Part shown: in pieces, positions 1 through 64,000 of the stretch
How positions within the stretch are numbered: position 1 is the stretch's first letter
Layout: each line of letters opens with the position of its first letter
From: Minisyncoccota bacterium
Lineage (GTDB): Bacteria > Patescibacteriota > Minisyncoccia > Phycocordibacterales > UBA9973
Length of the DNA: 64,000 nucleotides
Reading direction: 5' to 3'
NCBI GenBank assembly: GCA_041664285.1
Contig: JBAYLA010000001.1
Location: 68,889-132,888 of the forward strand
The notes under the pieces: generated by a model
What the model was told of the DNA's origin: nothing
Seen by the model: only the letters and a program-made list of their open reading frames with translations
Databases searched by the model: none
Program-made: the position numbers and the translations under genes

Positions 1-282
1 TAAATCATAATCAACTTTCACCCAATCTGCTCTTTCTTTTAGATATGCCCTAACTTTTTCATGTTCAGGATTTTTACTGAAACGTTCTATGGCCTCAACA
101 CTTTCAAAGGAAGACACTTGGGCAAAATCATAAAATTTATCTGACTTTTTTCTTTGCACTCCTATCTCCCATTCTATAATTTCAGGGATTTTTTTTAAAG
201 CTTTAAGCATTTCTATCCCTTTATTTTTTTCTTCCTCACTTATTCCTTGTTTAAATTTAAAAAGCAAAATGTGTTTAATCAT
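1..282 (-). CDS. Dabb-type stress-responsive alpha/beta-barrel protein (partial; C-terminus lies beyond the window start)
   Basis: Minus-strand ORF starting at the ATG at 280-282 and still open at position 1. Translation MIKHILLFKFKQGISEEEK...VEAIERFSKNPEHEKVRAYL has the Dabb-like pattern. Confidence 0.45.
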   Translation of the reverse strand, partial: MIKHILLFKFKQGISEEEKNKGIEMLKALKKIPEIIEWEIGVQRKKSDKFYDFAQVSSFESVEAIERFSKNPEHEKVRAYLKERADWVKVDYDL

Positions 283-420
283 AATTTTATTATAACCTAA
301 AAAGTACTAAAGGTGTATTTGAATAAATCATAATTTATGATAAAAAATAGTTTATCGTTATATATGATATAATCATAAAAAATATGGAAATAATAAACGA
401 AAGAATAACAAAATATCCTA

Positions 421-1629
421 ATGAAAAATAAATTTATAATTTCACCAAAGATTATAATCCTTTTTACTGTGTTTTTAGATGTACTTGGATTAGGGGTTAT
501 TATTCCGATTTTACCATTTTACGTTGAGTCTTTTCATGTCTCTGGGATAGTAGTCACTTCTTTGTTTGCAGTTTTTGCTTTATTTTCTTTTTTTAGTGCA
601 CCAATTTTAGGGGCAATTTCTGACAGAAAAGGAAGAAGGCCAGTTCTTTTGATAAGTCTAGCATCAAGTGCTGTTGGTTGGCTTATTTTTGCTTTTTCGA
701 ATACAATTTTTGGACTCTTTTTGGGAAGAATAATTGACGGATCAGCAGCAGGAAATATTTCAACTGCTCAAAATTATTTAGTTGACATAGCAAAAGACCA
801 AAAAGAAAGAACTAAAAACCTTGGACTAATAGGAGCAGTTTTCGGTGTAAGTTTTATTGTTGGGCCTTTAGTTGGTGGAGTTTTGTCGACGATAAGCATG
901 AAATTACCTTTTATCGTTGTTGGGATAATGGCCGTGTTAAATACAATACTTGCTTATTTCTTTTTACCGGAAACTCATCACAAGAGAAACACAGAGAAAA
1001 TTTCTTTAAATCCATTCTCACCGATTCTGAAAGCTTTTAAAAATAAAAATATTTTACCGCTTTACATGGCTTGGCTATTTTTTGGTATTGCAATTTCTCT
1101 CAATCAATCTATATTTGCCTTATATATTGCTAAAGTATTTTCTTGGACAGTCATAACCTCTGGATTTTTGATGGCCTTAGTAGGAGTAATAATATCTATC
1201 AATCAGGCTTTTGCTATTCAAAAAATTTGGCTTAAATATTTTAAGGAATCTTTTTTAATGATTTGGGTATTTATTCCTTTTGCATTTGGATACCTGATTA
1301 TGGCTATACCTTTTAAATTCGCTTTTTTACTCGGACTTATTATAACTGCTTTTGGGCAATCTTTAATGAGAGTAATAATGACTAGCCAGATAATAGGATT
1401 TTCTAAAAAAGAAGAACAAGGTGAAAATATGGGTATTCTCTCATCTATTATTTCTTTATCAATGATTTTAGGTCCATTATTTGGAGGATTTATTTACGAA
1501 ACACATCCCAGCTTTCCATTTATATTATCTGGAATAATTTTATTTATTACCTTTATTTTTATATTGAATACTTACAAAAAAATAAATCCACACGAGCATA
1601 TTGAAGTAGAGCCCGTAGAAGCAGTTTAA
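421..1629 (+). CDS. MFS transporter (DHA1/tetracycline-efflux-like)
   Basis: 402 aa with about 12 predicted TM helices. MFS motif A reads GAISDRKGRRPVLL and a second G-rich motif is present. Confidence 0.8.
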   Translation: MKNKFIISPKIIILFTVFLDVLGLGVIIPILPFYVESFHVSGIVVTSLFAVFALFSFFSAPILGAISDRKGRRPVLLISLASSAVGWLIFAFSNTIFGLFLGRIIDGSAAGNISTAQNYLVDIAKDQKERTKNLGLIGAVFGVSFIVGPLVGGVLSTISMKLPFIVVGIMAVLNTILAYFFLPETHHKRNTEKISLNPFSPILKAFKNKNILPLYMAWLFFGIAISLNQSIFALYIAKVFSWTVITSGFLMALVGVIISINQAFAIQKIWLKYFKESFLMIWVFIPFAFGYLIMAIPFKFAFLLGLIITAFGQSLMRVIMTSQIIGFSKKEEQGENMGILSSIISLSMILGPLFGGFIYETHPSFPFILSGIILFITFIFILNTYKKINPHEHIEVEPVEAV

Positions 1630-1678
1630 AAAATTATTTTTATATCTACAATAATAGATATAGAAATCCGAAAATGTG

Positions 1679-1749
1679 CTGGGAGACTTGGACTCGAACC
1701 AAGATAACATCCTCCAGAGGGATGTGTCCTACCATTAGACGATCTCCCA
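1679..1749 (-). tRNA. tRNA-Gln(CTG)
   Basis: Reverse complement folds as a cloverleaf: acceptor TGGGAGA/TCTCCCA, anticodon stem CATCC/GGATG with loop CTCTGGA (anticodon CUG), T-arm CTTGG-TTCGAGT-CCAAG. CCA is not encoded. Confidence 0.85.
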
Positions 1750-1826
1750 ATGGTTATTCATAAACAATAGTATAAAATTACGTTTTTATCAATTATTATT
1801 TTGATTGTTTATGATATAGTATATTA

Positions 1827-2507
1827 ATGAGCTTTGTTATAAAAACAACCACAAACGCAGAGGATCCTGCGAATTTTATTGTAGCTTCTATTTTTAAGCA
1901 ACTAGAATTAGGTAAACGGGTTTTGTTTTTTGTAACTGGTGGTTCATCTATTGATATTGGGGTGAAGGTTGCCAAACTTTTAGTAGATAATCCACGTCAA
2001 AATCTAACTCAAAACCTAACCATTATGTTGACTGACGAAAGATATGGACCAGTTTATCACCAAGATTCAAACTGGTATCAATTAATTCAAAAAGGCTTTA
2101 GTTTGCCACTGGCTAAAAGTATTCCAATTTTAACTGGTGATAGTCGTGAGATTACAACTGAAAAATTTAAAAAAAATATTGAAAGAGAATTTAAATTAGC
2201 CGAATATAAAATTGGTTTGTTTGGAGTGGGGGCAGATGGACATACCTCTGGAATTTTACCAGAAAGTGGCGCAGTCAATTCTGAGGATTTAGCTTATGGT
2301 TACGATACCCCAACTTTTTCTCGTATTACCACAACCCCTAAGGCTATAGAAAAATTAGATGAAGTGGTAGCTTGGATTCAAGGTAAAAATAAATGGAGCA
2401 TAGTGGAAAACTTACAAGAAAAGGATATTGATATCGCAAAACAACCAGCCCAAGTCTTAAAAAGAGTTTTATTGTTGACAATATTTACTGATTATAAAAA
2501 TAAATGA
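1827..2507 (+). CDS. pgl: 6-phosphogluconolactonase (DevB/Pgl type)
   Basis: GVGADGHTSGILPES matches the lactonase GxGxDGHTAS signature. The TGA stop overlaps the downstream zwf start (ATGA). Confidence 0.7.
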   Translation: MSFVIKTTTNAEDPANFIVASIFKQLELGKRVLFFVTGGSSIDIGVKVAKLLVDNPRQNLTQNLTIMLTDERYGPVYHQDSNWYQLIQKGFSLPLAKSIPILTGDSREITTEKFKKNIEREFKLAEYKIGLFGVGADGHTSGILPESGAVNSEDLAYGYDTPTFSRITTTPKAIEKLDEVVAWIQGKNKWSIVENLQEKDIDIAKQPAQVLKRVLLLTIFTDYKNK

Positions 2508-3538
2508 ATCAAACACAAACAACTTTAATTATTTTTGGAGCTTCTGGTGATTTATCAAGGCGGTATTTAATGCCGGCTATTAATAATTTGCAAAAAATGA
2601 ATTATGTGGATACGGTAGTTCCTATTTCTCGTAAAGATTATGGAAATTTGAGAAATTTAATTAAAGAGAGTGGGGAAAAAATATTTCATCTAGCGATTCC
2701 ACCCGAAGCCGTACCGGATGTTATAGAAATAATTAGCCATAATTTCGGTCAAGATAGAGTAAAAATAATCATGGAAAAACCCTTTGGTCGAGATTTAAAA
2801 TCTGCGCAAAACCTTGTACATCATATTGATAAATATTTTCTCGAGTATCAAATTTATCGAGTCGACCATTATTTGGCGAAAGAGTCTTTGCAAAATATAA
2901 TCAAAGAAAAATGGTCTAAAAATAATATTGCCAGTATTGAAATAATTGCCAGCGAAAAAATAGATATAGAAGGACGAGTTAATTTTTATGAACAAACTGG
3001 GGCATTAAAAGATGTTATACAAAGTCATCTTCTTGAAATGATTTCTGTGGTTTTGGCTGGAAGTTTTGAAACGGGTCGTCGGGAAGTTGCGTTAAAGAAT
3101 TTAGAAATTGTCTGCGACATTAGAAAACACGAGTGTGTCAAAAGAGGGCAGTATGAGGGCTACCGCGAGGAAGTAAATAATCAAAATAGCACAACAGAAA
3201 CATTTGTATCAATTAATTTAGCATCAAATGAACCTGCTTGGCGTGGAGTATCCATAGTTCTTTCTGCGGGTAAAGCTTTTAATGAAAAATTGACCCAGAT
3301 AAAAATTAAATATAAAGATAGTAGTGAAAAGATTTTTAATATTGAACATGAACCAGAAGCCTATGAGCGAGTTATTAGGGCTGCTGTGTCAGGAAATCAT
3401 GATTTATTTATTTCAAGTGGTGAAGTGCTTGAAACTTGGAGAATTTTAGACGAGATACAAAAAATTTGGGAAAAAAATGTAGATGATTTAATAATTTACA
3501 AAAAGGGAAGTACTATAAATGAGGTTATAAAAATGTAA
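2504..3538 (+). CDS. zwf: glucose-6-phosphate 1-dehydrogenase, compact form
   Basis: N-terminal GASGDLSRR dinucleotide fold, MEKPFGRDLKSA, RVDHYLAKE (the RIDHYLGKE active-site motif) and FYEQTGALKDVIQSHLL. It is only 344 aa against the usual ~480 aa. Confidence 0.75.
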   Translation: MNQTQTTLIIFGASGDLSRRYLMPAINNLQKMNYVDTVVPISRKDYGNLRNLIKESGEKIFHLAIPPEAVPDVIEIISHNFGQDRVKIIMEKPFGRDLKSAQNLVHHIDKYFLEYQIYRVDHYLAKESLQNIIKEKWSKNNIASIEIIASEKIDIEGRVNFYEQTGALKDVIQSHLLEMISVVLAGSFETGRREVALKNLEIVCDIRKHECVKRGQYEGYREEVNNQNSTTETFVSINLASNEPAWRGVSIVLSAGKAFNEKLTQIKIKYKDSSEKIFNIEHEPEAYERVIRAAVSGNHDLFISSGEVLETWRILDEIQKIWEKNVDDLIIYKKGSTINEVIKM

Positions 3539-3562
3539 ATTTTTCTTTGGATATTCCCCCGA

Positions 3563-3592
3563 TTTAGAAAAAGACAAAAATCTGTGTTATAA
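3563..3592 (+). promoter_or_regulatory. extended -10 promoter (TGTGTTATAAT) upstream of the leader-poor gene at 3605
   Basis: tctgtgttataatggagaataataATG. A TGnTATAAT box sits about 12 nt before the start codon. Confidence 0.45.
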
Positions 3593-3604
3593 TGGAGAAT
3601 AATA

Positions 3605-4753
3605 ATGAATAAGAAAGTTTGGATTTTTCTAATAATTATATTGTTTGGGTTGTTTTTTTTATTTTTAGCCTTTCCGGGCTTTTTTGGTAATGCTGTTTCT
3701 TACCAAAGGGGTGATCAGGCAATAAATGCTGAAAAAAATGAAAACAAAAAAGGTGAATTAATTATTTTACCACTTGATACCATAGCTTATGATAAAAAAT
3801 TAAATGAAATAGCCAACAATCCTCCTGACCCCATTGTTTATAACACCATTAAAACTATTGAAAAAGACAAGAATGGTAAATCTATAACTAGAATTACTAA
3901 AGTTCCTCTTTCTCCGCAACCAATCAAAACACATCTTTGGCCCGTTAAAACTGTTTATCCGAACGACGGCGCTATTTTGCCGTTTTCTCGTATCATTGCT
4001 TATTATGGGAATTTATATTCGAAGAAAATGGGAGTACTAGGAGAGTATCCTGAAGCAGAAATGCTCCAAAAACTAGAAGCAGAGGTAAAAAAGTGGGAAG
4101 TGGCTGATCCAACAACTCCAGTTATTCCTGCTCTTCACTACATTGCTGTCGTGGCACAAGGTAGTGCTGGAATTGACGGCAAATATAGAGCCAGAATGCC
4201 TTCTTCTGAAATAGATAAAGTTTTAGCTATAGCTGCAAAAATAAACGCAATTGTCTTTTTGGATATACAGGTTGGTTTTTCTAATGTGCAGACAGAAGTT
4301 CCACTTTTGGCAAAATATCTTAAATTACCTAATGTGCATTTAGGTATTGATCCAGAATTTTCTATGAAGAGTGGCATTAGACCTGGTAAGGTTGTCGGCA
4401 CAGTAGACGCAACCGATATAAATTTTGCTTCTAATTATTTAGCCAATCTTGTGCGAGAAAATAATCTTTCTCCAAAAATTCTCATTATCCATCGCTATAC
4501 GCAAAAAATGGTTACAAATTATAAACAAATTAAAACATTACCAGAGGTGCAGATTATAATGCACATGGACGGATGGGGTGGAGAGGCAAAGAAAATTGGC
4601 ACTTATAGAAATTTTATTTATCCAGAGCCTGTACAGTTTACTGGTTTTAAATTGTTTTACAAGAATGATATTTTAACCAAAGGAACAACCTTAATGACTC
4701 CATCTAGCCTTTTAAAATTAAATCCAATACCGATATATATACAATATCAATAG
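3605..4753 (+). CDS. secreted hypothetical protein, possibly a TIM-barrel glycoside-hydrolase-like fold
   Basis: N-terminal TM/signal segment. No motif I can name with confidence. Ends with a TAG stop. Confidence 0.45.
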   Translation: MNKKVWIFLIIILFGLFFLFLAFPGFFGNAVSYQRGDQAINAEKNENKKGELIILPLDTIAYDKKLNEIANNPPDPIVYNTIKTIEKDKNGKSITRITKVPLSPQPIKTHLWPVKTVYPNDGAILPFSRIIAYYGNLYSKKMGVLGEYPEAEMLQKLEAEVKKWEVADPTTPVIPALHYIAVVAQGSAGIDGKYRARMPSSEIDKVLAIAAKINAIVFLDIQVGFSNVQTEVPLLAKYLKLPNVHLGIDPEFSMKSGIRPGKVVGTVDATDINFASNYLANLVRENNLSPKILIIHRYTQKMVTNYKQIKTLPEVQIIMHMDGWGGEAKKIGTYRNFIYPEPVQFTGFKLFYKNDILTKGTTLMTPSSLLKLNPIPIYIQYQ

Positions 4754-4771
4754 AATTGGTTATAATAGGGT

Positions 4772-5020
4772 ATGGACGAATTTAAGAAACAACAATTAAA
4801 TTTAAAAAATACAGAAGAAATACAAACAGAGCTTAATCTTAGGCCTGACGATGAAGTAAAGGAATATTTAAGAAAAGAACTTAGAAAAGCAAGAGATAAC
4901 GGCATAAGCCACAATGATTTTGTTGATGGTCTTAATCCCCAATACAGTAAATTTTTAGCTGAAATTGACGCAGAAGACAGAGAAGGTGATCAGCCTTATC
5001 CTCCTAAAAGAAAAAATTAA
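4772..5020 (+). CDS. hypothetical protein
   Basis: 82-aa charged ORF with good coding look. No recognizable motif. Confidence 0.3.
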   Translation: MDEFKKQQLNLKNTEEIQTELNLRPDDEVKEYLRKELRKARDNGISHNDFVDGLNPQYSKFLAEIDAEDREGDQPYPPKRKN

Positions 5021-5023
5021 AAT

Positions 5024-5425
5024 ATGGATTCTCAAGAAGAAAAAAAGGCGTGGAAGGAAGCTGGACATAGTCAAAGATTTTCAAACATGTTTCGAGGAAT
5101 GTATGTTTTTTGGATGACAACTAATAATTTATTTAGATATATAACACCGATAGCAATTTTAGTCGTGATAATTTTTGGATTTTATTTTCATGTTTCTGGT
5201 GTTGAATGGACTGCATTAGTTTTTGCGATTAGTTTTGTAATTATTTCTGAAGTATTTAATACAGCCATTGAGATAGATATAGATTTAACTTCTCCTGGGT
5301 ATCATCCTTTTGCGCGAGATACGAAAGACGTAGCTGCTGGCGCAGTACTGCTATCAATTATTACCTCAGTGGTGGTTGGACTGATTATCTTTTTACCTAA
5401 AATTCTTTTATATGTTAGAATATAA
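5024..5425 (+). CDS. dgkA: diacylglycerol kinase / undecaprenol kinase (DgkA family)
   Basis: NTAIEIDIDL and ARDTKDVAAGAVLL motifs, with 3 TM helices, typical of prokaryotic DAGK. Confidence 0.75.
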   Translation: MDSQEEKKAWKEAGHSQRFSNMFRGMYVFWMTTNNLFRYITPIAILVVIIFGFYFHVSGVEWTALVFAISFVIISEVFNTAIEIDIDLTSPGYHPFARDTKDVAAGAVLLSIITSVVVGLIIFLPKILLYVRI

Positions 5426-5430
5426 ATAGT

Positions 5431-5817
5431 ATGATGAATGATAAAAGAAATATAAAAATTTTTGTTTTAGTGGTTGGTTTTTTAATTTTAGGAACAATTG
5501 CTGTTGTGTTATTTAGATCAAACAGTAATTCTGTTAATTATGATGCCTTTGCAACTTGTCTAAAAGATAAAGGAGCAATTTTTTATGGGACTTTTTGGTG
5601 TCCACATTGTCAAGCAGAAAAAAAACTTTTTGGTTCTTCTGAAAAATTATTGCCTTATGTTGAATGTTCTACTCCTGATGGACGGAGTCAGATGCAAATT
5701 TGTAAAGATAATAAAATAGAAAGTTATCCGACTTGGACATTTGCAGATGGTTCAGAACTAAAAGGGGAAGTTACGCTTCAGCAATTAGCCGATAAAACTT
5801 CTTGTATATTGCCTTAA
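5431..5817 (+). CDS. membrane-anchored thioredoxin-fold oxidoreductase (DsbA/Bdb-like)
   Basis: N-terminal TM anchor followed by a WCPHCQ CxxC active site. Confidence 0.6.
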   Translation: MMNDKRNIKIFVLVVGFLILGTIAVVLFRSNSNSVNYDAFATCLKDKGAIFYGTFWCPHCQAEKKLFGSSEKLLPYVECSTPDGRSQMQICKDNKIESYPTWTFADGSELKGEVTLQQLADKTSCILP

Positions 5818-6380
5818 AAATAATTATGAGCACAGAATCAGTATATTATTTAAATATTTTTCTTGGAGGAGGGGCCATTGCTCTGCAGGTTTTTTCAGTT
5901 ATTGCTCTAATTTTGCTTTTTTTTAGACCCTCAGAAAATAGGAAAAATTTTTACCTAGATTTTATCAATAAACATTTTTTAATTTTGGTTTTTCTAATTT
6001 CGTTAATGGCTTCAATTTTTCCTCTAGTATATTCTGAAATTATTCGTTTTGTTCCGTGTTATTTATGTTGGTGGCAGAGAGTTTTTATGTTTCCTTTGGT
6101 GTTAATGTTTGGAGTAGCTCTCTGGGATAAAGATAGAAAAATTATTCGATACGCATTACCTCTAGTTTGTGTGGGTTTTCTTATTTCTCTTTATCAGAAT
6201 TTCTTTTATTATTTTGGAGAAAATTCAAATTTACCATGTGATGCGTCTGGAGTATCTTGTTATCAGCATTTAGTTTCTGTCTTTGGTGGGTATATATCAA
6301 TTCCAATGCTTGCATTGACCGCCTTCTTTGCTCTTTTAACTTTATTAGCTGTTGCTCATTTTTATAAAAAAGAGGTATAA
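5802..6380 (+). CDS. disulfide bond formation protein B-like (DsbB/BdbC family)
   Basis: Four TM helices. The first periplasmic loop carries the VPCYLCWWQR Cys pair and a later loop carries CDASGVSC. Confidence 0.6.
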   Translation: MYIALKIIMSTESVYYLNIFLGGGAIALQVFSVIALILLFFRPSENRKNFYLDFINKHFLILVFLISLMASIFPLVYSEIIRFVPCYLCWWQRVFMFPLVLMFGVALWDKDRKIIRYALPLVCVGFLISLYQNFFYYFGENSNLPCDASGVSCYQHLVSVFGGYISIPMLALTAFFALLTLLAVAHFYKKEV

Positions 6381-6580
6381 TTAGATTATTAATTTAACTA
6401 AGATAGCGTCGTGCTTTAGTGGACATTATGCGACGTGATTCTGCAAAATCATATGGGAAAAGGAAATAATTCATATCGAAAGGATGTAAAAAAACCCAAG
6501 AAAGCAAAAAAGAAATAATTGAGAAAGGTCGATTACTGTTTTTTAATTTTTTTAAATATCTCGCTTTTATTAATCGTTGC

Positions 6581-6859
6581 GTGATTTTATTTTATAAAAT
6601 AACTATGAATAAAAATAAAGTTGGTTTGATTGTGGGTTCTTTAATGGGCTTGTTTCATGCAGTTTGGGGATTGCTAGTTCTTCTTGGGTTAGCTCAATCA
6701 TTGTTGGATTTTGTTTTTAACTTACATTCATTAAATAGTCCATTTCTTGTGATGCCTTTTGATTTTGTTCGAACATTAGGCTTAATTGTGTTAACCTTTA
6801 TAGTAGGTTATGTTTTTGGTTTTATTTTTGCCCTAATTTGGAATAAATTTCATCAATAA
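6581..6859 (+). CDS. small hypothetical membrane protein
   Basis: 92 aa with 3 hydrophobic segments, followed by a terminator. Confidence 0.35.
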   Translation: MILFYKITMNKNKVGLIVGSLMGLFHAVWGLLVLLGLAQSLLDFVFNLHSLNSPFLVMPFDFVRTLGLIVLTFIVGYVFGFIFALIWNKFHQ

Positions 6860-6876
6860 ATTTTAAAATAAAGGCT

Positions 6877-6912
6877 CAAAAATCTCGAGTACAAGCTCGA
6901 GATTTTTATTTT
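6877..6912 (+). terminator. Rho-independent terminator
   Basis: aaaaatctcgag-tacaag-ctcgagattttta hairpin with a T-run. Confidence 0.6.
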
Positions 6913-6939
6913 ATAAGAAGATATTGTATAATAAAATAC

Positions 6940-7935
6940 ATGGATTTAGAAGGATTTGGAAAAACAACTAAAGAAAAAGTACATAGCACGCCAGAAAAAT
7001 TTAAAACCAAAGAGGGTGACATTACTTTAAAATGGAATATTTTTAAACCTGATAATTTTAAAAAAGGAGAAAACATAAAGCCTGACCGAGTAGTAATATT
7101 CTTGCCAGGAGTTGGTCTCGATTCTGATTCTTCTTCGGTGGTAGAGTCGGCTCAAGATTTTGCCAATGCATCAAAAACAATTTCTTATTCTATTTCTACT
7201 CGTACAGATAATCCTAAAATTGAAAATTCTCAAGCAGTTCAAGCAGAGGCAATTCGTCAATTTATGATTAGTCATAATTTGCAAGAAGTTACTCTGGTTG
7301 GTAATTCACAAGGCGCTAATAAGGCAATAGAACTAGCTGCTATTTTAGAGAAAGAAGAAGGTGGAGAAGCTAAGATTCAGGTTCGTGGGTTGATTTTGAC
7401 TAATCCTGCTGGTTTATATGAGCAAGATTCTAAAACAATGAAAACAAATTTTACTAAAGATGCCTTAATCAACACCCCTCAAAGTTGGCTAAAGAAGGGG
7501 GGTTCTCTTAGTGCTGTGGGTAGAACCATTCGCGTAGGGGCTGATATAGGTGTTTATATAGCAAAAGAAATAGTTACTGCTCCAGGTGAATTTACTGATA
7601 GGGCTAATAGAGAGGCAAAAGAAGCATCTATGCTTAATAACAATACCGCAGAAATTAAAGCACCAGTTGTTGTAGTTTTGGGTGCTGACGATCTTGTTTT
7701 TGATTCTAAAAAAATTATTCCTGATGATTCACATGGTCTTCATGAAGACCATGATAAAAGATTAGCTTTACAAAATAAAAGAAATGAAGCATTAAAAAAA
7801 ATATTTCCAAATAGTAGTAATATAAAAGTTTTAGAGGCTACTAAATCCTCCACTCATGGATTGCATTATGCCAGAAGTAGAACAGTGGCCAATGCAAGTA
7901 TTGAAATGTTAAAAAGAATGTCTGAGATTAAATAA
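6940..7935 (+). CDS. alpha/beta-hydrolase-like protein
   Basis: VTLVGNSQGANKAIE contains a GxSxG nucleophile elbow. Otherwise unassigned. Confidence 0.4.
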   Translation: MDLEGFGKTTKEKVHSTPEKFKTKEGDITLKWNIFKPDNFKKGENIKPDRVVIFLPGVGLDSDSSSVVESAQDFANASKTISYSISTRTDNPKIENSQAVQAEAIRQFMISHNLQEVTLVGNSQGANKAIELAAILEKEEGGEAKIQVRGLILTNPAGLYEQDSKTMKTNFTKDALINTPQSWLKKGGSLSAVGRTIRVGADIGVYIAKEIVTAPGEFTDRANREAKEASMLNNNTAEIKAPVVVVLGADDLVFDSKKIIPDDSHGLHEDHDKRLALQNKRNEALKKIFPNSSNIKVLEATKSSTHGLHYARSRTVANASIEMLKRMSEIK

Positions 7936-7959
7936 TAATTTAATAGAATTGAAACATAA

Positions 7960-8571
7960 ATGTTAGGGTTTACAAAAAAGGAATTGGTGTTAATGAAGAA
8001 ATTAAATACACCAGCCAAGGTGCAGGACTTTTTGAACAAACTTCAGTTCAATTTCGAAGAAAAAGGGGAAACATTGAAATCTCCGATTTTAGCTCTAAAG
8101 GCACGACAAGCCCATTGTTTTGAAGGAGCGCTTCTGGGGGCTTATATATTGTCTCTGCAAGGTTTTACCCCCTATTTGATGCATTTAAAGGCCACTAAAG
8201 AGGATTTTGACCATGTGGTCGCTCCTTTTAAAGTAGAGAAATATTGGGGTGCTTTATCTAAGACTAATCATGCGGTTTTGCGTTACCGTGAGCCTATTTA
8301 TAGAAATATTCGCGAACTTGCTATGTCTTATTTTCATGAATATTTTTTAAATAATGGGGAAAAAACATTGAGACAGTATTCTGCACTTCTTAATTTAAAT
8401 ACTTTGAAAAAAAATTGGGGCATATCACCAAAAGATCTTTGGTCTATAGATAAAAAATTAGATAAAATACAACATTATAATATCGTGCCACAATCTTATA
8501 TCAAGAAACTCCGAAAATCAGACAAGGTAGAAATAAAAGCAGGGGAGATTACAGAGTTTAAAAAATACTAA
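7960..8571 (+). CDS. hypothetical protein
   Basis: 203-aa ORF whose 3' end overlaps the convergent gene by 14 nt. Confidence 0.35.
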   Translation: MLGFTKKELVLMKKLNTPAKVQDFLNKLQFNFEEKGETLKSPILALKARQAHCFEGALLGAYILSLQGFTPYLMHLKATKEDFDHVVAPFKVEKYWGALSKTNHAVLRYREPIYRNIRELAMSYFHEYFLNNGEKTLRQYSALLNLNTLKKNWGISPKDLWSIDKKLDKIQHYNIVPQSYIKKLRKSDKVEIKAGEITEFKKY

Positions 8572-9376
8572 AAATTTTATCCCAAAATCTTCTCCACCAA
8601 GTATTTTTTGTAGTTTCATTTTGTGCGGGAACAGAAGGAACAGAATTTGCAATTGATGTAGTATTTTTGTCTTTAATTTTGTTTATTTTTTTAGGTTGCT
8701 CTTTAGGGTTTGCAGGCAAGATATCTCCCCCTTCTTCTTCAAAAGTTGTATTTGAAGAAGAAGGGGGAGTAAGTGTTGGATAAACAAGCAAAGGGGAAAG
8801 AATAAAAGAAGTACATGGTTGGCCAGTGGTTATGCTAAATTTTTGTCCTTGTTCGCAGATAGTATTTAATATTATATATCCGCTACCTCCACTATTACTG
8901 TGGGTAGAGGGGGTTTCTGGCTCTGGTTCTGGTATTTTGTTTTCATCTCCAAAATACAAAACAACATTTTCTCCTCCAGATAAAATTTCCGAATCCATTC
9001 CTACGCTTGGGCTAACATTATTTACTTTGTATTGCCAATTATCACACAAATCGGATCCAGAGACGTTGATACATTTCAAATAAAAAGCTCCAAACATATC
9101 ATAATAAATCAAATTAGAGATATTAAAATCTCCACTCAAAGTGTCGGCTGTATTTACTATCGAGAGCACACTGTCGGCCTTTGTATCGTGAGGACTTCCG
9201 CTTGAGTCATTTATACTGATGGTACCAGCTCCGAGCAAGGGTATATTTCCGGAATAAACAACATCACCGTTATTTTTTACAGTTAAATTTACATTTATTC
9301 CATCAGCTAGAGCAAACTCACTTCCTCCTGTTAGTAATATTAAAGCAATCCAAACACTCATTAAAATTTTTTTCAT
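8558..9376 (-). CDS. secreted DUF4430-like (transcobalamin / intrinsic-factor beta-domain-like) protein with Pro/Ser/Thr linker
   Basis: Signal peptide. NLTVKNNGDVVYSG ... DNWQYKVNNVSPSVGMDSEILSGGENVVLYFG matches the DUF4430 pattern (W.Y.VNG...G....l.dGD.v.f.y). The C-terminal half is PEPEPETPS-rich. Confidence 0.5.
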   Translation of the reverse strand: MKKILMSVWIALILLTGGSEFALADGINVNLTVKNNGDVVYSGNIPLLGAGTISINDSSGSPHDTKADSVLSIVNTADTLSGDFNISNLIYYDMFGAFYLKCINVSGSDLCDNWQYKVNNVSPSVGMDSEILSGGENVVLYFGDENKIPEPEPETPSTHSNSGGSGYIILNTICEQGQKFSITTGQPCTSFILSPLLVYPTLTPPSSSNTTFEEEGGDILPANPKEQPKKINKIKDKNTTSIANSVPSVPAQNETTKNTWWRRFWDKIFSIF

Positions 9377-9389
9377 ATTTTAATTTAAA

Positions 9390-9580
9390 AATAAAAAAAC
9401 TCCTACCGAGAGGAGTCGACAAATCAAGACATTAAGACTTGATAATTCCTGCTCGGGACAAATAAAATGATTGGTATTCGGACTTGTTCCTCCAATTTTA
9501 GTTGGAAGGACTTACCGTAGCGGCACTGTACTGGAATTCCTGCCTGCGTAGGCGGGTCACCAGTTTCCCCAATCAATTCT
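9390..9580 (-). ncRNA. candidate cobalamin riboswitch with intrinsic terminator (expression platform) leading into the 8558..9376 gene
   Basis: GC-rich island in an AT-rich intergenic region. The minus-strand RNA reads GGGGAAACUGGUGA...GGAAUUCCAG...GUGCCGCUACGGUAAGUCC...AAGUCCGAAUACC. The closest fit to the remembered consensus is CCGCUACUGUGAG plus the terminal AGUCAGGAAACCUGCC. It ends with the terminator GACUCCUCUCGGUAGGAGUUUUUUU about 15 nt before the ATG. Confidence 0.5.
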
Positions 9581-9592
9581 TATAATTTTCAA

Positions 9593-10084
9593 ATGAACTC
9601 TCTTAGTATATACTTACCTCATATTATGTCAAAGGAAGATGTGGATACTAAAAAAATAGCCAGAGAGAAGCTGGTAAAAATAATGGTTTTTGGAACTTTT
9701 GACGGATTGCATCCTGGGCATATTAATTTTTTCCAACAGGCAAAAAATCTTTCTAAAAGTTCATTTTTAATTGTTTCAATTGCTAGAGATAAAAATATAA
9801 TAAAAATTAAAGGGAAAAAATCAACACTTTCTGAAAACGAAAGATTTAATTTAGTAAAACAAAATAAGTTTATAGATAAGGTTGTTCTGGGAGGGAAGGT
9901 CAAATATTTACCCCATATTATAAAAGAAAAACCAGATATTATTGCCCTTGGTTATGATCAAAAAGATTATGTTGAAAATTTAAAAAAAGATCTTAAAAAA
10001 AATGATATTTTAATAAAAATTATACGTTTAAAGCCTTATAAGCAAAAAATTTTCAAAAATAGCTTACTAAAATCAAAAAAATAA
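9593..10084 (+). CDS. cytidylyltransferase-like nucleotidyltransferase (FAD synthetase N-domain / TagD-like)
   Basis: GTFDGLHPGHINFF is the (H/T)xGH nucleotidyltransferase motif. Confidence 0.6.
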   Translation: MNSLSIYLPHIMSKEDVDTKKIAREKLVKIMVFGTFDGLHPGHINFFQQAKNLSKSSFLIVSIARDKNIIKIKGKKSTLSENERFNLVKQNKFIDKVVLGGKVKYLPHIIKEKPDIIALGYDQKDYVENLKKDLKKNDILIKIIRLKPYKQKIFKNSLLKSKK

Positions 10085-10186
10085 CTTTTTAAGGGTTTAA
10101 TATAGGTAAAAAGTTGGAATTTAGATAATATACTCCATATTCCTTTACATTTTTAGGGTACTTGCTATACTAATTTAACTAAAAAA

Positions 10187-11620
10187 ATGGATAAAGTAAA
10201 AGTTAAAAAATCAAAAAAAATAAAAAATAAAAAAAGACCAAAGAAGAATTGGAAAAAGTTTTGGAAGTTAGGGATGGAAGAGTTTAATACCCAGTATTTT
10301 GACGTTAGCCAGAACGGTGATTTGGTGGTTAAAGAGGGATACTATCAATATAATATTATGGATATTATTAAAAAATACGGCACCGTAACCCGAGTGTTTT
10401 TTCCGTTTATTCTAGAGAACCGGGTGCGAGACTTGATAGAACTTTTTAACGCTTATATTAAAATTTTAAATTACCGTGGAAAATTTTATTATCACTATGT
10501 GATGAAATCCAACCAGAATAGTGATTTTGTTTTGCCGGCTATTGCGGAAGGAGCGCATATTGAAGTTTCCTCCGCCAACGAACTTTTTTTAGTAAAAAGG
10601 ATGCTGGAAAAAGATAAATTTAACCGTAAAATAAGGGTTACCTGCAACGGACCTAAAACTGAACAGTATATAAGTTTAATTGAAGAGCTTCGTGAAAAAG
10701 GTCTAATAGTTATACCCATTATAGAAAACGGAGAGGAACTGGAAAGGCTTAAGAAATTTAAAGGAGAAGTGGGAGTACGAGTAAATCTTAATCTTAAAGT
10801 TGATGCGCACTGGGACAAAAAATATAACCACTTTGGTTTTGCCGAGGAAGAGTTGATTAAAATCAGCAAAATCAGGAACCTTTCCATGCTGCATTATCAT
10901 ATTTCCACGCAAAATGAAAAAATAGAGGGATTTATAAAGCCTCTCAAGCGCGCGATTGATCTTTATGCCAAATTGAGACAGCACAATCCAAATCTGGACA
11001 CGATAAACTTCGGTGGCGGGATGGCTGTGCCTTATGAAAAAAGAAAAAAATTATTTTCCGTGAAAAATTTAGTTCAGCAAATGATTAAAACTGCCAAAAG
11101 AGAAAGCGACAAATTGGGAGTCCGGCATCCGAGTCTGGTTTGTGAATGGGGCAGTTATTTTACCGCTCCTTCTCAAATTACCATTTTTAAGATTTTAGCT
11201 GAGAAAAATATTTTCAAGAAACCTGACACTAAATGGTATTTTATTGACGGGTCTTTTATCGCGCATCTGACCGATACATGGTCTCCTGTTCACCACAAAT
11301 GGCATTTTGCGACAGCCAACCATTTAAATACCCGCCGACTTCAAAAAGTATGGCTTGCTGGGTCTACTTGTGACTCAGATGACCGCTATACCGCTTCCGG
11401 AACTTATGTGTTATTACCGAAATTCACCGAAGATGTTCCAGATTTGTATCTAGTAGTTTTTGACACAGGTTCTTATCAAGACACCTTTGAGAACAACCAC
11501 TGCTTGATTTCCAAGCCGGCGATGGTAATTTGTCAAAATGGACAAGTTAAACTGTCTCGCAAAAGACAAACACCGGAAGAAATCGGTAAACTCTTTGGCT
11601 GGAACGGAGATCATAAATAA
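10187..11620 (+). CDS. PLP-dependent fold-III (Orn/DAP/Arg) decarboxylase, probably arginine decarboxylase
   Basis: YHYVMKSNQN carries the PLP-lysine; GAHIEVSSANEL is also present. An agmatinase gene follows. The real start may be the internal Met (MEEFNTQYF). Confidence 0.55.
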   Translation: MDKVKVKKSKKIKNKKRPKKNWKKFWKLGMEEFNTQYFDVSQNGDLVVKEGYYQYNIMDIIKKYGTVTRVFFPFILENRVRDLIELFNAYIKILNYRGKFYYHYVMKSNQNSDFVLPAIAEGAHIEVSSANELFLVKRMLEKDKFNRKIRVTCNGPKTEQYISLIEELREKGLIVIPIIENGEELERLKKFKGEVGVRVNLNLKVDAHWDKKYNHFGFAEEELIKISKIRNLSMLHYHISTQNEKIEGFIKPLKRAIDLYAKLRQHNPNLDTINFGGGMAVPYEKRKKLFSVKNLVQQMIKTAKRESDKLGVRHPSLVCEWGSYFTAPSQITIFKILAEKNIFKKPDTKWYFIDGSFIAHLTDTWSPVHHKWHFATANHLNTRRLQKVWLAGSTCDSDDRYTASGTYVLLPKFTEDVPDLYLVVFDTGSYQDTFENNHCLISKPAMVICQNGQVKLSRKRQTPEEIGKLFGWNGDHK

Positions 11621-11631
11621 AATAAATTTTA

Positions 11632-12521
11632 TGGTAGATTCAATCATTAATACAAAGAAAATAAATGAAGCAGACGTTATATTGTTGTCTGCAGCTTATG
11701 ATAAAACTGCTTCTAGTCATAAGGGTACAGTCAATGGTCCGAAAGCTATAATAAAAATGCTTGATTCAAAACTTGAGCTTTTTGATCGTACTTATAAGTT
11801 GGAGCCTTGCAAAAAGATAAAAATTGGACAAAAAGATTTAGGCAATTTGAATTCACTTTCACCAGAGAAAACCTTTTTTAAAATTACAAATGAATGTGAA
11901 AAATTTTTAAATAATAATAAATTTGTTTTTTTGTTTGGTGGCGAACATTCAGTTTCGCTTGGACTTTTAAAGGCTCTGGTAAAAAAAGTAAACCCAAAAG
12001 ATGTGACTATTCTTCAAATAGATGCGCACTGTGATTTACGGAATGACGATTCTGATTACAATAATAAACCAACAAAATTTGCACATTCTTGTGTTATGCG
12101 TCGTGCCCACGAACTTGGCTACAATCTTATTCAAGTTGGTATTCGTACCTATTATAAAGATGAGTATAAATATTTTATTAATCCAAAAAATAATATAAAA
12201 GTTTTTGAATGGGGCAATGGTAAGAAAATTCCAATTATTAAGAAAATTTTAAAATCAATTAAAACAAAATATGTTTATATTACAATAGACGTAGATGGCT
12301 TTGATCCTGCTTGTATGCCTGGCACTGGTACACCAGTAGCGGGTGGGCTTGATTGGTGGTATGGCGTAGAGCTTATTAAGCAAGTTGTAAACAAAAAAGA
12401 ATTAATCGGAGCAGATATTGTAGAAGTTTCTCCTATGCGTGATTCAGTACTTACAGAATATAGTGCAGCTCAATTAACTTATACAATAATAGCGCATAAG
12501 TTTCAAAAAAAATTAAGATAA
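11632..12521 (+). CDS. speB: agmatinase (arginase/ureohydrolase family)
   Basis: GGEHSVSLG, IDAHCDLRND and ITIDVDGFDPACMPGTGTP are the Mn-binding motifs. Start moved to the ATG after the upstream stop; the ORF-table start at 11538 overlaps by 83 nt. Confidence 0.7.
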
Positions 12522-13529
12522 ATATTTCTCTATCAATTTATTTGCTTCGGCAGGACTTTTTTTGCATTCCAAAAGGGCAGTTAGTATAAGAGGGGCGACG
12601 ATTGTTGCGTCAGATTCAATAACAAACATCGGAGTGTCTTTGGTAAGTTTATCCCAAGTAATTTTTTCATTTGGGGTGGCGCCTGAGTATGAGCCGTATG
12701 AAGTTGTAGAATCTGAAATCTGGCAAAAATATGCCCATGGCTTGGCAGGAATTTCCATATCATATTTTAATGAGGGTACCACACAAATAGGGAAGTCTCC
12801 AGCGATACCTCCACCAATTTGGAAAAATCCTATACCAGTTCCCTCTGAAAGTTTTTGATATTGATCATAAAATACCCCCATGTATTCTATGCCACTTTTA
12901 GCGATGTTTGCACTTGCATCACCATTTTTTACATGAGAAGCAAAAATATTACCAAAAGTAGAGTCTTCATAACCAGGGACTACTATAGGTATGTTATTTT
13001 CAGCAGCAGCAAGGAGCCAGCATTCTTCTGCTTTGCCTTCGTGTTTTTCTTTATCTATAGCTTGAATTAAATCATAAAAATATTCATGCCAAAATTTACG
13101 GGTATTTTCTTTTGTAGCTTTTTTCCAAACAGGTACAATGAGACTTTCTACAGCACGAAATGCTTCATCTTCTGGAATGCTCGTATCTGTTACTCTGCGC
13201 ATTCTATTTTCTAAAATTTTCGTGTCGTCTTCTTTGGTAAAATATCGATAATCCGGAAAATCTTTATAACTACCATGAGCGACTAGACGAAAAAGCGATT
13301 CTTCAAGATTTGCTCCAGTCACTGACATTCCATGGATTAAACCATTTCTGATTGCTGGTGCTAGGGTAATGCCAAGCTGGGCAGAGCTCATTGCTCCAGC
13401 TACCGCCCAAAACATTTTGCCACCTTTTTCTACATGTCTCCAATACGCTATAAAAGCATCTCGAGTGGCACGAGCGTTAAAGTTTTTGTAATTTTTTAGA
13501 ATGAATTCTAGTGTTGGAAAGTTGTTCAT
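12513..13529 (-). CDS. deoxyhypusine synthase family protein (DHS-like / homospermidine synthase-like)
   Basis: AGAMSSAQLGITLAPAIRNGLIHGMSVTGANLEESL aligns with the DHS core GYTSNLISSGIRE...VTTAGGVEEDL. Confidence 0.65.
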   Translation of the reverse strand: MNNFPTLEFILKNYKNFNARATRDAFIAYWRHVEKGGKMFWAVAGAMSSAQLGITLAPAIRNGLIHGMSVTGANLEESLFRLVAHGSYKDFPDYRYFTKEDDTKILENRMRRVTDTSIPEDEAFRAVESLIVPVWKKATKENTRKFWHEYFYDLIQAIDKEKHEGKAEECWLLAAAENNIPIVVPGYEDSTFGNIFASHVKNGDASANIAKSGIEYMGVFYDQYQKLSEGTGIGFFQIGGGIAGDFPICVVPSLKYDMEIPAKPWAYFCQISDSTTSYGSYSGATPNEKITWDKLTKDTPMFVIESDATIVAPLILTALLECKKSPAEANKLIEKYLS

Positions 13530-13593
13530 AAAAATAGATGATTTAATTTTATAGTAATTTGAGATACTGTCAAGTTTTTAGTATAATGCTTTT

Positions 13594-13938
13594 GTGTCTA
13601 TTAAATATATTTATATAATTCTACTAATTGTTGCATCATCTGCGGTGGCTGTTGCTGATGTTTTTCTTAAAAAAGCATCCAATTCTGTTAATTTTTTTGA
13701 TGTCTTTAAAAATCCTTTAATGATAGGTGCAATTTTATTATATATTTTTCAGATTTTTATTTTTTCTTATCTTTTTTATATAGGAATAAAATTAATAAAT
13801 GTGGGTATTGTTCAAATAATTTTTTATACGCTTATAATTGCGGTTACAAGTATTTTATTTTTTCACGAAACATTAACTTTGATTAAAGTTGTTGGAATAG
13901 TTTTAGGGGTTGTGGGTATTATTTTAATAAACTTTTAA
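13594..13938 (+). CDS. small 4-TM membrane protein (SMR/DMT-like)
   Basis: 114 aa with four hydrophobic helices. Starts with GTG. Confidence 0.35.
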   Translation: MSIKYIYIILLIVASSAVAVADVFLKKASNSVNFFDVFKNPLMIGAILLYIFQIFIFSYLFYIGIKLINVGIVQIIFYTLIIAVTSILFFHETLTLIKVVGIVLGVVGIILINF

Positions 13939-13970
13939 TTTACTTTTTAATATTTTATGGTACAATCTGT

Positions 13971-14308
13971 TTGGCCTTGTATTGGATAGCTACTCCAACT
14001 TCGGTTGGGGAGGAAAGTCCGAACACAACAAAATTTCGCAAGAAACAGGAATGGTAGCGGGTAACGCCCGTGTATAGCAATATATAGGTGCGAGCAGAGA
14101 CGCCGACGCCGAAAGGCTAGGGTTCCGCAAGGAATAGTCTGGTGGAAACATCAGAGTGAAACGGCTAAATCCTTACCTTTGTGCAAGATCGTGCTCCGAT
14201 TTTTATCGGAGAGAATCGCTTGACCCCGAGGGTAATCGAGGGGCTAGATAAATTGCTATCTCTTGACTTACTGTCGAGATACAGAATTCGGCTTATAGAT
14301 ACAAGACC
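13971..14308 (+). ncRNA. rnpB: RNase P RNA (bacterial type A-like)
   Basis: GGAGGAAAGUCCG (P4 5' strand) near the 5' end, ACAGAAUUCGGCUUAUAG (P4 3' strand) near the 3' end, and P1 pairing GGCCUUGUA/UACAAGACC. A GC-rich island, followed by a terminator. Confidence 0.75.
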
Positions 14309-14316
14309 ACAAACAT

Positions 14317-14346
14317 GAAAAATCCTCTCGTAAGAGAGGATTTTTC
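14317..14346 (+). terminator. Rho-independent terminator of rnpB (GUAA tetraloop)
   Basis: aaaaatcctctc-gtaa-gagaggattttt. Confidence 0.65.
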
Positions 14347-14458
14347 TATTTAACACTTTTCTGCTTCTGGGGAGTTGCTTTTTATTTTTTAATATGCTAT
14401 ACTATGTCTGTGAGAGTGTAGGTTGATTCTTACATTTATCGTAAACAACATAAGTGCC

Positions 14459-14494
14459 GCAAAACCCCGCCGTAAGGTGGGGTTTTGTTTTTTG
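14459..14494 (+). terminator. second strong intrinsic terminator (GNRA loop) about 110 nt after the rnpB terminator
   Basis: aaaaccccgcc-gtaa-ggtggggttttgtttttt. Confidence 0.6.
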
Positions 14495-14517
14495 TATGCT
14501 AAAATACATAATAAGAC

Positions 14518-15330
14518 ATGAAGTTAAAGAAATTAAAAAAATTTAAAGTTTTTCTTGTATTAATTGCTTTGTGCTTTGGTGTCATAGTGTCTATCTTGTT
14601 TTATTATAGTTTAGATCCGGCGCTTCTTGCCAAGATTTCTTTTTATTTAGATTTGGCTAACCCCTCAGTTCGAATAATTCGCATCCAGGAAGGCTTACGC
14701 AAAGAAGAAGTAGCGGAAGTGATGGCTAATAAATTAGGTTGGGATGAAAATGCTAAAAATAATTTTATTAATGCGCATCTAGCTCTAAATACCACCAACC
14801 AAGAAGGACATTATTTCCCAGAGACTTATTTGATTAATAAAGACGAAGGGCCATCAGCTGTTAGTGCCATAATGTTTAATGAGTTTTCAAAAAAAACTGA
14901 AAAGATTAAACAACCAAAATCAAAACAGATAATTAATCCAGAGACTGCTCTAAAAATTGCATCTATCATTCAGAGGGAGAGTGATGGTAAAACTGATATG
15001 AAATTAATTTCCGGTATTATTTGGAATCGTATTTGGAGTGGAATGAAATTACAAATTGATGCCACGGTGCAATATGCTAAAGGTAATGAGGAGGATGGTT
15101 GGTGGAAAGAAGTTAACAAAGGGGATACTAAAATAAAATCTCCCTACAATACTTATTTATACCCAGGACTTCCACCAGGTGCTATTGCTAATCCAGGGCT
15201 GGCTGCTATTGAGGCCGCTTATAATCCACAAAAAACAGACTGCATGTTTTATTTGCACGATAAACGTGGGAAAATACACTGCGCTAAGACTTATGAAGAG
15301 CATAAGAAAAATATAGAAACATATTACTAA
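14518..15330 (+). CDS. mltG: endolytic murein transglycosylase MltG (YceG family)
   Basis: N-terminal TM, IASIIQRES, and SPYNTYLYPGLPPGAIANPG (the YceG signature). Confidence 0.75.
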   Translation: MKLKKLKKFKVFLVLIALCFGVIVSILFYYSLDPALLAKISFYLDLANPSVRIIRIQEGLRKEEVAEVMANKLGWDENAKNNFINAHLALNTTNQEGHYFPETYLINKDEGPSAVSAIMFNEFSKKTEKIKQPKSKQIINPETALKIASIIQRESDGKTDMKLISGIIWNRIWSGMKLQIDATVQYAKGNEEDGWWKEVNKGDTKIKSPYNTYLYPGLPPGAIANPGLAAIEAAYNPQKTDCMFYLHDKRGKIHCAKTYEEHKKNIETYY

Positions 15331-15374
15331 ATAAATTTATTTTTTAATAATTACTATAGGCTAATTAATCGATT

Positions 15375-15863
15375 ATGAAACAAAAAAAATTTATAGAAAA
15401 AATAATTACTGGTATAGGATCAGTGCCTTCACTTATTGCACATACATTTTTGTTTGGTTTAGCTTTTATTTTGTCTTTTTATCATGTTATTTCTTGGGAT
15501 GTAATGCTCCTTACTCTAACAACAATTGTGTCATTAGAGGCGATTTATTTAGCTATATTTATTCAAATGTCTGTAAACAAACAAACACAAGAGCTTGCAG
15601 AAGTCAGTGAGGACGTCGATGAAATTCAAAAAGATGTTGATGAGATTCAAGAGGACGTCGATGAAATTCAAAAAGATGTTGATGAGATTCAAGAGGACGT
15701 CGATGAAATTCAAAAAGATGTTGATGAGATTCAAGAGGACGTCGAAGAAATTACTGAAGAAACCGAAGAAGAACGCATAAAAGCCAGGTCAATTAATATT
15801 GAACAGTTGGCACAAGATTTAAGGAAAATACTTACGGACCTAGAACAATTAAAAAACAAATAG
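15375..15863 (+). CDS. DUF1003-like membrane protein with acidic tandem-repeat tail
   Basis: Two N-terminal TM helices followed by repeats of (E)DVDEIQKDVDEIQ. Confidence 0.5.
   Translation: MKQKKFIEKIITGIGSVPSLIAHTFLFGLAFILSFYHVISWDVMLLTLTTIVSLEAIYLAIFIQMSVNKQTQELAEVSEDVDEIQKDVDEIQEDVDEIQKDVDEIQEDVDEIQKDVDEIQEDVEEITEETEEERIKARSINIEQLAQDLRKILTDLEQLKNK
15609..15752 (+). repeat. 42-nt in-frame tandem repeat, 3.4 copies
   Basis: gaggacgtcgatgaaattcaaaaagatgttgatgagattcaa repeated exactly three times, then a diverged partial copy. Confidence 0.85.
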
Positions 15864-16064
15864 TTTTTATATGTGGATCGTACAGGAATCTCTCCCTCGA
15901 CTAAAATTTTTTCGTCAAAAAATTTTATCTGGCACACTCTCATAATTTCGCAAGTTTGCGAAATATATTCTGGGTTTTCTCGTCCTGACGCAAGCAAAGC
16001 AGTTTGCTTGCTTACAGTCTCCTGCAATAAAAAAGCCATCTTACGATGGTCTTTTTTATACACG

Positions 16065-16137
16065 TGGACCGTACAGGACTCGAACCTGCCACCCCCTCAT
16101 TGCAAATGAGGTGCTCTACCAGATGAGCTAACGGCCC
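16065..16137 (-). tRNA. tRNA-Ala(TGC)
   Basis: Reverse complement GGGCCGUUAGCUCA...CCUCA-UUUGCAA-UGAGG...GGUUCGAGUCC...ACGGUCCA with the G3:U70 Ala identity pair. CCA is not encoded. Confidence 0.85.
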
Positions 16138-16187
16138 AATTAAGAACTTTTATATACTACCAAACCAAGCGATTAAATGCAAAACTT

Positions 16188-16943
16188 TTATTTCTTATTA
16201 AGTGAAATTTCTTCAAGTAATTTACTATAAGGACGTGCAGTTAAATGCCATCCACCTGGCTTAAGAGGGTAGTCAAGGTCATCGATGACAAGATAAATCA
16301 CATACGCAAGAATGGACACACTCATTGTGTATGAATAATCAAGCCAAATATTTTTTACACCAATAAACAAGGAAAGGCCTATCATCATGGCTGTTGCCAA
16401 AATAATAATACGTTTGATAGATTGTGGTACGTGATGTGAACTGTAGCGCATTCTTCTAGAACGGTCTTCAATAAGCTTAGTAAAGAAGGCGAATGCATTG
16501 GTGGCAATTTCTGGCTGATTTTTAAACATATCAAACATGGTTGCGTTTAAGGTAGAGAAGGATTCATTGATACGAACACTCGGGATCTTTTGTTCTCCTT
16601 TATAAAGACCGTTATCAGACATTTCTTCTAAATAGGATTTTATTGAATTATAAAATATAGCTCCAGTGTCGGAAGGTAGATATCGAGACCATAACCACAT
16701 TTCTCTAAGAGAATTTATTTCATCGTTAACAGCATCTACAAGGTTGTTCCAGTTTTCCCATTCTTTTTGAATAATAAAGCCAGCTAAGATACTAAACAAC
16801 GTCCCGATAGAAGCATATAGCCAAGGAACACCTCCAAGATCAGCTAAGATTATTTTACTATTATAGAAATCACTTTGGTGAAGAGCATAAAAAGCCAAAG
16901 AAAAAAGTCCCACAAATGAAGCTATTTTAAGTATAAATTTCAT
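16188..16943 (-). CDS. hypothetical membrane protein
   Basis: 251 aa with several TM segments. Confidence 0.45.
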   Translation of the reverse strand: MKFILKIASFVGLFSLAFYALHQSDFYNSKIILADLGGVPWLYASIGTLFSILAGFIIQKEWENWNNLVDAVNDEINSLREMWLWSRYLPSDTGAIFYNSIKSYLEEMSDNGLYKGEQKIPSVRINESFSTLNATMFDMFKNQPEIATNAFAFFTKLIEDRSRRMRYSSHHVPQSIKRIIILATAMMIGLSLFIGVKNIWLDYSYTMSVSILAYVIYLVIDDLDYPLKPGGWHLTARPYSKLLEEISLNKK

Positions 16944-16984
16944 ATTATAAGAATATACAATATATTTTTTATATAAACAAATAT

Positions 16985-17587
16985 TTAATTATTATCTTTA
17001 ACAATTTTTTGGAATTTTTTATTTATAATTTTCCAATCTAGATTTTCAAAAAATGCTTCTATGTATGATTTTTTATCAGAGCCAAAATCAATGAAGTAAG
17101 CATGTTCATACATATCCATCACTAAAATAGGGGATGTTCCCAAGACGCCATAAAGATTGTGTGTGTCTAATAAAAAATTCCTTAATTTACCATCATTAAA
17201 ATCATATCCTAAAACTGTCCATCCACGACTACATAAGCCTAAAGCTTTAAAATCTTCTAACCATGCCTCAAAAGAACCAAAATCTTTTTTAATTATTTCA
17301 ATAATTTCTCCTTCTATCTCTCCATTGCCACCCAGAATATCAAAATAAGCTTCGTGTAAAATTATAGCGTTAGCGGTGAAGCTCTCCTCCACCTTTAACT
17401 CTCTTAAATCTGAAAAAGTAGCATTAGCAGACGACTTATCTATTAATTTTAATTTTTCTTCTATTTCTTGCCATTTTTTAATATATCCATCGTAAAGTTT
17501 GTCGTAATGAATAGTTATAGTCTTTTCAGATATTTTTTTTAATGACTTAGAAAATAATAATTTTTTTAATTCCCCGTAATTTTTCAT
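16985..17587 (-). CDS. sod: Fe/Mn superoxide dismutase
   Basis: C-terminal DMYEHAYF (the D-x-W-E-H-A-Y-Y metal-ligand motif), GWTVLGYD, and N-terminal IHYDKLY. Confidence 0.75.
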   Translation of the reverse strand: MKNYGELKKLLFSKSLKKISEKTITIHYDKLYDGYIKKWQEIEEKLKLIDKSSANATFSDLRELKVEESFTANAIILHEAYFDILGGNGEIEGEIIEIIKKDFGSFEAWLEDFKALGLCSRGWTVLGYDFNDGKLRNFLLDTHNLYGVLGTSPILVMDMYEHAYFIDFGSDKKSYIEAFFENLDWKIINKKFQKIVKDNN

Positions 17588-17644
17588 AGTTTTTTTGATT
17601 TTACGAAATCATGCCGCGCAATCGTCCATTAAAGCGTGGCGCTA

Positions 17645-18163
17645 TTAATTTTTAATATAGGAGATTAATTCATTTAAAAATACTTGCACTTTATTATGAT
17701 ATGATTCATCTTTTATTTTTCCACTTTCATCAAATAAATTTTGAACATTAGAGAAATACATAGCTCCCTGAATTGATATCATGCCATATTGAATACTAAT
17801 TAACCTTAATTGTTCTACTCCTCTTGCTCCGCCCAATCCACCCGCAGAAACACCGCAGAAACCGACTGGTTTATGTGCGTATTGTTTTAAAATCATATCA
17901 AGCATCATTTTTAATTCTCCTGGATAGCCATGATTATATTCAGGGGAAACAATAACTAAAGCGTTAGATTTATTAATTTTCTCAGACAACTTTTGAGCTT
18001 GGGGCAACTTTTCTGTATTGTCTGTAGCTTCAATTCTGTAATCACGAACATCTAAAATTTCACTTTCTATTTTATTTGATTTTAATTCTTCAAGCATAAA
18101 ATTAGAAACCTTTTCAGATTGTCTTCCTACTCTTCCTGTGCCTAAAATAATTGGGATATACAT
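17645..18163 (-). CDS. NAD(P)H-dependent FMN reductase (flavodoxin-like fold)
   Basis: IILGTGRVGRQSE and LVIVSPEYNHGYPGELKMMLD. Start moved to the internal Met (MYIPIILG), because the ORF-table start at 18262 runs into the upstream gene. Confidence 0.65.
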   Translation of the reverse strand: MYIPIILGTGRVGRQSEKVSNFMLEELKSNKIESEILDVRDYRIEATDNTEKLPQAQKLSEKINKSNALVIVSPEYNHGYPGELKMMLDMILKQYAHKPVGFCGVSAGGLGGARGVEQLRLISIQYGMISIQGAMYFSNVQNLFDESGKIKDESYHNKVQVFLNELISYIKN

Positions 18164-18176
18164 ATTTATATTATAA

Positions 18177-18821
18177 TTAAGGACAAATAAATTCACAATT
18201 TGGACCTGAACGTCCGACATAAGAACCATCAGGGCATTGTTTGGCATCCATCGTACAGGCAACCGGTTCTTTTAATCCAGTGCATCTCCAATTTATCTCA
18301 GCTGTTTTTGTTTTTTCATTTACCACACAAGCTGGGTTACATCCTTCACGGGTTGTATTTAAATTAGCATCAAACCACCATGTTTTAGAATTCTCGTTGT
18401 AAGTACCAGTTGATAATGCTTCACCACCTTTTATACAAGATTTTTCAGCAATTATTCGAGCCTCAACTTCTCTTAGGATGCTATCTATTAAATTAATTTG
18501 GACTTCATTATTATTTCTAATATAGCTAAAATTTTTATTGCCTTGGATGTGGCCATCTTCATAGGTCATCGTTCCAGTTTTTAAAGAAGAATCTATATTT
18601 ACAGAAGTTATGTACCATGAACCACCTAAAACAGGTTTTTCTGGGATAATGGTTGTAACATTATCACGAATATATTTTTCAACAACGATTTCATCATTCA
18701 ATCCTGCTCCCGTTGGAAGATTTTCAACTAGGTCTGAATTTTCTTTCTTTGAAAGAAAAACAAAAATCACAACAATTATTATAATAATAGAGATAACTAC
18801 ATAAGTTAGTATTTTTTTCAT
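18177..18821 (-). CDS. membrane-anchored Cys-rich hypothetical protein
   Basis: N-terminal TM and a Cys-rich C-terminal module (CNPACVV...CTGLKEPVACTMDAKQCPDGS...CEFIC). Confidence 0.4.
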   Translation of the reverse strand: MKKILTYVVISIIIIIVVIFVFLSKKENSDLVENLPTGAGLNDEIVVEKYIRDNVTTIIPEKPVLGGSWYITSVNIDSSLKTGTMTYEDGHIQGNKNFSYIRNNNEVQINLIDSILREVEARIIAEKSCIKGGEALSTGTYNENSKTWWFDANLNTTREGCNPACVVNEKTKTAEINWRCTGLKEPVACTMDAKQCPDGSYVGRSGPNCEFICP

Positions 18822-18849
18822 AACTTAATTCTACCACAGATTTAAATTT

Positions 18850-20142
18850 TTATTTATTAAACCATTCCTTTATAACACTTTCTGCAGGTTTGTTGCGAAA
18901 AGTTGAAGCTACAGATAATTTGGGTTTAATTTGTGGGTCAAGTGCATCATCCCAAGCAAAGCTGGCAACATTTATTCTTTCTATGTTGTTCAATGAAGGA
19001 AGAGCATTAAAAAAGATTTCAAATACTTTTGCCTGATAATTAAAATCTGAAATTGCATTTTTTACTTTTTCACTTTTATAATCAAGTACTTCAAGAGGCC
19101 CATATTTCATAGAGTTAACATAAGAAGATGGTGCAAAAAAGATTGAAAGCTTAATTTCTTTTTTCTTGGCAATGTTATTTAGGTCTGTTAAATATTTAGG
19201 TATTTCTTTTTCAATATCTCCATTACGATAATGTTCTAATAAATCATAAATACGAATTTCTACAATATCAGCATTTTTGTAATAATTATATTTTGTCCAA
19301 TCTTCTTTCCCGTCTTTGTCTTCAAAAAACCCATAGAGAGATAGTTCAACATAAACTTTTCCATTAAAAACTTTCCTTACCTCTTCAATTAATTTTTTTT
19401 GTAATTCATTTACCAATAATTCTTCCCCAGCAAAAGTTGGACCCATCCATGTTGGAGTTATGCTCATAATATCAACACCATATTTTTGATAGATTGAGGC
19501 TTTTTCAACTATTCTAGCAGTCCATTTTTCAAAATAATCCTTTATCCATTCTTTAGTATGCAAAGAATTAAATTTTTTATAATCTGTTTCAACTGTTGAC
19601 TGTATTTCTCCAGAAATTCCTGCAATAATATATTTTCCAATATCAACAAAAGACATATTCCTTTTGATTCCAAGCTCAAGACCGTTTTGGTGTGCATTTA
19701 GAACAAGATTTTTTATATCAGACTCAGTCATTGATTCATCTCGCATGTCATTTAAAAAAATTTCGTCACCAATTTTATAACGCGTTGTAGTAAAATCAGC
19801 ATTCTTTTCAAAGATTGCTCGATCGAAATCATGTACATATATTTCACTTGCCCCAAGCTCTTTTACTCTAACAAAAGATGACTCAATGTTCTGTCGAGTA
19901 CTTTCAACCATGCTCATATTATAATTTCTACCCCAAGTGTCGGACATATTAACTGCTTTTATTTGAGGAAGATGTATAGCATTTGTATTTACTAAATATT
20001 CATTACGAATAAAAATACCACTACACCAAGGTGGAGTAGGCCAAGGGCCAACAGGAGGGCAAATTTTTAAAATAAACATAACACTAACTGCAATAATAAG
20101 TATTAAAATAATGCCAATAACAAAAATCAAAAATTTTTTCAT
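18850..20142 (-). CDS. membrane-anchored hypothetical protein (possibly a TIM-barrel hydrolase-like fold)
   Basis: N-terminal TM with a 400-aa extracytoplasmic body. Confidence 0.45.
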   Translation of the reverse strand: MKKFLIFVIGIILILIIAVSVMFILKICPPVGPWPTPPWCSGIFIRNEYLVNTNAIHLPQIKAVNMSDTWGRNYNMSMVESTRQNIESSFVRVKELGASEIYVHDFDRAIFEKNADFTTTRYKIGDEIFLNDMRDESMTESDIKNLVLNAHQNGLELGIKRNMSFVDIGKYIIAGISGEIQSTVETDYKKFNSLHTKEWIKDYFEKWTARIVEKASIYQKYGVDIMSITPTWMGPTFAGEELLVNELQKKLIEEVRKVFNGKVYVELSLYGFFEDKDGKEDWTKYNYYKNADIVEIRIYDLLEHYRNGDIEKEIPKYLTDLNNIAKKKEIKLSIFFAPSSYVNSMKYGPLEVLDYKSEKVKNAISDFNYQAKVFEIFFNALPSLNNIERINVASFAWDDALDPQIKPKLSVASTFRNKPAESVIKEWFNK

Positions 20143-20251
20143 TTCATTTAGTATACACTAAAACTATTTAGATTTGAACTTCTTCTGCCCTTAGAGAGGT
20201 AGGGGAAACAACCATTATAAAATATGGTTTAAATACTTCTAGAAATAATGG

Positions 20252-20698
20252 CTAACTTTGCATCTCAGGAAACATATTTTCCTCCTTGGCTCTTTTGACT
20301 AGAATTGAATAATAAACTAAGTTTTTAAAAATCACTTCTTTATTTTTATCATAATTTATAACCTCATCGATTATTTGTTTTTTTGTTAGGGCATCTACTT
20401 TTTGTTTATGGACAGGAGCAAAAGAATCAGGCACCTTAATAATTTTTTCTTCTTTAGGTCCCTTTAAATGACGATTGGGATTCATAGAATTACTTACAAA
20501 ATCATCGAATTTTTCTAATTTTTTTTTAAATTTCTCCTTTCTTTGTTCTTCTTGTTTCTTTTTTAGGGCTGAAACACTAATCACTTCTCCGCTGCTAAAA
20601 TTATCCTCTAATTTTCTAGGTTCTTCTTTTGGTTTTAATTTTTTTTTAAGATTTTCACCTTTCGAAAAATTGATTATATTATTCAACTTATTTTCCAT
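20252..20698 (-). CDS. Lys/Glu-rich hypothetical protein
   Basis: 148 aa, highly charged. Confidence 0.35.
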   Translation of the reverse strand: MENKLNNIINFSKGENLKKKLKPKEEPRKLEDNFSSGEVISVSALKKKQEEQRKEKFKKKLEKFDDFVSNSMNPNRHLKGPKEEKIIKVPDSFAPVHKQKVDALTKKQIIDEVINYDKNKEVIFKNLVYYSILVKRAKEENMFPEMQS

Positions 20699-20710
20699 GT
20701 TTTAAAGATT

Positions 20711-20872
20711 TTAATTTAAAAGTGAAAAAGTAATACCTAAATAATATGGCCAGAGAATTAATGCCAATACTCCTTTCCAAAAAGTTAAATGTAAAAAACC
20801 TATTGTAAAAAGCCAAGCTGCAAACCAAAAACCTCCGGCAAACATATGATTTTCAATTTTAATTTTTTGCAT
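20711..20872 (-). CDS. small membrane protein, paralog of 20887..21072 (not in the ORF table, 53 aa)
   Basis: Translation MQKIKIENHMFAGGFWFAAWLFTIGFLHLTFWKGVLALILWPYYLGITFSLLN. It shares FWKGVLALI(I/L)WPYYLG with its neighbour. Confidence 0.4.
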   Translation of the reverse strand: MQKIKIENHMFAGGFWFAAWLFTIGFLHLTFWKGVLALILWPYYLGITFSLLN

Positions 20873-20886
20873 AACTTGTTATTTTT

Positions 20887-21072
20887 TTATTTTGATTCTT
20901 CTTTTTGGCTATATTCTTGGTGAAATTTTACTCCCAAATAATAAGGCCAAATTATTAAGGCTAGAACTCCTTTCCAAAAGGAAAGCTTCAAATAACCTAT
21001 CGTAAAAAGCCAACCGATAAACCATATTGAGCAAAAGAAACCCTCTTGATTGTTGATAATTATTTTATCCAT
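20887..21072 (-). CDS. small membrane protein (61 aa), tandem paralog
   Basis: MDKIIINNQEGFFCSIWFIGWLFTIGYLKLSFWKGVLALIIWPYYLGVKF... Confidence 0.45.
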   Translation of the reverse strand: MDKIIINNQEGFFCSIWFIGWLFTIGYLKLSFWKGVLALIIWPYYLGVKFHQEYSQKEESK

Positions 21073-21121
21073 ATTTTTTTTAATTAAAACTACTAATAAT
21101 CAGATTATAGCATATATTTAA

Positions 21122-22507
21122 TTAAAGTTTATCCCACAAAACAATAAAACTGAATACACCAAAGAATATAAAAATAATTCCAATTATAATTTTTCTAATT
21201 AAACTAGGACGGAAAACCTTAGGAAGTTTTTTTAGATTAAGCCAAGAAACAAGAGCCAAATGCACAAACATAGCAAAAGCATTTATTACCGCACCTAAAA
21301 CTATCAAAGTTTTAGGCTCGTATATATTAAATAAAAATAAAGTTATACCAAAAATAATTTGTCCCCACACAAAACTATAGTAAATTTTTGAAAGATTAAT
21401 TTTTGCATCACTTTTTCCATGAACTTTTCTAATGGCAAAATTTTCTGACATAATGCGAGAAGTAGAATCCATTATCCCTAATTGAGTTTGAAATAACATA
21501 ATAGAAACTGCCACCAGGAATATTATGCCTATAACTGGAAAAATAATTTCTCCAATAACCCTTCCTTCATTTATCACAAAATTAATCCCTTGTGTATTTC
21601 CAGCTAGCCCATGAGTAGTCGCATAAGATAAAAGCATAAGAAAAACCATTGAAATAATTCCTAAAAACCAAAAGATAAAAGCATGCTCAATACTAATTAA
21701 TTTCCACCATTTTTTAAAACGAATAACATCCTCTGGTGTGGCTGCACAATCTGTACCATCTAGTACGATTTCTTTTTCTTCTTTTTTCGCAAACAAGCTA
21801 GAAATTTTTTGAGAATAAATTCCCATACCATAACCTTTTTCTTTTATATAAATTGATTGAGTTAAATTTAAATTTCCACCAGCACCAGAATAAGCAAAAG
21901 CAGCGAGAAAAGTTGCGATACTTATTCCTTCTGGTAAAAACCAATAACCTTCTCCTTTACCAAATATTCCATATAATAATGCTGACCAATCAGTTTTTGT
22001 GGCTAAAAATAGAGCTAATAAAAATATAAAAGGAACACCAATTGAAAGAATAACTTTTGTAATTTTTTCCATCATTCCATAAACAGTTTTGCCCATACTT
22101 AAAATTAATCCGATAATTAATAAAAACAAAATAGCAATCCATTTAAAATTAGTAATTCCCAAGATACTGGCCATTACTTGGGCCGAAGCAGCAATAATTC
22201 CAGGAAGTCCAAAACCAATGAAAGTAGAAACAATAAACCAATAAACTGCACCCTTCCACAATTTGTAAATTCCAACAAAAACACTCTCACCCTTTACTAG
22301 TGCATAGCGCTCAATCTCCATATTCATAAAGTACTGAAAGGTAATCCCAAGAATTGCTCCCCATGCAATACCAAGTCCATAATTAGCAGTTAGGTAGGGC
22401 CACAGAATAACTTCTCCAGAACCTAAACCAAGTGCAAGAATAACAAAACTTGGTCCAATAAGTTTTTTAAGAGATACAGGTTCTGGAAATAATTTTTTTT
22501 CTTTCAT
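21122..22507 (-). CDS. polytopic membrane transporter, NRAMP-like (putative divalent-metal transporter)
   Basis: 461 aa with 11-12 TM helices. N-terminal LGSGEVILWPYLTANYGLGIAWGAILGITFQYFMNMEIER resembles the MntH pattern GPG...Y.DPGN...GA..GY.LLW. Confidence 0.45.
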   Translation of the reverse strand: MKEKKLFPEPVSLKKLIGPSFVILALGLGSGEVILWPYLTANYGLGIAWGAILGITFQYFMNMEIERYALVKGESVFVGIYKLWKGAVYWFIVSTFIGFGLPGIIAASAQVMASILGITNFKWIAILFLLIIGLILSMGKTVYGMMEKITKVILSIGVPFIFLLALFLATKTDWSALLYGIFGKGEGYWFLPEGISIATFLAAFAYSGAGGNLNLTQSIYIKEKGYGMGIYSQKISSLFAKKEEKEIVLDGTDCAATPEDVIRFKKWWKLISIEHAFIFWFLGIISMVFLMLLSYATTHGLAGNTQGINFVINEGRVIGEIIFPVIGIIFLVAVSIMLFQTQLGIMDSTSRIMSENFAIRKVHGKSDAKINLSKIYYSFVWGQIIFGITLFLFNIYEPKTLIVLGAVINAFAMFVHLALVSWLNLKKLPKVFRPSLIRKIIIGIIFIFFGVFSFIVLWDKL

Positions 22508-22590
22508 GGAAATAATTATATCAAAAGGTTATAATTTCTACTAAGCTTACCTTTTTTGAGGGTGACGATTCTCGGATAATTACCATGTTA

Positions 22591-22744
22591 GAAAAATAAT
22601 TTATTCACTTAAATACCGCTCTCCTCTATCTGGCAAAATTGTTAACACTCTTTTATATTTTTTACTTAAAGCTAAAGCTGCGAGAATATTAGCTCCCGAA
22701 CTTATTCCTACTAAAATTCCGTTTTTGATAGCTAATTCCTTCAT
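22591..22744 (-). pseudogene. cysteine synthase (CysK/CysM) C-terminal remnant, about 50 aa only
   Basis: [47 protein letters not shown] matches the PLP-enzyme C-terminus (GISSGA ... LPDxGERYLS). No upstream body is present. Confidence 0.55.
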
Positions 22745-22766
22745 TTTACTTATCTTTCTTTTCATA

Positions 22767-23138
22767 TTAATAATTAAAACTTATCCAGAAAAAGAATGCA
22801 CCAATAAGAAAGATAACAGCACCCCAAAGTATCTGGCCCCCCTTAAACATCTGAGCTTTTTTATTAACACGATCAGGAAACCCAATTTTTTCAATTCCTT
22901 TAAATAAAGTAATCCATCCTAAAATAGTTATAGCAACTCGCCAATCAGTAACCCAGATATTATGAGCAACAACAGTAGCCAAACCTAATAAAAAAGTAAT
23001 ATATCCAGTAGATATAGTAATGGTTCTATCTTCGGTATACTCTATAATTCTACCTAATAATTTTGCGCCAATAGACATTGCGCCAAGAACCATAAAAAGA
23101 CTACCCCAAAACTTTGCTAAAAAAATTGTAATTTCCAT
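22767..23138 (-). CDS. small hypothetical membrane protein
   Basis: 123 aa with 4 TM helices. Confidence 0.4.
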
Positions 23139-23338
23139 GATTTTTTAATTATTATTTATAATTATATAATATAACATTTTTTTGTTTTAGCTGGTTTCGT
23201 CGTCTTCATAATTTCCAGTACCGGGATTTTTTCTTTCACTCGCGCTGGTATTGTTTTGGTTGTTGGTTCTGTTTTCATCCTCTTTTTCTTTATCAACAGA
23301 TTTTTCCTCAATATCATTTTTTGTATCCATATAAATGA

Positions 23339-24070
23339 TTATTTTTTATTATCAATGATATCAATAACGTCGCGGGCAGAATGTTCTCCAATAATTCCTT
23401 CAAATAATTCAAGCTTATCAAGTTGTTTTAGTAGAATTAAAATAATTATAACAGAAGTTGAAAAAACTCCTTTTAAAAAAGACTCAACCAATAAATGATT
23501 TGAAGGAATAGCAACAAATAAAGCAAAAAGTAATGTAAAGCTCAAAAAATAAGTTGTAATTAATTGAAAGAATGGAACTCTTTCTTCACATAAGGCAACA
23601 AGGTTTTTTCGTTCAAGTTGAATATTTCCAAGAGAAAGCATAACTCTTGAAGCTGCAATATTTTCAATAGGGGATAATGTTCCTCTTGTTACAGAATCAA
23701 GAAGTTTATGTAAATCTGTTAAAGTGGTTGTTTTGTGAGTTAAATTATAATTCCAAAGCTTACTTTCAAGTATATTTTTATAATAAATTTTTATAAGTTG
23801 CCCCATTTTTTCTTGAGTTTCAATCCCCAGGTGTCCAGACGAGCGATACAAACTAGAAAAATTACCATCAATATTAGAAATAGATTTACGAATCTCACTA
23901 TATCTACTACCTTGTCTTGAAATAAAAAATCCTGCACAAATTGTAAAAACAAAGGTTGAGATAGTTATAAGAGTTTTATCAAAATTACCTTTTATGGGGG
24001 TAAAATAATAAAGACAAACAAAAACAACAAATATGATAATAATTGATAAAATTAGTTTAAAGTTTTTCAT
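23339..24070 (-). CDS. hypothetical membrane protein
   Basis: 243 aa with N- and C-terminal TM clusters. Confidence 0.4.
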   Translation of the reverse strand: MKNFKLILSIIIIFVVFVCLYYFTPIKGNFDKTLITISTFVFTICAGFFISRQGSRYSEIRKSISNIDGNFSSLYRSSGHLGIETQEKMGQLIKIYYKNILESKLWNYNLTHKTTTLTDLHKLLDSVTRGTLSPIENIAASRVMLSLGNIQLERKNLVALCEERVPFFQLITTYFLSFTLLFALFVAIPSNHLLVESFLKGVFSTSVIIILILLKQLDKLELFEGIIGEHSARDVIDIIDNKK

Positions 24071-24150
24071 ATTAAAATTATACCACGATAGTTAGTAATT
24101 TCTAAAATGCACACTGCCTGGGAGTATATTCGAAGGAGTATTATGTTTAT

Positions 24151-25278
24151 TTAACTTTTGTATTTTTCTATATCCTTCTTTGCTTTTTTAATAAATTTTC
24201 CAAATCTATAATCTTTTTCATTTCTTTCAACTTCTGTCATTTCATAATATTCAGCTTCTTTTTTTAAATTAATATAATTAGAATATTTTCCTTCATTTAA
24301 ATTACCAGACTTTAAAGCAAATAATACACTACATTCAGGCTCAGAAGTATGAGAACAATCAACAAATTTGCAATTCATAGCTAATTTAGTTATTTCATCG
24401 AAAACATTATCTACACCATCATTAGTATTAGTCATTCCTACTTCTCTCATTCCTGGATTATCTATGACGATACCTCCATTTTTTAAAAAATACATCTCTC
24501 TACCAGTAGTGGTATGTTTACCTCTGTTGGTGTGAAAACTTATATCGTTTGTTTCTATGGCATTTTCTTCGAGTAATTTATTAATCAAAGATGATTTACC
24601 TACACCAGAGGATCCAAGAAAACAATATGTTTTACCTTTTAATATGTACGTTCTTAATTCTTCTAACCCTACATTAGTTAAAGCACTAGTCAAAATGATA
24701 TCAACATTTTTGAATCTATTTTTTATTTGAGCTAATTTCAAATTTAATTCGTCTTTAGAAATTAAATCAATTTTATTTAAAATAATAGTGGACTGAACTC
24801 CTCCGTCGTTGGCTATAGCAAAATATCTTTCGAAACGATTTAAATTAAAATCTCTATCAATTGACTCTATAATAAAAGCAATATCAATATTAGTTGCAAT
24901 AATTTGAATTCCATTTTTATTATTATATTTTCTTTTGATTAATGTTTGTTTGGGTAATATCTCAGTAATTACCGCCCATTCATTATCTTGCTCTTTTATT
25001 GAGACCCAATCTCCCACAGCAGGGTAATCTTCCCTTGATGAGGCATCGAATATTTTTTTTCCAGTTACTTTTGCAAAATACTCGCCACTTGAATTTTTTA
25101 TCTTATAGGCTCCTTTGTATTCAGCGATAACTCGCGCAACAGAAAATTCATCCAATTTCAATTTCTTTCTATTAGATTCAAAGTATTCATTATAACCAAT
25201 ATCTTCATTTTTTATTTCTTTCACAAATTTAATTTTATCACAAATTCGAACTTTTTTTCTTTCTGAATATACCCACAA
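24151..25278 (-). CDS. rsgA: ribosome small-subunit-dependent GTPase A
   Basis: GSSGVGKSSLINKL P-loop, circularly permuted GTPase order, and a C-terminal Zn knuckle CKFVDCSHTSEPEC. TTG start. Confidence 0.85.
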   Translation of the reverse strand: MWVYSERKKVRICDKIKFVKEIKNEDIGYNEYFESNRKKLKLDEFSVARVIAEYKGAYKIKNSSGEYFAKVTGKKIFDASSREDYPAVGDWVSIKEQDNEWAVITEILPKQTLIKRKYNNKNGIQIIATNIDIAFIIESIDRDFNLNRFERYFAIANDGGVQSTIILNKIDLISKDELNLKLAQIKNRFKNVDIILTSALTNVGLEELRTYILKGKTYCFLGSSGVGKSSLINKLLEENAIETNDISFHTNRGKHTTTGREMYFLKNGGIVIDNPGMREVGMTNTNDGVDNVFDEITKLAMNCKFVDCSHTSEPECSVLFALKSGNLNEGKYSNYINLKKEAEYYEMTEVERNEKDYRFGKFIKKAKKDIEKYKS

Positions 25279-25478
25279 TGCAGATAATCACTACTAGTAA
25301 TCCCATTAACTGTCCGCCAGGACTGTCGTCAATTTCACCATAAACAAACAAAGATATTCCAATCAATATTACAAGACAGAGATGCCATATTTTAATTTTA
25401 TTCATATAAAAATATTACCACAATTATAAAAGATTTTTAATTTAACCTTACTTATTTAGAAGCATAGTTTACAAACCA

Positions 25479-26002
25479 TTAAGTAGTTTGCAAACTATCA
25501 TTATATAAAATTTTAAGCTTCTCTAACCCTCGATGTAACTGCACGGCTACGGTGGCTTTGGAAGTTCCGGTTATTAATGATATTTCTTTTATTGATAAAT
25601 CTTGCACATATTTCATGCGCATTACTTTTTTATACATTTCAGGAAGACGCTCGATTAATAAAAGTGCAACCTTGCCGTCTAAAACATTAAATAATCTTTT
25701 AGGATCTTCTGCTTCTGGTTCGAAGCCTTTCTCCATCATTACATCGAGAGAGGTTGTTTTACGTTTTCGATATTCATCTACAATAAGATTATTTAGTACA
25801 TGATAAAGAAAAGCTCTCATTATTTCTATTTTCCCTCCTTTGACCAGATAAATCCAAGTTTTCATGAAAGTATGTTGTACTAAGTCTTCTCCTGTTTCAT
25901 GGTTACTTAGTTTAAAATAGGCACGAGCATTTAAGCCTTTTTCAAAGTTATTGTGGGCTTTAGTCAGTATCCCGTCAAGTCTTTTTTCTCTTTCGGGGTC
26001 AT
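25479..26002 (-). CDS. ECF-type RNA polymerase sigma factor, interrupted by an apparent frameshift in an A6 run
   Basis: Region 4 HTH VQDLSIKEISLITGTSKATVAVQLHRGLEKLK. Region 2 (GEDLVQHTFMKTW) continues upstream in the same frame with no ATG. The ATG at 26002 (MTPKEKKDLTGY*) is in the adjacent frame, and the two join if the gagAAAAAAgac run (25982-25987) had one more A. Confidence 0.6.
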
Positions 26003-26317
26003 TATATTGAAGCCGTTTGGGGCTCTATTATGTTACCTCTTTATTACAAGAGATATTTTAATAATGGAAATATTCAGTTTTTATAGGGGCAGTAGGGGGA
26101 ATCCGTTTTTGAGATAGTTACAGAGGAATTACGCTTGGGCACTAGATAGTTGTGTTTTTCAAGTTAATTAACTTTAGCACGTATGTAGTCTAATAGCTAG
26201 TCGTAACAATTAGTATTTATGAACGGCATTATAGTTAAGAAAAAGAATAAGGTCGATATTATTCAGGAAACAGTGACGAGAGGTAAATAAAGTTTATTAA
26301 ATAAAATAAAAAATAAT

Positions 26318-28252
26318 ATGAAAAAAATATCAAGTTTAATCAATAAAGCAATGGCTGGATTTATGATCTTGGCTTTTGCGTTCGGCTCTACTGGAGTCGG
26401 CATAGTAAATATAGCGCACGCAATAACAACACCCAATTGGAATACTACGGGAGCTTATGTAATAAATATGGAATATCTAGGAATACAATATCCTCATGAT
26501 CTTAATTTAGTTCAAGATGGCCTTGGCAACTTAACCGGCAACGGTGCAAGTCCCGCTGGAGCAAATATCTATACCTATGACATTACTTCTGGTTTAGTTG
26601 ATGGTGATTCTATAACTTTTACCGCAAACTATACCGCGACCCCAGATGCAGTAATTCCCCAAACGGTATTAAATGTTACTGGCATAATAGCAAATGATGG
26701 CACAATCTCTGGAACTTGGTCTGACAATTATGCAGGAGGTGAAAGATCTGGTGCTATTTCAACTGTAAGCGGTGTAGCAATTTTATTAAACAATGAAGTA
26801 ACTCCTACGATAGCTATTGACCTAGGAACAGCAGCTAATTTTGCCATCTTGGCAGAATCAGCAATTACGGATGCTAATCCTGCTATTTCCAGTATCACTG
26901 GAAATGTTGGAATCAACCCAGCAGCTGGTTCATTTATTACCGGTTTATCTTGTACAGAAGTAGCAGGAACAATCTATGATGACGCTACCTATACAGGTGG
27001 TTATGATTCAAATGTATCCTGCCGAATTACCGACACAACACTACTTGGTATAGCTGTAGGTGACAAGCAAGCAGCTTATACTGCTGCGACAACAGGAACA
27101 CCTGCCGGGGTTGGAGCTACTAACTTAAACGTAGGGGCTGGAACTCTTACTGGGAACAATTTTGTTCCCGGAACTTACACTTGGAATACCCCAGGTGATG
27201 TAAATATCACTGGAGATATAACCCTTACAGGTACAGCGACAGATGTTTGGGTATTCCAAGTAGCTGGAAACTTAGATGTTAGTTCTGCAGTAACTATTCA
27301 TTTAGCTGGCGGAGCATTGCCCGCTAATATTTTTTGGGCAGTGGCAGGAACAACAACCCTAAAATCAACTTCTAGCTTTGAAGGAAATATTCTAGGTGCA
27401 TCGACCATTGCATTGCAAGATGGGGCAAAATTAAACGGGAGAGCGTTATCAAAAACTGATGTCACATTAATTGGTAATTCTATTTCTATTCCAACATCAT
27501 CTCCAATAACAACAAAAGTTGTTACGGGCATAACATCTTCTGACGCAACACTAAACGGTACAAATGGTATCAATGATGCATCTGGACATTCATTCTGGGT
27601 CTCATTAAACACATTTGACACTTCAAGTCCAACAATTCCAGTTGGCGTTTATTCAACTCCTGATTTTGGAGCGATATCTGCCAATACTGATTTTTCGGCA
27701 ACTCTTTCATCAATTGCAGGTCTTCCAGCAATAACTCCAAACACAAAATACTATTTTACAGCTTGGTCTAATGTAGATGGCACATGGTATCCTGGTCAAG
27801 TGTTGAGTTTCACTACTGCTACAACGGGAGGAGAAATTGGTGGAATTGTTGAAGGCGAAGGTGTGCTTGCTGTATCTTCTGTGGAGGTAGTAGACAGCAC
27901 AGCGATAGCAGACGGAACTTTTGGTAATGGTTGGAAATATGTTTTCAATGTTACTATTCCCACAAATGAAACTCATCTAGCTATGAAGTTTGCAAATTGG
28001 ACACAAACTGGAGGAAGTGGATCTATCGCAGTGGCGAACAATATGAGAATCTCTTCTCTTCAAGCAAACAATGGCAATGCGACGATCTTAATAACTGCCG
28101 CTAACACTTACACTACCCCTACATTAAACATGATCAGTGATCTTGATCCTGGATTAGCTGGAATACAAGTACAGGTTACGGTCGAAACAGCTGTTCCTAT
28201 AGGTTCTCTAAATGGGTCTTATACTACCAATTACGGGATATTAACTAATTAA
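26318..28252 (+). CDS. large secreted protein with DUF3494 (ice-binding-protein-like) beta-solenoid domain
   Basis: Signal peptide, then AANFAILAESAITDANPAISSITGNVGINPAAGSFITG, the characteristic DUF3494 opening. Thr/Gly/Ser-rich throughout. Confidence 0.55.
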   Translation: MKKISSLINKAMAGFMILAFAFGSTGVGIVNIAHAITTPNWNTTGAYVINMEYLGIQYPHDLNLVQDGLGNLTGNGASPAGANIYTYDITSGLVDGDSITFTANYTATPDAVIPQTVLNVTGIIANDGTISGTWSDNYAGGERSGAISTVSGVAILLNNEVTPTIAIDLGTAANFAILAESAITDANPAISSITGNVGINPAAGSFITGLSCTEVAGTIYDDATYTGGYDSNVSCRITDTTLLGIAVGDKQAAYTAATTGTPAGVGATNLNVGAGTLTGNNFVPGTYTWNTPGDVNITGDITLTGTATDVWVFQVAGNLDVSSAVTIHLAGGALPANIFWAVAGTTTLKSTSSFEGNILGASTIALQDGAKLNGRALSKTDVTLIGNSISIPTSSPITTKVVTGITSSDATLNGTNGINDASGHSFWVSLNTFDTSSPTIPVGVYSTPDFGAISANTDFSATLSSIAGLPAITPNTKYYFTAWSNVDGTWYPGQVLSFTTATTGGEIGGIVEGEGVLAVSSVEVVDSTAIADGTFGNGWKYVFNVTIPTNETHLAMKFANWTQTGGSGSIAVANNMRISSLQANNGNATILITAANTYTTPTLNMISDLDPGLAGIQVQVTVETAVPIGSLNGSYTTNYGILTN

Positions 28253-28265
28253 AAAAGGAAAAATT

Positions 28266-28814
28266 ATGAAACATAATTTATTATTAAAATCATTATTTGT
28301 ACTTATGTTGACGATTGGCTTATCTTCATATGCATACGCTTCAGAAGTGACAGGAACATTATCTTCAACAAGTACAGGAAATGAAAATAGTACAAGTGTA
28401 AGTGGCTCTATTTCTGGAACAGTATCATCTCCTTCATCAGGAACTGGCGGTGGTTCCTTTAGCAATGGAAGTAGTAATGGTAGTGTTCTAGGTGCATCAA
28501 CGGGCCCAATAATAAGTCCTATTATCTCAACAAATAATACCTTTTCTCCTAACAATACAGCGTTCGTGCCCTCATCTCGTGGTCTGGCAATTAGTTCCGG
28601 AACAGATGATGGAGCAGTCGCTATTGATGGAAATGTATTAGGAGCTGAAGCAAATCCAGATATAACTTCTCCACAAATAGCTGCGGCTACAGGAGGGTTT
28701 ACTGGTTTTAGCGGGATGACTTGGTTTTGGATTATAATTCTGCTTTTATTACTTCTTGCATTTATAATTTATCTTTATAAGCGAGAGGATAAAAACAAAG
28801 TAAAAATCCAATAG
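28266..28814 (+). CDS. Ser/Thr/Gly-rich surface protein with C-terminal TM anchor
   Basis: Signal peptide, low-complexity STG-rich body, then WFWIIILLLLLLAFIIYLYKRED anchor with a basic tail. Confidence 0.5.
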   Translation: MKHNLLLKSLFVLMLTIGLSSYAYASEVTGTLSSTSTGNENSTSVSGSISGTVSSPSSGTGGGSFSNGSSNGSVLGASTGPIISPIISTNNTFSPNNTAFVPSSRGLAISSGTDDGAVAIDGNVLGAEANPDITSPQIAAATGGFTGFSGMTWFWIIILLLLLLAFIIYLYKREDKNKVKIQ

Positions 28815-28861
28815 TTCTAGATTAAAAAATAAATAGCAAAATATTTTTTAACATATTTGGC

Positions 28862-28898
28862 AAAAATCACCCTACACCAGTAGGGTGATTTTTTGTTG
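28862..28898 (+). terminator. Rho-independent terminator
   Basis: aaaaatcaccctac-acca-gtagggtgattttttg. Confidence 0.6.
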
Positions 28899-28931
28899 TA
28901 ATAATTTATAAACAACAACGGCTCCGGTGAT

Positions 28932-29489
28932 ATGAAAACAAAAAAGAAAGCGAATGGAGAAGATTTAGTGGAACACATATGGGAAAAAAGTTGGACTTAT
29001 ATTAAGACGGTTGTAGATGTAGTCAGAGAACCAATTTTAGTTCTAGACAAAGACTTAAGAGTGATGGCAGCCAATGAATCGTTCTATAGAGTTTTTCAGG
29101 TTGAATTAAAGGATACAGAAAATAAGGTGGTATATGAATTGGGAAATGGCCAATGGAATATACCTGATTTAAGGAAACTTCTCGAAGATATTCTGCCTAA
29201 AAACACTTTTTTTAAAGGCTTTGAGGTGACACACAACTTTCCATTTATTGGACGGAAAGTAATGATTTTAAATGCTTGTCAGATTCATTTTAAGGAAGAT
29301 ACAACGTCCAAGTCATTCCCGCCGATTATACTTTTAGCCATGGAGGATATTACGGATATGGTGGTCGTAGCAGAAACATTGGCTGACCACGCCAATAGTG
29401 TGGAAATAAAGTTTGTTAAAAAAACAGAGAAACTAGAAACACACATAAAAGAATTAGAAAGGAAAATAACAAAACTTCAGAAGAAATAA
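28932..29489 (+). CDS. PAS-domain protein with C-terminal coiled coil (no output domain)
   Basis: ILVLDKDLRVMAANESFYRVFQV...GRKVMILNACQI has the PAS-fold pattern. Confidence 0.45.
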   Translation: MKTKKKANGEDLVEHIWEKSWTYIKTVVDVVREPILVLDKDLRVMAANESFYRVFQVELKDTENKVVYELGNGQWNIPDLRKLLEDILPKNTFFKGFEVTHNFPFIGRKVMILNACQIHFKEDTTSKSFPPIILLAMEDITDMVVVAETLADHANSVEIKFVKKTEKLETHIKELERKITKLQKK

Positions 29490-29535
29490 GATACGAAAAT
29501 TGTAATATTTTTTTTACTGCAACGGCATCATAGGT

Positions 29536-30078
29536 ATGAATATGAAAGTAAAAAAAATAGCACTGCTCGTAATACCAGCCCTACTTTTTTCTTTTACTGC
29601 TTTGGCAAATGATACAAACTATCCAATAAATGAATATGATAGTATTTATAGATACAACGCCCTAGAAAATAAAACGTCCTTTATGCCTTCGAATCCAGGA
29701 GATGATTCTGATCAGTCAGATGTGATGTCTCCTGTAAATAATGAATTGACTGATGACATAAAAAAGTTAAAAGACATAATTGAAAGACAAAATAGTTCCA
29801 TAGAACAATCAGAAAATGCCATGAAAAATATAATGAACAGGAATGGAGTGGAAACCTTCTTGCTCGGAAACAACTTAGGAATACTTAAATTCCAAATGGT
29901 TCAAATGGAAGATCAGGGGTACAAGCTTAAAGCCCTCGCTTTTACAACAAAGGATTCTACGCTAGAAATAAAAATAAAAAACCAAATTGATATTCTTAAC
30001 AAAGAAAAAAGTAAGGTCGAAAATTTTATTTATCAGCGAGATAATAATTTTAGTTTATTTGGGTGGCTTGTAAACTAA
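29536..30078 (+). CDS. secreted hypothetical protein
   Basis: Signal peptide with a coiled-coil-like middle. Confidence 0.4.
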   Translation: MNMKVKKIALLVIPALLFSFTALANDTNYPINEYDSIYRYNALENKTSFMPSNPGDDSDQSDVMSPVNNELTDDIKKLKDIIERQNSSIEQSENAMKNIMNRNGVETFLLGNNLGILKFQMVQMEDQGYKLKALAFTTKDSTLEIKIKNQIDILNKEKSKVENFIYQRDNNFSLFGWLVN

Positions 30079-30099
30079 ACTTTATTTAAAAATAAAAAT

Positions 30100-30249
30100 A
30101 TGATTGGAACAATAATAGCTATTTTAATTGTTTTATGGCTTCTCGGTATGTTAACTTCGTTTACCTTGGGAGGATTAATTCACATCCTTCTTGTTATCGC
30201 AGTGATAATAGTTCTTATTCGAATTATTAGGGGTGAAAGAATTTTTTAA
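30100..30249 (+). CDS. lmo0937-family small membrane protein (49 aa; not in the ORF table)
   Basis: MIGTIIAILIVLWLLGMLTSFTLGGLIHILLVIAVIIVLIRIIRGERIF is the family pattern (LLVLWLLG...GGLIHLLLVIAII). Confidence 0.5.
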   Translation: MIGTIIAILIVLWLLGMLTSFTLGGLIHILLVIAVIIVLIRIIRGERIF

Positions 30250-30269
30250 AAATTAACTAAGTAAAAATT

Positions 30270-31031
30270 ATGAAAAACACAACAATAGGAATTATTATAG
30301 CAGTAGTTGTCATCATTGGTGGAATATATCTTTTTACTCGTACATCAAATACGCCTAGTGTCAGCTCTATTCCGTCCCAAAATCAAAACAATAATGCTCA
30401 AGGTCGGGTAGTTTTATCAATTACTGACGCAGCAATTAATATGAGTACTATCAGTCAAATCAATATGACGATAAGTTCAATCGACATCCACAGCCAAACT
30501 AATGGTTGGATAACGACTTCGGGAACGCCCCAAACATATAATTTGCTCGATTTGAATGCAAAGAATGAAAGTAAAATTTTCACAGACTTTCAAGCACCCG
30601 TTGGCACTTATGACATGGTACGTCTTTCAGTGGACAAGGTTGTCGTAGTACCAAAAACTGGAGCAATACAAGAAGCTAAACTGCCTTCAGGCGAATTAAA
30701 AATTAATACTACCCTGGTGGTTAAAGATGGGACAACCTCAAGCATTAGTTTTGACTTTATGGCCGATAAATCACTCCATATGACAGGCAACGGAAACTAT
30801 ATTTTCGCACCGGTTGTAAAAACAGAAACAAGAAGTGAAGCAAACGTAACAGTAAATTCAGATAACACTATTAAGATAAACGGAGGTCATATTGATACCG
30901 ATACGACAGACGGTATGGATATTGACGGTAGTGTTAAAAATAATTTCCAAATCAAAGCCGATGAAAAACTCGATGTTGTTAATGGAGTCATTAAGATTCA
31001 CAGCACGTTAAATACCAATAAGCAAAATTAA
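30270..31031 (+). CDS. secreted hypothetical protein
   Basis: N-terminal TM/signal, Thr/Asn-rich. Confidence 0.4.
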   Translation: MKNTTIGIIIAVVVIIGGIYLFTRTSNTPSVSSIPSQNQNNNAQGRVVLSITDAAINMSTISQINMTISSIDIHSQTNGWITTSGTPQTYNLLDLNAKNESKIFTDFQAPVGTYDMVRLSVDKVVVVPKTGAIQEAKLPSGELKINTTLVVKDGTTSSISFDFMADKSLHMTGNGNYIFAPVVKTETRSEANVTVNSDNTIKINGGHIDTDTTDGMDIDGSVKNNFQIKADEKLDVVNGVIKIHSTLNTNKQN

Positions 31032-31084
31032 AAAACTTATTATCAAATAAGCTCAAAAAAATTAATAGATAATTAAAAAAATAT

Positions 31085-31441
31085 ATGGACTCATATAATT
31101 CTCCCACCACTAAACCGTTATATCGTGGCACTCAAGTTGTTTGGTATATTCTAGGTCTTCTGGAAGTGCTATTGGCATTTCGCTTTGTCTTAAAACTGTT
31201 GGCTGCCAATCCGGGAGCTGGTTTCAGTAGTTTTATTTACAATGTCAGTTATCCTTTTGCCATGCCATTTCTCAGCGTCTTTCATGTTTCGCAGGTTGAG
31301 GGTAATGTTTCTGAATGGACCACTCTTTTAGCTATGTTAGTCTACTGGCTGATTGCCTGGGGCATTGTTAAGCTGTTCTTTATGAGTAAAACAGTTTCTA
31401 CTCCGGAAGCGGCTGCTAAATTGGACACGGAAAATAAATAG
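31085..31441 (+). CDS. small hypothetical membrane protein
   Basis: 118 aa with 2-3 TM helices. Confidence 0.35.
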   Translation: MDSYNSPTTKPLYRGTQVVWYILGLLEVLLAFRFVLKLLAANPGAGFSSFIYNVSYPFAMPFLSVFHVSQVEGNVSEWTTLLAMLVYWLIAWGIVKLFFMSKTVSTPEAAAKLDTENK

Positions 31442-32332
31442 TTATTTAATATTTGATATTATCTTAAGTAATAAAGTAATGGATTCAGAAAGAGAGAACA
31501 TGTGTCCCATATTTTTTATTATTTCTAATTCAGAATTTGGGATATTTTTGTTTAAAAATTGACTGTGTTCTACCGGAAAACAAGGGTCGTTTTCTCCGTG
31601 GAAAATAAAAGTTGGAACATATATATTTTTAACTAGTTCTAATCTATCTTTAGAATTAGCTACAGCTAGACCGTGATTGAAGGGGGAGAATTTATTTTTG
31701 TTTCTTTTGTTTGATAAATCTATTAGTTTAATCAGCTCACCTAGATCCTCGTTGTGCAATTCGTGCCCAAAGAATATTTTCCATCCTTCTATCTGACTTT
31801 TTCTAAATTCTTCATCATTTTCAGGAGGATTATTTTTACTATTTTCTATATAATCAATAAATTTTTGGTCTGGGTAAGGTAATTCATATTTATTATTAAA
31901 ATTACCCATCGTTGCATCCATATATGATCTATGATCTGCAGTTGTTGATATTAGAGTTAAGGTTTTTAATCTATCTGGAAAGTTAACTGCTAATAATTGC
32001 CCAATATATCCACCCATAGATATGCCTACAATGTGAGCTTTAGGAATATTGTATCCATCTAAAATTTCAACGACATCATTTGTTAAATTATCTAAGTTAT
32101 ATGGATGCTTCTGAAAATCAACAACCGAAGAAAAACCAGTATCTCTATGGTCATACCTAATAACAAAAAAATTATTATCAGACAATTCTTTACAAAATGA
32201 ATCATACCAAAAGATACCTTGATTCATCGCTCCCATTATTAAAACAATCGCTGGATTTTTTATATCTCCAATTGATTCTGTAAATATTTCCAACCCGTCT
32301 TTTGTTTTTATATATTTCTCTTTTAAATTCAT
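31442..32332 (-). CDS. alpha/beta hydrolase
   Basis: HIVGISMGGYIG is a GxSxG nucleophile elbow, and IFHGENDPCFP has the Asp/His region. Confidence 0.65.
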   Translation of the reverse strand: MNLKEKYIKTKDGLEIFTESIGDIKNPAIVLIMGAMNQGIFWYDSFCKELSDNNFFVIRYDHRDTGFSSVVDFQKHPYNLDNLTNDVVEILDGYNIPKAHIVGISMGGYIGQLLAVNFPDRLKTLTLISTTADHRSYMDATMGNFNNKYELPYPDQKFIDYIENSKNNPPENDEEFRKSQIEGWKIFFGHELHNEDLGELIKLIDLSNKRNKNKFSPFNHGLAVANSKDRLELVKNIYVPTFIFHGENDPCFPVEHSQFLNKNIPNSELEIIKNMGHMFSLSESITLLLKIISNIK

Positions 32333-32367
32333 AAAAACATTCTATCATTTCTCCCACAATTTTTTGT

Positions 32368-32838
32368 TTATATTTTTCCAACAATTACTACATAATTTTT
32401 ACCATATTTTTTAGCACATTTAGGACAAGTGGTATACCACATATATGTTTTTTGAACTACTATTCCTTTATCTTTGGTATAGCTTTCAAAATCCTTCATC
32501 CATTTTCCTGTATCTTTAAAATTTCCTTCATATACTTTACTTAAAAATTTTCCACTTAAAAATACATTCTCTAAATTCGGGATGTCTTTATCTGTTGCTA
32601 AATATAAATCCATGTTCCATTTTGAAGTGTGGTCACTTAAAAGCATTCCATCAACCATAGTGGCTCCTACTTCTTCAAATTTCTTACACAATCGTGTCAT
32701 CACCGAGCCAAAATTAATAGGCATATAAAATAAAGTAAAAACTTTATTTTTAATGAACTTTTTATTATTCCATTCAAAAACCCTTTCGTCCCAAGGGGCG
32801 GGATCAAATTTTGGACAACAAATTTTTTCTTCGTTCAT
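32368..32838 (-). CDS. hypothetical protein
   Basis: 156 aa, no motif assigned. Confidence 0.35.
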   Translation of the reverse strand: MNEEKICCPKFDPAPWDERVFEWNNKKFIKNKVFTLFYMPINFGSVMTRLCKKFEEVGATMVDGMLLSDHTSKWNMDLYLATDKDIPNLENVFLSGKFLSKVYEGNFKDTGKWMKDFESYTKDKGIVVQKTYMWYTTCPKCAKKYGKNYVVIVGKI

Positions 32839-33037
32839 ATGATTTTTATTTTAAGTTAATAATAAAAATTATATCATAGGTTCGACACTAAATATAAATT
32901 AAAAATTTTGCAATCAACGGATTTACAAATTATTGACAATTAAAAATAATTGTGTTAAAGTTAATCGAAGTTTGTCAGGAGTTGTCCTTTAATAATAAGT
33001 TTTTAATTAAATAAAAATAGCTAAGAAGGAGATAATA

Positions 33038-33751
33038 ATGAAGGGAGCTAGATTGAGACTTAAAGACCACGGAGATTTCTCGCCATATTTAAAGGAAATT
33101 TGTCAATTTCCTCTTTTATCGAGAGATGAAGAAACCGCACTGGCTAAGCATAAAGAAAAAGGAAAAGAAGAAGCCCAGGAGAAAATGACAAAAGCCAATC
33201 TTAAGTTGGTTGTAAGTATCGCAAAGAAATACAAAAATCGAGGATTACAATTCTTCGATTTGGTCCAAGAAGGTAATATCGGCTTGATGAAAGCTGTTGA
33301 AAAATTTGATTGGACGAAAGGATACAAATTTTCTACCTATGCGGTGTGGTGGATTCGGCAGGCCATCCAAAAGGCATTAGCCGATCAATCAAGAACTGTT
33401 AGAGTTCCAGTGCATATGGTTGAAAAGATTAATTGTCTAATTCGTGCTTCTCGTGATTTTGTCCAGGAGTTTGGTCGTGAGCCAACTCCCGAAGAAATCG
33501 CCAAGAAGACGGAATATTCACTAGAAAAAGTGATGGAGATATTAAAAATCTCCAAAGGAACTATTTCTTTTGAGACTCCCATAGGGGAAGAAGAGGACTT
33601 AACCTTAGGAGACTTTGTGGAAGACAAAGAAAGTGGAGATCCGCTTTCTTTGTCTGTCAATGTTGATTTAGAGGAAATTGTTAGAAAAACTCTTTCAACA
33701 TTGAGGACGCCGGAGGAAAAAGTTATTAGACTTCGTTTTGGCATTTGCTAG
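33038..33751 (+). CDS. sigma-70 family sigma factor (regions 1.2-3 and start of 4.1) terminating before the region 4.2 HTH
   Basis: Region 2 [13 protein letters not shown]...[18 protein letters not shown]...[13 protein letters not shown] and region 3 [12 protein letters not shown]. The ORF ends ...[12 protein letters not shown] where homologs continue into the -35-binding helix-turn-helix. A hairpin terminator follows. Confidence 0.65.
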
Positions 33752-33786
33752 GACGAAAGCAAAGAAAGAAAGTTAAACCATCAAAC

Positions 33787-33824
33787 GAGAGCCTACGACT
33801 GAAAAAGCGTAGGCTCTCTTTTAC
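33787..33824 (+). terminator. Rho-independent terminator
   Basis: gagagcctacg-actgaaaaag-cgtaggctctctttt. Confidence 0.55.
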
Positions 33825-33920
33825 ATAAAATCAGAATTTACTAATTTTTTCTACAATATTCCACTAGATAGAGGATGCTAGAACTTGTTTGTTTAAGAGA
33901 AGAATAAGAAAGATTTATAT

Positions 33921-34550
33921 TTAGTTTATTAACTCTAAACGTTCTTCTCGTTTATAAAAATAATAAGTTGAAATTATAATAAATATTAAAAATACTGTAG
34001 ACAGTAAGGTGAAATATGGCAATAAATTGATTTGAGCCATAAACATTACAAGTTCGAGTATTACAATACAAAGAACAAAAATGTTTTTGGTTATAGGTTT
34101 TAGATAACGATGAGCTATTGAAAATTGAGAAATGGAATAAAGAGATAAACTTATTATAACTACAATAAATGTTGCTGTTCTTAAAAATATGTCACTAGTT
34201 ACAGCATTTATTACTAATGGAATTGACAAAACTAATAGATATACTCCAAAATACTCTGATAATACATTTCCAATAAGCATATAATTTTTTGCCTTATTTC
34301 CATTAAGTCTTGTTATTTCTCCTGACGCGTTTGAATATATTATGGATGAGAAAAGAAAACCAAACGTACTAATAATTAAAAAAAGTATTGGTATTTTAAT
34401 GGTTATGTTCATATCTGCAATGCGTGTTATGAGTAACCCTAAAAAGAAAGATGTAACGGCAGTCATAAATGAAGTAAGAGAAACACCAGTTTGAACTTCT
34501 GCTTGGTAAAGATTCAAATCCTCTTTGTTATTTGATGTCATAGTAAACAT
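33921..34550 (-). CDS. hypothetical polytopic membrane protein
   Basis: 209 aa with about 6 TM helices. Confidence 0.4.
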   Translation of the reverse strand: MFTMTSNNKEDLNLYQAEVQTGVSLTSFMTAVTSFFLGLLITRIADMNITIKIPILFLIISTFGFLFSSIIYSNASGEITRLNGNKAKNYMLIGNVLSEYFGVYLLVLSIPLVINAVTSDIFLRTATFIVVIISLSLYSISQFSIAHRYLKPITKNIFVLCIVILELVMFMAQINLLPYFTLLSTVFLIFIIISTYYFYKREERLELIN

Positions 34551-34635
34551 ATTATATATCTTGTAATTGTTTTAAACAAGAAATTTAATATTTATTTTGC
34601 TCCGAACTTGGGAGGATGTTCGAAGGGCGATAATA

Positions 34636-35256
34636 TTAGAAATTGGACAGAATTCTTTTTAGGCTAATTTTTAAATCTTTAACGTTGGTAAACAAAATAC
34701 CATTAATACCCAATGTCTTAGCTGCTTTTACATTTTTTTCTTTATCATCAATAAAAACTACTTCCTTAGACTTTACCCCTAATTGTCTTAAAACTGTTTT
34801 ATAAATATTTAAATTGGGTTTCATTATTTTCATATCTGTTGATATAAAACTTTTTGAAAAAATATCATATAAACCAGCTTCTTTATTAATTTTAGCAATC
34901 TCTATTTCTGTATTTACCAAACACACAACCAAGTATTTTTTCTTTAATTTTTCTATGAGCCTTAAGACATTAATATTTCTTTTTTGACATTTTTTATACA
35001 GTTCAATATGTTTTTGAACTAATTCAGATGATGTTATTTCTTTTTCAACTTTAATTTTTTTTAGAATTTTAGAATAAAATTGACCAAGACTAACTTCTCC
35101 TTTTGTAAGTTTATTGTTTATATTTTTATATAATTTTCTTAGGTTATTTTTTGTAATCTTCAGTAATCTAGAAATATGGTCGTCTATAAAATCTCTTTTT
35201 TCAGGAACTAATACGCCCCCTAAATCAAAAATTATAACTTTTATATTACTTTTCAT
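34636..35256 (-). CDS. HAD-superfamily hydrolase (subfamily IA-like)
   Basis: VIIFDLGGVLV (motif I DxDG...) and VVFIDDKEKN (motif IV region). Confidence 0.65.
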   Translation of the reverse strand: MKSNIKVIIFDLGGVLVPEKRDFIDDHISRLLKITKNNLRKLYKNINNKLTKGEVSLGQFYSKILKKIKVEKEITSSELVQKHIELYKKCQKRNINVLRLIEKLKKKYLVVCLVNTEIEIAKINKEAGLYDIFSKSFISTDMKIMKPNLNIYKTVLRQLGVKSKEVVFIDDKEKNVKAAKTLGINGILFTNVKDLKISLKRILSNF

Positions 35257-35311
35257 AAAAAAATTATATCATAGGCTCGAACTTCTACTAAGACAGGGGA
35301 AACCTAATTGA

Positions 35312-35716
35312 TTAAATATTATTAATATTTTCTTCAATGTTTTTCCAATTCCAAGCAGTCCAAACAATGAATAAGACACACGCGATTTCTACAACTGAGA
35401 AAAATACATAATAAATAGTCGGTATTCCAATAAATAACGTTAAAATCTGAACAGCAACCATTATTGTACCAGCAATGATATTTGCCCAGCGATTTATTTT
35501 ATATTTCAATATACGAGAAAGGAGAATCATAACTATCGGAATTTCCATCAGTATGGCAGCCCCTAATAAAAATCCTTGAGTGAGCTGTGGACCTGTTTGT
35601 TTAATAGGGTCTATTAGTGTTATAACATCACAGTAAAGATAATTGAACATTACAAATACCCATAACAACGAGAATTTCTCTTCAATATTTTTTAATTTAT
35701 TCATGTTATTTATCAT
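35312..35716 (-). CDS. hypothetical membrane protein
   Basis: Start moved to the internal Met (MINNMNKLKN). The longer ORF-table start would translate the tRNA-Asn gene. Confidence 0.4.
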   Translation of the reverse strand: MINNMNKLKNIEEKFSLLWVFVMFNYLYCDVITLIDPIKQTGPQLTQGFLLGAAILMEIPIVMILLSRILKYKINRWANIIAGTIMVAVQILTLFIGIPTIYYVFFSVVEIACVLFIVWTAWNWKNIEENINNI

Positions 35717-35769
35717 ATCACAGGTTCGAACTTCTTCTAAGGTAGGGGAAATAAGGTTATTTTCGTTTG

Positions 35770-35841
35770 CTCCGGGGGTAGGGATCGAACCTACGACCAA
35801 TCGCTTAACAGGCGACCGCTCTACCGCTGAGCTACCCCGGA
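35770..35841 (-). tRNA. tRNA-Asn(GTT)
   Basis: Reverse complement UCCGGGGUAGCUCAGCGGUAGAGC...GUCGC-CUGUUAA-GCGAU...GGUUCGAUCCCUACCCCGGAG with a 7-bp acceptor stem. Confidence 0.85.
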
Positions 35842-35993
35842 ATGTATTTTAATTTCGAAAGAACTTTAACTATCTTAACAGAAATTATCCAAAAAACAAC
35901 ATAAACGAACCAATTACTAAGAAAAAATATTGTTATTTATAAAAAATTAGAGTATAATAAGACTTAACTTATTAATAATTTTAAATTAAATTT

Positions 35994-36125
35994 ATGGCAA
36001 AAAGAGCAACTACACTTAGTCCAAAAAAGAAATCTAGACGTTCACACAAGACTGCAAAAAGACTTGCAGTGAAGAGAGTTATGTTAGCTAAAAAGGGAGC
36101 TAGAAATAAGGCTAAATTCGGATAA
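35994..36125 (+). CDS. small basic protein (43 aa), possibly a ribosomal protein (bL32-like?)
   Basis: MAKRATTLSPKKKSRRSHKTAKRLAVKRVMLAKKGARNKAKFG, with a tataat box upstream. Not in the ORF table. Confidence 0.3.
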   Translation: MAKRATTLSPKKKSRRSHKTAKRLAVKRVMLAKKGARNKAKFG

Positions 36126-36214
36126 AATTACTAAATATCCCTTACTTCCATATAAGCTAGGATTTATTCTAGCTTATTGTTTTATTTAGTCCTAATTTAT
36201 GGTATAATAGGAGT

Positions 36215-36889
36215 ATGGAAAACATAAAAAACTATAGTATTTGGATTATTGGTGGAGTATTATTAATTTTTTCTTTGCTTTGTTTTTTTGCTGCAAGAGA
36301 TTTCTCTAAACAACAATCTTATGTAGAAGTAAAAGGTTTGTCTGAAAAAATAGTGAAAGCGGATGTCGCTATTTGGTCAATTAATTTTGAAGTTAAATCA
36401 AACAATGTTGATTCCCTTTATGCTGACATAGAAAAAAATGTTACAACTATTAAATCTTTCTTGAAAGAAAAAGGTTTTGAAGATAGTGAAATAAATATTG
36501 CTCCAGTTAATACTTATCAAGACACATACAAAGATGCACTGTTCAGATATAATTCTAATACTCAATTATCTGTTTATACTAAAAAAGTAGATTTAGTTAA
36601 ATCTGCCTCAAAGGCTACTTTAATTTTAGTGAAGAGTGGAATTGTTATGAATCAGAATTCTGTGTCTTTTGAATTTTCAGATATTAATAGTGTTAAACCA
36701 GAAATGTTAGCGGAAGCAATAAAAAATGCGAAAGATACAGCTGCCCAATTTGCTAAAGAATCTGGGTCCAGTTTAGGGAGTGTGTCTCGAGGGAATCAGG
36801 GTGTGTTTGACATTACTGACAAAGACCCTGGCTCTCCAGAATTTAAAAAAATTCGAGTAGTTTCCACCCTTAGATTTTTGTTAAAATAA
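36215..36889 (+). CDS. SIMPL (DUF541) domain secreted protein
   Basis: N-terminal TM; VEVKGLSEKIVKADVAIWSINFEVK fits the SIMPL pattern. Confidence 0.45.
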   Translation: MENIKNYSIWIIGGVLLIFSLLCFFAARDFSKQQSYVEVKGLSEKIVKADVAIWSINFEVKSNNVDSLYADIEKNVTTIKSFLKEKGFEDSEINIAPVNTYQDTYKDALFRYNSNTQLSVYTKKVDLVKSASKATLILVKSGIVMNQNSVSFEFSDINSVKPEMLAEAIKNAKDTAAQFAKESGSSLGSVSRGNQGVFDITDKDPGSPEFKKIRVVSTLRFLLK

Positions 36890-36905
36890 ATTTTATAAAA
36901 ACAAA

Positions 36906-37436
36906 TTGATGTCCAAGAAGTCTTTATCCCAAAAACCCCTCGGCCGTAGACCTATGGGCGAGGCAAAAAAGAAAAATAAAAAAATCGTAATGGTTAGCGG
37001 GGGATTTGATCCAGTGCATGTTGGTCATGTAAGGTTGTACAACGAAGCAAGGAAGCTTGGTGATGAGCTTGTGCTTTATCTTAATAATGACAATTGGTTG
37101 CGTGCTAAAAAAGGATTTGTTTTTATGCCTGAACAAGAAAGAAAAGAAATTCTTGAGTCGCTTGAAGCAGTTGATAGAGTTATCATAAGTGATCATCCGA
37201 AAAATACGAAAGACATGAGTGTTTGTAATGGTTTGATGAAAATAAAACCGCATATTTTTGCGAATGGAGGGGACAGAGATGAAAAAGATGCAAATGATCC
37301 AAATTCTTCTTTGTACAAAGAAAGAGAAATACATAAAAAACTTGGCATCAAGATGGTATACAACGTAGGACATGGCGGGAAAGTTCAAAGCTCGTCAGAT
37401 TTAGTAAAAAAAGCAAAATTAAAAAAGAAAAAATAA
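36906..37436 (+). CDS. cytidylyltransferase-family nucleotidyltransferase (RfaE domain II / TagD-like sugar-phosphate adenylyl/cytidylyltransferase)
   Basis: MVSGGFDPVHVGHVRL is the HxGH motif, and ISDHP is present. Confidence 0.6.
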   Translation: MMSKKSLSQKPLGRRPMGEAKKKNKKIVMVSGGFDPVHVGHVRLYNEARKLGDELVLYLNNDNWLRAKKGFVFMPEQERKEILESLEAVDRVIISDHPKNTKDMSVCNGLMKIKPHIFANGGDRDEKDANDPNSSLYKEREIHKKLGIKMVYNVGHGGKVQSSSDLVKKAKLKKKK

Positions 37437-37437
37437 A

Positions 37438-39045
37438 ATGTTGCCAAATCCTAAACTTTCACCTCTTCGTTTTGGTACTAGCGGTGTTCGCGCTCTAGTT
37501 ACCGATATGACTGACATGGAGTGTTATATTAATACTCGTGGTTTTATTCGGTATCTCTATACAATAAAAGAAATTAAACCTGGCGACAGTATTGTTTTGG
37601 GTGGAGATTTAAGGTCTAGCACTCCACGTATTATATCTGCTGTTCATAAAGCTATATTAGACGAAGAATGCCAGACTATTTACTGTGGCTTTGTGCCGAC
37701 TCCAACCTTAAGTTATTATGCTTGGAAAAGACACCTACCCGCAATAATGATTACTGGTAGTCATATTCCTGAAGATCGAAATGGGATAAAATTTATAAAA
37801 TCTAAAGAAGAAGTATTGAAAAATGACGAAAAAGACATACTTTTTCAAGTTGCTATAGTTCGCAAAGAAGAGAATTTAAGAAATGAAAATGAATCCTTGT
37901 TTGATATTGATGGATTTTTTAAACAATCAATTAATTTACCATCCGAATCAGAAGAACAAAATGTTTTATCAGAATTTAAAAAACGTTACACCGATATTTT
38001 CCCCCCTAATACATTAACCGGTAAAAAGATTGTTCTCTATGAACAATCTGCCGTTGGGCGGGATGTTTTCAAAAGTATTCTAACTTCTCTTGGTGCCGAA
38101 GTCATTTCTTTTGGAAGAAGTGATAAATTTATTCCCATAGATACGGAAGAAATGTCGAATGCCGTAATTAGTTCATTAAAACAATTAGCTCAAGAATTTA
38201 AACCATTCGCTATTGTTTCTACTGATGGTGATTCTGATCGTCCTATTCTTACTGACGAAAATGGCTCTTTTCTTTCAGGAGAACGTCTCTGTGCCCTTGT
38301 GTCTCTCTATCTTAAGCCTGATTTTGCTTCAATGACGGCTACTTGTGGCGATGATAAAACCTTAATTACTCTTTTAAAAAAATCAAACATTGAAGTTGTT
38401 TTGACAAAGATTGGTTCTCCTTATGTTATTTTTGCAATGAATGAAAAACTAGCAAAAAATTCAAATACCAAAGTTGTATCTTGGGAAAGAAACGGAGGTT
38501 ATCTTACGGGAAGTAATTTTACTATAAATAATAAAATACTAGATGCGCTTCCTACTCGTGATTCAATTTTACCTCTTTTAATTGCTTTAGTTTTCGCCAA
38601 AGAAGAAGGTGTTCCTCTTTCCGTCTTAATTAACAAAAAACTTTCTAATCGTTTTTCTAGTTCTAGCTCTGTCAATAATAAAACTAAAGGCTGTGAACCT
38701 TACACAGTTGAGCTTGGTAAAAAAATTATTAGTTCTTTTTCACTAAAGGATCCTAATATAGAAGAATTTGATTTTAGTTTTAAAAATATAAACCAGGAAG
38801 CAAAGAATATTAAATCAAAATTAGAACCATACTTTAATCCTACTTTCTATGGTTCAATTATCTCGCTGGGCTACCTTGATGGTGTTCGTATTTCTTTTTC
38901 AAATGGTGATGTTGTGCATTTTCGCCCCTCTAGTAATGCTCCAGAATTTAGATTTTACATTACCTCTGATACCAAAGAACGGGCAGATAAAATTCTTGCT
39001 GACTGTTTTGTTATTATTCCCAAAATGATTGCTGATATTAACTAG
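37438..39045 (+). CDS. alpha-D-phosphohexomutase (phosphoglucomutase/phosphomannomutase family)
   Basis: ITGSHIPEDRNGIKF is the active-site Ser loop (TASHNP-type), plus VSTDGDSDRP (the Mg-binding DGDGDR loop). Confidence 0.75.
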   Translation: MLPNPKLSPLRFGTSGVRALVTDMTDMECYINTRGFIRYLYTIKEIKPGDSIVLGGDLRSSTPRIISAVHKAILDEECQTIYCGFVPTPTLSYYAWKRHLPAIMITGSHIPEDRNGIKFIKSKEEVLKNDEKDILFQVAIVRKEENLRNENESLFDIDGFFKQSINLPSESEEQNVLSEFKKRYTDIFPPNTLTGKKIVLYEQSAVGRDVFKSILTSLGAEVISFGRSDKFIPIDTEEMSNAVISSLKQLAQEFKPFAIVSTDGDSDRPILTDENGSFLSGERLCALVSLYLKPDFASMTATCGDDKTLITLLKKSNIEVVLTKIGSPYVIFAMNEKLAKNSNTKVVSWERNGGYLTGSNFTINNKILDALPTRDSILPLLIALVFAKEEGVPLSVLINKKLSNRFSSSSSVNNKTKGCEPYTVELGKKIISSFSLKDPNIEEFDFSFKNINQEAKNIKSKLEPYFNPTFYGSIISLGYLDGVRISFSNGDVVHFRPSSNAPEFRFYITSDTKERADKILADCFVIIPKMIADIN

Positions 39046-39080
39046 CTAAAAAATACTTTAGTTGTATAATATAGATAAAT

Positions 39081-40295
39081 ATGGTCGCGCTTAAATTTGC
39101 CCGCCGTGGCGGGAAGAAAAAAGTAATAAAGAAAGTTAAAGCTGTTAAAAAAACAGTAGTAAAAAAAATAGTTAAAAAAGCTACAAAGAAAGTAGTAAAA
39201 AAAGTTGCGAAGAAAAAAGTTGTAAAAAAAATCCCATACCCGATTAAAAAATTTAAGGGTAATCCAATTGCTGGTCCAGTTCCTAATTCATTTTGGCAAT
39301 CAGAAGCGGTATTTAATCCAGGGGCGGTAGTGCACGATGGACGTATACATCTTTTTTATAGAGCGCTTGGAGGTGATGGTCTGTCGCGTATTGGTTATAC
39401 TTCAAGCAAAGATGGTATTCATTTTGATGAAAGACTTTCTTATCCAGTTTTTGTGGCAGAAAATATAAACGAAGCACAAGACCATTATCCATATACTTCT
39501 CCAGCTCGTCTTGTTTATAATCCTGTACTTTACGCTTCTGGTGGTGGGTGGGGTGGATGCGAAGATCCACGAGCAGTAAAAATTGATGGCCGAATATATC
39601 TTACCTTCAATATGTTTAATGGGTGGGAATCTATGCGAGTAGCTTTTACTTCAATTGACGGGAAAGATCTATTGGAAAAAAAATGGAACTGGAGTCAATT
39701 TGCTTATTTGTCTCGTCCTGGTGATAGGCAAAAAAATTGGGTTTTATTTCCAGAAAAATTTAATGGTAAGTTTGCGCTTTTTCATAATCTGGATCTGGGA
39801 GATTCTTCTCGAGTGCACATTAAGTATTTGGATGAGCTTAATATGTACAAAACACCAACAAGACAAACAGGAGCACCAGACGTACAGATTTTACCAGATC
39901 ACGTAGTTGCTTGGCATAATCGTACTCGTAGTGCCTCAGCGCCACCAATAAAAACTAAAGATGGCTGGCTTTTATTTTATCATGCGATGGATAAGGATGA
40001 CCCAAATCGTTACAAGGTTGGAGCACTTTTACTTGATCTTAAAGATCCAACAAAAATTCTTTATCGAGCTTCTCGTCCGATTTTAGAACCAGATGAGTGG
40101 TATGAAAATGATTATAAACCAGGAGTGGTGTATGCTAGTGGTGCGGTCGTGAAAGACGGAACATTGTTTCTTTATTATGGCGGGGGAGACAAACATATCG
40201 CTGTAGCATATGTTAATTTAAAAGAATTTCTTAATAAATTAAAGAGTGGTGGAAATGCGGTTTTTTCAAAGAAAAAGGCTGCTTTGAAAATATAA
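39081..40295 (+). CDS. GH130 family glycoside phosphorylase / DUF377 (beta-1,4-mannoside phosphorylase-like) with Lys/Val-rich N-terminal tail
   Basis: FNPGAVVHDGRIHLFYRALG, GCEDPR, APPIKTKDGWLLFYHA and YYGGGD. The first 55 aa are a KKVxKKV repeat. Confidence 0.7.
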   Translation: MVALKFARRGGKKKVIKKVKAVKKTVVKKIVKKATKKVVKKVAKKKVVKKIPYPIKKFKGNPIAGPVPNSFWQSEAVFNPGAVVHDGRIHLFYRALGGDGLSRIGYTSSKDGIHFDERLSYPVFVAENINEAQDHYPYTSPARLVYNPVLYASGGGWGGCEDPRAVKIDGRIYLTFNMFNGWESMRVAFTSIDGKDLLEKKWNWSQFAYLSRPGDRQKNWVLFPEKFNGKFALFHNLDLGDSSRVHIKYLDELNMYKTPTRQTGAPDVQILPDHVVAWHNRTRSASAPPIKTKDGWLLFYHAMDKDDPNRYKVGALLLDLKDPTKILYRASRPILEPDEWYENDYKPGVVYASGAVVKDGTLFLYYGGGDKHIAVAYVNLKEFLNKLKSGGNAVFSKKKAALKI

Positions 40296-40299
40296 TTTT

Positions 40300-41262
40300 A
40301 TGTACGTAGTAAAAAGATCTCATCGCAATCCAATTTTTGTTCCATATAAAGACCATTACTGGGAGGATTTTGCCACTTTTAATATGAGTGTCATTAAAAA
40401 AGGTAAAATGTTATATGGCGCATATCGTGCTATTGGCGCATCCGATATATTACGTACACCACAGCAGATTTCCGTTATAGGTTTGGCGAAGAAAGGTGAA
40501 GGTCATAACTATTTTAAAAATGCTGTGCCTTTTATCGTCCCAGAAGAAGAATGGGAAAAATACGGATGTGAAGATCCTAGGATTACTTTTTTTGAAGGTA
40601 ATTATTATATATTTTATACTGCACTTTCAAAATATCCATTTGAAGCTAGTGGAATTAAGGTTGCCGTAGCAATTTCAAAAGATTTTAAAAATATTAATGA
40701 ACGTCATTTAATAACACCTTTCAATGCTAAGGCAATGACACTTTTTCCTGAGCGTATTAATGGAAAAATTACAGTAATCGTGACTGTAAATACAGATATG
40801 CCTCCGTCGAAAATTGCCGTAGCACAAGTTGATAAGATAGAATAGTTATGGAATCAAAAATTTTGGGAAAAATGGTATGCAAAAATAGACGAGCACGCTG
40901 TCGATTTTAAAAGATTTCCATCTGACCATGCTGAAATTGGTGCTCAACCTCTTAAAACTCGCTATGGTTGGCTTCTTCTTTACTCCCATATCCAAAATTA
41001 TTTCTCTGGAGGGAATAATTCTAATCGTATATTTGGGATTGAAGCAGTTCTACTTGATTTAAATAATCCACTTAAAATTATCGGTCGGACGAGCGGTCCT
41101 ATTTTAGTACCTCGAGAGTCATATGAACTTTTAGGCCATGTTCCTAATATAGTTTTTCCTTCAGGCGCAATTTTAGAAAAAGATACACTTTTTATATATT
41201 ATGGAGCAGCAGATACTACGACCTGTTTGGCTCATGTAAATTTAACTGATCTTATAGGAACG
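40300..41262 (+). pseudogene. GH130 paralog 2, interrupted by an in-frame TAG at 40843-40845 and lacking its own stop
   Basis: The N-half is HRNPIFVP...GCEDPRITFFEGNYYIFYTA. After the TAG the same frame continues with WYAKIDEH...PLKTRYGWLLLYSH...IFIYYGAADTT, the C-half of the same domain. It then runs directly into the third GH130 copy. Confidence 0.55.
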
Positions 41263-42255
41263 ATGAGACCAGAAACAAGTGCCCGATGGCATTTTAATCG
41301 TTCTTTAAAGAATCCAATTATTTTACCAGACAAAACTCATCCGTGGGAAGCTAAAGCTACTTTTAATCCAGCAGCCTTGAGGATAGGAGAAACAATCCAT
41401 ATATTATATCGAGCACTTTCGGAAGATAATACATCTACTCTTGGCTATGCATCAACTAAAGATGGTTTTACTATTGACGAAAGAAGTTCTTCGCCTATTT
41501 ATGTTCCAAGAGAAGATTTTGAGTTAAAAAAAATTGCCAATGGAAATTCGGGTTGTGAAGATCCGCGATTAACGAAAATAGGGAGTACCATTTATATGTG
41601 CTACACGGCCTTTGATGGTATTGGTCCGCCACGAGTTGCTGTTACTTCTATCACAGAGAAAAATTTCTTATCAAAAAATTGGCAGTGGGAAAAACCGGTG
41701 ATCATAACGCCAGCTGGCTTTGATGATAAAGATACTTGTATTTTTTCCGAAAAAACCAATGGAAAATATTTTATTTTGCACAGAGTAGGTAATGAAATTT
41801 GTGGAGATTACATAAAAACACTTAATTTTAAAACCGAAACCATCCGAAAGTGTATTAGAATTATAGGACCTAGAATAAATAAATGGGATAATGCAAAAGT
41901 TGGGATTTCTGCGCCACCCATAAAAACAAAATATGGATGGTTGCTTCTTTATCATGGTATTTCAAAAAGTAGTAATACTTATCGTCTCGGAGCTGTCTTG
42001 CTTGATCTTAATGATCCATCTACTGTTCTTTCCCGTACTTCTGATCCCATATTTGAACCAGAAGAATCATATGAAAAAATTGGAATAATTAATAATGTTG
42101 TTTTTCCGTGCGGAATGGTTGTTAAACCTGCCAGCCGTGGTGGGGACGATTTGCTTTATATATATTATGGTGGAGCGGATACTGTTGTTGGAGTTGCGAC
42201 CATAGAACTTGATATTCTACTTCGAGCTCTTACTCGAGATATTAAGAAAACATAA
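41263..42255 (+). CDS. GH130 family glycoside phosphorylase, paralog 3 (start set at ATG 41263)
   Basis: FNPAALRIGETIHILYRALS, GCEDPR, APPIKTKYGWLLLYHG and YYGGADT. The ORF-table start at 41227 is a TTG inside the preceding domain's C-terminus. Confidence 0.65.
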   Translation: MRPETSARWHFNRSLKNPIILPDKTHPWEAKATFNPAALRIGETIHILYRALSEDNTSTLGYASTKDGFTIDERSSSPIYVPREDFELKKIANGNSGCEDPRLTKIGSTIYMCYTAFDGIGPPRVAVTSITEKNFLSKNWQWEKPVIITPAGFDDKDTCIFSEKTNGKYFILHRVGNEICGDYIKTLNFKTETIRKCIRIIGPRINKWDNAKVGISAPPIKTKYGWLLLYHGISKSSNTYRLGAVLLDLNDPSTVLSRTSDPIFEPEESYEKIGIINNVVFPCGMVVKPASRGGDDLLYIYYGGADTVVGVATIELDILLRALTRDIKKT

Positions 42256-42319
42256 TCATTACAAGACTGCGATTTTAACAGCTTTTGCTAAGCTAAAAAA
42301 TCGGGAGTATAATAAACGT

Positions 42320-42718
42320 ATGCAAATAAAATTACAAGGAAAGGGTATTGAATTGACGGAATCTATTAAAGATTATGTTTTAAAAAGAGTTACAAACTTA
42401 GAAAAATTACTTTCCAAGCTTGAGAGAGAGAAAGGTGAAGCTAGAGTTTCATTTGAAATTTCAAAAATTACCAATCATCATAAAGCAGGTCAGATTTTTC
42501 ATGCTGATTGTTCTATTAATATAGACGGAAAGAAGTTTTATGGGAGTAGTGATCACGAAGATTTATATGGCGCAATAGATGAAGTAAAAGAAATTCTTTT
42601 TAATGATATTCAAAAAAATAAAGATCGTGCCCAGGCACTTTTTAAACGTGGTGCTATGAGTGTTAAGAAAATGCTTAAAGGCCTTTCTAAAAGAAATCCT
42701 TTTACTTCGAAGTATTAG
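42320..42718 (+). CDS. hpf: ribosome hibernation promoting factor (HPF/RaiA)
   Basis: MQIKLQGKGIELTESIKDYVLKRVTNLEKLL is the HPF N-terminus. Start is at the internal ATG right after a tataat box. Confidence 0.7.
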   Translation: MQIKLQGKGIELTESIKDYVLKRVTNLEKLLSKLEREKGEARVSFEISKITNHHKAGQIFHADCSINIDGKKFYGSSDHEDLYGAIDEVKEILFNDIQKNKDRAQALFKRGAMSVKKMLKGLSKRNPFTSKY

Positions 42719-43574
42719 ATCTCGTAAATTCTTGCCATTTTATTTCTTTTTTGCCTTCAGGTAGAACTTTTTCTATAATCAATTCTCCATTTAGAAAAGT
42801 TGCTTCCGTTATCTTTACTCTCTTTTCATTTTTTATAAAATATATTCCAGGCCAGCCATAAAGTGCACAATATTTTATGTAAATTTCTTTTGGTGAATCT
42901 TTCAATAGGTCTACCAAGCCATCTCCCTTTTTAATTTTTTCACAATAGGTTGCCTTTGATTCATCCTGAGGCTTGGAAATAATTTTGCCTTTAATATAAT
43001 TTTCTACTACTTGAACTAATAGTTTTCCACCTTGGCGAAAAAGCTTTTCTTCTAAAATTGGCAAGAGGGGAGGCCAATCTTTATCTTTTAGATTGATATT
43101 TTCTTGGATAACAATAGGACCATGGTCCATTTTCTCGTCTAAAACTATTATCGTTGTTCCTGTGTCTCTTTCATTGTTCAGGATTGCCGATCTTACCGGA
43201 GAAGGACCACGTAGTCGAGGTAACATCGAAGGATGAATATTTAATATTCCATACTTTGGAATATTGAGGATTTCTTTTGGCAATATTTTCCCATAAGCAG
43301 TTAGAACAAAAACGTCATGTTTTTTTTCTTGCAAAATATTTACAAAAGATTCATCAATAACTTCTGGCTGAAGTACTGGTATATTGTGAGCTTCTGCCCA
43401 TTTCTTGACTGGAGGAGAATCATAGTATTGACCTCGTCCTATTTTTAAATCTGGAGAAGTTACAACGAGTGTTGGAAAATATCCAGCTTCTGCAAGCTCT
43501 TCTAGCACATAGACGGCCAGTTTCGGGGTACCAAAAAATACGAATTTTAAGTTTTTGCCTAAGGATTCTTTCAT
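42702..43574 (-). CDS. fmt: methionyl-tRNA formyltransferase
   Basis: FFGTP N-terminus, HPSMLPRLRGPSP (the SLLP formyltransferase motif), and a C-terminal Fmt domain. Confidence 0.85.
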   Translation of the reverse strand: MKESLGKNLKFVFFGTPKLAVYVLEELAEAGYFPTLVVTSPDLKIGRGQYYDSPPVKKWAEAHNIPVLQPEVIDESFVNILQEKKHDVFVLTAYGKILPKEILNIPKYGILNIHPSMLPRLRGPSPVRSAILNNERDTGTTIIVLDEKMDHGPIVIQENINLKDKDWPPLLPILEEKLFRQGGKLLVQVVENYIKGKIISKPQDESKATYCEKIKKGDGLVDLLKDSPKEIYIKYCALYGWPGIYFIKNEKRVKITEATFLNGELIIEKVLPEGKKEIKWQEFTRSNTSK

Positions 43575-43664
43575 GATATAATTAAAAAGTAGGGTCGATG
43601 GACGATTATAGTATTATATCATAAGCAAAATATTTTTTATAAAGATAATTTTTAAAGAAAAATT

Positions 43665-43886
43665 ATGAGAAATGATATAGAAAAACCAATGGTCAAGGAA
43701 AATAGTCTTAATAACATACATCCGGAACTTCAACCTGGAGAAAAATTTTTTACTAATGCAAACAAAGACAACGTAGAGATTTTTAGGAGTCAAGGGAAAA
43801 GAATTGGTGATATTGCTTATGGCCCAGATGGTAAAATATTAGAAGGTTATTTTCCTGTTTTTACCATAGAATCTACATTAAACTAG
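43665..43886 (+). CDS. hypothetical protein
   Basis: 73 aa. Confidence 0.3.
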   Translation: MRNDIEKPMVKENSLNNIHPELQPGEKFFTNANKDNVEIFRSQGKRIGDIAYGPDGKILEGYFPVFTIESTLN

Positions 43887-43926
43887 GATGTAGTCACAAT
43901 TAAATAAATTATCAAAATATTTTTTA

Positions 43927-44403
43927 TTGAACGCAAATATGGTTGATACTATTTACACTTCGAAAACGCATATTTTCACTTCTTGGATACTTGTTGTATT
44001 TGGTGTGATCGCAACAATATTTGCACTCTTTGCGTTGTTTGTCTTGACCTTACGTGTTTTTATAAGTGTGGTATCTTTTTGTACTTCTCAGTTTTGTTCA
44101 ACTGAGCTATTTATTTTTTTACTACCTATCATTTCTTTTATTTTTGGTCTTCACGGTTTTTGGAAAGCCGGTAAATTAAAGTTTGTTTCTTGGGTATTAA
44201 TTATCTTTGGTTTAATTATATCTTGTTTCACTCTTTTCCTTTTATTTATTGTTTTACCTTTTATTACTAACCATATTTATGTTGGTGTTGGATTATCACT
44301 TCTATTTATTTTTTCCCTTTCTTGTCTTCTTTTTGGTCTTCGAGAGCTTAGTAAAATAAAAAATTTAAATAATAAATTTACCCATATTAACTACGAGATA
44401 TGA
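43927..44403 (+). CDS. hypothetical membrane protein
   Basis: 158 aa with 4 TM helices. Confidence 0.4.
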   Translation: MNANMVDTIYTSKTHIFTSWILVVFGVIATIFALFALFVLTLRVFISVVSFCTSQFCSTELFIFLLPIISFIFGLHGFWKAGKLKFVSWVLIIFGLIISCFTLFLLFIVLPFITNHIYVGVGLSLLFIFSLSCLLFGLRELSKIKNLNNKFTHINYEI

Positions 44404-44430
44404 AAAATTTTTTAATAACAATAATTCCAC

Positions 44431-44973
44431 CTAATTTTTTACAGGTGGTAACTCCTCCTTTATCTCCTTAGCGTGATCAATAAAAAGTATGCCATTTAAG
44501 TGGTCAGTTTCGTGTTGAAAAATTTGGGCTAGGAGTCCTGAAGCGCCACGGATAAACTTTTTACCTTTTTCATCATAAGCTGTAATTGTTGCTTTTTTTG
44601 ATCTAAAAGTATTACCATAAAGCCACCTCACCGAAAGGCATCCTTCTGGTACCCACTCTTTTTCACGAGAAAGTTTTGAAATTTTTGGATTGATAAAAAC
44701 TAAGTCTTTTGGAACTTCTTTTTTTGGAATTTTATCAAATTCTTTTCCTCCTCTGACAAAATCTTTATGAAAAATCTTTCCAGAAACGACAAAAATAGGC
44801 AAAGAATATCCAATTTGTGGAGCTGCTATTGCTACTCCGTCTTCTTGACCTCTTAAGGCAAGCGACATTTCTTTCAAGACCCTTCTTATTTTAGGAGTGG
44901 TAATTTCTTTTATTGGTATTTCTTTTGCAATTTGACGTAAAACCTTATCATTTTTTTGAACTATTTCTTTCAT
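44431..44973 (-). CDS. def: peptide deformylase
   Basis: GVAIAAPQIG, EGCLSV and HETDHLNG are PDF motifs 1-3. Confidence 0.85.
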   Translation of the reverse strand: MKEIVQKNDKVLRQIAKEIPIKEITTPKIRRVLKEMSLALRGQEDGVAIAAPQIGYSLPIFVVSGKIFHKDFVRGGKEFDKIPKKEVPKDLVFINPKISKLSREKEWVPEGCLSVRWLYGNTFRSKKATITAYDEKGKKFIRGASGLLAQIFQHETDHLNGILFIDHAKEIKEELPPVKN

Positions 44974-44980
44974 TGATATT

Positions 44981-46276
44981 TTATAATTCTTTTAAATATT
45001 CTAAAAGTTTAGTTAACTTAACAGTTTCTTGAGATCTATTTCCCATGTCTCGCACAATAACAGAATTCTCCAGAGCTTCTTTTAATCCAAAGATTATGGC
45101 ATGGGGGATAGAGAGCTTTTCAGCTACAGCTAATTGAGATCCCAAACTGTCCTTAGAGAGAGATTGAGCGATGGGGATGTGCGCTTTTCGTAATATCTCA
45201 ATTATGTTTAAACTCTTTAACTTTGCTTCAGGACCTAATTGAATAAAATAAATTTTTGGTTTCTTCAAGATACGAGGTGAAAGCTTTTTATACCAAGATG
45301 CCCCAATTATTCTATCTACTCCAATAGATATTCCTACAGCTGGCACATCACGCTTGCTCCCAACATTTCGAGCTAGATAATCATAACGTCCACCACCAGC
45401 GAGTGCGAGCGGGGTACCGTCTTCGCCTCCTTCTTGTTCTATTATTTCAAAAACAGTGCGAGTGTAATAAGAAAGTCCACGGACTAAATTTTTGTTTACG
45501 TTATAGGCTATATCCATTTCTTCTAAGTATTCTAAAACTTCTTTGAAATGTTTTTTACAAGAAGGACAAAGAAAGGAGACTGAATCCGGGGCATTTTCAT
45601 TTATTTGTTTTGTTTTTTCTTCTTTAGAATCTAAAATGCGAAGTGGGTTTGTTTTTAAACGTTCACGATCAACGGAGGGTAGACTACTAATGTTTTTTTT
45701 ATAATAACTTGTAAGTTCTTTAAGATATATATTTCGACATTCTTTGTCACCAATGGAGTTTATGTCGATTGTTAAGTTAGTAGCTCCTGCTTCTTCCAAA
45801 ATGCTCATTCCAGCTTTTATTACTAATGCATCCATAATACTTTTATCGTTCCCGAGACAATCTAAATCGAATTGCCAAAATTGTCTGTAACGTCCACGTT
45901 GAGGTTTGTCATGTCTAAAGACTGGACCGTATTGATAAAACATTACAGGTTGGGGCATTGATTGCATTCCATGCTCTATATATGCACGCATTAATGCAGC
46001 AGTATGTTCAGGTCGAAGAGCTAAATGGTCTCCACCTTTGGTTTTAAGTGTGTACATTTCTTTATCTATAATATCTGTGTCACAACCGATGCCTCCAGTA
46101 AAAACTTCTTCCTTTTCTAAGATGGGAGTATCTATTGGTTTAAAACCATAATATATTGCTACTTCTTGCGCTTTCTCGAAAAATCCTTGAAATCCATAAT
46201 AATCTTCATTCATTAAATCTCTCATTCCTTTAGGTGATGATACTTCCGTTACTTTATTTTTATTTGTTTTTTTCAT
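44981..46276 (-). CDS. hisS: histidine--tRNA ligase
   Basis: Class II motifs, HisRS GGGRYDYL, and a C-terminal anticodon-binding domain. Confidence 0.9.
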   Translation of the reverse strand: MKKTNKNKVTEVSSPKGMRDLMNEDYYGFQGFFEKAQEVAIYYGFKPIDTPILEKEEVFTGGIGCDTDIIDKEMYTLKTKGGDHLALRPEHTAALMRAYIEHGMQSMPQPVMFYQYGPVFRHDKPQRGRYRQFWQFDLDCLGNDKSIMDALVIKAGMSILEEAGATNLTIDINSIGDKECRNIYLKELTSYYKKNISSLPSVDRERLKTNPLRILDSKEEKTKQINENAPDSVSFLCPSCKKHFKEVLEYLEEMDIAYNVNKNLVRGLSYYTRTVFEIIEQEGGEDGTPLALAGGGRYDYLARNVGSKRDVPAVGISIGVDRIIGASWYKKLSPRILKKPKIYFIQLGPEAKLKSLNIIEILRKAHIPIAQSLSKDSLGSQLAVAEKLSIPHAIIFGLKEALENSVIVRDMGNRSQETVKLTKLLEYLKEL

Positions 46277-46346
46277 GTTGATTTTGCAAAATCATGTCGC
46301 TCAATTGATTCTGGTGAATCATGTCGCATTCTCTTGTAAATGCGAC

Positions 46347-47039
46347 CTAAGACGTGACGTCTTCACTCTGTTTATAATCGCCTGGCCATATATCTATTTG
46401 ATTTATTGGTAGTAATCGCAAGAAAGCTTTCCCTGCAAAAAATTCTCTTTTTACTGGTCCCCAAGCCCTAGAATCAGAACTACCACTTCTGTTGTCACCC
46501 ATTACAAAATATTCATCACTTTTTAGCACAATGTGTATATCGTTGTTTGCAACATTTTTTACAAAGGGTTGTTCTAGTTTGAAACCTTCAGGATGTGCAG
46601 AATTTGTGATAGTTACATCATTACCTTTGATATCAACTGTTTCGTTTGGTAAACCAATAACACGTTTTATAAAAAACCTTCCAGGATCAAAAAATCTCAA
46701 TAAGAAATTTCTTTTAGGATTATTTTTAGGATCGCCTGGATATTGAAATACCACAACATCATCTCTTTGTGGATTACCTAATTCATAAGATAGCTCATCT
46801 ACTATTATATAATCTCCGTTTTCAAAAGTGGGAATCATAGAAGGACCTGAAACTATAAATGGATCTGCGATTAGCCAACGGATAAGAAAAACTATAATTA
46901 AAGCTATAAATGCAAAACGTGCAAGCTCCCAAAATGATTGGGATTTAGTCTTTATTTGTTCCATATTTATAATAATAGCACATAATGTCCTTGACAATAT
47001 AGAATAATTTGTTTTGTAATATATAAAAAATATATACAA
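46347..47039 (-). CDS. lepB: signal peptidase I
   Basis: VSGPSMIPTF (Ser box), VMGDNRSGSSDSR (box E) and GKAF. Confidence 0.85.
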   Translation of the reverse strand: MYIFFIYYKTNYSILSRTLCAIIINMEQIKTKSQSFWELARFAFIALIIVFLIRWLIADPFIVSGPSMIPTFENGDYIIVDELSYELGNPQRDDVVVFQYPGDPKNNPKRNFLLRFFDPGRFFIKRVIGLPNETVDIKGNDVTITNSAHPEGFKLEQPFVKNVANNDIHIVLKSDEYFVMGDNRSGSSDSRAWGPVKREFFAGKAFLRLLPINQIDIWPGDYKQSEDVTS

Positions 47040-47052
47040 TTAATTTTTTTTT

Positions 47053-47122
47053 GGTACAGAATTTTTGAAGCTTAAAAATTCTTGAAGTTCTCGGCTCGTC
47101 AGCCTCGAAACCCCGCAAAAAG
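47053..47122. repeat. about 70-nt conserved element, copy 1 (second copy at 61638..61708)
   Basis: ggtacagaatttttgaagcttaaaaattcttgaagttctcggctcgtcagcctcgaaaccccgcaaaaag. About 85% identical to copy 2 after two single-base indels. Confidence 0.5.
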
Positions 47123-47156
47123 TTATTGTATATATTTTTTAATTCTGTGTTATTAT

Positions 47157-47705
47157 ATGGACATGAAACTAGTAGTTGGTTTAGGAAATCCAGGAGAAGA
47201 TTATGAAAACACCAGACATAATACTGGGCGAATTTTAGTTGAAATGATTGAGAAAAAACTCGACAAAGAAAACAGCAAGCAAAAGATAAAATTTATCACC
47301 CCTGATACTTTCATGAATAATTCTGGAAAAGCCGTAGCCCCTTTAATAAAAACAAAAAAAGATTTAAAAGATTTAGTGATAATTTATGATGATATTGATT
47401 TGCCACTTGGAAAAATGAAAATTTCTTTTAACCGATCTTCTGGTGGACATAATGGATTGGGTTCAGTTATTAAACATTTAAAATCTGAAGAATTTTTACG
47501 TATCAGAATTGGTATTTCTCCATCAACTCCGAAAGGAGTAGTAAAAAAACCAAAAGGAGAGAAAGCAGTTTTAAAATTTTTGCTTGGTGAATACAAAAAA
47601 TCAGAGTTAGAAACTCTAAAGAAATTATCTAAAAAAGTCGCCGAAGCAGTGGAAATAATATTCTTGGAAGGCTCAGGTAAGGCTATGAGTATATTTAATA
47701 ATTAA
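47157..47705 (+). CDS. pth: peptidyl-tRNA hydrolase
   Basis: MKLVVGLGNPGEDYENTRHNTG signature. Start set at the ATG following a tattat box. Confidence 0.85.
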   Translation: MDMKLVVGLGNPGEDYENTRHNTGRILVEMIEKKLDKENSKQKIKFITPDTFMNNSGKAVAPLIKTKKDLKDLVIIYDDIDLPLGKMKISFNRSSGGHNGLGSVIKHLKSEEFLRIRIGISPSTPKGVVKKPKGEKAVLKFLLGEYKKSELETLKKLSKKVAEAVEIIFLEGSGKAMSIFNN

Positions 47706-47750
47706 AAGCAATGCCTACCCGCCCTTGGCGGGAGTTTGTATAATTAAATA

Positions 47751-50700
47751 TTAAATCTCTTTTACTGCCTCGATGATGATGCTTTTTTCGCCGTTTTTAT
47801 TGGAGACTTTACCCGAGAGAGCTATGCATTTTTCTGGAACTAGGACATCTATGCATTCTTTAAAAATAGAAGGGAAAACAACAACTTCTATTGAGTCTGT
47901 TAGGTCAGCAATTTTCAAAAATGCCATACGTTCATTATTTTTTGTGACTACTTGTCTGACTGTTTCTATTATTCCAGCAATAGTTATTTGCATACCATTA
48001 CTAAATTCTTCTTTTATTTTTTTTATATTAACTGTTCTTTTTTCAAGCTTTTCTCGTAAGCGGTCAAGCGGATGGCCGGAAATATAAAGTCCTAAAAGTT
48101 CTTTTTCCCAAAGTAATTTTTCTGCTTGAGTTGCTTCTTTTCCTTTTTGTAATTTAAATTCTGGAGCTTTAATGGAAACTTCACCACCAAAAAGAGAAAC
48201 TTGATTTTCATTTTGTTTAGAATTTTCGTGATTATATTCAAGCATAGCCTCTAAATTCATGAGAAGTATTCCACGATCGCTCCAATCATCCATACATCCT
48301 GACTTGATTAATGCTTCCATTGATTTTTTATTTAAATTTTTGTGTTTAATTCTATCCAAGAAATCAGTAATTGATTTAAATTTTCCGTTTAATTTTCTTT
48401 CAGAAATAATTGCGTCAGAGATATCTGTTCCTAAGTTTTTAATAGTATAAAATCCAAATCTGATTTTCTCGCTTTTATTTTGAATGTTTATTTCTGTATC
48501 TTTTTCGTGTGGCAGGCAAGTAAAACCCCCATAACTTTCATTAATATTTGGAGGAAGAATTGGGATGTTCATCTTTTTGCACTCTTCTATGATAGTAGAT
48601 ATTTTTTCTACATCACCGGATTCAGCGGTCAGGATTGAAGCCATATATTCCACAGGGTAATGTGCTTTCATATAAGCTGTTTGATAGGCGACCTTACCAT
48701 ACGATGCTGCGTGTGCTTTATTGAAACCATAAGCTTGAAATGGTTCAAAAAGTTTCCAGAGTTTTTCGGCGAACTCCGGTGTTTGGCCATTGGTTATGAT
48801 GCCTTTTGTAAACTTTTCTCTCTGAGCGGCCATTTCTTTTGGAATTTTTTTACCGACAGCCTTACGAAATTTATCTGCTTCTTCCCAGTTGTAGCCAGCA
48901 AGTTCTATTGCAGAGAAAAGTAAATCATCTTGATAAACAATTAACCCATATGATTCTTCTAAGAATTTTTTCATTCGCGGATCTAAATATTTCACCAGTT
49001 TGGAGTTATGTTTACGTTTAATATATTCTGGAATCGATTCCATTGGACCCGGACGATAAAGTGCGACCATTGCATTTATGTCATGAATAGAAGTAGGTTT
49101 TAATTCTTTTAGAAATCTTGTCATTCCACTTCCATTTAATTGAAACAAACCTTCTGTTTGACCATTGGCCAAAAGTTCAAAAGTTTTTTTGTCATTAAGG
49201 GGGATACGTTCTATGTCTATATTTATATTGTAGAATTTTTTGACTAAAGTTATTGCATCGGAGAGAATAGCTAAATTTCTAATTCCCAGAAAGTCGAATT
49301 TAAGCAATCCTGCATCCTCAGCGCTATACATATCATATTGGGTAATTATCTTTCCACCCTTAGGGTCAAATTGAGTGGGCATGTATTCATAAATTGGATG
49401 GGGGGCGATAACCACCCCAGCAGCATGCACCGAAATGTGTCTAACACAGCCTTCTAATTTTTTTGCTAAATCTATTATTTCTCTGGTGTCTTTTTCTTTT
49501 TGATATGCATCTTTCAATTCTGACACTATTTCCATTGCATGGTCTATCGTCATGGGCATACCCTGTGAACCTAGTGGAATCATTTTTGAAATTCTATCTC
49601 CAATAGCATAAGGATGAGCCAGGGCTCGAGCGACATCACGGATGGCACCCCTTGCCATCATCGTGCCGAAAGTTCCAATCTGAGCAACTTTATCTTCACC
49701 ATATTTTCTTTTTACATATTCAATCATTTCATCACGTCTATTGTCGGCATAGTCCATGTCGATGTCGGGAGGGGAAGGACGAAATGGATTTAAAAATCTT
49801 TCAAAGGGAAGCTTGTACTCAATTGGGTTTATGTTGGTGATACCTAAAAGATAAGTAACCATTGATCCCGCAACTGAACCTCGAATGGCGCTTAAAATAC
49901 CATTTTCTTTGGCGTAACGAAGTAGATCACCGACCACTAAGAAATATGGAGAATATCCCTTTTCGCAAATAATTTTTAATTCGTATTCTATTCGTTCTTT
50001 AATTTCTAGAGTTTCTTTTATTTCCAGTCTTTTAAATCCAGCATAAGTAAGTTCGCGTAGTTTTTCATCATAAGTTTTTCCATCTTCTATTTTAAAATCA
50101 GGGAAGACCCAACGACCCAATTTTAATTCTAAATTACATAAATCTGCAATTTTTGCTGTATTAGTAATGGCTTCTGGTATATCTTTAAAAAATTCTTGTG
50201 CTTGCTTTGTGTCTATAAAAGAATAGTCATCATCACCAAAAGAAAATTTATTTTCATCTTTTATGTCGGAGTTGGTTTGGATAGCTAGTAATGTTTCGTG
50301 TGCTTTACTATCTTCAGCACAAGGATAGTGTGAATCAATCGTGGCAACTAGCTGAATGTTAAATTTTTTACTCAATTTGATTATACCTTTACGTACTTCT
50401 TCATCGTCTGGTACTGTTGGATGTTTCATTATTTCTAAAAAATAATTTTCTTTACCAAAAATTTCCTGATGTTCAATTATTATTTTTTCAGCTTTTTCTT
50501 CGTCTTTGTTGGCCAGGGCGCGGGAAAGTTCTCCACCCAAACATCCAGAAAGTGCTATGATGCCCTCAGAATATTTTCTCAATATTTCTTTATCCATTCG
50601 AGGTTTATAATAAAATCCTTCTAAATGAGAAATTGTTACCAGTCTCATTAAATTTTTGTAACCGACAATATCTTTTGCCAGTAAAGTAAGGTGGTATCTT

Positions 50701-50969
50701 TTATTATCTATACCGGGATCTTTATCAAGTCTGCCACGGTTTGAGATGTAAGCTTCTACGCCAATAATTGGTTTAATTCCGGCTTTTTTAGCTAATTTAT
50801 AAAATTCAATAGCTCCATACATGTTGCCATGGTCCGTTAGAGCCATAGCTTCCATCCCTCTCTTTTTTGCTAAATCAACTAAATCTTCAAGCTTAGAAAG
50901 CCCATCTAGTAACGAATAGTGAGAGTGGGTATGGAGGTGAATGAATTGTACTTTTTTGTTTTCTGGCAT
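47751..50969 (-). CDS. dnaE: DNA polymerase III alpha subunit
   Basis: PHP domain HLHTHSHYSLLDG, 1072 aa, with the polymerase core and a C-terminal OB fold. Confidence 0.9.
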   Translation of the reverse strand: MPENKKVQFIHLHTHSHYSLLDGLSKLEDLVDLAKKRGMEAMALTDHGNMYGAIEFYKLAKKAGIKPIIGVEAYISNRGRLDKDPGIDNKRYHLTLLAKDIVGYKNLMRLVTISHLEGFYYKPRMDKEILRKYSEGIIALSGCLGGELSRALANKDEEKAEKIIIEHQEIFGKENYFLEIMKHPTVPDDEEVRKGIIKLSKKFNIQLVATIDSHYPCAEDSKAHETLLAIQTNSDIKDENKFSFGDDDYSFIDTKQAQEFFKDIPEAITNTAKIADLCNLELKLGRWVFPDFKIEDGKTYDEKLRELTYAGFKRLEIKETLEIKERIEYELKIICEKGYSPYFLVVGDLLRYAKENGILSAIRGSVAGSMVTYLLGITNINPIEYKLPFERFLNPFRPSPPDIDMDYADNRRDEMIEYVKRKYGEDKVAQIGTFGTMMARGAIRDVARALAHPYAIGDRISKMIPLGSQGMPMTIDHAMEIVSELKDAYQKEKDTREIIDLAKKLEGCVRHISVHAAGVVIAPHPIYEYMPTQFDPKGGKIITQYDMYSAEDAGLLKFDFLGIRNLAILSDAITLVKKFYNINIDIERIPLNDKKTFELLANGQTEGLFQLNGSGMTRFLKELKPTSIHDINAMVALYRPGPMESIPEYIKRKHNSKLVKYLDPRMKKFLEESYGLIVYQDDLLFSAIELAGYNWEEADKFRKAVGKKIPKEMAAQREKFTKGIITNGQTPEFAEKLWKLFEPFQAYGFNKAHAASYGKVAYQTAYMKAHYPVEYMASILTAESGDVEKISTIIEECKKMNIPILPPNINESYGGFTCLPHEKDTEINIQNKSEKIRFGFYTIKNLGTDISDAIISERKLNGKFKSITDFLDRIKHKNLNKKSMEALIKSGCMDDWSDRGILLMNLEAMLEYNHENSKQNENQVSLFGGEVSIKAPEFKLQKGKEATQAEKLLWEKELLGLYISGHPLDRLREKLEKRTVNIKKIKEEFSNGMQITIAGIIETVRQVVTKNNERMAFLKIADLTDSIEVVVFPSIFKECIDVLVPEKCIALSGKVSNKNGEKSIIIEAVKEI

Positions 50970-51013
50970 TTTTATGATTATACACTTTTTTTAATTTTTG
51001 GTATAATTAAATT

Positions 51014-52039
51014 ATGAAAAAAATACGAGTGGGCATTAATGGTTTTGGGAGAATTGGTAGAGCTTTTTTAAAAATTGCTTGGGATAGACCAGAAATTGAA
51101 ATTGTGGCAGTGAATGATTTGGGGGATATTGCCAATATGGCTTATTTGCTGAAATACGATACAGTTTATCGACAATGGAATCATGTCATTAAAACAGAAG
51201 AGGGGTTTTTGGTAATTGATGGTAAGAAAATAAAAATTTTAGCCCAGAAAGATCCGAGTGTTCTTCCTTGGAAAGGTTTGGAAGTGGATGTGGTAGTAGA
51301 ATCGACTGGACTTTTCACCACTTATGAAAAAGCAAAAGTGCACTTAGATGCAGGCGCTAAAAAAGTTGTTATTTCTGCACCGGCTAAGGACGAAGATGGT
51401 GTAGTGAAAGGGGAAACAATCTTACTCGGTGTAAATGAAGAAAAATTTGGTACTTGCGATATTACTTCCAATGCGTCTTGCACGACTAATGCAGCTTCAC
51501 CACTGATTGCAATTTTAGATGAAACTCTTGGAATTGAAAAAGCACTTTTAAATACTGTACACGGATATACTGCCAGTCAGTCGATTGTGGATGGTCCAAA
51601 TAAAAAGGATTTTCGTGAAGGTCGCGCAGCCGCACAAAATATTGTACCGTCTTCGACTGGCGCAGCTATCGCCGTAACTAAAGCATTTCCAAAACTCTCT
51701 GGGCTTTTTGATGGTATTGCTATCCGGGTACCAGTACCAGCGGGGTCAATGGTAGATATTACTTTTATTTCTAAAAAAGATACCAATGCAAAAGAAGTGA
51801 ACGAGATTCTCAAACAAGCGTCCAAAGACAAAAGATGGAAAACTATTTTTAATGTGACTGACGAGTGTCTTGTTTCTAGTGATATTCTAGGAAGTCATTA
51901 TGGATGTATAGTTGATTTGAAAATGACTCGAGTGGTTGGAGGTAATTTGATTAAAGTAATGGGTTGGTATGACAACGAAATGGGATATACTCATACCCTT
52001 GTTGAACACGTAGTTAAGACAGGTAATACTATAAAGTAA
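51014..52039 (+). CDS. gap: glyceraldehyde-3-phosphate dehydrogenase
   Basis: INGFGRIGR and SNASCTTNA (catalytic Cys). Confidence 0.9.
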   Translation: MKKIRVGINGFGRIGRAFLKIAWDRPEIEIVAVNDLGDIANMAYLLKYDTVYRQWNHVIKTEEGFLVIDGKKIKILAQKDPSVLPWKGLEVDVVVESTGLFTTYEKAKVHLDAGAKKVVISAPAKDEDGVVKGETILLGVNEEKFGTCDITSNASCTTNAASPLIAILDETLGIEKALLNTVHGYTASQSIVDGPNKKDFREGRAAAQNIVPSSTGAAIAVTKAFPKLSGLFDGIAIRVPVPAGSMVDITFISKKDTNAKEVNEILKQASKDKRWKTIFNVTDECLVSSDILGSHYGCIVDLKMTRVVGGNLIKVMGWYDNEMGYTHTLVEHVVKTGNTIK

Positions 52040-52061
52040 TTTGTTGTAGTATATTTAATAT

Positions 52062-52250
52062 ATGTTCATGATTATTTTTAAAATTTGGTATACAGTAGCT
52101 GTTTTACCTTTTTTTATCTTTCTTGCAGGGAGTAAAAAGTTCGCAAAATTTTTAAAGGAAAAGAACATATATATGTACTGGGATCTTTGGCATTCTTATG
52201 TTGTTCTTTTGATTGTTATAGTTATTATTTTGTGGTTGAATGGATTCTAA
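52062..52250 (+). CDS. small hypothetical membrane protein
   Basis: 62 aa with 2 TM helices; weak. Confidence 0.2.
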   Translation: MFMIIFKIWYTVAVLPFFIFLAGSKKFAKFLKEKNIYMYWDLWHSYVVLLIVIVIILWLNGF

Positions 52251-52381
52251 AATTTACTCAAGAATATTTAAATTATTATAAGTAAATTTTTTATGTTAAA
52301 ATAAATTTATTACTTGTCCCGTTAGAAATTCAACAAAAGGGACATAAAAATAGAAAATTATTAATTAAAATTTTTAATGGG

Positions 52382-52858
52382 ATGAAAATATATATTGGCA
52401 CAGATCACGCAGGGTATGTTTTAAAACAAGCACTTGTTGCTTATTTAAAAGGGCAAGGATATGAAGTTATAGACAAAGGTGCTTTTGAATATAATGAAGA
52501 TGATGATTATCCAGATTTTGTTGCTCCAGTAGCGCGAGAGATTTCTAAAGATCCGGACAATTCGAAAGGTATTATTCTTGGTGGTACTGGTCAAGGAGAA
52601 GCAATTACGGCTAATAGATTTCCACATGTTCGAGCTATTGTTTATTACGGTAGAGTGAAACCAGTAGTAGAAAATGAGTCAGGTATTTTAATTAGATCTA
52701 GAGAGCATAATAATGCTAATATTATTTCTTTGGGGGCTAGATACTTTACAGAAGAAAGCATGATAGAAGTAGTTAATTTTTGGCTGAAAGCTCCGTATAG
52801 TGGAGACGAAAGACATGTGCGTCGTTTAGCAAAAATAGATGCTCTTAAAATAGACTAA
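52382..52858 (+). CDS. rpiB: ribose-5-phosphate isomerase B
   Basis: MKIYIGTDHAGYVLKQAL is the RpiB/LacAB family N-terminus. Confidence 0.8.
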   Translation: MKIYIGTDHAGYVLKQALVAYLKGQGYEVIDKGAFEYNEDDDYPDFVAPVAREISKDPDNSKGIILGGTGQGEAITANRFPHVRAIVYYGRVKPVVENESGILIRSREHNNANIISLGARYFTEESMIEVVNFWLKAPYSGDERHVRRLAKIDALKID

Positions 52859-52860
52859 TT

Positions 52861-53559
52861 ATGGCTCTTATAGTTCCAGCAATTTTAGAAAAAGATTTTA
52901 GGGAAATAAAAAACAAACTTACTTTTTTACGCGGACTAACGAAGTGTGTGCAAATAGACTTTTGTGATGGTGTTTATGTTTCAAGTCAAACTTGGCCTTT
53001 TACTTCTGGTGGTTTTGATGATGCCGATTTTCTTAAAATTATGAATGAAGAAGAGGGGATGCCGTACTGGGAAGATTTTGATTTTGAATTTGATTTAATG
53101 GTGGCAGACGCGGTTGAGAATTTTAACGTTTACATGAAATTAGGACCGAAGAGAATTATTTTTCACTTAGGGGCACAGAAAAATCTTGAAGAATTTGAAC
53201 ATTTTTTAGAAGGGTTAGATATGTATATACGAGATAATGTAGAAATAGGTCTTGCTTTCAAGCCTAGTGATGATTTATCTATTGTGTCTAGGCTTTCTCA
53301 TAAAGTGGATTTCTTGCAATGTATGGGTTCTGATAAGATTGGTATTCAGGGGGAGACTTTTTCTGATAAAGCTTTAGAAGATATAAAATTTCTAAAAAAA
53401 GAATTACCAGGAATTGTAATATCTGTAGATATTGGTGTTAGTTTAGAGAATGTAAAAAATATCTTAGAGGCTGGTACAGATAGACTTGCTGTGGGTTCTA
53501 GTATTTGGAAAAGTCCGGATCCAATTGGTGCGCTCCAAGATTTTCAAAGTTTAGTATAA
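52861..53559 (+). CDS. rpe: ribulose-phosphate 3-epimerase-like TIM-barrel protein (divergent)
   Basis: IVPAILEKDF...VQIDFCDGVYV parallels Rpe IAPSILSADF...IHVDVMDGHFVPN. Confidence 0.55.
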   Translation: MALIVPAILEKDFREIKNKLTFLRGLTKCVQIDFCDGVYVSSQTWPFTSGGFDDADFLKIMNEEEGMPYWEDFDFEFDLMVADAVENFNVYMKLGPKRIIFHLGAQKNLEEFEHFLEGLDMYIRDNVEIGLAFKPSDDLSIVSRLSHKVDFLQCMGSDKIGIQGETFSDKALEDIKFLKKELPGIVISVDIGVSLENVKNILEAGTDRLAVGSSIWKSPDPIGALQDFQSLV

Positions 53560-53567
53560 TCAATATA

Positions 53568-54410
53568 ATGTTACTTACTGATGAAAAAATTTCAGAGCTA
53601 AAAGAGAAAGCAAACGATATTCGGATATCTATTATTGAAATGTTAGTAGAAGCTAAGTCTGGGCATACGGCTGGATCTCTTGGCATGGCGGATATTTTTA
53701 CACTTTTTTATTTTCATATTTTAAAACAAGATCCTAAAAATCCATCTTGGGAGGAACGAGATAGAGTAGTACTTAGCAATGGTCATATTTGTCCAGTTCT
53801 TTATGCAACCATGGCGCATGCGGAGTATTTTCCGGTGGAAGAATTGAAAACTTTAAGAAAATTCGGGACTCGACTTCAAGGTCATCCGCATCGAGAATAT
53901 TTGCCCTATGTGGAGACATCTTCTGGTCCGCTTGGTTCGGGCTTATCGCAAGCTGTTGGTATGGCACTTGCGGATAAAATGAATAAAAAAGACAAAGATA
54001 GATTTATATATTGTTTTATGTCTGATGGTGAACTTGATGAAGGAAATACTTGGGAAGCAGTCATGCTAGCAGGGAAAAATAAACTAAGAAATTTAATAGC
54101 TATTATTGATAGAAACAATATTCAAATTGAGGGAATGACAGAAGAGGTGATGCCTCTTGAACCGTTACATAGTAAATGGAAATCTTTTAACTGGCATGTG
54201 ATAGAAGTTTCTGGTCATAATTTTAATTCCTTAAATGAAGTTATAGAAGAAGCTCAAGCAATTAAAGATAAACCGACTGTTATTATTGCGCATACTATCC
54301 CTGGTAAAGGAGTTAAAGAATTTGAGAAAAATTATAAATGGCACGGTAAAGCCCCAAATAAAGAAGAAGGGGAGATGGCGATAGAAGAATTAAGAAATTA
54401 CAGGCCTTAG
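53568..54410 (+). CDS. transketolase, N-terminal (TPP-binding) subunit of split enzyme
   Basis: SGHTAGSLGMADIF and GHPHREY... Start at the ATG after the rpe stop. Confidence 0.85.
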   Translation: MLLTDEKISELKEKANDIRISIIEMLVEAKSGHTAGSLGMADIFTLFYFHILKQDPKNPSWEERDRVVLSNGHICPVLYATMAHAEYFPVEELKTLRKFGTRLQGHPHREYLPYVETSSGPLGSGLSQAVGMALADKMNKKDKDRFIYCFMSDGELDEGNTWEAVMLAGKNKLRNLIAIIDRNNIQIEGMTEEVMPLEPLHSKWKSFNWHVIEVSGHNFNSLNEVIEEAQAIKDKPTVIIAHTIPGKGVKEFEKNYKWHGKAPNKEEGEMAIEELRNYRP

Positions 54411-54435
54411 GTTTTAGGCATTAGCAAAGAATCAA

Positions 54436-55434
54436 ATGTTAAATCCAAAATTAAAATTAAATCCAAAAATTTTCAACAATGACGTGGAGCAAGCCCCGAT
54501 CCGTAAAGGTTTCGGACAAGGTTTAGTGGAGGCGGGGGAAATAGATTCTAATGTTGTCGGGCTTAGTGCTGATTTAACAGAGAGCACACAGATGAATTTA
54601 TTTGCGGATAAATTTAGAGAGAGATTTGTGCAAGTCGGAGTGGCTGAACAAAATTTAGTAACCGTGGCTTCAGGGATGGCAGCAATGGGGAAGATTCCTT
54701 TTTGTTCTTCTTATGCGATGTTCTCACCAGGGAGAAATTGGGAGCAAATTAGGACAACTATATCTTACAATAACCAGAAAGTCGTAATGGCGGGTTCACA
54801 TTCAGGGGTTTCTGTTGGTCCCGATGGGGGATCACATCAAGCCTTAGAAGATATTGCTTTAATGCGAGTGATGCCAAATATGGATGTTGTTTCTCCCTGC
54901 GATGCTATTGAAGCAAAAAAAGCAACTTTAGCTGTTGCTAAAACAAGTAATCCTGCGTATTTACGGCTAGTTCGCGAGAAAACTCCTATCATTACTACAG
55001 AAGAAACTCCTTTTGCCTTAGGTAAAGCCGAAATTTATTGGATGCCAGATGTTGGACTTGCCCAAGTGGGGATAATTGTTACTGGTGGGTTGATGCATCG
55101 TGCATTGCTTGCTGCGAAAGAATTGGAAGCGGAGGGCATAAAAACAAAAGTGATGAATTTATCTTCTATTAAACCAATGGACAAAGATGCTGTGATTGCT
55201 CTCGCCAAAGAATGTAAAAAAATTGTAACTGTTGAAGAACACCAGATTGCTGGTGGAATGGGTTCGGCTGTGGCAGAAGTTTTTGCAGCGAACTATCCAA
55301 TCATGATAGAATTTGTCGGAGTTCAAGATAAATTTGGTCAATCTGGCACCCCAAACGAACTGATTGAACATTATGGTATGGGTAAAAATTCTATTAAAGA
55401 AGCTGTGAAGAAAGTGTTAAAAAGGAAAATCTAA
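54436..55434 (+). CDS. transketolase, C-terminal (pyrimidine-binding) subunit
   Basis: Pyr and C-terminal domains, with FVQVGVAEQNLV and GSHSGVSVGPDGGSHQ. Confidence 0.85.
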   Translation: MLNPKLKLNPKIFNNDVEQAPIRKGFGQGLVEAGEIDSNVVGLSADLTESTQMNLFADKFRERFVQVGVAEQNLVTVASGMAAMGKIPFCSSYAMFSPGRNWEQIRTTISYNNQKVVMAGSHSGVSVGPDGGSHQALEDIALMRVMPNMDVVSPCDAIEAKKATLAVAKTSNPAYLRLVREKTPIITTEETPFALGKAEIYWMPDVGLAQVGIIVTGGLMHRALLAAKELEAEGIKTKVMNLSSIKPMDKDAVIALAKECKKIVTVEEHQIAGGMGSAVAEVFAANYPIMIEFVGVQDKFGQSGTPNELIEHYGMGKNSIKEAVKKVLKRKI

Positions 55435-56432
55435 ATTTTTTTCGCTTTGTAATCTGCTGGGGCGTTTTTGAGATATTCTTCAATTTTTTCTTTTGAGAGA
55501 AGACCTTTTTGAGCGCCAACTTCTTGAACCACAGACATAGAATTGATTGGTCCCCAAGTAAAGGCTTCTAAGGGAGTTTTACCTAAAGCTAATGCTGCTA
55601 CAAAAGTAGAGGAGAAAGCATCTCCGGCGCCAGTTCGGTCTAAGGGGGGAGCGATGTCAGGATAAATAGGAATATGCCAAAGTTCATTATTCAAATAGAG
55701 ATAAGCACCTTTTGGTCCATCACTGATAACAACTATCTTTGGACCTAAGGTATTAATTCCTTTTGATAAGGTTAGAATATCTTTACTTTTTATCTTTAAA
55801 ATTATTTCTGCTTCTTCGACATTGCAAAAGAATATTTCTGTTTTTTGGTAAATATTTTTTAATGCTTCTGTGCCAAATTTTATTTGAAAAGTTCCAGGCT
55901 GGAAAGCGAGTTTGGTATTAGGATAACTTTGTAAATATTTTGATATCTCATCGTGATACTCTAAAGAATTTTCAGCCATTGAACTTAAATAAACCCAATT
56001 TGCTTCTTTTAATTTTGGAAATTCATAATTAAATTTTGTATGTTTGATTAAAATTGTTCGGTCAACGTTATACCAGAGAACATAATGATAATTCGTAATT
56101 TTATCTTTTTCTGTTACTACGTAATCCGTTATAACTTTATCTTTGTTCAAGCTTTCTAGGCAATCTTTTCCATGTTTATCATCTCCAATGTGAGTAATAA
56201 TAGCAGAACGTAAACCTAGTCGAGCAGAAGACACAACAGCGTTGGGGCTGTTGCCGACTGCTGGAATTACAGTTACTGATTCATAAGGCACCTTATCTCC
56301 GAAACGTACACATAGCTCAAGGGTGCCATGATTTACCAATTCTTCTGCGTCTTTTAGTTTAATAAATGCGTCTATCACTATATCCCCAATTGCTAAGAAA
56401 TCTATTTTTTCTTTGTTTTCATTTTCGCTCAT
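55431..56432 (-). CDS. PfkB-family carbohydrate kinase (ribokinase-like)
   Basis: DRTGAGDAFSSTF is PfkB signature 2, and the N-terminal GG-containing signature 1 region is present. Confidence 0.75.
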   Translation of the reverse strand: MSENENKEKIDFLAIGDIVIDAFIKLKDAEELVNHGTLELCVRFGDKVPYESVTVIPAVGNSPNAVVSSARLGLRSAIITHIGDDKHGKDCLESLNKDKVITDYVVTEKDKITNYHYVLWYNVDRTILIKHTKFNYEFPKLKEANWVYLSSMAENSLEYHDEISKYLQSYPNTKLAFQPGTFQIKFGTEALKNIYQKTEIFFCNVEEAEIILKIKSKDILTLSKGINTLGPKIVVISDGPKGAYLYLNNELWHIPIYPDIAPPLDRTGAGDAFSSTFVAALALGKTPLEAFTWGPINSMSVVQEVGAQKGLLSKEKIEEYLKNAPADYKAKKI

Positions 56433-56472
56433 GATATTATTGTAGCATATTATAAAATATTAAAAAATCGTA

Positions 56473-57924
56473 ATGTCTAAAAAATTAATTTTAGTTCTGG
56501 GATTAGTTTTTTTCTTTTTAGGGGCTAATTTGGCAAAAGCGGATGTAATTATAAATGAAATTCAAATAAATCCCACCGAAGGAAGATTTATAGAACTTTA
56601 TAATGGAAATAGCTCAGAAGTTGATTTAACTGATTGGTATATTCAAAGAAAAACCGCGACTGGAAGTGATTTTGGGTCTTTAGTTTCCAAAACATATTTT
56701 GAGAATAAGACGATTGAGGCTGGTGGTTATTTTTTAATTTCCAAAAATACAATAGAAAATGCTGATATTGTTCTAGGTAGTTTAACTCTTACAGAATCAA
56801 ATACAATTCAATTAAAAAATGGAAACCAAGAAGTAGTAGATAAAGTTGGTTGGGGAAGCGGGGAATCTTCTGTGGGTGATAATCCTGCTGAAGGACAAAG
56901 TATCCAAAAAACTGAAAGTGGTTCCTGGATATCTTCGATTCCGACACCCGGAACAGCAAATGAAACAAATGCAATTCCTTCACCAACATCTTCCACTGAC
57001 GCTAACAGTGTCAGTTCTCTTACTAGTAGCACTAGTTCTTCTAGTAGTATTTCTTCATCTAGTACAAATACTACAGAAATAAAAACAAAAGCAATTGAAA
57101 ATCCTACTATGAAAGTAAAAATTTTAACGGGCACTCTAGCTTTTACGGGGCAACCTTTTGAAATACAAACTAGTGTTACAGGTTTTTTAAATGAAAAAGT
57201 TGTTCTAGGTAAAGCTTATTGGAATTTTGGTGACGGTAGTTCCTTTGAACAAATAAATAATTTTGAAAAGTTTTCCCATATTTATTATTATCCAGGTGAA
57301 TATATTCTCTTTTTAGAATATTATCGAAATAATTTTTCAAAAGTTCCAGAAGCGACAACCAAAACAACAATTAAAGTTTTACCCACGACTGTTTCTATTT
57401 CTAAGGTTGGAGATGCAAAAGATTTTTTTATTGAACTTTCGAATAATGCTAGTTCAGATATGGATATTTCTAATTGGGTTATTAAAGCAAGCGGAAAAGT
57501 TTTTATTTTACCTAAAAATAGTATCATTATGTCTAAAAAACAAATGACTATTTCTAGTAAAATAACAGGTTTTTCCTATGGTGATCAATTTAACTTGAAG
57601 CTTTATTCAGGAACAGATGAATTGATTTTTGATTATTCATCTTCTCTTGTTTTAGCAAAAACACATAGAATGGCTTCATCGACTCTTTCTTCGATTCCTC
57701 CCATTGATGAGGGAGAGACGCCAAAGGTAGAAAGGCTATTTTCTGATGTTACGCAAGCTTCAGCTATTTCTAGCGGAGTAATGGATAGTAATATAAATAA
57801 TTCATATTTACCTATATTGGGATCAATTATTTTTATTGGAGCTTCGGCTTCCGCCGTTTATTTTATTCGTCGAAAAAAAATTTCAAGAGAAGAAGCGAAT
57901 GACTTTGAAATTTTAGACGAATAA
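56473..57924 (+). CDS. surface protein with lamin-tail domains (LTD) and C-terminal TM anchor
   Basis: Signal peptide. VIINEIQINPTEGRFIELYNGNSSEVDLTDWYI is the LTD pattern, with a second LTD-like segment at FFIELSNNASSDMDISNWVI. A Ser/Thr linker is followed by a C-terminal TM and RRKK tail. Confidence 0.55.
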   Translation: MSKKLILVLGLVFFFLGANLAKADVIINEIQINPTEGRFIELYNGNSSEVDLTDWYIQRKTATGSDFGSLVSKTYFENKTIEAGGYFLISKNTIENADIVLGSLTLTESNTIQLKNGNQEVVDKVGWGSGESSVGDNPAEGQSIQKTESGSWISSIPTPGTANETNAIPSPTSSTDANSVSSLTSSTSSSSSISSSSTNTTEIKTKAIENPTMKVKILTGTLAFTGQPFEIQTSVTGFLNEKVVLGKAYWNFGDGSSFEQINNFEKFSHIYYYPGEYILFLEYYRNNFSKVPEATTKTTIKVLPTTVSISKVGDAKDFFIELSNNASSDMDISNWVIKASGKVFILPKNSIIMSKKQMTISSKITGFSYGDQFNLKLYSGTDELIFDYSSSLVLAKTHRMASSTLSSIPPIDEGETPKVERLFSDVTQASAISSGVMDSNINNSYLPILGSIIFIGASASAVYFIRRKKISREEANDFEILDE

Positions 57925-57987
57925 AAACAACGTATTTAAAGCTTTGAAATAAAGGTTTTTTTTGCTAGAATAAAAATTAGGCATAAA

Positions 57988-59772
57988 TTGTCTTGTTTTT
58001 ATATGGAAAAAGATTATTCAAACTTGCACCTTAAATTGGTGCTTAAATATTTTTGGCAAGTGATTAGACGCTTTAAGTGGTCATTTTTCACAGTACTTAT
58101 TGCTACTACGCTCTTTTCTGTCCTAGATGTTTATATCCCATTTCAATTCTTAAAACTCTGGAATGTCTTAAGTACTAATAATTTTTCTTTTATCTCAACG
58201 GCTAGATCGATAATTATTTTAATATTTATTTTAGGATTCTTCCGTTTTATTCTTGCTAGAATTTCCGGATTTTCTCTTGCATATTTTGAAGCAGAAACTA
58301 TGGCTGGTCTCAGAGAGCAAGCTTTCTCTTATATGATTGGCCATCCTTATTCTTTTTTTGCAAATAATTTTGTAGGGTCATTAACTCAAAAGATAAACAA
58401 ATATGCTCGTGCCTTCGAAAGGCTAACTGACCGAATGGTTGCCGATGGTTTACCGCTTGTTGTTCGCAGTGCCAGTATGTTTATTGCTGTTTATTCCTTG
58501 TTTCCCAAATATGCCTATATTTTAGGAATTTTCTGTTTAGTTTTTTTATTGACTGCACTTATTTATATTAAATTTAAAATTAAATATGATGTGATTGCTG
58601 CTTTAGCTGATACTAGAACTACCGGAGTTTTAGCGGATGCCATCGGCAACCATTCTTCCATTCAAATTTTTACTGGTCATAAGTATGAAGAAGATCGTAC
58701 TGGAGAAATAATTCAAAAACAAAGAAAGGCGACTGTCTTCAATTGGTTTTTGTGGGAGGGTCTTAACGCTATCCAAAGCTTTTATTCGTTAGCTATCGGG
58801 CCTCTAGTTTTATGGATTGCTTTGAATGATTGGGAACTTGGTATTGTTACTGTACCTTTCATGGTGCTTTTGCAAAGTTACCTAGTTCGCTTGATTGATA
58901 ATTTATGGAGTTTTGGGGGCATAGTTCGCACTTTTTATGATAGTTTTGCTGATGCTCAAGAAATGGCCATTATTCTCAACACACAGTATGAGATTATTGA
59001 TAAAACAGAAAAAGTTGCTAAAAGTATAAAAGGGGAAGTTGCTTTTAATAATGTAACCTATGTTTATAAAAACAATAATAATAAAATATTAAACGATTTT
59101 TCTCTAACCATACCACCCGGACAAAAAATCGCTATTGTCGGTTCATCTGGTTCCGGAAAAACTACCATCGTTCGTCTTTTGATGAGATTTTTTGATATTA
59201 CTTCTGGGGAAATTACAATTGATAGAATCAATATCAGTAAAATTTCTCAAAAAAATCTTCGAGAACAAATTGCTTTTGTTCCACAAGACCCAGTGCTCTT
59301 TCACCGTACGCTAATGGAAAATATACGTTATGGTAGGAGAGACGCTACCGATGAAGAAGTTTTAAAAGCTGCTACTCTTGCGCACTGTGATGAATTTATT
59401 GATTCTTTGCCATTTGGTTATGAAACGTATGTAGGAGAACGTGGAGTAAAGCTCTCTGGTGGCGAGCGCCAGAGGGTGGCTATTGCTCGTGCCATTATTA
59501 AAAATGCTCCAATTCTGATTTTAGATGAAGCAACTTCTTCGCTTGATTCTCATTCTGAAGCTTTGATTCAAGATGCCTTAACAAAACTGATTGCTGGTAA
59601 AACAACTATTGTCATTGCTCATCGACTTTCTACTATTAGACAAATGGATAGAATTATTGTGCTCGATAAAGGAAAAATAGTTGAAGATGGAGTTCATGAC
59701 GAATTGGCCAATAAAAAAGATGGATTTTATAAAAAATTATGGGATCTTCAAGCAGGAGGATTTTTAGATTAA
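57988..59772 (+). CDS. ABC exporter, fused permease/ATPase (MsbA-like)
   Basis: Six TM helices, Walker A GSSGSGKTT, signature LSGGERQRVAIARA, and Walker B ILILDEATS. Confidence 0.85.
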   Translation: MSCFYMEKDYSNLHLKLVLKYFWQVIRRFKWSFFTVLIATTLFSVLDVYIPFQFLKLWNVLSTNNFSFISTARSIIILIFILGFFRFILARISGFSLAYFEAETMAGLREQAFSYMIGHPYSFFANNFVGSLTQKINKYARAFERLTDRMVADGLPLVVRSASMFIAVYSLFPKYAYILGIFCLVFLLTALIYIKFKIKYDVIAALADTRTTGVLADAIGNHSSIQIFTGHKYEEDRTGEIIQKQRKATVFNWFLWEGLNAIQSFYSLAIGPLVLWIALNDWELGIVTVPFMVLLQSYLVRLIDNLWSFGGIVRTFYDSFADAQEMAIILNTQYEIIDKTEKVAKSIKGEVAFNNVTYVYKNNNNKILNDFSLTIPPGQKIAIVGSSGSGKTTIVRLLMRFFDITSGEITIDRINISKISQKNLREQIAFVPQDPVLFHRTLMENIRYGRRDATDEEVLKAATLAHCDEFIDSLPFGYETYVGERGVKLSGGERQRVAIARAIIKNAPILILDEATSSLDSHSEALIQDALTKLIAGKTTIVIAHRLSTIRQMDRIIVLDKGKIVEDGVHDELANKKDGFYKKLWDLQAGGFLD

Positions 59773-59786
59773 AAATAAAAAACTTT

Positions 59787-61613
59787 ATGGATTTAAAACA
59801 CATTAGAAATTTTTCAATCATTGCTCATATAGACCATGGTAAAAGTACTTTGGCGGATAGAATGCTTGAGATTACCCACACAATAGAAACTCGTAAAATG
59901 CGAGATCAAGTATTGGATTCTATGGACCTTGAACGTGAAAGAGGAATTACCATTAAAATGCAACCTGTAAGAATGGAATACGAATTTAATGGAGAAAAAT
60001 ATATTTTAAATCTTATCGATACTCCGGGGCATATAGACTTTTCTTATGAGGTTTCTCGAGCTTTAAAGGCTGTAGAAGGCTCTATTTTGCTTGTAGACTC
60101 AACTCAGGGGGTACAAGCACAGACGCTTACAACACTCGCTATGGCACGCAGTAGTGGTCTTAAAATCATTCCTGTGCTATCTAAGATCGATTCTCCTTTG
60201 GCTAGGGTGGAAGAAATAAAAGAAGAAGTTGTAAATCTTTTGAATTGTGATCCAGATGAAATTTTACTAGTTTCTGGGCGAACAGGTGAAGGAGTATCTA
60301 AACTTTTACAGGAAGTTATAAAACAAGTACCAGAACCAAAAGAAACATGCTCACAAAAGGAAAATGAAATGGGTCAAGGCACTAGTAGCTTACGTGCATT
60401 AGTATTTGATTTTAAATATTCAAATCATCGAGGAGTAATAGTTTTTGTGCGGGTGTTTGATGGGAAAGTTAGGAAGGGCGATAATTTAGTTTTTGCAGTT
60501 TCTGGCGAGAAATTCATTGCTCTTGAAGTGGGAACTTTTTCTCCAGAAGAAACTTCTCGCGACTTCCTTTCCTCTGGAGAGACAGGGTATATCGTGACTG
60601 GTATCAAGAAACCTGGTATTGCCTCGGTCGGAGATACTATCACCATGTTCAAAAATCCATTACCAGCTTTTCCAGGTTATATGCAACCGATGCCAGTAGT
60701 CTGGGCTTCTGTTTTTCCAGAAGATGCAGATGATTTTGCGGAATTAAAACTTGCTTTAGGAAAATTAAAACTTTCCGACTCAGCTTTTTCTTATGAAGAA
60801 GAATCAAGTGGATCTTTAGGTCGGGGATTTAGGTGTGGGTTTTTAGGAATGCTTCATTTAGAAATTATTACCGAGAGGTTGAAGCGCGAATTTAATTTGG
60901 AATTGGTTATTACCACACCTTCCATCACTTATGAGGTTTTATTAAAAAATGGGAAAAAAGAAAAAGTTTACTCTCCATTTCATTTCCCTGATGATGGTCT
61001 AATAGAGAATGTTTTTGAGCCTTGGGTAAACTTGAAGATTATTACTCCTGTTCAATATGTAGGGAACGTTATGCAACTTCTTTTTGATCACGAGGGAGAG
61101 GTGGGTGATACAGAGAATTTTGGAGATAGTCGTTCTACTATTTCTGTGAAAATGCCCCTTCGAGAGCTGATGCGAAATTTTTTCGATGAATTGAAAAGTG
61201 TTTCTTCTGGTTATGCTTCTATCTCTTATGAAATAGGGGAATTACGGGAGGCCAATGTTACCAGACTTGATTTGCTAGTAGCGGATGAAGTGGTGCCGGC
61301 TTTTTCTCGGGTGGTGGCTAAAAAAAGAGCCGAAGTTGAAGCAGAGAATGCAGTTTTAAAATTGGACGAATTATTACCGAGACAAATGTTCACTTTAAAA
61401 ATCCAAGGTCGTGCACTTGGACGTATTATTTCTTCTCGCACGAAATCCGGTATGAAAAAGGATGTGACTCAGCATATGTACGGAGGTGACATCACCCGTA
61501 AAATGAAACTTCGAGAAAAGCAGAAAAAAGGAAAGAAAAAGATGAAGGAAAGAGGTAGAGTAAATATTCCTCAAGATGTATTTTTGAAAATGATGCGTGC
61601 TGGAGATAAATAG
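59787..61613 (+). CDS. lepA: elongation factor 4
   Basis: IRNFSIIAHIDHGKSTLADR, DTPGHIDF and the LepA-specific C-terminal domain. Confidence 0.9.
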   Translation: MDLKHIRNFSIIAHIDHGKSTLADRMLEITHTIETRKMRDQVLDSMDLERERGITIKMQPVRMEYEFNGEKYILNLIDTPGHIDFSYEVSRALKAVEGSILLVDSTQGVQAQTLTTLAMARSSGLKIIPVLSKIDSPLARVEEIKEEVVNLLNCDPDEILLVSGRTGEGVSKLLQEVIKQVPEPKETCSQKENEMGQGTSSLRALVFDFKYSNHRGVIVFVRVFDGKVRKGDNLVFAVSGEKFIALEVGTFSPEETSRDFLSSGETGYIVTGIKKPGIASVGDTITMFKNPLPAFPGYMQPMPVVWASVFPEDADDFAELKLALGKLKLSDSAFSYEEESSGSLGRGFRCGFLGMLHLEIITERLKREFNLELVITTPSITYEVLLKNGKKEKVYSPFHFPDDGLIENVFEPWVNLKIITPVQYVGNVMQLLFDHEGEVGDTENFGDSRSTISVKMPLRELMRNFFDELKSVSSGYASISYEIGELREANVTRLDLLVADEVVPAFSRVVAKKRAEVEAENAVLKLDELLPRQMFTLKIQGRALGRIISSRTKSGMKKDVTQHMYGGDITRKMKLREKQKKGKKKMKERGRVNIPQDVFLKMMRAGDK

Positions 61614-61620
61614 GGTAAAT

Positions 61621-61719
61621 AAAAAAACACCTTTTTAGGGTACAGATTTTTTGAAGCTTAAAAAATCCTGAAGTTTGCTCGCCGACGCTCGCAAAACCCC
61701 CAAAAAAGGTGTTTTTTTA
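61621..61719. repeat. copy 2 of the ~70-nt element, here bounded by perfect 16-nt inverted repeats
   Basis: aaaaaaacaccttttt ... aaaaaaggtgttttttt enclose gggtacagattttttgaagcttaaaaaatcctgaagtttgctcgccgacgctcgcaaaaccccc. Confidence 0.55.
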
Positions 61720-61847
61720 TTTACCTAAAAATCGGAGAGTAAAGCAAGATCATACTGATAATAATTAGCACACTGACTACTGCCCAAGTGATTTGTATTT
61801 TCTTTTGATGTTTTTTATTAAAAAGCATACAATAAGTATAACACAAA

Positions 61848-62222
61848 ATGAGAAATTTAGAAAAGAAAAGGGGTTGGAGAAATATAGTACAATCAAAACC
61901 ATTTTTGATACTTTTTGGCGTGGTTCTCGTAATTTTTTCCTGGAATGTTTTTAATTTTTGGAATAAAATGCAAGAAACTAGTAAAAATAAAAAAATAATT
62001 GAAGATAAAGTTACTACTCTAAAACAACAAAAAGAGAATATTTCAGAAGAAATAAATAGTTTAAATACTGATCAAGGCAAAGAGAAATTCTTTAGGGAAA
62101 ATCTAGGTTTAGTAAAAGAGGGAGAAAATGTAACGATAGTTGTAGAGGACAAAAATCCACTCGAAGCTCCAAAAGAGGCCTCCTCTTCGTTTTTCTCCTT
62201 TTTAAAGAATTTGTTTAAATGA
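61848..62222 (+). CDS. septum formation initiator-like protein (FtsB/DivIC family)
   Basis: N-terminal TM followed by a coiled coil (TTLKQQKENISEEINSLN). Confidence 0.4.
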   Translation: MRNLEKKRGWRNIVQSKPFLILFGVVLVIFSWNVFNFWNKMQETSKNKKIIEDKVTTLKQQKENISEEINSLNTDQGKEKFFRENLGLVKEGENVTIVVEDKNPLEAPKEASSSFFSFLKNLFK

Positions 62223-62239
62223 TATGTTATAATTTTTAT

Positions 62240-63160
62240 ATGGATAATAAAAATAGTTTAAAACAAAAGATTGCAGTAATTGGGGCCGGGGCAGTGGGTT
62301 CAACCGTGGCTTATACGCTAATGGTTAAAAATTTAGCATCTGAAATTATCTTGGTAGATATAAATGAAGAAAAGGTTAAGGGTGAAGTTATGGATATTAA
62401 TGATGGGTTGTCTTTCTCTGAAACACAAAACGTAAAAATTGGAAGTTATAAAGATGTTGCCGATGCGGACATTATAATTTTAACAGCTGGGGTGGCACAA
62501 AAACCAGGAGAAACTAGACTTGATTTAGTAGCAAAAAATAAAAGTATTATTACTTCAATTTTTAAAGAAATAGGACAAATAAAATCATCAACTATTATAA
62601 TTGTTGTCAGTAATCCAGTGGACATTATCGCTTATCTCGTGCAGGAAATTTCTGGATTACCAAAAAATCAAGTTTTTGGAACTGGGATGGGATTAGATTC
62701 AGCTAGACTGCGTTCCAATTTAGCTAAACGTTTTAATATTGAAAGTGAGCAAGTTGAAGGTTTTGTTATTGGTGAGCATGGCGATAGTGAATTTGTAGCA
62801 TGGAGTACTGTTAGTATCGGAGGAAAGATGGTCAAAGATATGCTTCAAGAAGAAGAAATGAATAGTATTGAAGAAACTGTAAAAAAAGAAGCTTATGAAA
62901 TAATCAATCGAAAAGGAGCAACTTATTATGGGATAGCGATGGTTGTGGCAGATGTTGTTGAAGCTATCATATTTAATCAGAATAAAATTATTCCTGTTTC
63001 TTCTCGTTTAAATAACTGGAACGAAGTTGATAATATTTGTTTAGGAACTCCAGCAGTTATTGGAAACACGGGGGTGGTTAAACTTTGGCCCATAGAATTA
63101 AATCCAATAGAAAAAGAAAAATTAAAAAAATCAGCCGAAATAATCAGACAATATCTTTAA
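62240..63160 (+). CDS. ldh: L-lactate dehydrogenase
   Basis: KIAVIGAGAVGST, AGVAQKPGETRLDL (Gln at the substrate-specificity position), IVVSNPVD and IGEHGDSEF. Confidence 0.8.
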   Translation: MDNKNSLKQKIAVIGAGAVGSTVAYTLMVKNLASEIILVDINEEKVKGEVMDINDGLSFSETQNVKIGSYKDVADADIIILTAGVAQKPGETRLDLVAKNKSIITSIFKEIGQIKSSTIIIVVSNPVDIIAYLVQEISGLPKNQVFGTGMGLDSARLRSNLAKRFNIESEQVEGFVIGEHGDSEFVAWSTVSIGGKMVKDMLQEEEMNSIEETVKKEAYEIINRKGATYYGIAMVVADVVEAIIFNQNKIIPVSSRLNNWNEVDNICLGTPAVIGNTGVVKLWPIELNPIEKEKLKKSAEIIRQYL

Positions 63161-63161
63161 A

Positions 63162-64000
63162 ATGGAAACGAGATGGATTAAAAACTTTGACGATTTAGCG
63201 ACGACCGTAAATCGTAAAATGGCTTTAGAAATAGCTGAAGCTGGATTTGAGTCTATCAGTACTGGAATAGTAATAAAAGATAAAATAAAACTGGATAATA
63301 ATATTTTATTCATCAATAATGAGAGTTTCGATTTAACTAAATTTAAAAATATAAAAGTAGTTGGCTTTGGAAAGTCTTCTGGAGAGGCAGCCTTAGCCCT
63401 AGAGAATATTTTAGAATCTAGAATTAAAGAAGGGGCGGTGATTGGTTTAGACAAAGTCTCTACCAAATACATTGAAACTTTTGCTGGTACGCATCCGCGA
63501 GCGTCTGAAGCCAATGTGGCTGCGGGAAATAAAATATATGAAATAATCAAAGATTCTACTGAAGAAGATTTAATCATTGTGCTAGTTTCTGGTGGGGGAT
63601 CAGCCCTGCTGTGCTATCCAGAAAGTGAATACAAACAAGGGGCAAAACTATACGAAGCCTTTTTGAAAACAGGCGGAACAATTTCTGAAATGAACACAAT
63701 TAGAAAACATTTATCTTTAGTAAAAGGTGGTGGTTTGGCGAAAATCGCTTATCCTGCGACCGTTATTGGGATTATTTTTTCAGATGTTCCTGGGGATGCT
63801 TTTGAAGATGTGGCTTCTGGTCCGACTTATAAGGACATCACGACCATAGAAGAGGTCAAGAAAATTATCAATAAAAATAATTTAGGGGAATTTGATTTAA
63901 TAGAAACACCTAAAGAAGATAAATATTTTGAAAAAGTGCATAATTTTGTTTTAGTTTCCAATAAAACAGCCGTCGAAGCGATGGCAAAAAAAGCAGAAGA
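63162..64000 (+). CDS. glycerate kinase, MOFRL family (partial, continues past window end)
   Basis: IIVLVSGGGSALLCYP is the MOFRL/DUF4147 G-loop, plus VKGGGLAKIAYPA. Confidence 0.65.
   Translation, partial: METRWIKNFDDLATTVNRKMALEIAEAGFESISTGIVIKDKIKLDNNILFINNESFDLTKFKNIKVVGFGKSSGEAALALENILESRIKEGAVIGLDKVSTKYIETFAGTHPRASEANVAAGNKIYEIIKDSTEEDLIIVLVSGGGSALLCYPESEYKQGAKLYEAFLKTGGTISEMNTIRKHLSLVKGGGLAKIAYPATVIGIIFSDVPGDAFEDVASGPTYKDITTIEEVKKIINKNNLGEFDLIETPKEDKYFEKVHNFVLVSNKTAVEAMAKKAE

Follow-up and report, generated by a model that had tools for sequence, protein, structure and literature searches.

A conserved four-gene cluster of a Paceibacteria-class Patescibacterium, probably a beta-1,2-mannoside/mannose-phosphate module, with Lys-tailed and tandem GH130 proteins

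The 64-kb stretch of DNA analysed here (the window) carries a four-gene cluster that we read, as the probable explanation, as a conserved cytoplasmic beta-1,2-mannoside/mannose-phosphate module of a Patescibacterium of the Paceibacteria class. It comprises a nucleotidyltransferase (NT), a probable phosphomannomutase, a single-module GH130 protein (G1) and a GH130–GH130 fusion (modules A and B). A preliminary description had listed five same-strand genes separated by 2–40 nt, including three tandem GH130 phosphorylase genes. All five ORFs and their families were confirmed, with Pfam reporting CTP_transf_like (4e-12), PGM_PMM domains I–III and Glyco_hydro_130 on the last three ORFs. However, there are four genes rather than five: the GH130 part consists of two genes with three modules, one gene bearing a nonsense codon in the assembly. 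Likewise, the short spacers hold for the first four ORFs (1, 35 and 4 nt), but 381 nt follow the second GH130 ORF. The features are as follows.

36215..36889, + strand: SIMPL/DUF541-family membrane protein (PF04402 in public annotation), conserved upstream neighbour
36906..37436, + strand: NT (ORF 1, 176 aa), small HxGH (HIGH-motif) nucleotidyltransferase of the cytidylyltransferase fold (CTP_transf_like, 4.4e-12)
37438..39045, + strand: alpha-D-phosphohexomutase (ORF 2, 535 aa), probably phosphomannomutase (PGM_PMM domains I, II and III)
39081..40295, + strand: G1 (ORF 3, 404 aa), single-module GH130 with a polycationic N-terminal tail (GH130, 2.5e-37)
39081..39251, + strand: Lys/Val-rich disordered tail of G1, residues 1–57 (46% K+R, 0% D+E)
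40300..42255, + strand: tandem GH130–GH130 protein in one frame, 651 codons interrupted by one TAG
40300..41262, + strand: module A (fusion residues 1–321), GH130 fold
40300..40845, + strand: ORF 4 (181 aa)
40843..40845, + strand: in-frame TAG in place of module A Glu182, a single G-to-T difference from a public contig
41227..42255, + strand: ORF 5 (342 aa)
41263..42255, + strand: module B (fusion residues 322–651), canonical beta-1,2-mannoside phosphorylase signature

The 181-aa ORF spans only positions 33–176 of the Pfam GH130 profile. The apparent 381-nt spacer behind it (40846–41226), read in the same frame, matches profile positions 217–314 (E = 5e-23) and is the missing C-terminal part of the second GH130. 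Since no in-frame stop codon lies between this stretch and the third GH130, positions 40300–42255 form one frame of 651 codons with two complete GH130 modules. The public contig ENA ERZ27249449:k141_1450224 is identical across 21,215 bp except for a G instead of the T at window position 40843; its codon is GAG (Glu182), and the gene is called there as a single 651-aa product. The 120 best homologs are, without exception, fusions themselves, 615–665 aa long and at 75–89% identity; they carry Glu (88/120) or Asp (27/120) in the column of residue 182, which sits in a helix (180–184) of the AF2 model (pLDDT 91.4, pTM 0.87). Both modules share one frame in all 80 related loci (species genomes), 79 of them free of internal stops; L043 alone has one, at codon 616 of 644. 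We conclude that the GAG-to-TAG change represents either a null allele at strain level or an error in the consensus, and neither recoding nor a true gene boundary. A functional TAG, i.e., programmed read-through or recoding (e.g., as pyrrolysine or through a suppressor) or an intended split into a short N-terminal protein and a separately initiated module B, is so improbable as to be nearly negligible. The frame beyond the TAG is intact, and module B is preceded by an in-frame ATG (41263) that has AGGA shortly before it; however, this genome uses TAG as a regular stop codon, which closes 15 of the 72 frames of at least 120 codons (six-frame stop-to-stop reading frames, not curated genes), the neighbouring mutase gene included. 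The same reading is opposed by the Glu or Asp at the site in 115 of 120 homologs, by the 0/80 related loci with a stop at that codon, and by public assemblies, none of which records either truncated product. Judged from the AF2 model, the 181-residue fragment would also be too short for a five-bladed propeller.

All three GH130 modules are closest, by sequence and fold, to Teth514_1788/1789 of Thermoanaerobacter sp. X-514, the 1,2-beta-oligomannan and beta-1,2-mannobiose phosphorylases of GH130_6 (PDB 9fj8, 7fip). They share with these enzymes the five-bladed propeller, the catalytic Asp of the EDPR motif and the Glu/Lys pair diagnostic of the beta-1,2 linkage, although no module reaches the NCBIfam equivalog cut-off of 450 bits (best score 236). 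The characterised enzymes of this type consist of one module (about 300 aa), whereas two modules are fused here. Module B aligns with Teth514_1788 at 4e-57 and 39% identity and gives Foldseek TM-scores of 0.87–0.90 to 9fj8/9gph. Measured against the diagnostic GH130 residues of PMC7660257 Table 2 (Li et al. 2020) and PMC12814180, module B, a predicted phosphorylase, is shown to possess all those of an inverting beta-1,2-mannoside phosphorylase: Asp421, Glu420, Lys477, Arg495, His552 and Asp627. By column counts, each of these six residues is invariant in 119 or more of 120 sequences, and module B alone among the three GH130 units keeps the phosphate-binding Arg/His pair of Teth514_1788/1789. 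The module would catalyse beta-1,2-Man(n) + Pi <-> beta-1,2-Man(n-1) + alpha-Man-1-P.

In contrast to Teth514_1788/1789, G1 and module A lack the phosphate-binding Arg, and A lacks the His as well. Module A aligns with Teth514_1788 over its full length (2e-38) and keeps the catalytic Asp92 together with Glu91, Lys144 and Asp305, with Thr or Ser replacing the Arg and Ser replacing the His (column counts). Its invariant Glu212 (column counts) falls at the position of BT3780 Glu268, a mapping made by alignment coordinates only, with which the strand register of the AF2 model agrees. Because Glu212 occupies the position of the mannosidase base candidate, module A is probably hydrolase-like or transglycosylase-like. 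The GH130_3 beta-1,2-mannosidases (BT3780, BACOVA_03624, Dfer_3176) resemble module A in that they lack the Arg/His pair but retain the catalytic Asp, the Glu, the Lys and the C-terminal Asp, and the Lys–Glu–aromatic–Asp spacings are 68/33/60 residues in A vs. 69/34/61 in BT3780. However, A scores 59–68 bits against these hydrolases vs. 135 bits against phosphorylases, and unlike them it has no signal peptide and no identified counterpart of the second hydrolase glutamate, Glu227. The grounds that the preliminary description gave for refuting its own reading, paralogs grouping with non-phosphorolytic GH130 hydrolases that lack the basic phosphate-binding residues, apply in part: the canonical Arg is missing from two of the three modules, one of which also lacks the His and has a hydrolase-type Glu, but by overall similarity they do not group with GH130_3.

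G1 aligns with Teth514_1788 at 2e-46 (AF2 model pTM 0.81). Column counts over 120 orthologs show that its catalytic Asp, its beta-1,2 subsite residues and His301 are retained, with an invariant Asn236 at the phosphate-binding Arg site. Four further invariant basic residues, Arg216, Arg281, Arg283 and Lys312, might rebuild a phosphate site, and G1 probably acts as a transferase or as a modified phosphorylase. G1 and A both retain their catalytic Asp and the residues that bind sugar at -1/+1 but have lost the canonical phosphate clamp; they would most likely act on the same glycan by something other than standard phosphorolysis. A parallel exists in the Leishmania GT108 enzymes MTP1-7 (mannogen synthases/phosphorylases; PDB 6q4x, 6q50), which are a set of beta-1,2-mannosyl paralogs that share this fold and, like the GH130 set here, are encoded side by side. 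In GT108, loss of the active-site Arg abolishes phosphorylase activity (PMC10913872), and in Uhgb_MS the R202A exchange lowers it 16-fold. The likeness lies in Arg loss accompanying phosphorylase loss, for the present modules as read from sequence; the two sets share only 15–18% identity, belong to different CAZy families, and differ in the replacement at the Arg site (Asn or Thr here, His in GT108).

The best PDB match of the mutase is 4hjh, "phosphomannomutase" (2.5e-79), and its translation contains the signature loops TGSHIP, DGDSDR, ERNGG and RPSSNAPE. It is probably a phosphomannomutase, predicted to interconvert Man-1-P and Man-6-P, and an isomerase, encoded elsewhere in the genome if at all, would join the pathway to fructose-6-P; no mannose-6-phosphate isomerase was found within the window, and we know of no beta-1,2-mannoside source for these organisms. 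Among relatives, a mannose-6-phosphate isomerase cupin (PF01050, 2e-21) occurs in 49 of 61 related loci, all 61 of which have a Lys-tailed GH130. In L022, the closest relative, the mutase slot holds a HAD-type phosphomannomutase (PF03332, 35.4 bits vs. a cut-off of 22.4), and across genomes this type and the alpha-phosphohexomutase, two unrelated folds, substitute for each other. The isomerase and HAD-type mutase in relatives' clusters support mannose specificity; with the likeness to Teth514_1788/1789, they make mannose with a beta-1,2 signature the supported candidate sugar. The original idea of a sugar-phosphate cluster in which GH130 frees sugar-1-phosphate for the mutase is supported. Its characterisation as unexpected in so reduced a genome does not hold: the cluster recurs as a conserved feature in hundreds of ultra-small Patescibacteria, 283 candidate stretches with a fusion relative being counted in a one-genome-per-species collection. 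Fusion relatives are 65–89% identical across 80 species genomes, and a natural 971-aa protein joins a G1-like module, A and B in a single chain. The pathway logic is ordinary, whereas the GH130 architecture is uncharacterised and lineage-wide.

For NT, the likely start is the ATG at 36909, the C-terminus is short and Lys-rich, and orthologs are 71–93% identical. Among NCBIfam models, RfaE domain II scores best (74 bits vs. a cut-off of 181.5), and NT is far under the cut-off of every specific family among these models. The best PDB match is the archaeal 3glv, followed by ECT and TagD; these proteins and HldC/RfaE domain II (D-glycero-beta-D-manno-heptose 1-phosphate adenylyltransferase) have NT's HxGH fold and C-terminal SSS/ISTT-like motif. 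HldC-type enzymes of the HldE/RfaE family adenylylate a manno-configured sugar-1-phosphate; NT, unlike them, has neither a kinase partner nor an LPS context. In 54 of the 61 related loci, NT precedes the GH130 genes, and a second NT paralog lies elsewhere in the window. However, the unrelated neighbours HPF, Fmt, Def and HisRS are equally syntenic and all related loci come from one class; therefore synteny alone is no proof that NT belongs to the pathway. The SIMPL protein, upstream of NT in many related loci, is left outside the assigned pathway.

The original reading, in which three independent GH130 phosphorylases salvage imported beta-mannosides or beta-glycans and the mutase and NT pass the product to glycolysis or nucleotide-sugar pools, appears unlikely. 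Its family assignments are right, module B has the complete signature, and phosphorylase, phosphomannomutase and isomerase in series, the classical GH130 catabolic route, suit the cupin and mutase genes of relatives. However, there are two genes rather than three, the Arg is missing from two modules and the His from one of these, and neither ORF translations nor public annotation reveal a transporter, binding protein or signal peptide in the cluster; NT, moreover, would be superfluous for catabolism and is not recognised as a mannose-1-P enzyme.

Doubtful, too, is a storage cycle like that of Leishmania mannogen, which would give a cell of minimal metabolism a reserve and a sugar-phosphate buffer: NT would make nucleotide-mannose from Man-1-P, G1 would prime or elongate an intracellular beta-1,2-mannan, B would phosphorolyse it to Man-1-P, and A would trim or hydrolyse it. 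The pairing of isomerase, mutase and NT with three diverged GH130 modules, the natural triple fusion and a conservation as extreme as expected of a core function fit such a cycle, as does the activity of HldC-type enzymes of NT's fold, although HldC uses the beta-anomer whereas phosphomannomutase and GH130 yield alpha-Man-1-P. Patescibacteria have no reported beta-mannan and no mannogen-like polymer known to us, and our literature search found no paper tying GH130 to this class. Beta-1,2 GH130 phosphorylases have shown GDP-Man transferase activity, which its authors regard as possibly irrelevant in vivo (PMC12814180). The Arg-to-Asn change of G1 parallels strict GT108 transferases, in which His instead of Arg sets them apart from phosphorylase-capable enzymes, but Arg alone does not decide activity (PMC10913872). 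An envelope glycopolymer, with NT as a TagD-like glycerol-phosphate (or similar) cytidylyltransferase and G1 docking its tail on an anionic polymer or the inner membrane leaflet and beta-mannosylating a lipid-linked or teichoic-acid-like acceptor from Man-1-P, is highly unlikely. TagD and ECT do match NT, but RfaE-II outscores TagD (74 vs. 45 bits); a transmembrane helix takes the place of the basic tail in the distant homolog P0379, but this is the sole such case among 150 representatives. The conserved upstream neighbour is a membrane protein (SIMPL), yet public annotation places no polymerase, flippase or ligase gene in the cluster, and soluble housekeeping proteins here also bear basic tails.

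Within the favoured mannose-phosphate module, G1 would probably be held by its disordered polycationic tail on an anionic surface, e.g., membrane, nucleic acid or anionic polymer. The Lys/Val-rich N-terminus reported earlier was found at residues 1–57, with no acidic residues, and sets G1 apart from Teth514_1788/1789. It is no assembly artefact, since a tail of at least 30 aa and at least 30% K+R is present in 117 of 120 orthologs (median 57 aa, median 45% K+R), its composition being conserved and its sequence not. Residues 1–47 have pLDDT < 50 and no secondary structure, i.e., are predicted to be disordered. The comparison with histones survives as compositional resemblance only: the tails of histone H1, AlgP, Hc1 and mycobacterial HupB are likewise low-complexity, strongly basic, disordered and Lys/Ala/Val-rich, whereas this one sits on an enzyme rather than a DNA-binding fold. 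Similar Lys-rich tails occur on unrelated proteins in the same window, namely an arginine-decarboxylase-like protein and LepA, and basic tails recur on distant members of the same GH130 clade.

All long open reading frames (ORFs) across 36906–42255 lie on the forward strand, and the families assigned to them in the preliminary description are borne out by Pfam (CTP_transf_like, PGM_PMM and Glyco_hydro_130):

36906–37436, + strand: NT, a cytidylyltransferase-fold protein of 176 aa, Pfam CTP_transf_like, with the HxGH motif GGFDPVHVGH
37438–39045, + strand: mutase, 535 aa, PGM_PMM domains I–III
39081–40295, + strand: G1, a Lys-tailed single-module GH130 protein of 404 aa, Glyco_hydro_130
40300–40845, + strand: 181-aa ORF, Glyco_hydro_130, profile positions 33–176 only
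41227–42255, + strand: 342-aa ORF, Glyco_hydro_130, full length

The spacers among the first four ORFs are 1, 35 and 4 nt. Three separate GH130 genes had been described here, but the 181-aa ORF accounts for no more than the N-terminal half of a propeller of this family. Past its TAG codon (40843–40845), 381 nt in the same frame encode positions 217–314 of the Pfam GH130 profile (E = 5e-23), and the frame runs on into the third GH130 without any stop. Because these 381 nt complete the fold in frame and no stop precedes the third GH130, 40300–42255 is a single 651-codon frame with two complete GH130 modules, hereafter A (residues 1–321) and B (residues 322–651), cut by one TAG. For annotation, the lesson is that the 181-aa ORF, the apparent spacer and the 342-aa ORF belong to one gene with a nonsense codon.

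The nature of this TAG can be judged from public sequences. An ENA contig of 134.6 kb (ERZ27249449:k141_1450224) matches the window at every base of a 21,215-bp stretch but one, position 40843, where the window has T and the ENA contig has G, so that codon 182 there is GAG (Glu) and the fusion gene is annotated as one 651-aa protein. Among the best 120 of more than 6,000 fusion homologs (all 615–665 aa, with 75–89% identity and 96–100% query coverage), 88 carry Glu at position 182 and 27 carry Asp. Across the 80 related species-level genomes examined (65–89% identity), out of 283 confirmed relatives in a one-genome-per-species collection, A and B share one frame without a stop between them in every case, and 79 fusions are free of any internal stop; the sole exception, locus L043, has its stop at codon 616 of 644 rather than at codon 182. 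Recoding of the stop codon is ruled out, since TAG serves this genome as a regular stop and closes 15 of 72 stop-to-stop reading frames (six-frame, at least 120 codons, uncurated as genes), including the mutase gene, and homologs carry Glu or Asp at the site. Look-ups of public assemblies for the TAG allele found none of the 181-aa, 330-aa or 342-aa products. In NCBI, the mutase and G1 are identical to WCW93_00680 and WCW93_00685 of a Candidatus Paceibacterota MAG, in which the 651-aa protein has no record, as would be expected if the fusion gene was treated as a pseudogene. We take the TAG for either a consensus error or a nonsense allele at the strain level; it marks neither a gene boundary nor a recoded codon.

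All three modules match the GH130 (CAZy) profile, Pfam PF04041, over the whole five-bladed propeller, with E-values of 2.5e-37 for G1, 4.9e-54 for B, and 9e-15 and 5e-23 for the halves of A flanking the TAG; their mutual pairwise identities are 26–37%. The nearest enzymes by sequence are the Thermoanaerobacter β-1,2-mannoside phosphorylases Teth514_1788/1789 (B 4e-57, G1 2e-46, A 2e-38), and A, B and G1 alike give full-length alignments to Teth514_1788. Predicted structures agree with this match (TM-scores up to 0.90, 39% identity), and the fold comparison returned no solved chain spanning both fusion modules. Against the NCBIfam model for β-1,2-mannobiose phosphorylase (NF052550), every module scores under the curated whole-protein cut-off of 450 bits (B 235.9, G1 193, A 92.5 + 78.4 bits).

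The modules were compared at diagnostic residues taken from PMC7660257 (Li et al. 2020, Table 2) and PMC12814180 (Ladeveze et al. 2025), with columns counted over 120 homologs for each module.

Diagnostic active-site residues of the three GH130 modules
Proton-donor Asp (UhgbMP D104 / BT3780 D142; EDPR motif): B D421; G1 D162; A D92
Glu of the β-1,2 pair (adjoins the catalytic Asp): B E420; G1 E161; A E91
Lys of the β-1,2 pair (UhgbMP R150 position): B K477; G1 K218; A K144
C-terminal Asp: B D627; G1 D370; A D305
Phosphate-binding Arg (UhgbMP R168 / Uhgb_MS R202): B R495; G1 Asn236, invariant; A Thr/Ser162
Phosphate-binding His (UhgbMP H231): B H552; G1 His301; A Ser229
Uhgb_MS R242 position: B Lys533 (Lys 106, Arg 14 of 120); G1 Thr282, invariant; A Glu212, invariant

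The EDPR motif with the catalytic Asp is invariant in all three modules, and the catalytic Asp, the Glu/Lys pair and the C-terminal Asp are invariant or nearly so in each, so that A, B and G1 all have the Glu and Lys that mark the β-1,2-specific subfamilies GH130_3, _4 and _6 (PMC7660257, Table 2). The phosphate site separates them. Only B has the phosphate-binding Arg expected of a mannoside phosphorylase, and its R495/H552 pair is kept in 119 of 120 homologs; judged by these residues, B carries the full signature of a predicted inverting β-1,2-mannoside phosphorylase. At the Arg site, where strand positions in AlphaFold2 models confirm the alignment register, G1 has Asn236 in 120 of 120 homologs and A has Thr or Ser162 in 118 of 120. 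At the His site, G1 keeps H301 (120/120), and A has Ser229 followed by His one residue on. Removal of the Arg in Uhgb_MS lowers phosphorylase activity 16-fold (PMC12814180); in the sister family GT108, an Arg-to-His change at this site abolishes phosphorylase activity, and the Arg by itself does not confer it (PMC10913872).

With the canonical phosphate clamp absent from two of the three modules, the earlier claim of three phosphorylases needs revising. The preliminary description had also named what would speak for non-phosphorolytic hydrolases, namely loss of the basic phosphate-binding residues and grouping with known GH130 hydrolases; the first is found in two modules, but by overall similarity none of the three groups with those hydrolases. 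A alone resembles the GH130_3 β-1,2-mannosidases in having no Arg/His phosphate pair. These enzymes are expected to carry a signal peptide or lie outside the cytoplasm, the signal peptide being used as a criterion in PMC7660257, and here A differs: it opens directly with the propeller (MYVVKRSHRNPIF...) and has no hydrophobic leader. The invariant Glu212 of A falls on Glu268 of BT3780 through two independent sets of alignment coordinates (PDB chain 5a7v and NCBIfam NF058598) rather than a displayed residue-level alignment, and the landmark spacings of the two proteins are nearly equal (69/34/61 in BT3780, 68/33/60 in A). BT3780 Glu268 is one of two candidate catalytic bases of GH130 hydrolases. 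It is suggestive that Glu212 may be its counterpart, with no partner found in A for BT3780 Glu227, for which the candidates are D166, D178, E181 and E182.

The genomic setting points to mannose. In a gene-order survey of the 61 related loci whose upstream sequence was long enough, all of one class, the conserved upstream half consists of a SIMPL-family membrane protein, NT (54/61), a mutase slot and a mannose-6-phosphate isomerase (PMI) cupin (49/61; PF01050, 2e-21), followed downstream by a Lys-tailed GH130 (61/61), the A-B fusion, HPF, Fmt, Def and HisRS. A HAD-IIB protein is the usual occupant of the mutase slot. That of L022, the closest relative (neighbouring genes 89–97% identical), lies at 4273–5058 and matches PF03332, the eukaryotic-type phosphomannomutase, above cut-off; in the window and two other loci the slot is filled by an α-D-phosphohexomutase. 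A probable phosphomannomutase, together with a mannose-6-phosphate isomerase in relatives, is encoded alongside B. Two unrelated folds in one slot, plus the isomerase in relatives, are good evidence that the cluster would handle mannose phosphates. The PMI cupin common in relatives is missing from the window's cluster, and neither a mannose-6-phosphate isomerase nor a HAD-type phosphomannomutase was found within the 64-kb window, inside or outside the cluster. Non-orthologous displacement between the HAD-type and α-phosphohexomutase forms in this slot can be followed in L022, L008 (5675–6430 and 6427–6774), L009 and L036.

The window's mutase has the features of an α-D-phosphohexomutase, with Pfam domains I–III, a domain IV aligned to residues 417–475 of 4hjh, and phosphoserine, metal, sugar and phosphate loops reading TGSHIP, DGDSDR, ERNGG and RPSSNAPE. 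Its nearest solved relative is named phosphomannomutase (2.5e-79), and every NCBIfam equivalog scores far under its cut-off. For NT, sequence models establish membership of the general cytidylyltransferase-like superfamily only (TIGR00125, 55 bits, cut-off 27.7); the best specific model, RfaE domain II (TIGR02199, HldC / RfaE domain II adenylyltransferase), gives 74.2 bits against a cut-off of 181.5, and the 120 homologs listed are all close Patescibacteria orthologs. Housekeeping neighbours unrelated to the pathway are equally syntenic across the surveyed loci, all of the same class, so NT is only putatively linked to the pathway, by tight spacing and plausibility. A second cytidylyltransferase-like paralog at 9593–10084 (+) is RfaE-II-like (47 bits) and lies beside arginine-decarboxylase-like, agmatinase/arginase and deoxyhypusine-synthase-like genes (10187–13529). 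The only four differences between the window and the public contig within 8850–30142, at 10004, 10005, 10011 and 10036, fall inside this paralog; with them, the window departs from the ENA contig at more than the TAG, and a reading of it as that contig with one base altered was rejected.

The tandem architecture is widespread, with lengths of at least 560 aa in 103 of the best 150 cluster representatives at 50% identity. A 971-aa protein of another lineage (P0366) joins a G1′-like module, A and B in a single chain, which argues that the three modules may work together. Here G1′ denotes a second Lys-tailed GH130 type, about 43% identical to G1 and with Ser at the phosphate-Arg site, that occupies the genomic slot of G1 in 42 of the 61 related loci; the G1′ of L005 (6835–7992) has Gln at the His site. 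Among other distant homologs, the two-module P0379 (697 aa) starts with a transmembrane helix where others have the basic tail, and in P0369 (1029 aa) the A-B fusion is followed by about 400 further C-terminal residues without any Pfam match.

The Lys-rich tail of G1 (residues 1–57) is 46% Lys + Arg and has no acidic residues. The preliminary description allowed for an assembly artefact, but 117 of 120 G1 orthologs (63–100% identical in the core) are extended in a comparable way at the N-terminus, by 30 residues or more of which Lys + Arg make up at least 30% (median 57 residues, 45%). The tail sequence itself is unconserved, and AlphaFold models residues 1–47 without secondary structure and at a pLDDT below 50, next to a confident propeller (pTM 0.81). 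These ortholog tails and the low pLDDT speak for a genuine tail that is conserved in kind and, as modelled, disordered; the likeness to histone H1 and AlgP tails drawn earlier is a matter of composition only. Two other proteins of the window have Lys-rich ends with at least 52% Lys + Arg over 25 residues: the arginine-decarboxylase-like protein (10187–11620, +) at its N-terminus and LepA (59739–61613, +) at its C-terminus. With G1 this makes 3 of 67 ORFs, so polycationic tails recur among the cytoplasmic proteins of this genome. Basic tails, some of them Arg/Pro-rich, are found on distant relatives within this GH130 clade too. A literature search for Lys-rich tails in this phylum returned nothing useful.

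Two small features accompany the tail-coding DNA. At 39100–39113 (+), in a genome of 32% GC, there is a perfect GC-only hairpin (CCCGCC-GT-GGCGGG) that encodes ARRGG; a repeated element was ruled out, as the hairpin is unique in the window and its DNA is not conserved in relatives. The peptide ARRGGK is sporadic: 9 of 120 G1 tails contain it, and of 56 NT orthologs at least 4 end with it in their C-terminal region. At 39064–39071 (+), some 10 nt ahead of the G1 start codon, lies an extended −10-like element (TGTATAAT), which suggests a putative internal promoter with a very short or absent leader.

From the residues described, B would interconvert β-1,2-mannosides plus phosphate and α-mannose-1-phosphate, which the mutase and isomerase would join to fructose-6-phosphate, whichever way the flux runs. 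The other two modules would work on this glycan without phosphate as the standard nucleophile, A more probably in a hydrolase-like or transglycosylase-like manner and G1 possibly as a transferase or modified phosphorylase placed by its polycationic tail. As no cluster protein has a signal peptide, all of this chemistry would be cytoplasmic. The glycan itself could be imported or an endogenous reserve like the mannogen of Leishmania, and we regard the reserve as unlikely. A fuller proposal, to which we give somewhat less credence still, is that Paceibacteria run an intracellular β-1,2-mannan cycle, a bacterial analogue of Leishmania mannogen, with G1 as a tethered transferase-like enzyme, A as hydrolase-like or transglycosylase-like, B as the phosphorylase, A-B as a permanently fused intramolecular heterodimer, and NT as a novel mannose-1-phosphate nucleotidylyltransferase.

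Patescibacteria account for much of bacterial diversity, and the picture of their carbon metabolism is drawn mostly from sparse annotation. The present cluster, annotated as 'hypothetical' or 'DUF377', is among their most conserved features, and it points to β-1,2-linked mannose, which to our knowledge is rare in bacteria. The pathway logic of GH130 with phosphomannomutase and PMI is already known. The literature searched contained no description of lineage-wide tandem GH130 proteins with an N-terminal module devoid of the phosphate site, of Lys-tailed, Arg-less GH130 types, or of an association of these GH130s with a cytidylyltransferase-fold enzyme, and no paper that connects Paceibacteria or Parcubacteria with GH130; a genome paper on Microgenomates lists two GH130 genes and nothing more. 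Side by side, the modules offer three natural active-site variants (complete phosphate site; Arg lost; Arg and His lost with Glu gained), the kind of contrast by which workers on GH130 and GT108 explore what sets phosphorylases, hydrolases and transferases apart. Elsewhere in the window, no public record was found for the 483-aa product of 56473–57924, and a 644-aa protein at 26318–28252 (+), with an Ice_binding domain (PF11999) according to the public contig annotation, lies in the window's most GC-rich stretch (0.389 vs. about 0.32).

Follow-up and report, generated by a model that had tools for sequence, protein, structure and literature searches.

A private one-base difference places an in-frame TAG inside a conserved two-domain GH130 gene of a Patescibacteria genome

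Why should a long reading frame encoding two glycoside phosphorylase-like domains, apparently in good repair from end to end, carry a stop codon in the middle of the first of them? The question arises at one locus of the window, the stretch of 64,000 nucleotides analysed here. There, a two-domain GH130-GH130 gene of the glycoside phosphorylase family occupies positions 40300 to 42255 on the plus strand and would encode 651 amino acids if intact. Translation of frame 1 across its 652 codons revealed a single internal stop, the TAG at 40843-40845, before the terminal TAA at 42253-42255, just as the first-pass annotation of this DNA had described. That annotation had offered three explanations, namely that a tandem GH130 fusion had recently acquired a nonsense mutation, that the sequencing or the assembly was at fault, or that the stop is read through at a low level, and it had listed the absence of a terminator between the two GH130 copies as part of the anomaly.

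The TAG divides the locus into three pieces. The 5' fragment (40300-40845, plus strand) is an open reading frame of 181 amino acids that covers approximately the first half of GH130 domain 1, including the CEDPR motif. The rest of domain 1 follows at 40846-41262 on the same strand, and its first in-frame start is the TTG at 41227. Domain 2 is complete, with 330 amino acids counted from the ATG at 41263 to the end of the gene at 42255 (plus strand), and both NCBI and IMG treat it as a separate gene. Upstream, and only 4 bases from the start of the fusion gene, ends a single-domain GH130 paralog of 404 amino acids with a lysine-rich N-terminal tail (39081-40295, plus strand). This is preceded by a co-directional gene of the phosphoglucomutase/phosphomannomutase family (37438-39045, plus strand; PF02878/PF02879).

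To locate the stop relative to the domain, the segments were searched against the Pfam GH130 model PF04041, whose curated cut-off of 26 bits was passed by all four of them. The segment before the stop (40300-40842) matched model positions 33-176 (E 9e-15, 54.8 bits), while the segment after it (40846-41262) matched positions 217-314 (E 5e-23, 82 bits). Domain 2 (41263-42252) matched as a complete domain (E 5e-54, 183.9 bits), and the upstream paralog scored 129 bits. Since the two flanks of the TAG match the same model as two halves, the stop cuts one domain midway. In agreement with this, a BLASTP alignment of the read-through domain 1 with the neighbouring GH130 (39081-40292) ran across the position of the stop, with 27% identity and an E-value of 2e-30. 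Furthermore, Leu183, the residue immediately after the stop, does not vary, not even between the three paralogous GH130 domains of the window, which places the stop within a conserved mid-domain motif. The claim that the TAG lies inside a conserved GH130 domain was therefore upheld by both approaches. The frame is also open far beyond chance, because over 100 database proteins match the product obtained by reading through the TAG, along its full length and with 75-89% identity.

We then asked whether this gene normally has the intact, two-domain form. With the read-through product as query, 6166 matches were obtained, and the best 120 of these are proteins of 615-665 amino acids from metagenome-assembled genomes (MAGs) of Patescibacteria, Paceibacterota and Nomurabacteria, with a query coverage of 96-100% and an identity of 75-100%. 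The entire 651-residue product is spanned by over 100 proteins from Patescibacteria, each 640-665 amino acids long. The encoding loci were confirmed by tblastn in 283 cases among genomes (one genome per GTDB species) and in 425 cases among JGI metagenome contigs. When the best-scoring HSP of each locus was used for the tally, an uninterrupted full-length two-domain frame was present in 158 of the 160 related loci that were kept; the other two end at contig edges. The only stop seen among the 160 is in locus L045, near the C-terminus. Apparent stops in 64 related loci proved to be an artefact and were discarded: in these, the longest HSP was shifted by one domain, so that it ran from the upstream paralog across the stop of that gene into domain 1.

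The junction between the two domains (…DL(I/V)(G/S)T(M/I)…) is free of stops in every related locus. Thus, the first-pass annotation was right that no terminator separates the two copies, as translation also shows, but it was mistaken in counting this as an anomaly, because continuity is the normal architecture in 158 of 160 related loci. Judged from these predicted proteins and their loci, the 651-residue protein with two GH130 domains is an architecture conserved across Patescibacteria of the Paceibacteria/Nomurabacteria type. Tandem fusions of this kind are already on record, since multi-modular GH130 entries in CAZy, of which there are 6 among 1592, include GH130-GH130 combinations (Li et al. 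2020, PMC7660257). Such proteins are treated as rare in that paper, whereas in this clade of Patescibacteria the fusion is the rule. Our literature search found no paper on GH130 in Patescibacteria.

A direct comparison came from another assembly of the same genome. The protein P0001, encoded on the ENA contig ERZ27249449:k141_1450224 (134,628 bp), is the same 651-residue protein with a glutamate at position 182. At the DNA level, we compared the window with pieces of the ENA contig (L001, L003, L005 and L166) and with two Logan contigs from SRR6484324 (L002 and L004). This comparison spans window positions 6351-8346 and 9509-52255, with L166 adding 52256-52718. Of 44,743 compared bases, 44,742 match, and the lone mismatch is at 40843, where the ENA contig has G and the window has T. 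Codon 182 is consequently GAG (Glu) in the ENA contig and TAG in the window. The ENA assembly is independent of that of the window, although both may derive from one sample. The two stretches covered by Logan contigs, 6351-8346 and 9509-12220, agree with the window at every base, and no Logan contig across 40843 was returned.

Outside the region of the DNA comparison, 8 of 10 proteins that were looked up are identical in NCBI, JGI and ENA; the other two lack an exact match, probably through the choice of start codon. An exact-pattern scan of metagenome contigs that allowed either G or T at the site gave 0 matches, and protein-based scans found nothing closer than 89% identity among genome contigs or 83% among metagenome contigs.

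Related loci were also compared at this position, as the first-pass annotation had proposed, and a stop at the equivalent of codon 182 was seen in none of the approximately 280 relatives examined. Among 120 homologous proteins, the equivalent residue is E in 88 and D in 27, with Q, S, N and T also occurring, once each. In the 158 full-length loci found by tblastn it is E in 100, D in 39, Q in 15, K in 2, and N and S in one each. At the nucleotide level, the orthologous codons in the 69 GTDB loci in which the motif was found are GAA, GAT, CAA, GAG, AAT, AAA, GAC and CAG. The TAG is therefore private to this assembly and is a single-base change.

The public records carry the consequences of this change. 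The truncated 181-residue product (P0127) has an exact match in JGI/IMG on a contig of 203,274 bp. The 330-residue product (P0129) is MFA6353439.1, deposited as 'MAG: glycosidase [Candidatus Paceibacterota bacterium]' and present in NCBI and IMG on the 203,274-bp contig, which also holds the neighbours MFA6353437.1 (WCW93_00680) and MFA6353438.1 (WCW93_00685). The window evidently comes from this contig. The idea that the TAG had been introduced artificially was ruled out by these exact 181- and 330-residue products in IMG and NCBI. Between WCW93_00685 (MFA6353438) and WCW93_00755 (MFA6353451) there are 13 protein accessions as against 14 locus-tag steps, with no tRNA in between; the simplest reading is that the extra locus tag belongs to the 5' fragment, which the NCBI pipeline would have treated as a pseudogene. 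A literature search by accession numbers returned nothing. The public annotation keeps a 330-residue 'glycosidase' and omits the 5' half, and in this way it understates a gene whose usual product is a two-domain enzyme of 651 residues.

Does TAG act as a stop in this genome? Among the 58 open reading frames of at least 150 amino acids in the window, 44 end in TAA, 12 in TAG (the 181-residue fragment being one of these) and 2 in TGA. As the first-pass annotation had pointed out, the genes ending at 4753, 33751 and 39045 terminate with TAG, and these ends agree with public gene calls; with the fragment set aside, 11 long frames end in this codon. Under table 11, the public gene calls cover the region in the usual way, and the Pfam domains that they contain are complete. 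The tRNA genes of the window are Gln-CTG, Ala-TGC and Asn-GTT. The search for suppressor tRNA genes suggested earlier was run on the 64-kb window, where no tRNA with a CUA anticodon was found. An Rfam scan found no element near the TAG; in the window it reported the three tRNAs and a distant cobalamin riboswitch. The base directly after the TAG is T, and in E. coli a T in this place makes for strong termination. We conclude that TAG is a working stop codon in this genome.

These observations bear directly on the explanations that would have the TAG translated. Reassignment of TAG to an amino acid, through an alternative genetic code or pyrrolysine, could draw on the glutamine found at the equivalent of codon 182 in 15 of 158 related loci, and certain phages are known to recode TAG to Gln. 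It is nevertheless contradicted by the 11 other frames of at least 150 amino acids that end in TAG, by the agreement of the three checked ends with standard-code gene calls, by the regular tiling of the region under table 11 and by the GAG at codon 182 in the other assembly of the same genome. We consider reassignment effectively refuted.

A related proposal accepts the TAG as real but has some ribosomes pass it, whether through near-cognate decoding or with the help of a suppressor tRNA encoded elsewhere in the genome, and some full-length two-domain enzyme would then still be made. Low-level near-cognate read-through of UAG is general in bacteria, and the frame past the TAG is perfectly open and undecayed. 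However, this undecayed frame is equally explained by a very recent lesion, given that the two alleles show zero other differences; the stop is conserved in none of the roughly 280 relatives, so that there is no programmed site; and the tRNA set of the window, the other long frames ending in TAG, the T after the stop and the Rfam result all speak against it. We regard such read-through as very improbable, and the earlier suggestion of it found no support in an unconserved stop, in a codon in regular use for termination or in the tRNAs of the window. What the locus shares with known cases of programmed read-through or reassignment is superficial, a TAG in frame within a conserved domain and an open frame beyond it; it differs from them in that the stop is not conserved, TAG stops translation elsewhere, the window contains no suppressor tRNA and codon 182 is a sense codon in an identical genome. 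It would be wrong to cite this TAG in support of stop-codon recoding in Patescibacteria.

We are instead highly confident that the TAG reflects an ordinary one-base lesion without recoding, whether it is a real allele or a consensus error. Our preferred explanation, which we treat as roughly an even bet, is that the TAG is a genuine and very young nonsense allele. According to this model, the sampled population would carry a G-to-T change at 40843 that converts the GAG (Glu) of codon 182 into TAG, which the release factor would read as an ordinary stop. Translation would then yield a 181-residue fragment without the C-terminal half of domain 1, including its YYGAAD motif, and this fragment is presumably inactive. 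No in-frame start precedes the TTG at 41227 and the ATG at 41263, and residues 183-321 would consequently not be made if termination at the TAG is efficient. An intact domain 2 may still be produced from the ATG at 41263, as annotated by NCBI and IMG, in which case the loss may be partial; from the arrangement of starts, domain 2 could be translated alone only if this ATG is used.

The main competitor holds that the organism has GAG and an intact gene, and that a consensus error put the T at 40843 into this assembly only; it appears quite plausible to us, if somewhat short of an even chance. An otherwise identical intact allele (P0001, with Glu182) exists, as the model of a young allele needs; equally, the genome in the independent assembly is otherwise the same base for base but shows G and the conserved glutamate, and 40843 is the sole difference in all the bases compared, as a consensus error would predict. 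The first-pass annotation had taken reads with a sense codon at 40843 as the mark of a simple error, and such a codon was indeed found in other data, at the level of an independent assembly. Both the nonsense mutation and the error proposed earlier gained from the GAG in this otherwise identical assembly and from the conservation of the two-domain fusion.

In favour of a genuine allele, the TAG-derived products of 181 and 330 amino acids are on record in IMG and NCBI, TAG is in normal use as a stop in the window, and a 203-kb contig implies reasonable coverage, at which a random consensus error should be less likely. In addition, two assemblies mostly disagree at a site where the reads hold both alleles or where the samples differ, and this also weakens the case for an error. 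On the other hand, 158 of 160 relatives keep the gene intact, with a sense residue in every one, and selection would be expected to act against a nonsense allele of such a gene, which favours an error or a transient allele. Moreover, oxidative damage during library preparation classically produces G-to-T artefacts, and the change at 40843 belongs to this class. The nature of the change is itself unremarkable under either explanation, because 4.8% of all possible single substitutions in the open reading frame, and 10.8% of those that are G>T or C>A, create a stop. As zero further differences separate the two alleles, the lesion is either very recent or not real.

The locus has the features of a nonsense pseudogene, or of a strain-level loss-of-function variant in a MAG: one in-frame stop, an intact allele in a near-identical genome and a split or dropped annotation (181 plus 330 amino acids in IMG, and only the 330-residue 'glycosidase' in NCBI). 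Nothing distinctive sets it apart from such cases, and with no secondary decay it is, once more, either a very recent lesion or an error. In either case it is a one-base nonsense difference in a known kind of gene, and as such it matters little.

If the T allele is real, the outcome could also be one in which the fusion is undergoing natural fission, with the 5' domain, already diverged in its phosphate-binding site, lost and domain 2 made alone from the ATG at 41263, or one in which low-level read-through operates; taken together, we find these improbable. Within the fission reading, it may be relevant that the G-to-T change creates a -10-like hexamer, TAGAAT, located 18 nt downstream of TTGCCG, and this hexamer could help the separate expression of domain 2.

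What would be lost with domain 1 can be judged by comparison with characterised enzymes. The top sequence matches of both domains are beta-1,2-mannoside phosphorylases, namely 9fj8, 7fip (a beta-1,2-mannobiose phosphorylase) and Lin0857 (5b0p). The best PDB match of domain 2 is 9fj8, a 1,2-beta-oligomannan phosphorylase (E 1.7e-56), and domain 1 likewise aligns best with the solved structures 9fj8 and 7fip (E 2e-38). The sequence similarity to solved GH130 chains, a family with a five-bladed beta-propeller fold, is strong. The characterised phosphorylases are single-domain proteins, whereas here one chain combines two domains and the gene immediately upstream encodes a third.

In GH130 enzymes, the proton donor is D104 (numbering of UhgbMP) and phosphate is bound by R168 and H231, and in the beta-1,2 enzymes Y103 is replaced by Glu and R150 by Lys (PMC7660257). 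Three basic residues bind phosphate, hydrolases are without them, and the Lys is a determinant of beta-1,2 specificity (PMC4599007). Alignment to the PDB homologs suggests that the Asp of the CEDPR motif corresponds to D104. This motif is invariant in both domains of the 120 homologs and is kept in domain 1, domain 2 and the upstream paralog, as are the beta-1,2 Lys and the Glu beside the proton-donor Asp.

The phosphate-binding site is where the three domains part. Domain 2 has the canonical phosphorylase signature (EDPR, Lys477, His494-Arg495, His552 and YYGGAD), in which His494-Arg495 and the second His, His552 of a 'YH' motif, are conserved in 119-120 of 120 homologs. Where 9fj8 has His-Arg-Arg, the alignment shows Asn164-Thr165-Asp166 in domain 1, without variation among the homologs. 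Compared with the phosphorylases, which have His-Arg-Arg and 'YH', domain 1 has Asn-Thr-Asp and 'YSH', and the upstream paralog has His-Asn, within an FHNL sequence that keeps the His without the Arg, together with 'YH'. As far as alignment can tell, the phosphate-binding site is diverged in domain 1, and the full phosphorylase signature is found in only one of the three domains, domain 2.

The surroundings of the gene are conserved in part. Related loci have a gene for a ribosome hibernation factor (PF02482) just downstream of the fusion gene in 70 of 144 cases. A phosphomannomutase-family gene lies upstream in only 5 of 115. The neighbour of this family at 37438-39045 is a possible sink for mannose-1-phosphate made by GH130 phosphorylases; with the linkage conserved so seldom, we dropped this operon logic as support.

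As a by-product of the question posed by the TAG, we observed that the GH130-GH130 fusion, mostly placed after a third GH130 gene, is widespread and strongly conserved in genomes of the Paceibacteria/Nomurabacteria type; in 106 of 127 related loci, the gene immediately upstream of the fusion is a GH130 paralog. This arrangement, as predicted from these genomes, could interest those who work on the carbohydrate metabolism of CPR bacteria.

The CEDPR motif, which carries the proton-donor Asp, and the beta-1,2 Lys are present in all three GH130 domains of the locus. The phosphate-binding His-Arg pair (LHRVG), however, is kept only in domain 2 of the fusion gene (40300-42255, plus strand). At the corresponding position domain 1 carries an invariant Val-Asn-Thr-Asp, and 'YSH' replaces 'YH' (the two features hold in 115 to 120 of the 120 homologs), while the single-domain GH130 encoded directly upstream (39081-40295) reads 'FHNL'. 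Since domain 2 alone retains His-Arg and domain 1 has diverged there, the aligned residues suggest that the fusion would pair one canonical phosphorylase with one diverged domain. By the same alignment, domain 1 may be either hydrolase-like or non-catalytic.

The upstream GH130 begins with a Lys-rich, low-complexity N-terminal tail (39081-39245, residues 1-55 of 404), which contains …GGKKKVIKKVKAVKKTVVKKIVKKATKKVVKKVAKKKVVKK…. Its relatives P0122 and P0124 have this tail conserved as well. For a cytoplasmic glycoside phosphorylase it is an unusual feature. In 64 of the 160 related loci (L008, L013, L017 and L087 among them) this gene is in frame with the fusion gene, the two being separated only by the stop codon of the upstream GH130 plus one or two codons, as in the junction '…KNKKIKA*VFMYVVKRSHH…' of L008. 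This near-adjacent, in-frame stop gives rise to long, domain-shifted tblastn alignments that contain a 'stop', and these are a trap for automated pseudogene detection.

The base changed from G to T at 40843 is also the final base of a promoter-like match found by pattern scan on the plus strand (TTGCCG, 18 nt, TAGAAT; 40814-40843). With G at this position the hexamer would be TAGAAG, which would not pass the scan rule. The region holds 33 promoter-like matches versus 22 expected, and the match at 40814-40843 is probably a chance occurrence in AT-rich DNA. The same scan identified a promoter-like site at 42285-42313, preceding the ATG at 42320, which in public gene calls is the start codon of the 132-aa ribosome hibernation factor (PF02482). 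The mechanical ORF here (42209-42718, plus strand) starts from a TTG at 42209 and overlaps the end of the fusion gene.

Some contigs carrying the two-domain gene have unexpected taxonomic labels. L077 (JAMPXW010000003.1) encodes a Patescibacteria-type two-domain gene (66% identity) and bears the label 'MAG: Burkholderiales bacterium', probably as a result of binning contamination or mislabelling. Among TPA MAGs with the gene, several go under the name 'uncultured Candidatus Saccharibacteria', their closest relatives being Nomurabacteria or Paceibacterota; besides L077, the loci concerned include L016, L018, L025 and others.

Elsewhere in the window, a cobalamin riboswitch (RF00174; 9452-9618, minus strand; 36.2 bits versus a gathering score of 31.5, E 1.5e-05) lies directly upstream of a minus-strand ORF (8558-9376, 272 aa). 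The products of two plus-strand genes are likely located on the surface of this small-genome bacterium or secreted by it: one of 644 aa that carries an ice-binding domain (PF11999; 26318-28252) and one of 483 aa named 'lamin tail domain-containing' by NCBI (56473-57924).

Follow-up and report, generated by a model that had tools for sequence, protein, structure and literature searches.

Results

Two matching hairpin elements lie beside lepA and between lepB and pth

The window, as we call the whole 64-kb stretch of DNA that was analysed, carries two copies of an element built around a conserved core of 62 nt, both with the core sequence reading along the + strand (Table 1). Copy A follows lepA, with a 5' edge one base past the lepA stop codon (61611-61613), and the order of Pfam domains at this place is LepA, element, DivIC-family gene. 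The gap that holds copy B runs from the lepB start (46964, - strand) to the pth start (47157, + strand), and Pfam here gives signal peptidase S26 (-), element and peptidyl-tRNA hydrolase (+). These assignments agree with the gene context proposed by the first-pass annotation, namely lepA and the next gene for one copy and the lepB-pth divergent region for the other. For the DivIC-family protein downstream of copy A no record was found, and an identical LepA was found on a single contig.

The first-pass annotation had described the two copies as about 85% identical over 70 nt. The resemblance is real: a 37-nt block, GGTACAGAnTTTTTGAAGCTTAAAAAnTCnTGAAGTT, differs between copies A and B only at its three n positions, and such a match arose in none of 100 shuffles and is not expected by chance. 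Compared base by base, the cores are identical at 47/62 positions and at 41/44 outside the 18-nt GC hairpin, so that the earlier figure is about right for the conserved blocks. No third copy was detected by nhmmer in the 64-kb window. Copy A had also been described as bracketed by a 16-nt inverted repeat. The bracketing was confirmed but its length had been understated, the repeat (61614-61640 / 61699-61725) reaching 27 nt at 96% complementarity, and copy B was found to have an inverted repeat of its own that had been overlooked (47024-47048 / 47117-47141, 25 nt, 92% complementary). The two repeats are unrelated in sequence, and they are the longest within 120 nt in the whole window. Folding z-scores were -5.3 (+ strand) and -4.9 (- strand) for copy A and -4.1 and -4.0 for copy B. 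The only other match in the window to the lepA-side arm of copy A is its own partner arm, and the inner part of this arm is homologous to the arm at locus L071, with a compensatory C-G to T-A change. The idea that the arms are guides matching other loci was rejected, as those of both copies match nothing else in the window.

Table 1. Features of the two window copies, the empty site in the window, and loci of the wider superfamily (window coordinates count along the + strand; L numbers denote loci)
Feature	Coordinates or loci	Strand	Basis or remark
Copy A, whole element (P1 arm, 62-nt core, P1 arm)	61614..61725	-	inverted repeat I1
Copy A, P1 arm on the lepA side, GGTAAATAAAAAAACACCTTTTTAG	61614..61638	.	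copy-specific sequence
Copy A, conserved core; two hairpins and P1 form a three-way junction	61639..61700	-	alignment, covariation
Copy A, AU-rich hairpin P3, stem CAGATTTTTT/AAAAAATCCTG	61643..61670	-	loop GAAGCTT at 61653-61659
Copy A, GC-rich hairpin P2, minus strand GGGGUUUU-GC-[GA]-GC-GUCG-GC-[GA]-GC-AAACUUC	61670..61700	-	covarying pairs
Copy A, P1 arm on the DivIC side, CAAAAAAGGTGTTTTTTTATTTACC	61701..61725	.	inverted repeat; no other window match
Copy B, whole element	47024..47141	-	inverted repeat I2
Copy B, P1 arm, TAAAAAATATATACAATTAATTTTT	47024..47048	.	inverted repeat
Copy B, conserved core	47053..47114	-	P3 47057-47084; P2 47084-47114
Copy B, P1 arm, AAAAAGTTATTGTATATATTTTTTA	47117..47141	.	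inverted repeat
Empty site; transketolase-C gene (+) and PfkB-kinase gene (-) converge with a 4-nt overlap	55431..55434	.	synteny
Superfamily scaffold loci	L017:179-268, L012:457-546, L056:5901-5990, many of L072-L191
Tgt-like hosts of in-frame copies	L072, L152, L154, L168		conserved motifs only
TsaD-like hosts of in-frame copies	L076, L095, L147, L149		conserved motifs only
UvrD/PcrA-type helicase-like hosts of in-frame copies	L098, L143, L150, L158, L166, L167, L170		conserved motifs only
RecG-like hosts of in-frame copies	L099, L104, L128, L184		conserved motifs only
IleRS-like hosts of in-frame copies	L100, L114, L186		conserved motifs only

Several other features were seen in these sequences. 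A promoter-like pair on the + strand, TTGACA-18 nt-TGTAAT (window 46991-47020), was recognised by eye and is absent from the list of the promoter scan; a start from it would fall at about the first base of the copy B stem, giving the pth mRNA a 5'-terminal hairpin. Window positions 8725-8769, within a called minus-strand ORF (8558..9376), form a 19-bp inverted repeat without mismatches, CTCCCCCTTCTTCTTCAAA / TTTGAAGAAGAAGGGGGAG, around a loop of 7 nt and with no conserved core inside. A cobalamin riboswitch aptamer lies at window 9452-9618 (-) (Rfam RF00174, 36.2 bits against a gathering threshold of 31.5), and an AdoCbl-II riboswitch at L016 5928-6015 (-) (Rfam RF01689, 43.1 bits); locus L016 carries two hairpin elements as well.

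The element belongs to a family spread through Patescibacteria

The pattern GGTACAGA-N4-10-GAAGCTT-N4-10-TGAAGTT was scanned, exact, against one genome per species. It returned 69 loci, of which 64 hold a full core (65 copies) and the other five are chance matches. The 34 assemblies with the core are all Patescibacteria (Nomurabacteria, Paceibacterota, Vogelbacteria and Minisyncoccia), and one of them, MAG JAPLXU01, has at least 14 copies. The set used below (n=74) comprises 67 exact-pattern copies from the 34 genomes and seven variants found by nhmmer in the same loci.

We then considered whether the element matches anything already described. Rfam 15 at gathering thresholds, applied to the window and seven loci, gave nothing at the element, self-cleaving ribozymes included, and at E values up to 10 only generic long-hairpin miRNA models appeared (23-33 bits against gathering thresholds of 83-140). 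A self-cleaving ribozyme had been considered because CUGACGAG on the minus strand of some copies recalls the hammerhead; this was ruled out, since the stem II/GAAA arrangement is lacking, the motif is missing in other subtypes and no Rfam ribozyme was found. The tandem G.A loop lacks the 3-nt bulge of a kink-turn, and ARAGORN and Rfam detect just three real tRNAs, which disposes of a tRNA-like element. The element had no match in viral contigs, phage records or plasmid records, and a phage or plasmid origin was ruled out by this absence. No description was found in the literature searched, though one may exist elsewhere. The family is widespread in Patescibacteria and apparently undescribed.

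Covariation supports a three-way junction that folds on the minus strand

The element is about 110-120 nt long and consists of the 62-nt core inside a copy-specific long stem, P1. This stem is present in every copy, with a median length of 24 bp, a median of 30 predicted pairs and a peak of contiguous helix at 23-26 bp. Its innermost 7-18 bp are only semi-conserved, and the outer arms are unique in each of the 74 copies, differing even among the 14 copies of one genome. Within the core, P3 is AU-rich and has a 7-nt loop reading AAGCUUC on the folding strand, and P2 is the GC-rich hairpin, interrupted by a tandem G.A internal loop and capped by a loop of 4 nt. In one core copy (L001, minus strand, ~7650-7744) an AT-rich insertion of 23 nt lengthens the GC hairpin, which indicates that the hairpin tip tolerates extra sequence.

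The substitutions in the GC centre, which had looked pairwise in the two window copies, are genuine compensatory changes in an alignment of 71 distinct copies (A2). Among its 36 pairs, 23 change on both sides, and the covariation score was 0.26, compared with 0.10 in shuffles (0/500 reaching the observed value) and 0.05-0.12 in slid-partner controls. RNAalifold independently predicts the same three helices. In P2, covarying columns are 22-39 (CG 36/UA 28/GC 7), 27-34 (CG 34/GC 33) and 28-33 (UA 36/CG 31), alongside invariant G.U pairs at 16-44 and 17-43. P3 is 97.5% paired and shows compensatory changes from UA to CG/AU at columns 51-69, 52-68 and 56-64.

All signals point to the window minus strand, opposite to the strand first read, as the folding strand. 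Core stability is higher on that strand in 74/74 copies, and that of the whole element in 70/74. Mismatches in P1 would be G.U pairs in 39 cases on the minus strand and in 9 on the other strand, a P3 base pair (columns 47-72) alternates on the minus strand as GU 55/AU 10/GC 6, and columns 18-42 in P2 as GC 67/GU 4. Between co-directional genes whose mRNA carries the other strand, the wobble bias is 16:2, and for superfamily copies translated on the other strand it is 15:4. Because the bias persists irrespective of the strand of the flanking mRNA, the folding strand is a property of the element and not of host transcription; in most co-directional contexts it is antisense to the genes. A mutational strand bias was rejected as the source of the wobble asymmetry, since 4-fold sites (sense) show T>A and slightly C>G, which predicts no such bias.

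Copies abut stop codons and show no upstream promoter signal

All 74 copies of the 62-nt core type are intergenic. The adjacent stop codon sits at the P1 base, its distance peaking at -4 to +2; the element makes up the entire intergenic region of convergent gene pairs, and the next start codon of co-directional pairs is 10-20 nt beyond P1. Relative to the + (first-read) strand, the contexts are ++ 26, +- 25, -- 8 and -+ 7. Neighbours are diverse housekeeping genes, for example those for LepA, RecA, FtsZ, SmpB, L7/L12 and TIM, and no link to one gene family was seen among the flanking ORFs. No transposase, integrase, reverse transcriptase or recombinase was found among the ~136 flanking ORFs, nor any Y1-transposase domain or RAYT-type gene among the neighbours of copies.

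Pairs of -35/-10 boxes showed no positional peak upstream of the copies on either strand, and the scan of the window was at chance level; an own promoter was ruled out by this flat upstream profile. No unpaired T-run follows P1 (the mean number of T in 8 nt is 2.6, no higher than background), and a consensus scan found no intrinsic terminator at copy A or B. The stem base is T-rich (at least 6 T in 8) in ~40% of copies, symmetrically on both strands and more rarely in divergent contexts. In 67/74 copies every one of the three frames is closed by the core when it is read on the + strand; on the other strand only one frame is closed, in 65/74. GC skew follows the gene strand. Directly outside one stem arm, L035 (~1470-1500) has three tandem copies of ACGTA and L059 has fewer, which suggests slippage at the hairpin base.

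Whole elements come and go at orthologous sites, and cores are inverted or exchanged

Loci from different genomes were compared by synteny. Downstream of lepA, the window and L071 share the 112-nt unit, which is missing at locus L070, where LepA is 92% identical. In all, the complete unit of 112-122 bp is absent from L070, L016, L019, L069 and window 55431, and copies of relatives are missing in L016, L019/L042, L069 and L005. At L048 and L066, an element copy separates the orthologues of the gene pair that overlaps at window 55431. Both convergent genes at L048 end in the same 12 nt, AGAAAAGTATAG, because the element arms reach into coding sequence. In principle, any apparent gain may instead reflect loss from the other lineage.

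Pairing in P1 is kept through compensatory substitutions and compensated indels, as seen between L048 and L066 and between the window and L071. In 3 of ~12 orthologous groups the core alone is reversed, between arms and flanks that are retained: L009 against L031/L053 (base by base), L013 against L028, and L030/L034 against L047/L050. Inversion was observed only between species, and the near-identical metagenome contig pairs L072/L151, L154/L164 and L139/L146 have the same orientation. Cores are also exchanged, L023 holding a different core where L007 and L028 hold the 62-nt core, and upper P2 differs between orthologous copies. Over 16 orthologous pairs, mean identity was 97% for the core outside upper P2 (partly inflated by ascertainment, as 22 core bases are fixed in the search pattern), 75% for flanking DNA and 73.5% for the P1 arms. 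A block of ~1 kb, in which a gene and a hairpin element differ as one unit, is present in L028 and L013 and absent from L023 (L028 5679-6711 against L023 1350-1353).

Direct repeats across the stem ends scored 6.72/10 in real pairings and 6.86 in shuffled pairings, so target-site duplications, being not above the control, were rejected as a general feature. Comparison of filled with empty sites gave possible 9-12-bp repeats in window/L070 and L039/L069 and none in three others. At L054 a canonical terminator, AAAAATCCCTCagacGAGGGATTTTT, stands in place of the element of L026. Insertion into pre-existing terminator hairpins fits as an origin of the arms for L026/L054 only; as a general origin it fails, with no hairpin at the empty sites L016, L019, L069, L070 and window 55431.

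Related cores share one hairpin and occur inside genes

Copy B includes in its P2 the hairpin GGCTCGTCAGCC, which is common to a wider superfamily: other cores in the same genomes share it, each enclosed by a long stem of its own sequence and again with the corresponding strand folding better. Scanning metagenomes with CTCGGCTCGTCAGCCTGCG yielded at least 120 loci of the same architecture. Among the matches listed, contigs with a named source were mostly groundwater assemblies, and at least three further core types have the same layout. A semi-conserved outer scaffold, (GAATTAC)GAAACTCTTTCTTGGCATAC...GTACGCCTGCGACGAGTTT(CGTAATTC), includes an internal loop; the core at its tip varies with the locus and can be the 62-nt core or either of two other core types. 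This arrangement suggests a modular exchange of cores.

In at least 24 cases a superfamily copy is part of a long ORF that runs through it in frame; 13 of these copies are read on one strand and 11 on the opposite one. These insertions add ~30-40 residues, an example of the predicted peptide across one being GSLSP..GALPLGSSACETP. The host proteins, named from conserved motifs only, are grouped in Table 1. One helicase site has a core type in both orientations, plus a second core type. Among the matches listed, one insertion possibly breaks the frame.

The layout reverses that of known palindromic repeats

Rickettsia palindromic elements (RPEs) are non-coding palindromic repeats of ~100-150 bp that form several families in a reduced-genome lineage, with no transposase known, and that are dispersed in intergenic DNA and also in frame in unrelated housekeeping genes (PMC10969869). 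The present elements resemble them in size, palindromic form, division into several families, lack of a known transposase, occurrence in reduced genomes and presence both between and within genes, the last only for the sister cores that share GGCTCGTCAGCC. They differ in that the hairpin centre is conserved and the arms are copy-specific, in that the core is near-invariant across genomes rather than decaying, and in that 74/74 copies of the 62-nt core are intergenic. The likeness drawn here is one of kind. REP/BIME and REPIN elements, like ours, are multi-copy palindromes outside genes that form hairpins; they occur at 3' ends, in operons and in the gaps of convergent gene pairs, and are believed to be processed as folded single strands. 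REPINs, however, have conserved REP arms and a variable loop, whereas here the centre is conserved and the arms vary, and no RAYT-type gene was found near any copy among the flanking ORFs.

Hairpin MITEs such as the Neisseria Correia/NEMIS elements, ERIC and SPRITE are small, non-autonomous, intergenic and co-transcribed with their neighbours (PMC10969869). They can serve as RNase III sites or resemble terminators in their structure, and Correia elements are RNase III-processed (PMC10969869). Our elements are similarly small, non-coding, multi-copy and present or absent at orthologous sites. The terminal inverted repeats of MITEs, which are transposase binding sites, are conserved between copies, whereas the outer arms here are unique, and MITEs are flanked by target-site duplications, whereas flanking direct repeats are not enriched here.

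Like attC sites, the elements are hairpins at gene 3' ends in which structure is conserved rather than sequence. Long attC sites can have branched tops. Their one specific folded strand is antisense to the upstream gene, as is the case here in most co-directional contexts. The boxes of attC are conserved at the base with a variable centre, which is the reverse of the layout seen here, and our copies have scattered housekeeping neighbours rather than cassette arrays, with no integrase among the flanking ORFs. Core sites of attC (RYYYAAC / GTTRRRY) were sought by eye, and one subfamily shows AAC...GTT, located in its inner stem rather than at the stem base. In contrast to invertons, the inverted repeats are not conserved, there is no recombinase nearby and the element contains no promoter-like signal. 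The IS200/IS605-derived palindrome-associated element has two similar subterminal hairpins and uses the lagging-strand template, usually the sense strand of genes; the two hairpins of the present element are dissimilar, and its folding strand is mostly antisense to co-directional genes. A report on Nematomorpha mitochondrial genes describes long inverted repeats that overlap coding sequence, with both arms encoding protein (PMC6649704). The gene ends at L048 and the in-frame superfamily copies recall this arrangement as described there, although the repeats in that account are organellar, much longer and without a conserved structured core.

Discussion

The above findings define a non-coding element family with a conserved three-way junction, strong covariation, a position between stop codon and next gene, turnover at orthologous sites and in-frame relatives. 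The first-pass annotation had offered two candidates, either a structured small RNA whose flanks would be a bidirectional terminator or else a miniature inverted-repeat element. It had also named a search for further copies and a covariation check; these have now brought 74 copies in 34 species-level Paceibacteria genomes and a score well above the shuffles, with all three helices covarying. The repeat element is the closer of the two to the evidence. The family is multi-copy, dispersed, non-coding and palindromic and is gained or lost as a whole unit, but the arms are copy-specific and flanking direct repeats are no commoner than in shuffled controls, which is not what the miniature inverted-repeat label implies. 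The structured-RNA candidate was right about a fold with strong covariation in all three helices and mistaken about its strand, the fold being on the minus strand; as a free-standing sRNA gene it finds no promoter signal on either side and has relatives inside coding sequences. Abutment on stop codons and the canonical terminator at one orthologous site lend weak support to the bidirectional terminator, against which stand the missing unpaired T-run after the stem, a T-rich stem base in just ~40% of copies and the position of copy B in a divergent promoter region.

We lean towards regarding the elements as a non-coding palindromic repeat family specific to Paceibacteria (Patescibacteria/CPR), selfish in behaviour and recognised by structure. 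What fits best is a palindromic repeat comparable in behaviour to RPEs, REPs and hairpin MITEs with the layout reversed, the structured centre being invariant and the arms free. Such a repeat might spread or be homogenised by way of its minus strand, single-stranded and folded, a putative enzyme reading the conserved core and not the arms. The arms would drift at the rate of flanking DNA, kept paired by selection and/or hairpin-templated repair, and the hairpin would be tolerated at gene ends, where it may have been co-opted as a terminator, stabiliser or RNase III site. Several points weigh against a selfish repeat. Conservation of the core far above that of flanking coding DNA is expected of a host-selected element; the placement of 74/74 copies in intergenic DNA at stop codons and the orientation bias (26 '++' against 8 '--') also fit a function at transcript ends; and there is no transposase, integrase or reverse transcriptase nearby, no target-site duplication signal and no conserved termini.

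The main rival, which we consider rather unlikely, is a host cis-acting RNA at transcript ends, acting as a (bidirectional) terminator, a 3' exonuclease block or an RNase III site. The core would then bind a host protein and the repeats would be functional modules, not selfish DNA. The stop codon at the stem base, the next start 10-20 nt after the stem in co-directional pairs and the filling of the whole gap between convergent genes are consistent with this explanation, as are the canonical terminator of L054 where L026 has an element, the T-rich stem base of ~40% of copies, rarer in divergent contexts, and the 97% identity of the core against 75% for the flanks at orthologous sites; a stem of ~24 bp also has the size cut by RNase III. 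However, the best-folding, wobble-bearing strand is mostly antisense to the flanking co-directional mRNA, no unpaired U-tail follows the stem and copy B occupies a region of divergent promoters. The element is missing from many orthologous sites, among them the overlapping convergent genes at 55431, core orientation flips between orthologous sites, and sister families sit inside coding sequences. Small-RNA genes, with the core as mature product and the long stem as a processing stem like those around rRNAs, are a most improbable explanation. rRNAs are flanked by RNase III processing stems, which the long variable flanking helices resemble, and the invariant core and strong structural covariation would suit an RNA product, but promoters are not enriched upstream on either strand, and the element fills the gap with no room for one. 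The strand that folds is, as a rule, antisense to the one transcript that is plausible, orientation flips, relatives are translated inside genes and no Rfam family matches.

A purely DNA-level explanation, which we hold to be quite improbable, has the inverted repeats allow the 62-bp core to flip, as an invertible module or protein-binding site in which the AAGCTT-centred palindromic arm is a duplex binding site and orientation matters to neighbouring genes. In-place inversion of the core in 3 of ~12 orthologous groups speaks for it, as do the orientation bias in co-directional contexts and the difference in frame closure between the strands (three frames in 67/74 on the + strand, one frame in 65/74 on the other). 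About 25 bp is also roughly the minimum length for homologous recombination, and the stem is near that length. Yet the GU/AU/GC alternation and the wobble-only tolerance indicate single-strand pairing, not duplex recognition, and the inverted repeats, not being conserved, are unreadable for a site-specific invertase. Recombinase genes are not found nearby, nor promoter-like motifs in or beside the core, and the near-identical contig pairs (L072/L151, L154/L164 and L139/L146) keep the same orientation. We also think it unlikely, though less so, that the elements are a new structure-recognised mobile module, in which an enzyme would read the three-way-junction core on one folded strand (DNA or RNA). 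Cores would be inserted, inverted and swapped at hairpin tips, in intergenic DNA and in genes alike, and the arms would be rebuilt from, or co-evolve with, local sequence. A module of this type would explain the strand-specific wobble bias that is independent of host transcription and the pairing of unique arms with an invariant core, and also the in-place inversion and the different cores on one outer scaffold.

Whichever explanation holds, the element occurs in dozens of copies in the tiny, tightly packed genomes of Patescibacteria, and its centre is better conserved than the housekeeping genes of these bacteria. The elements affect annotation, through false ORF extensions, apparent protein insertions and hairpins that may break assemblies, and they provide a sequence tag for a Patescibacteria clade in metagenomes. 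If they are host modules, they would represent a lineage-specific mode of ending or processing transcripts. If they are selfish, as we favour, the family would be a parallel to the Rickettsia palindromic elements in another reduced-genome lineage and a tractable case of structure-reading mobility.
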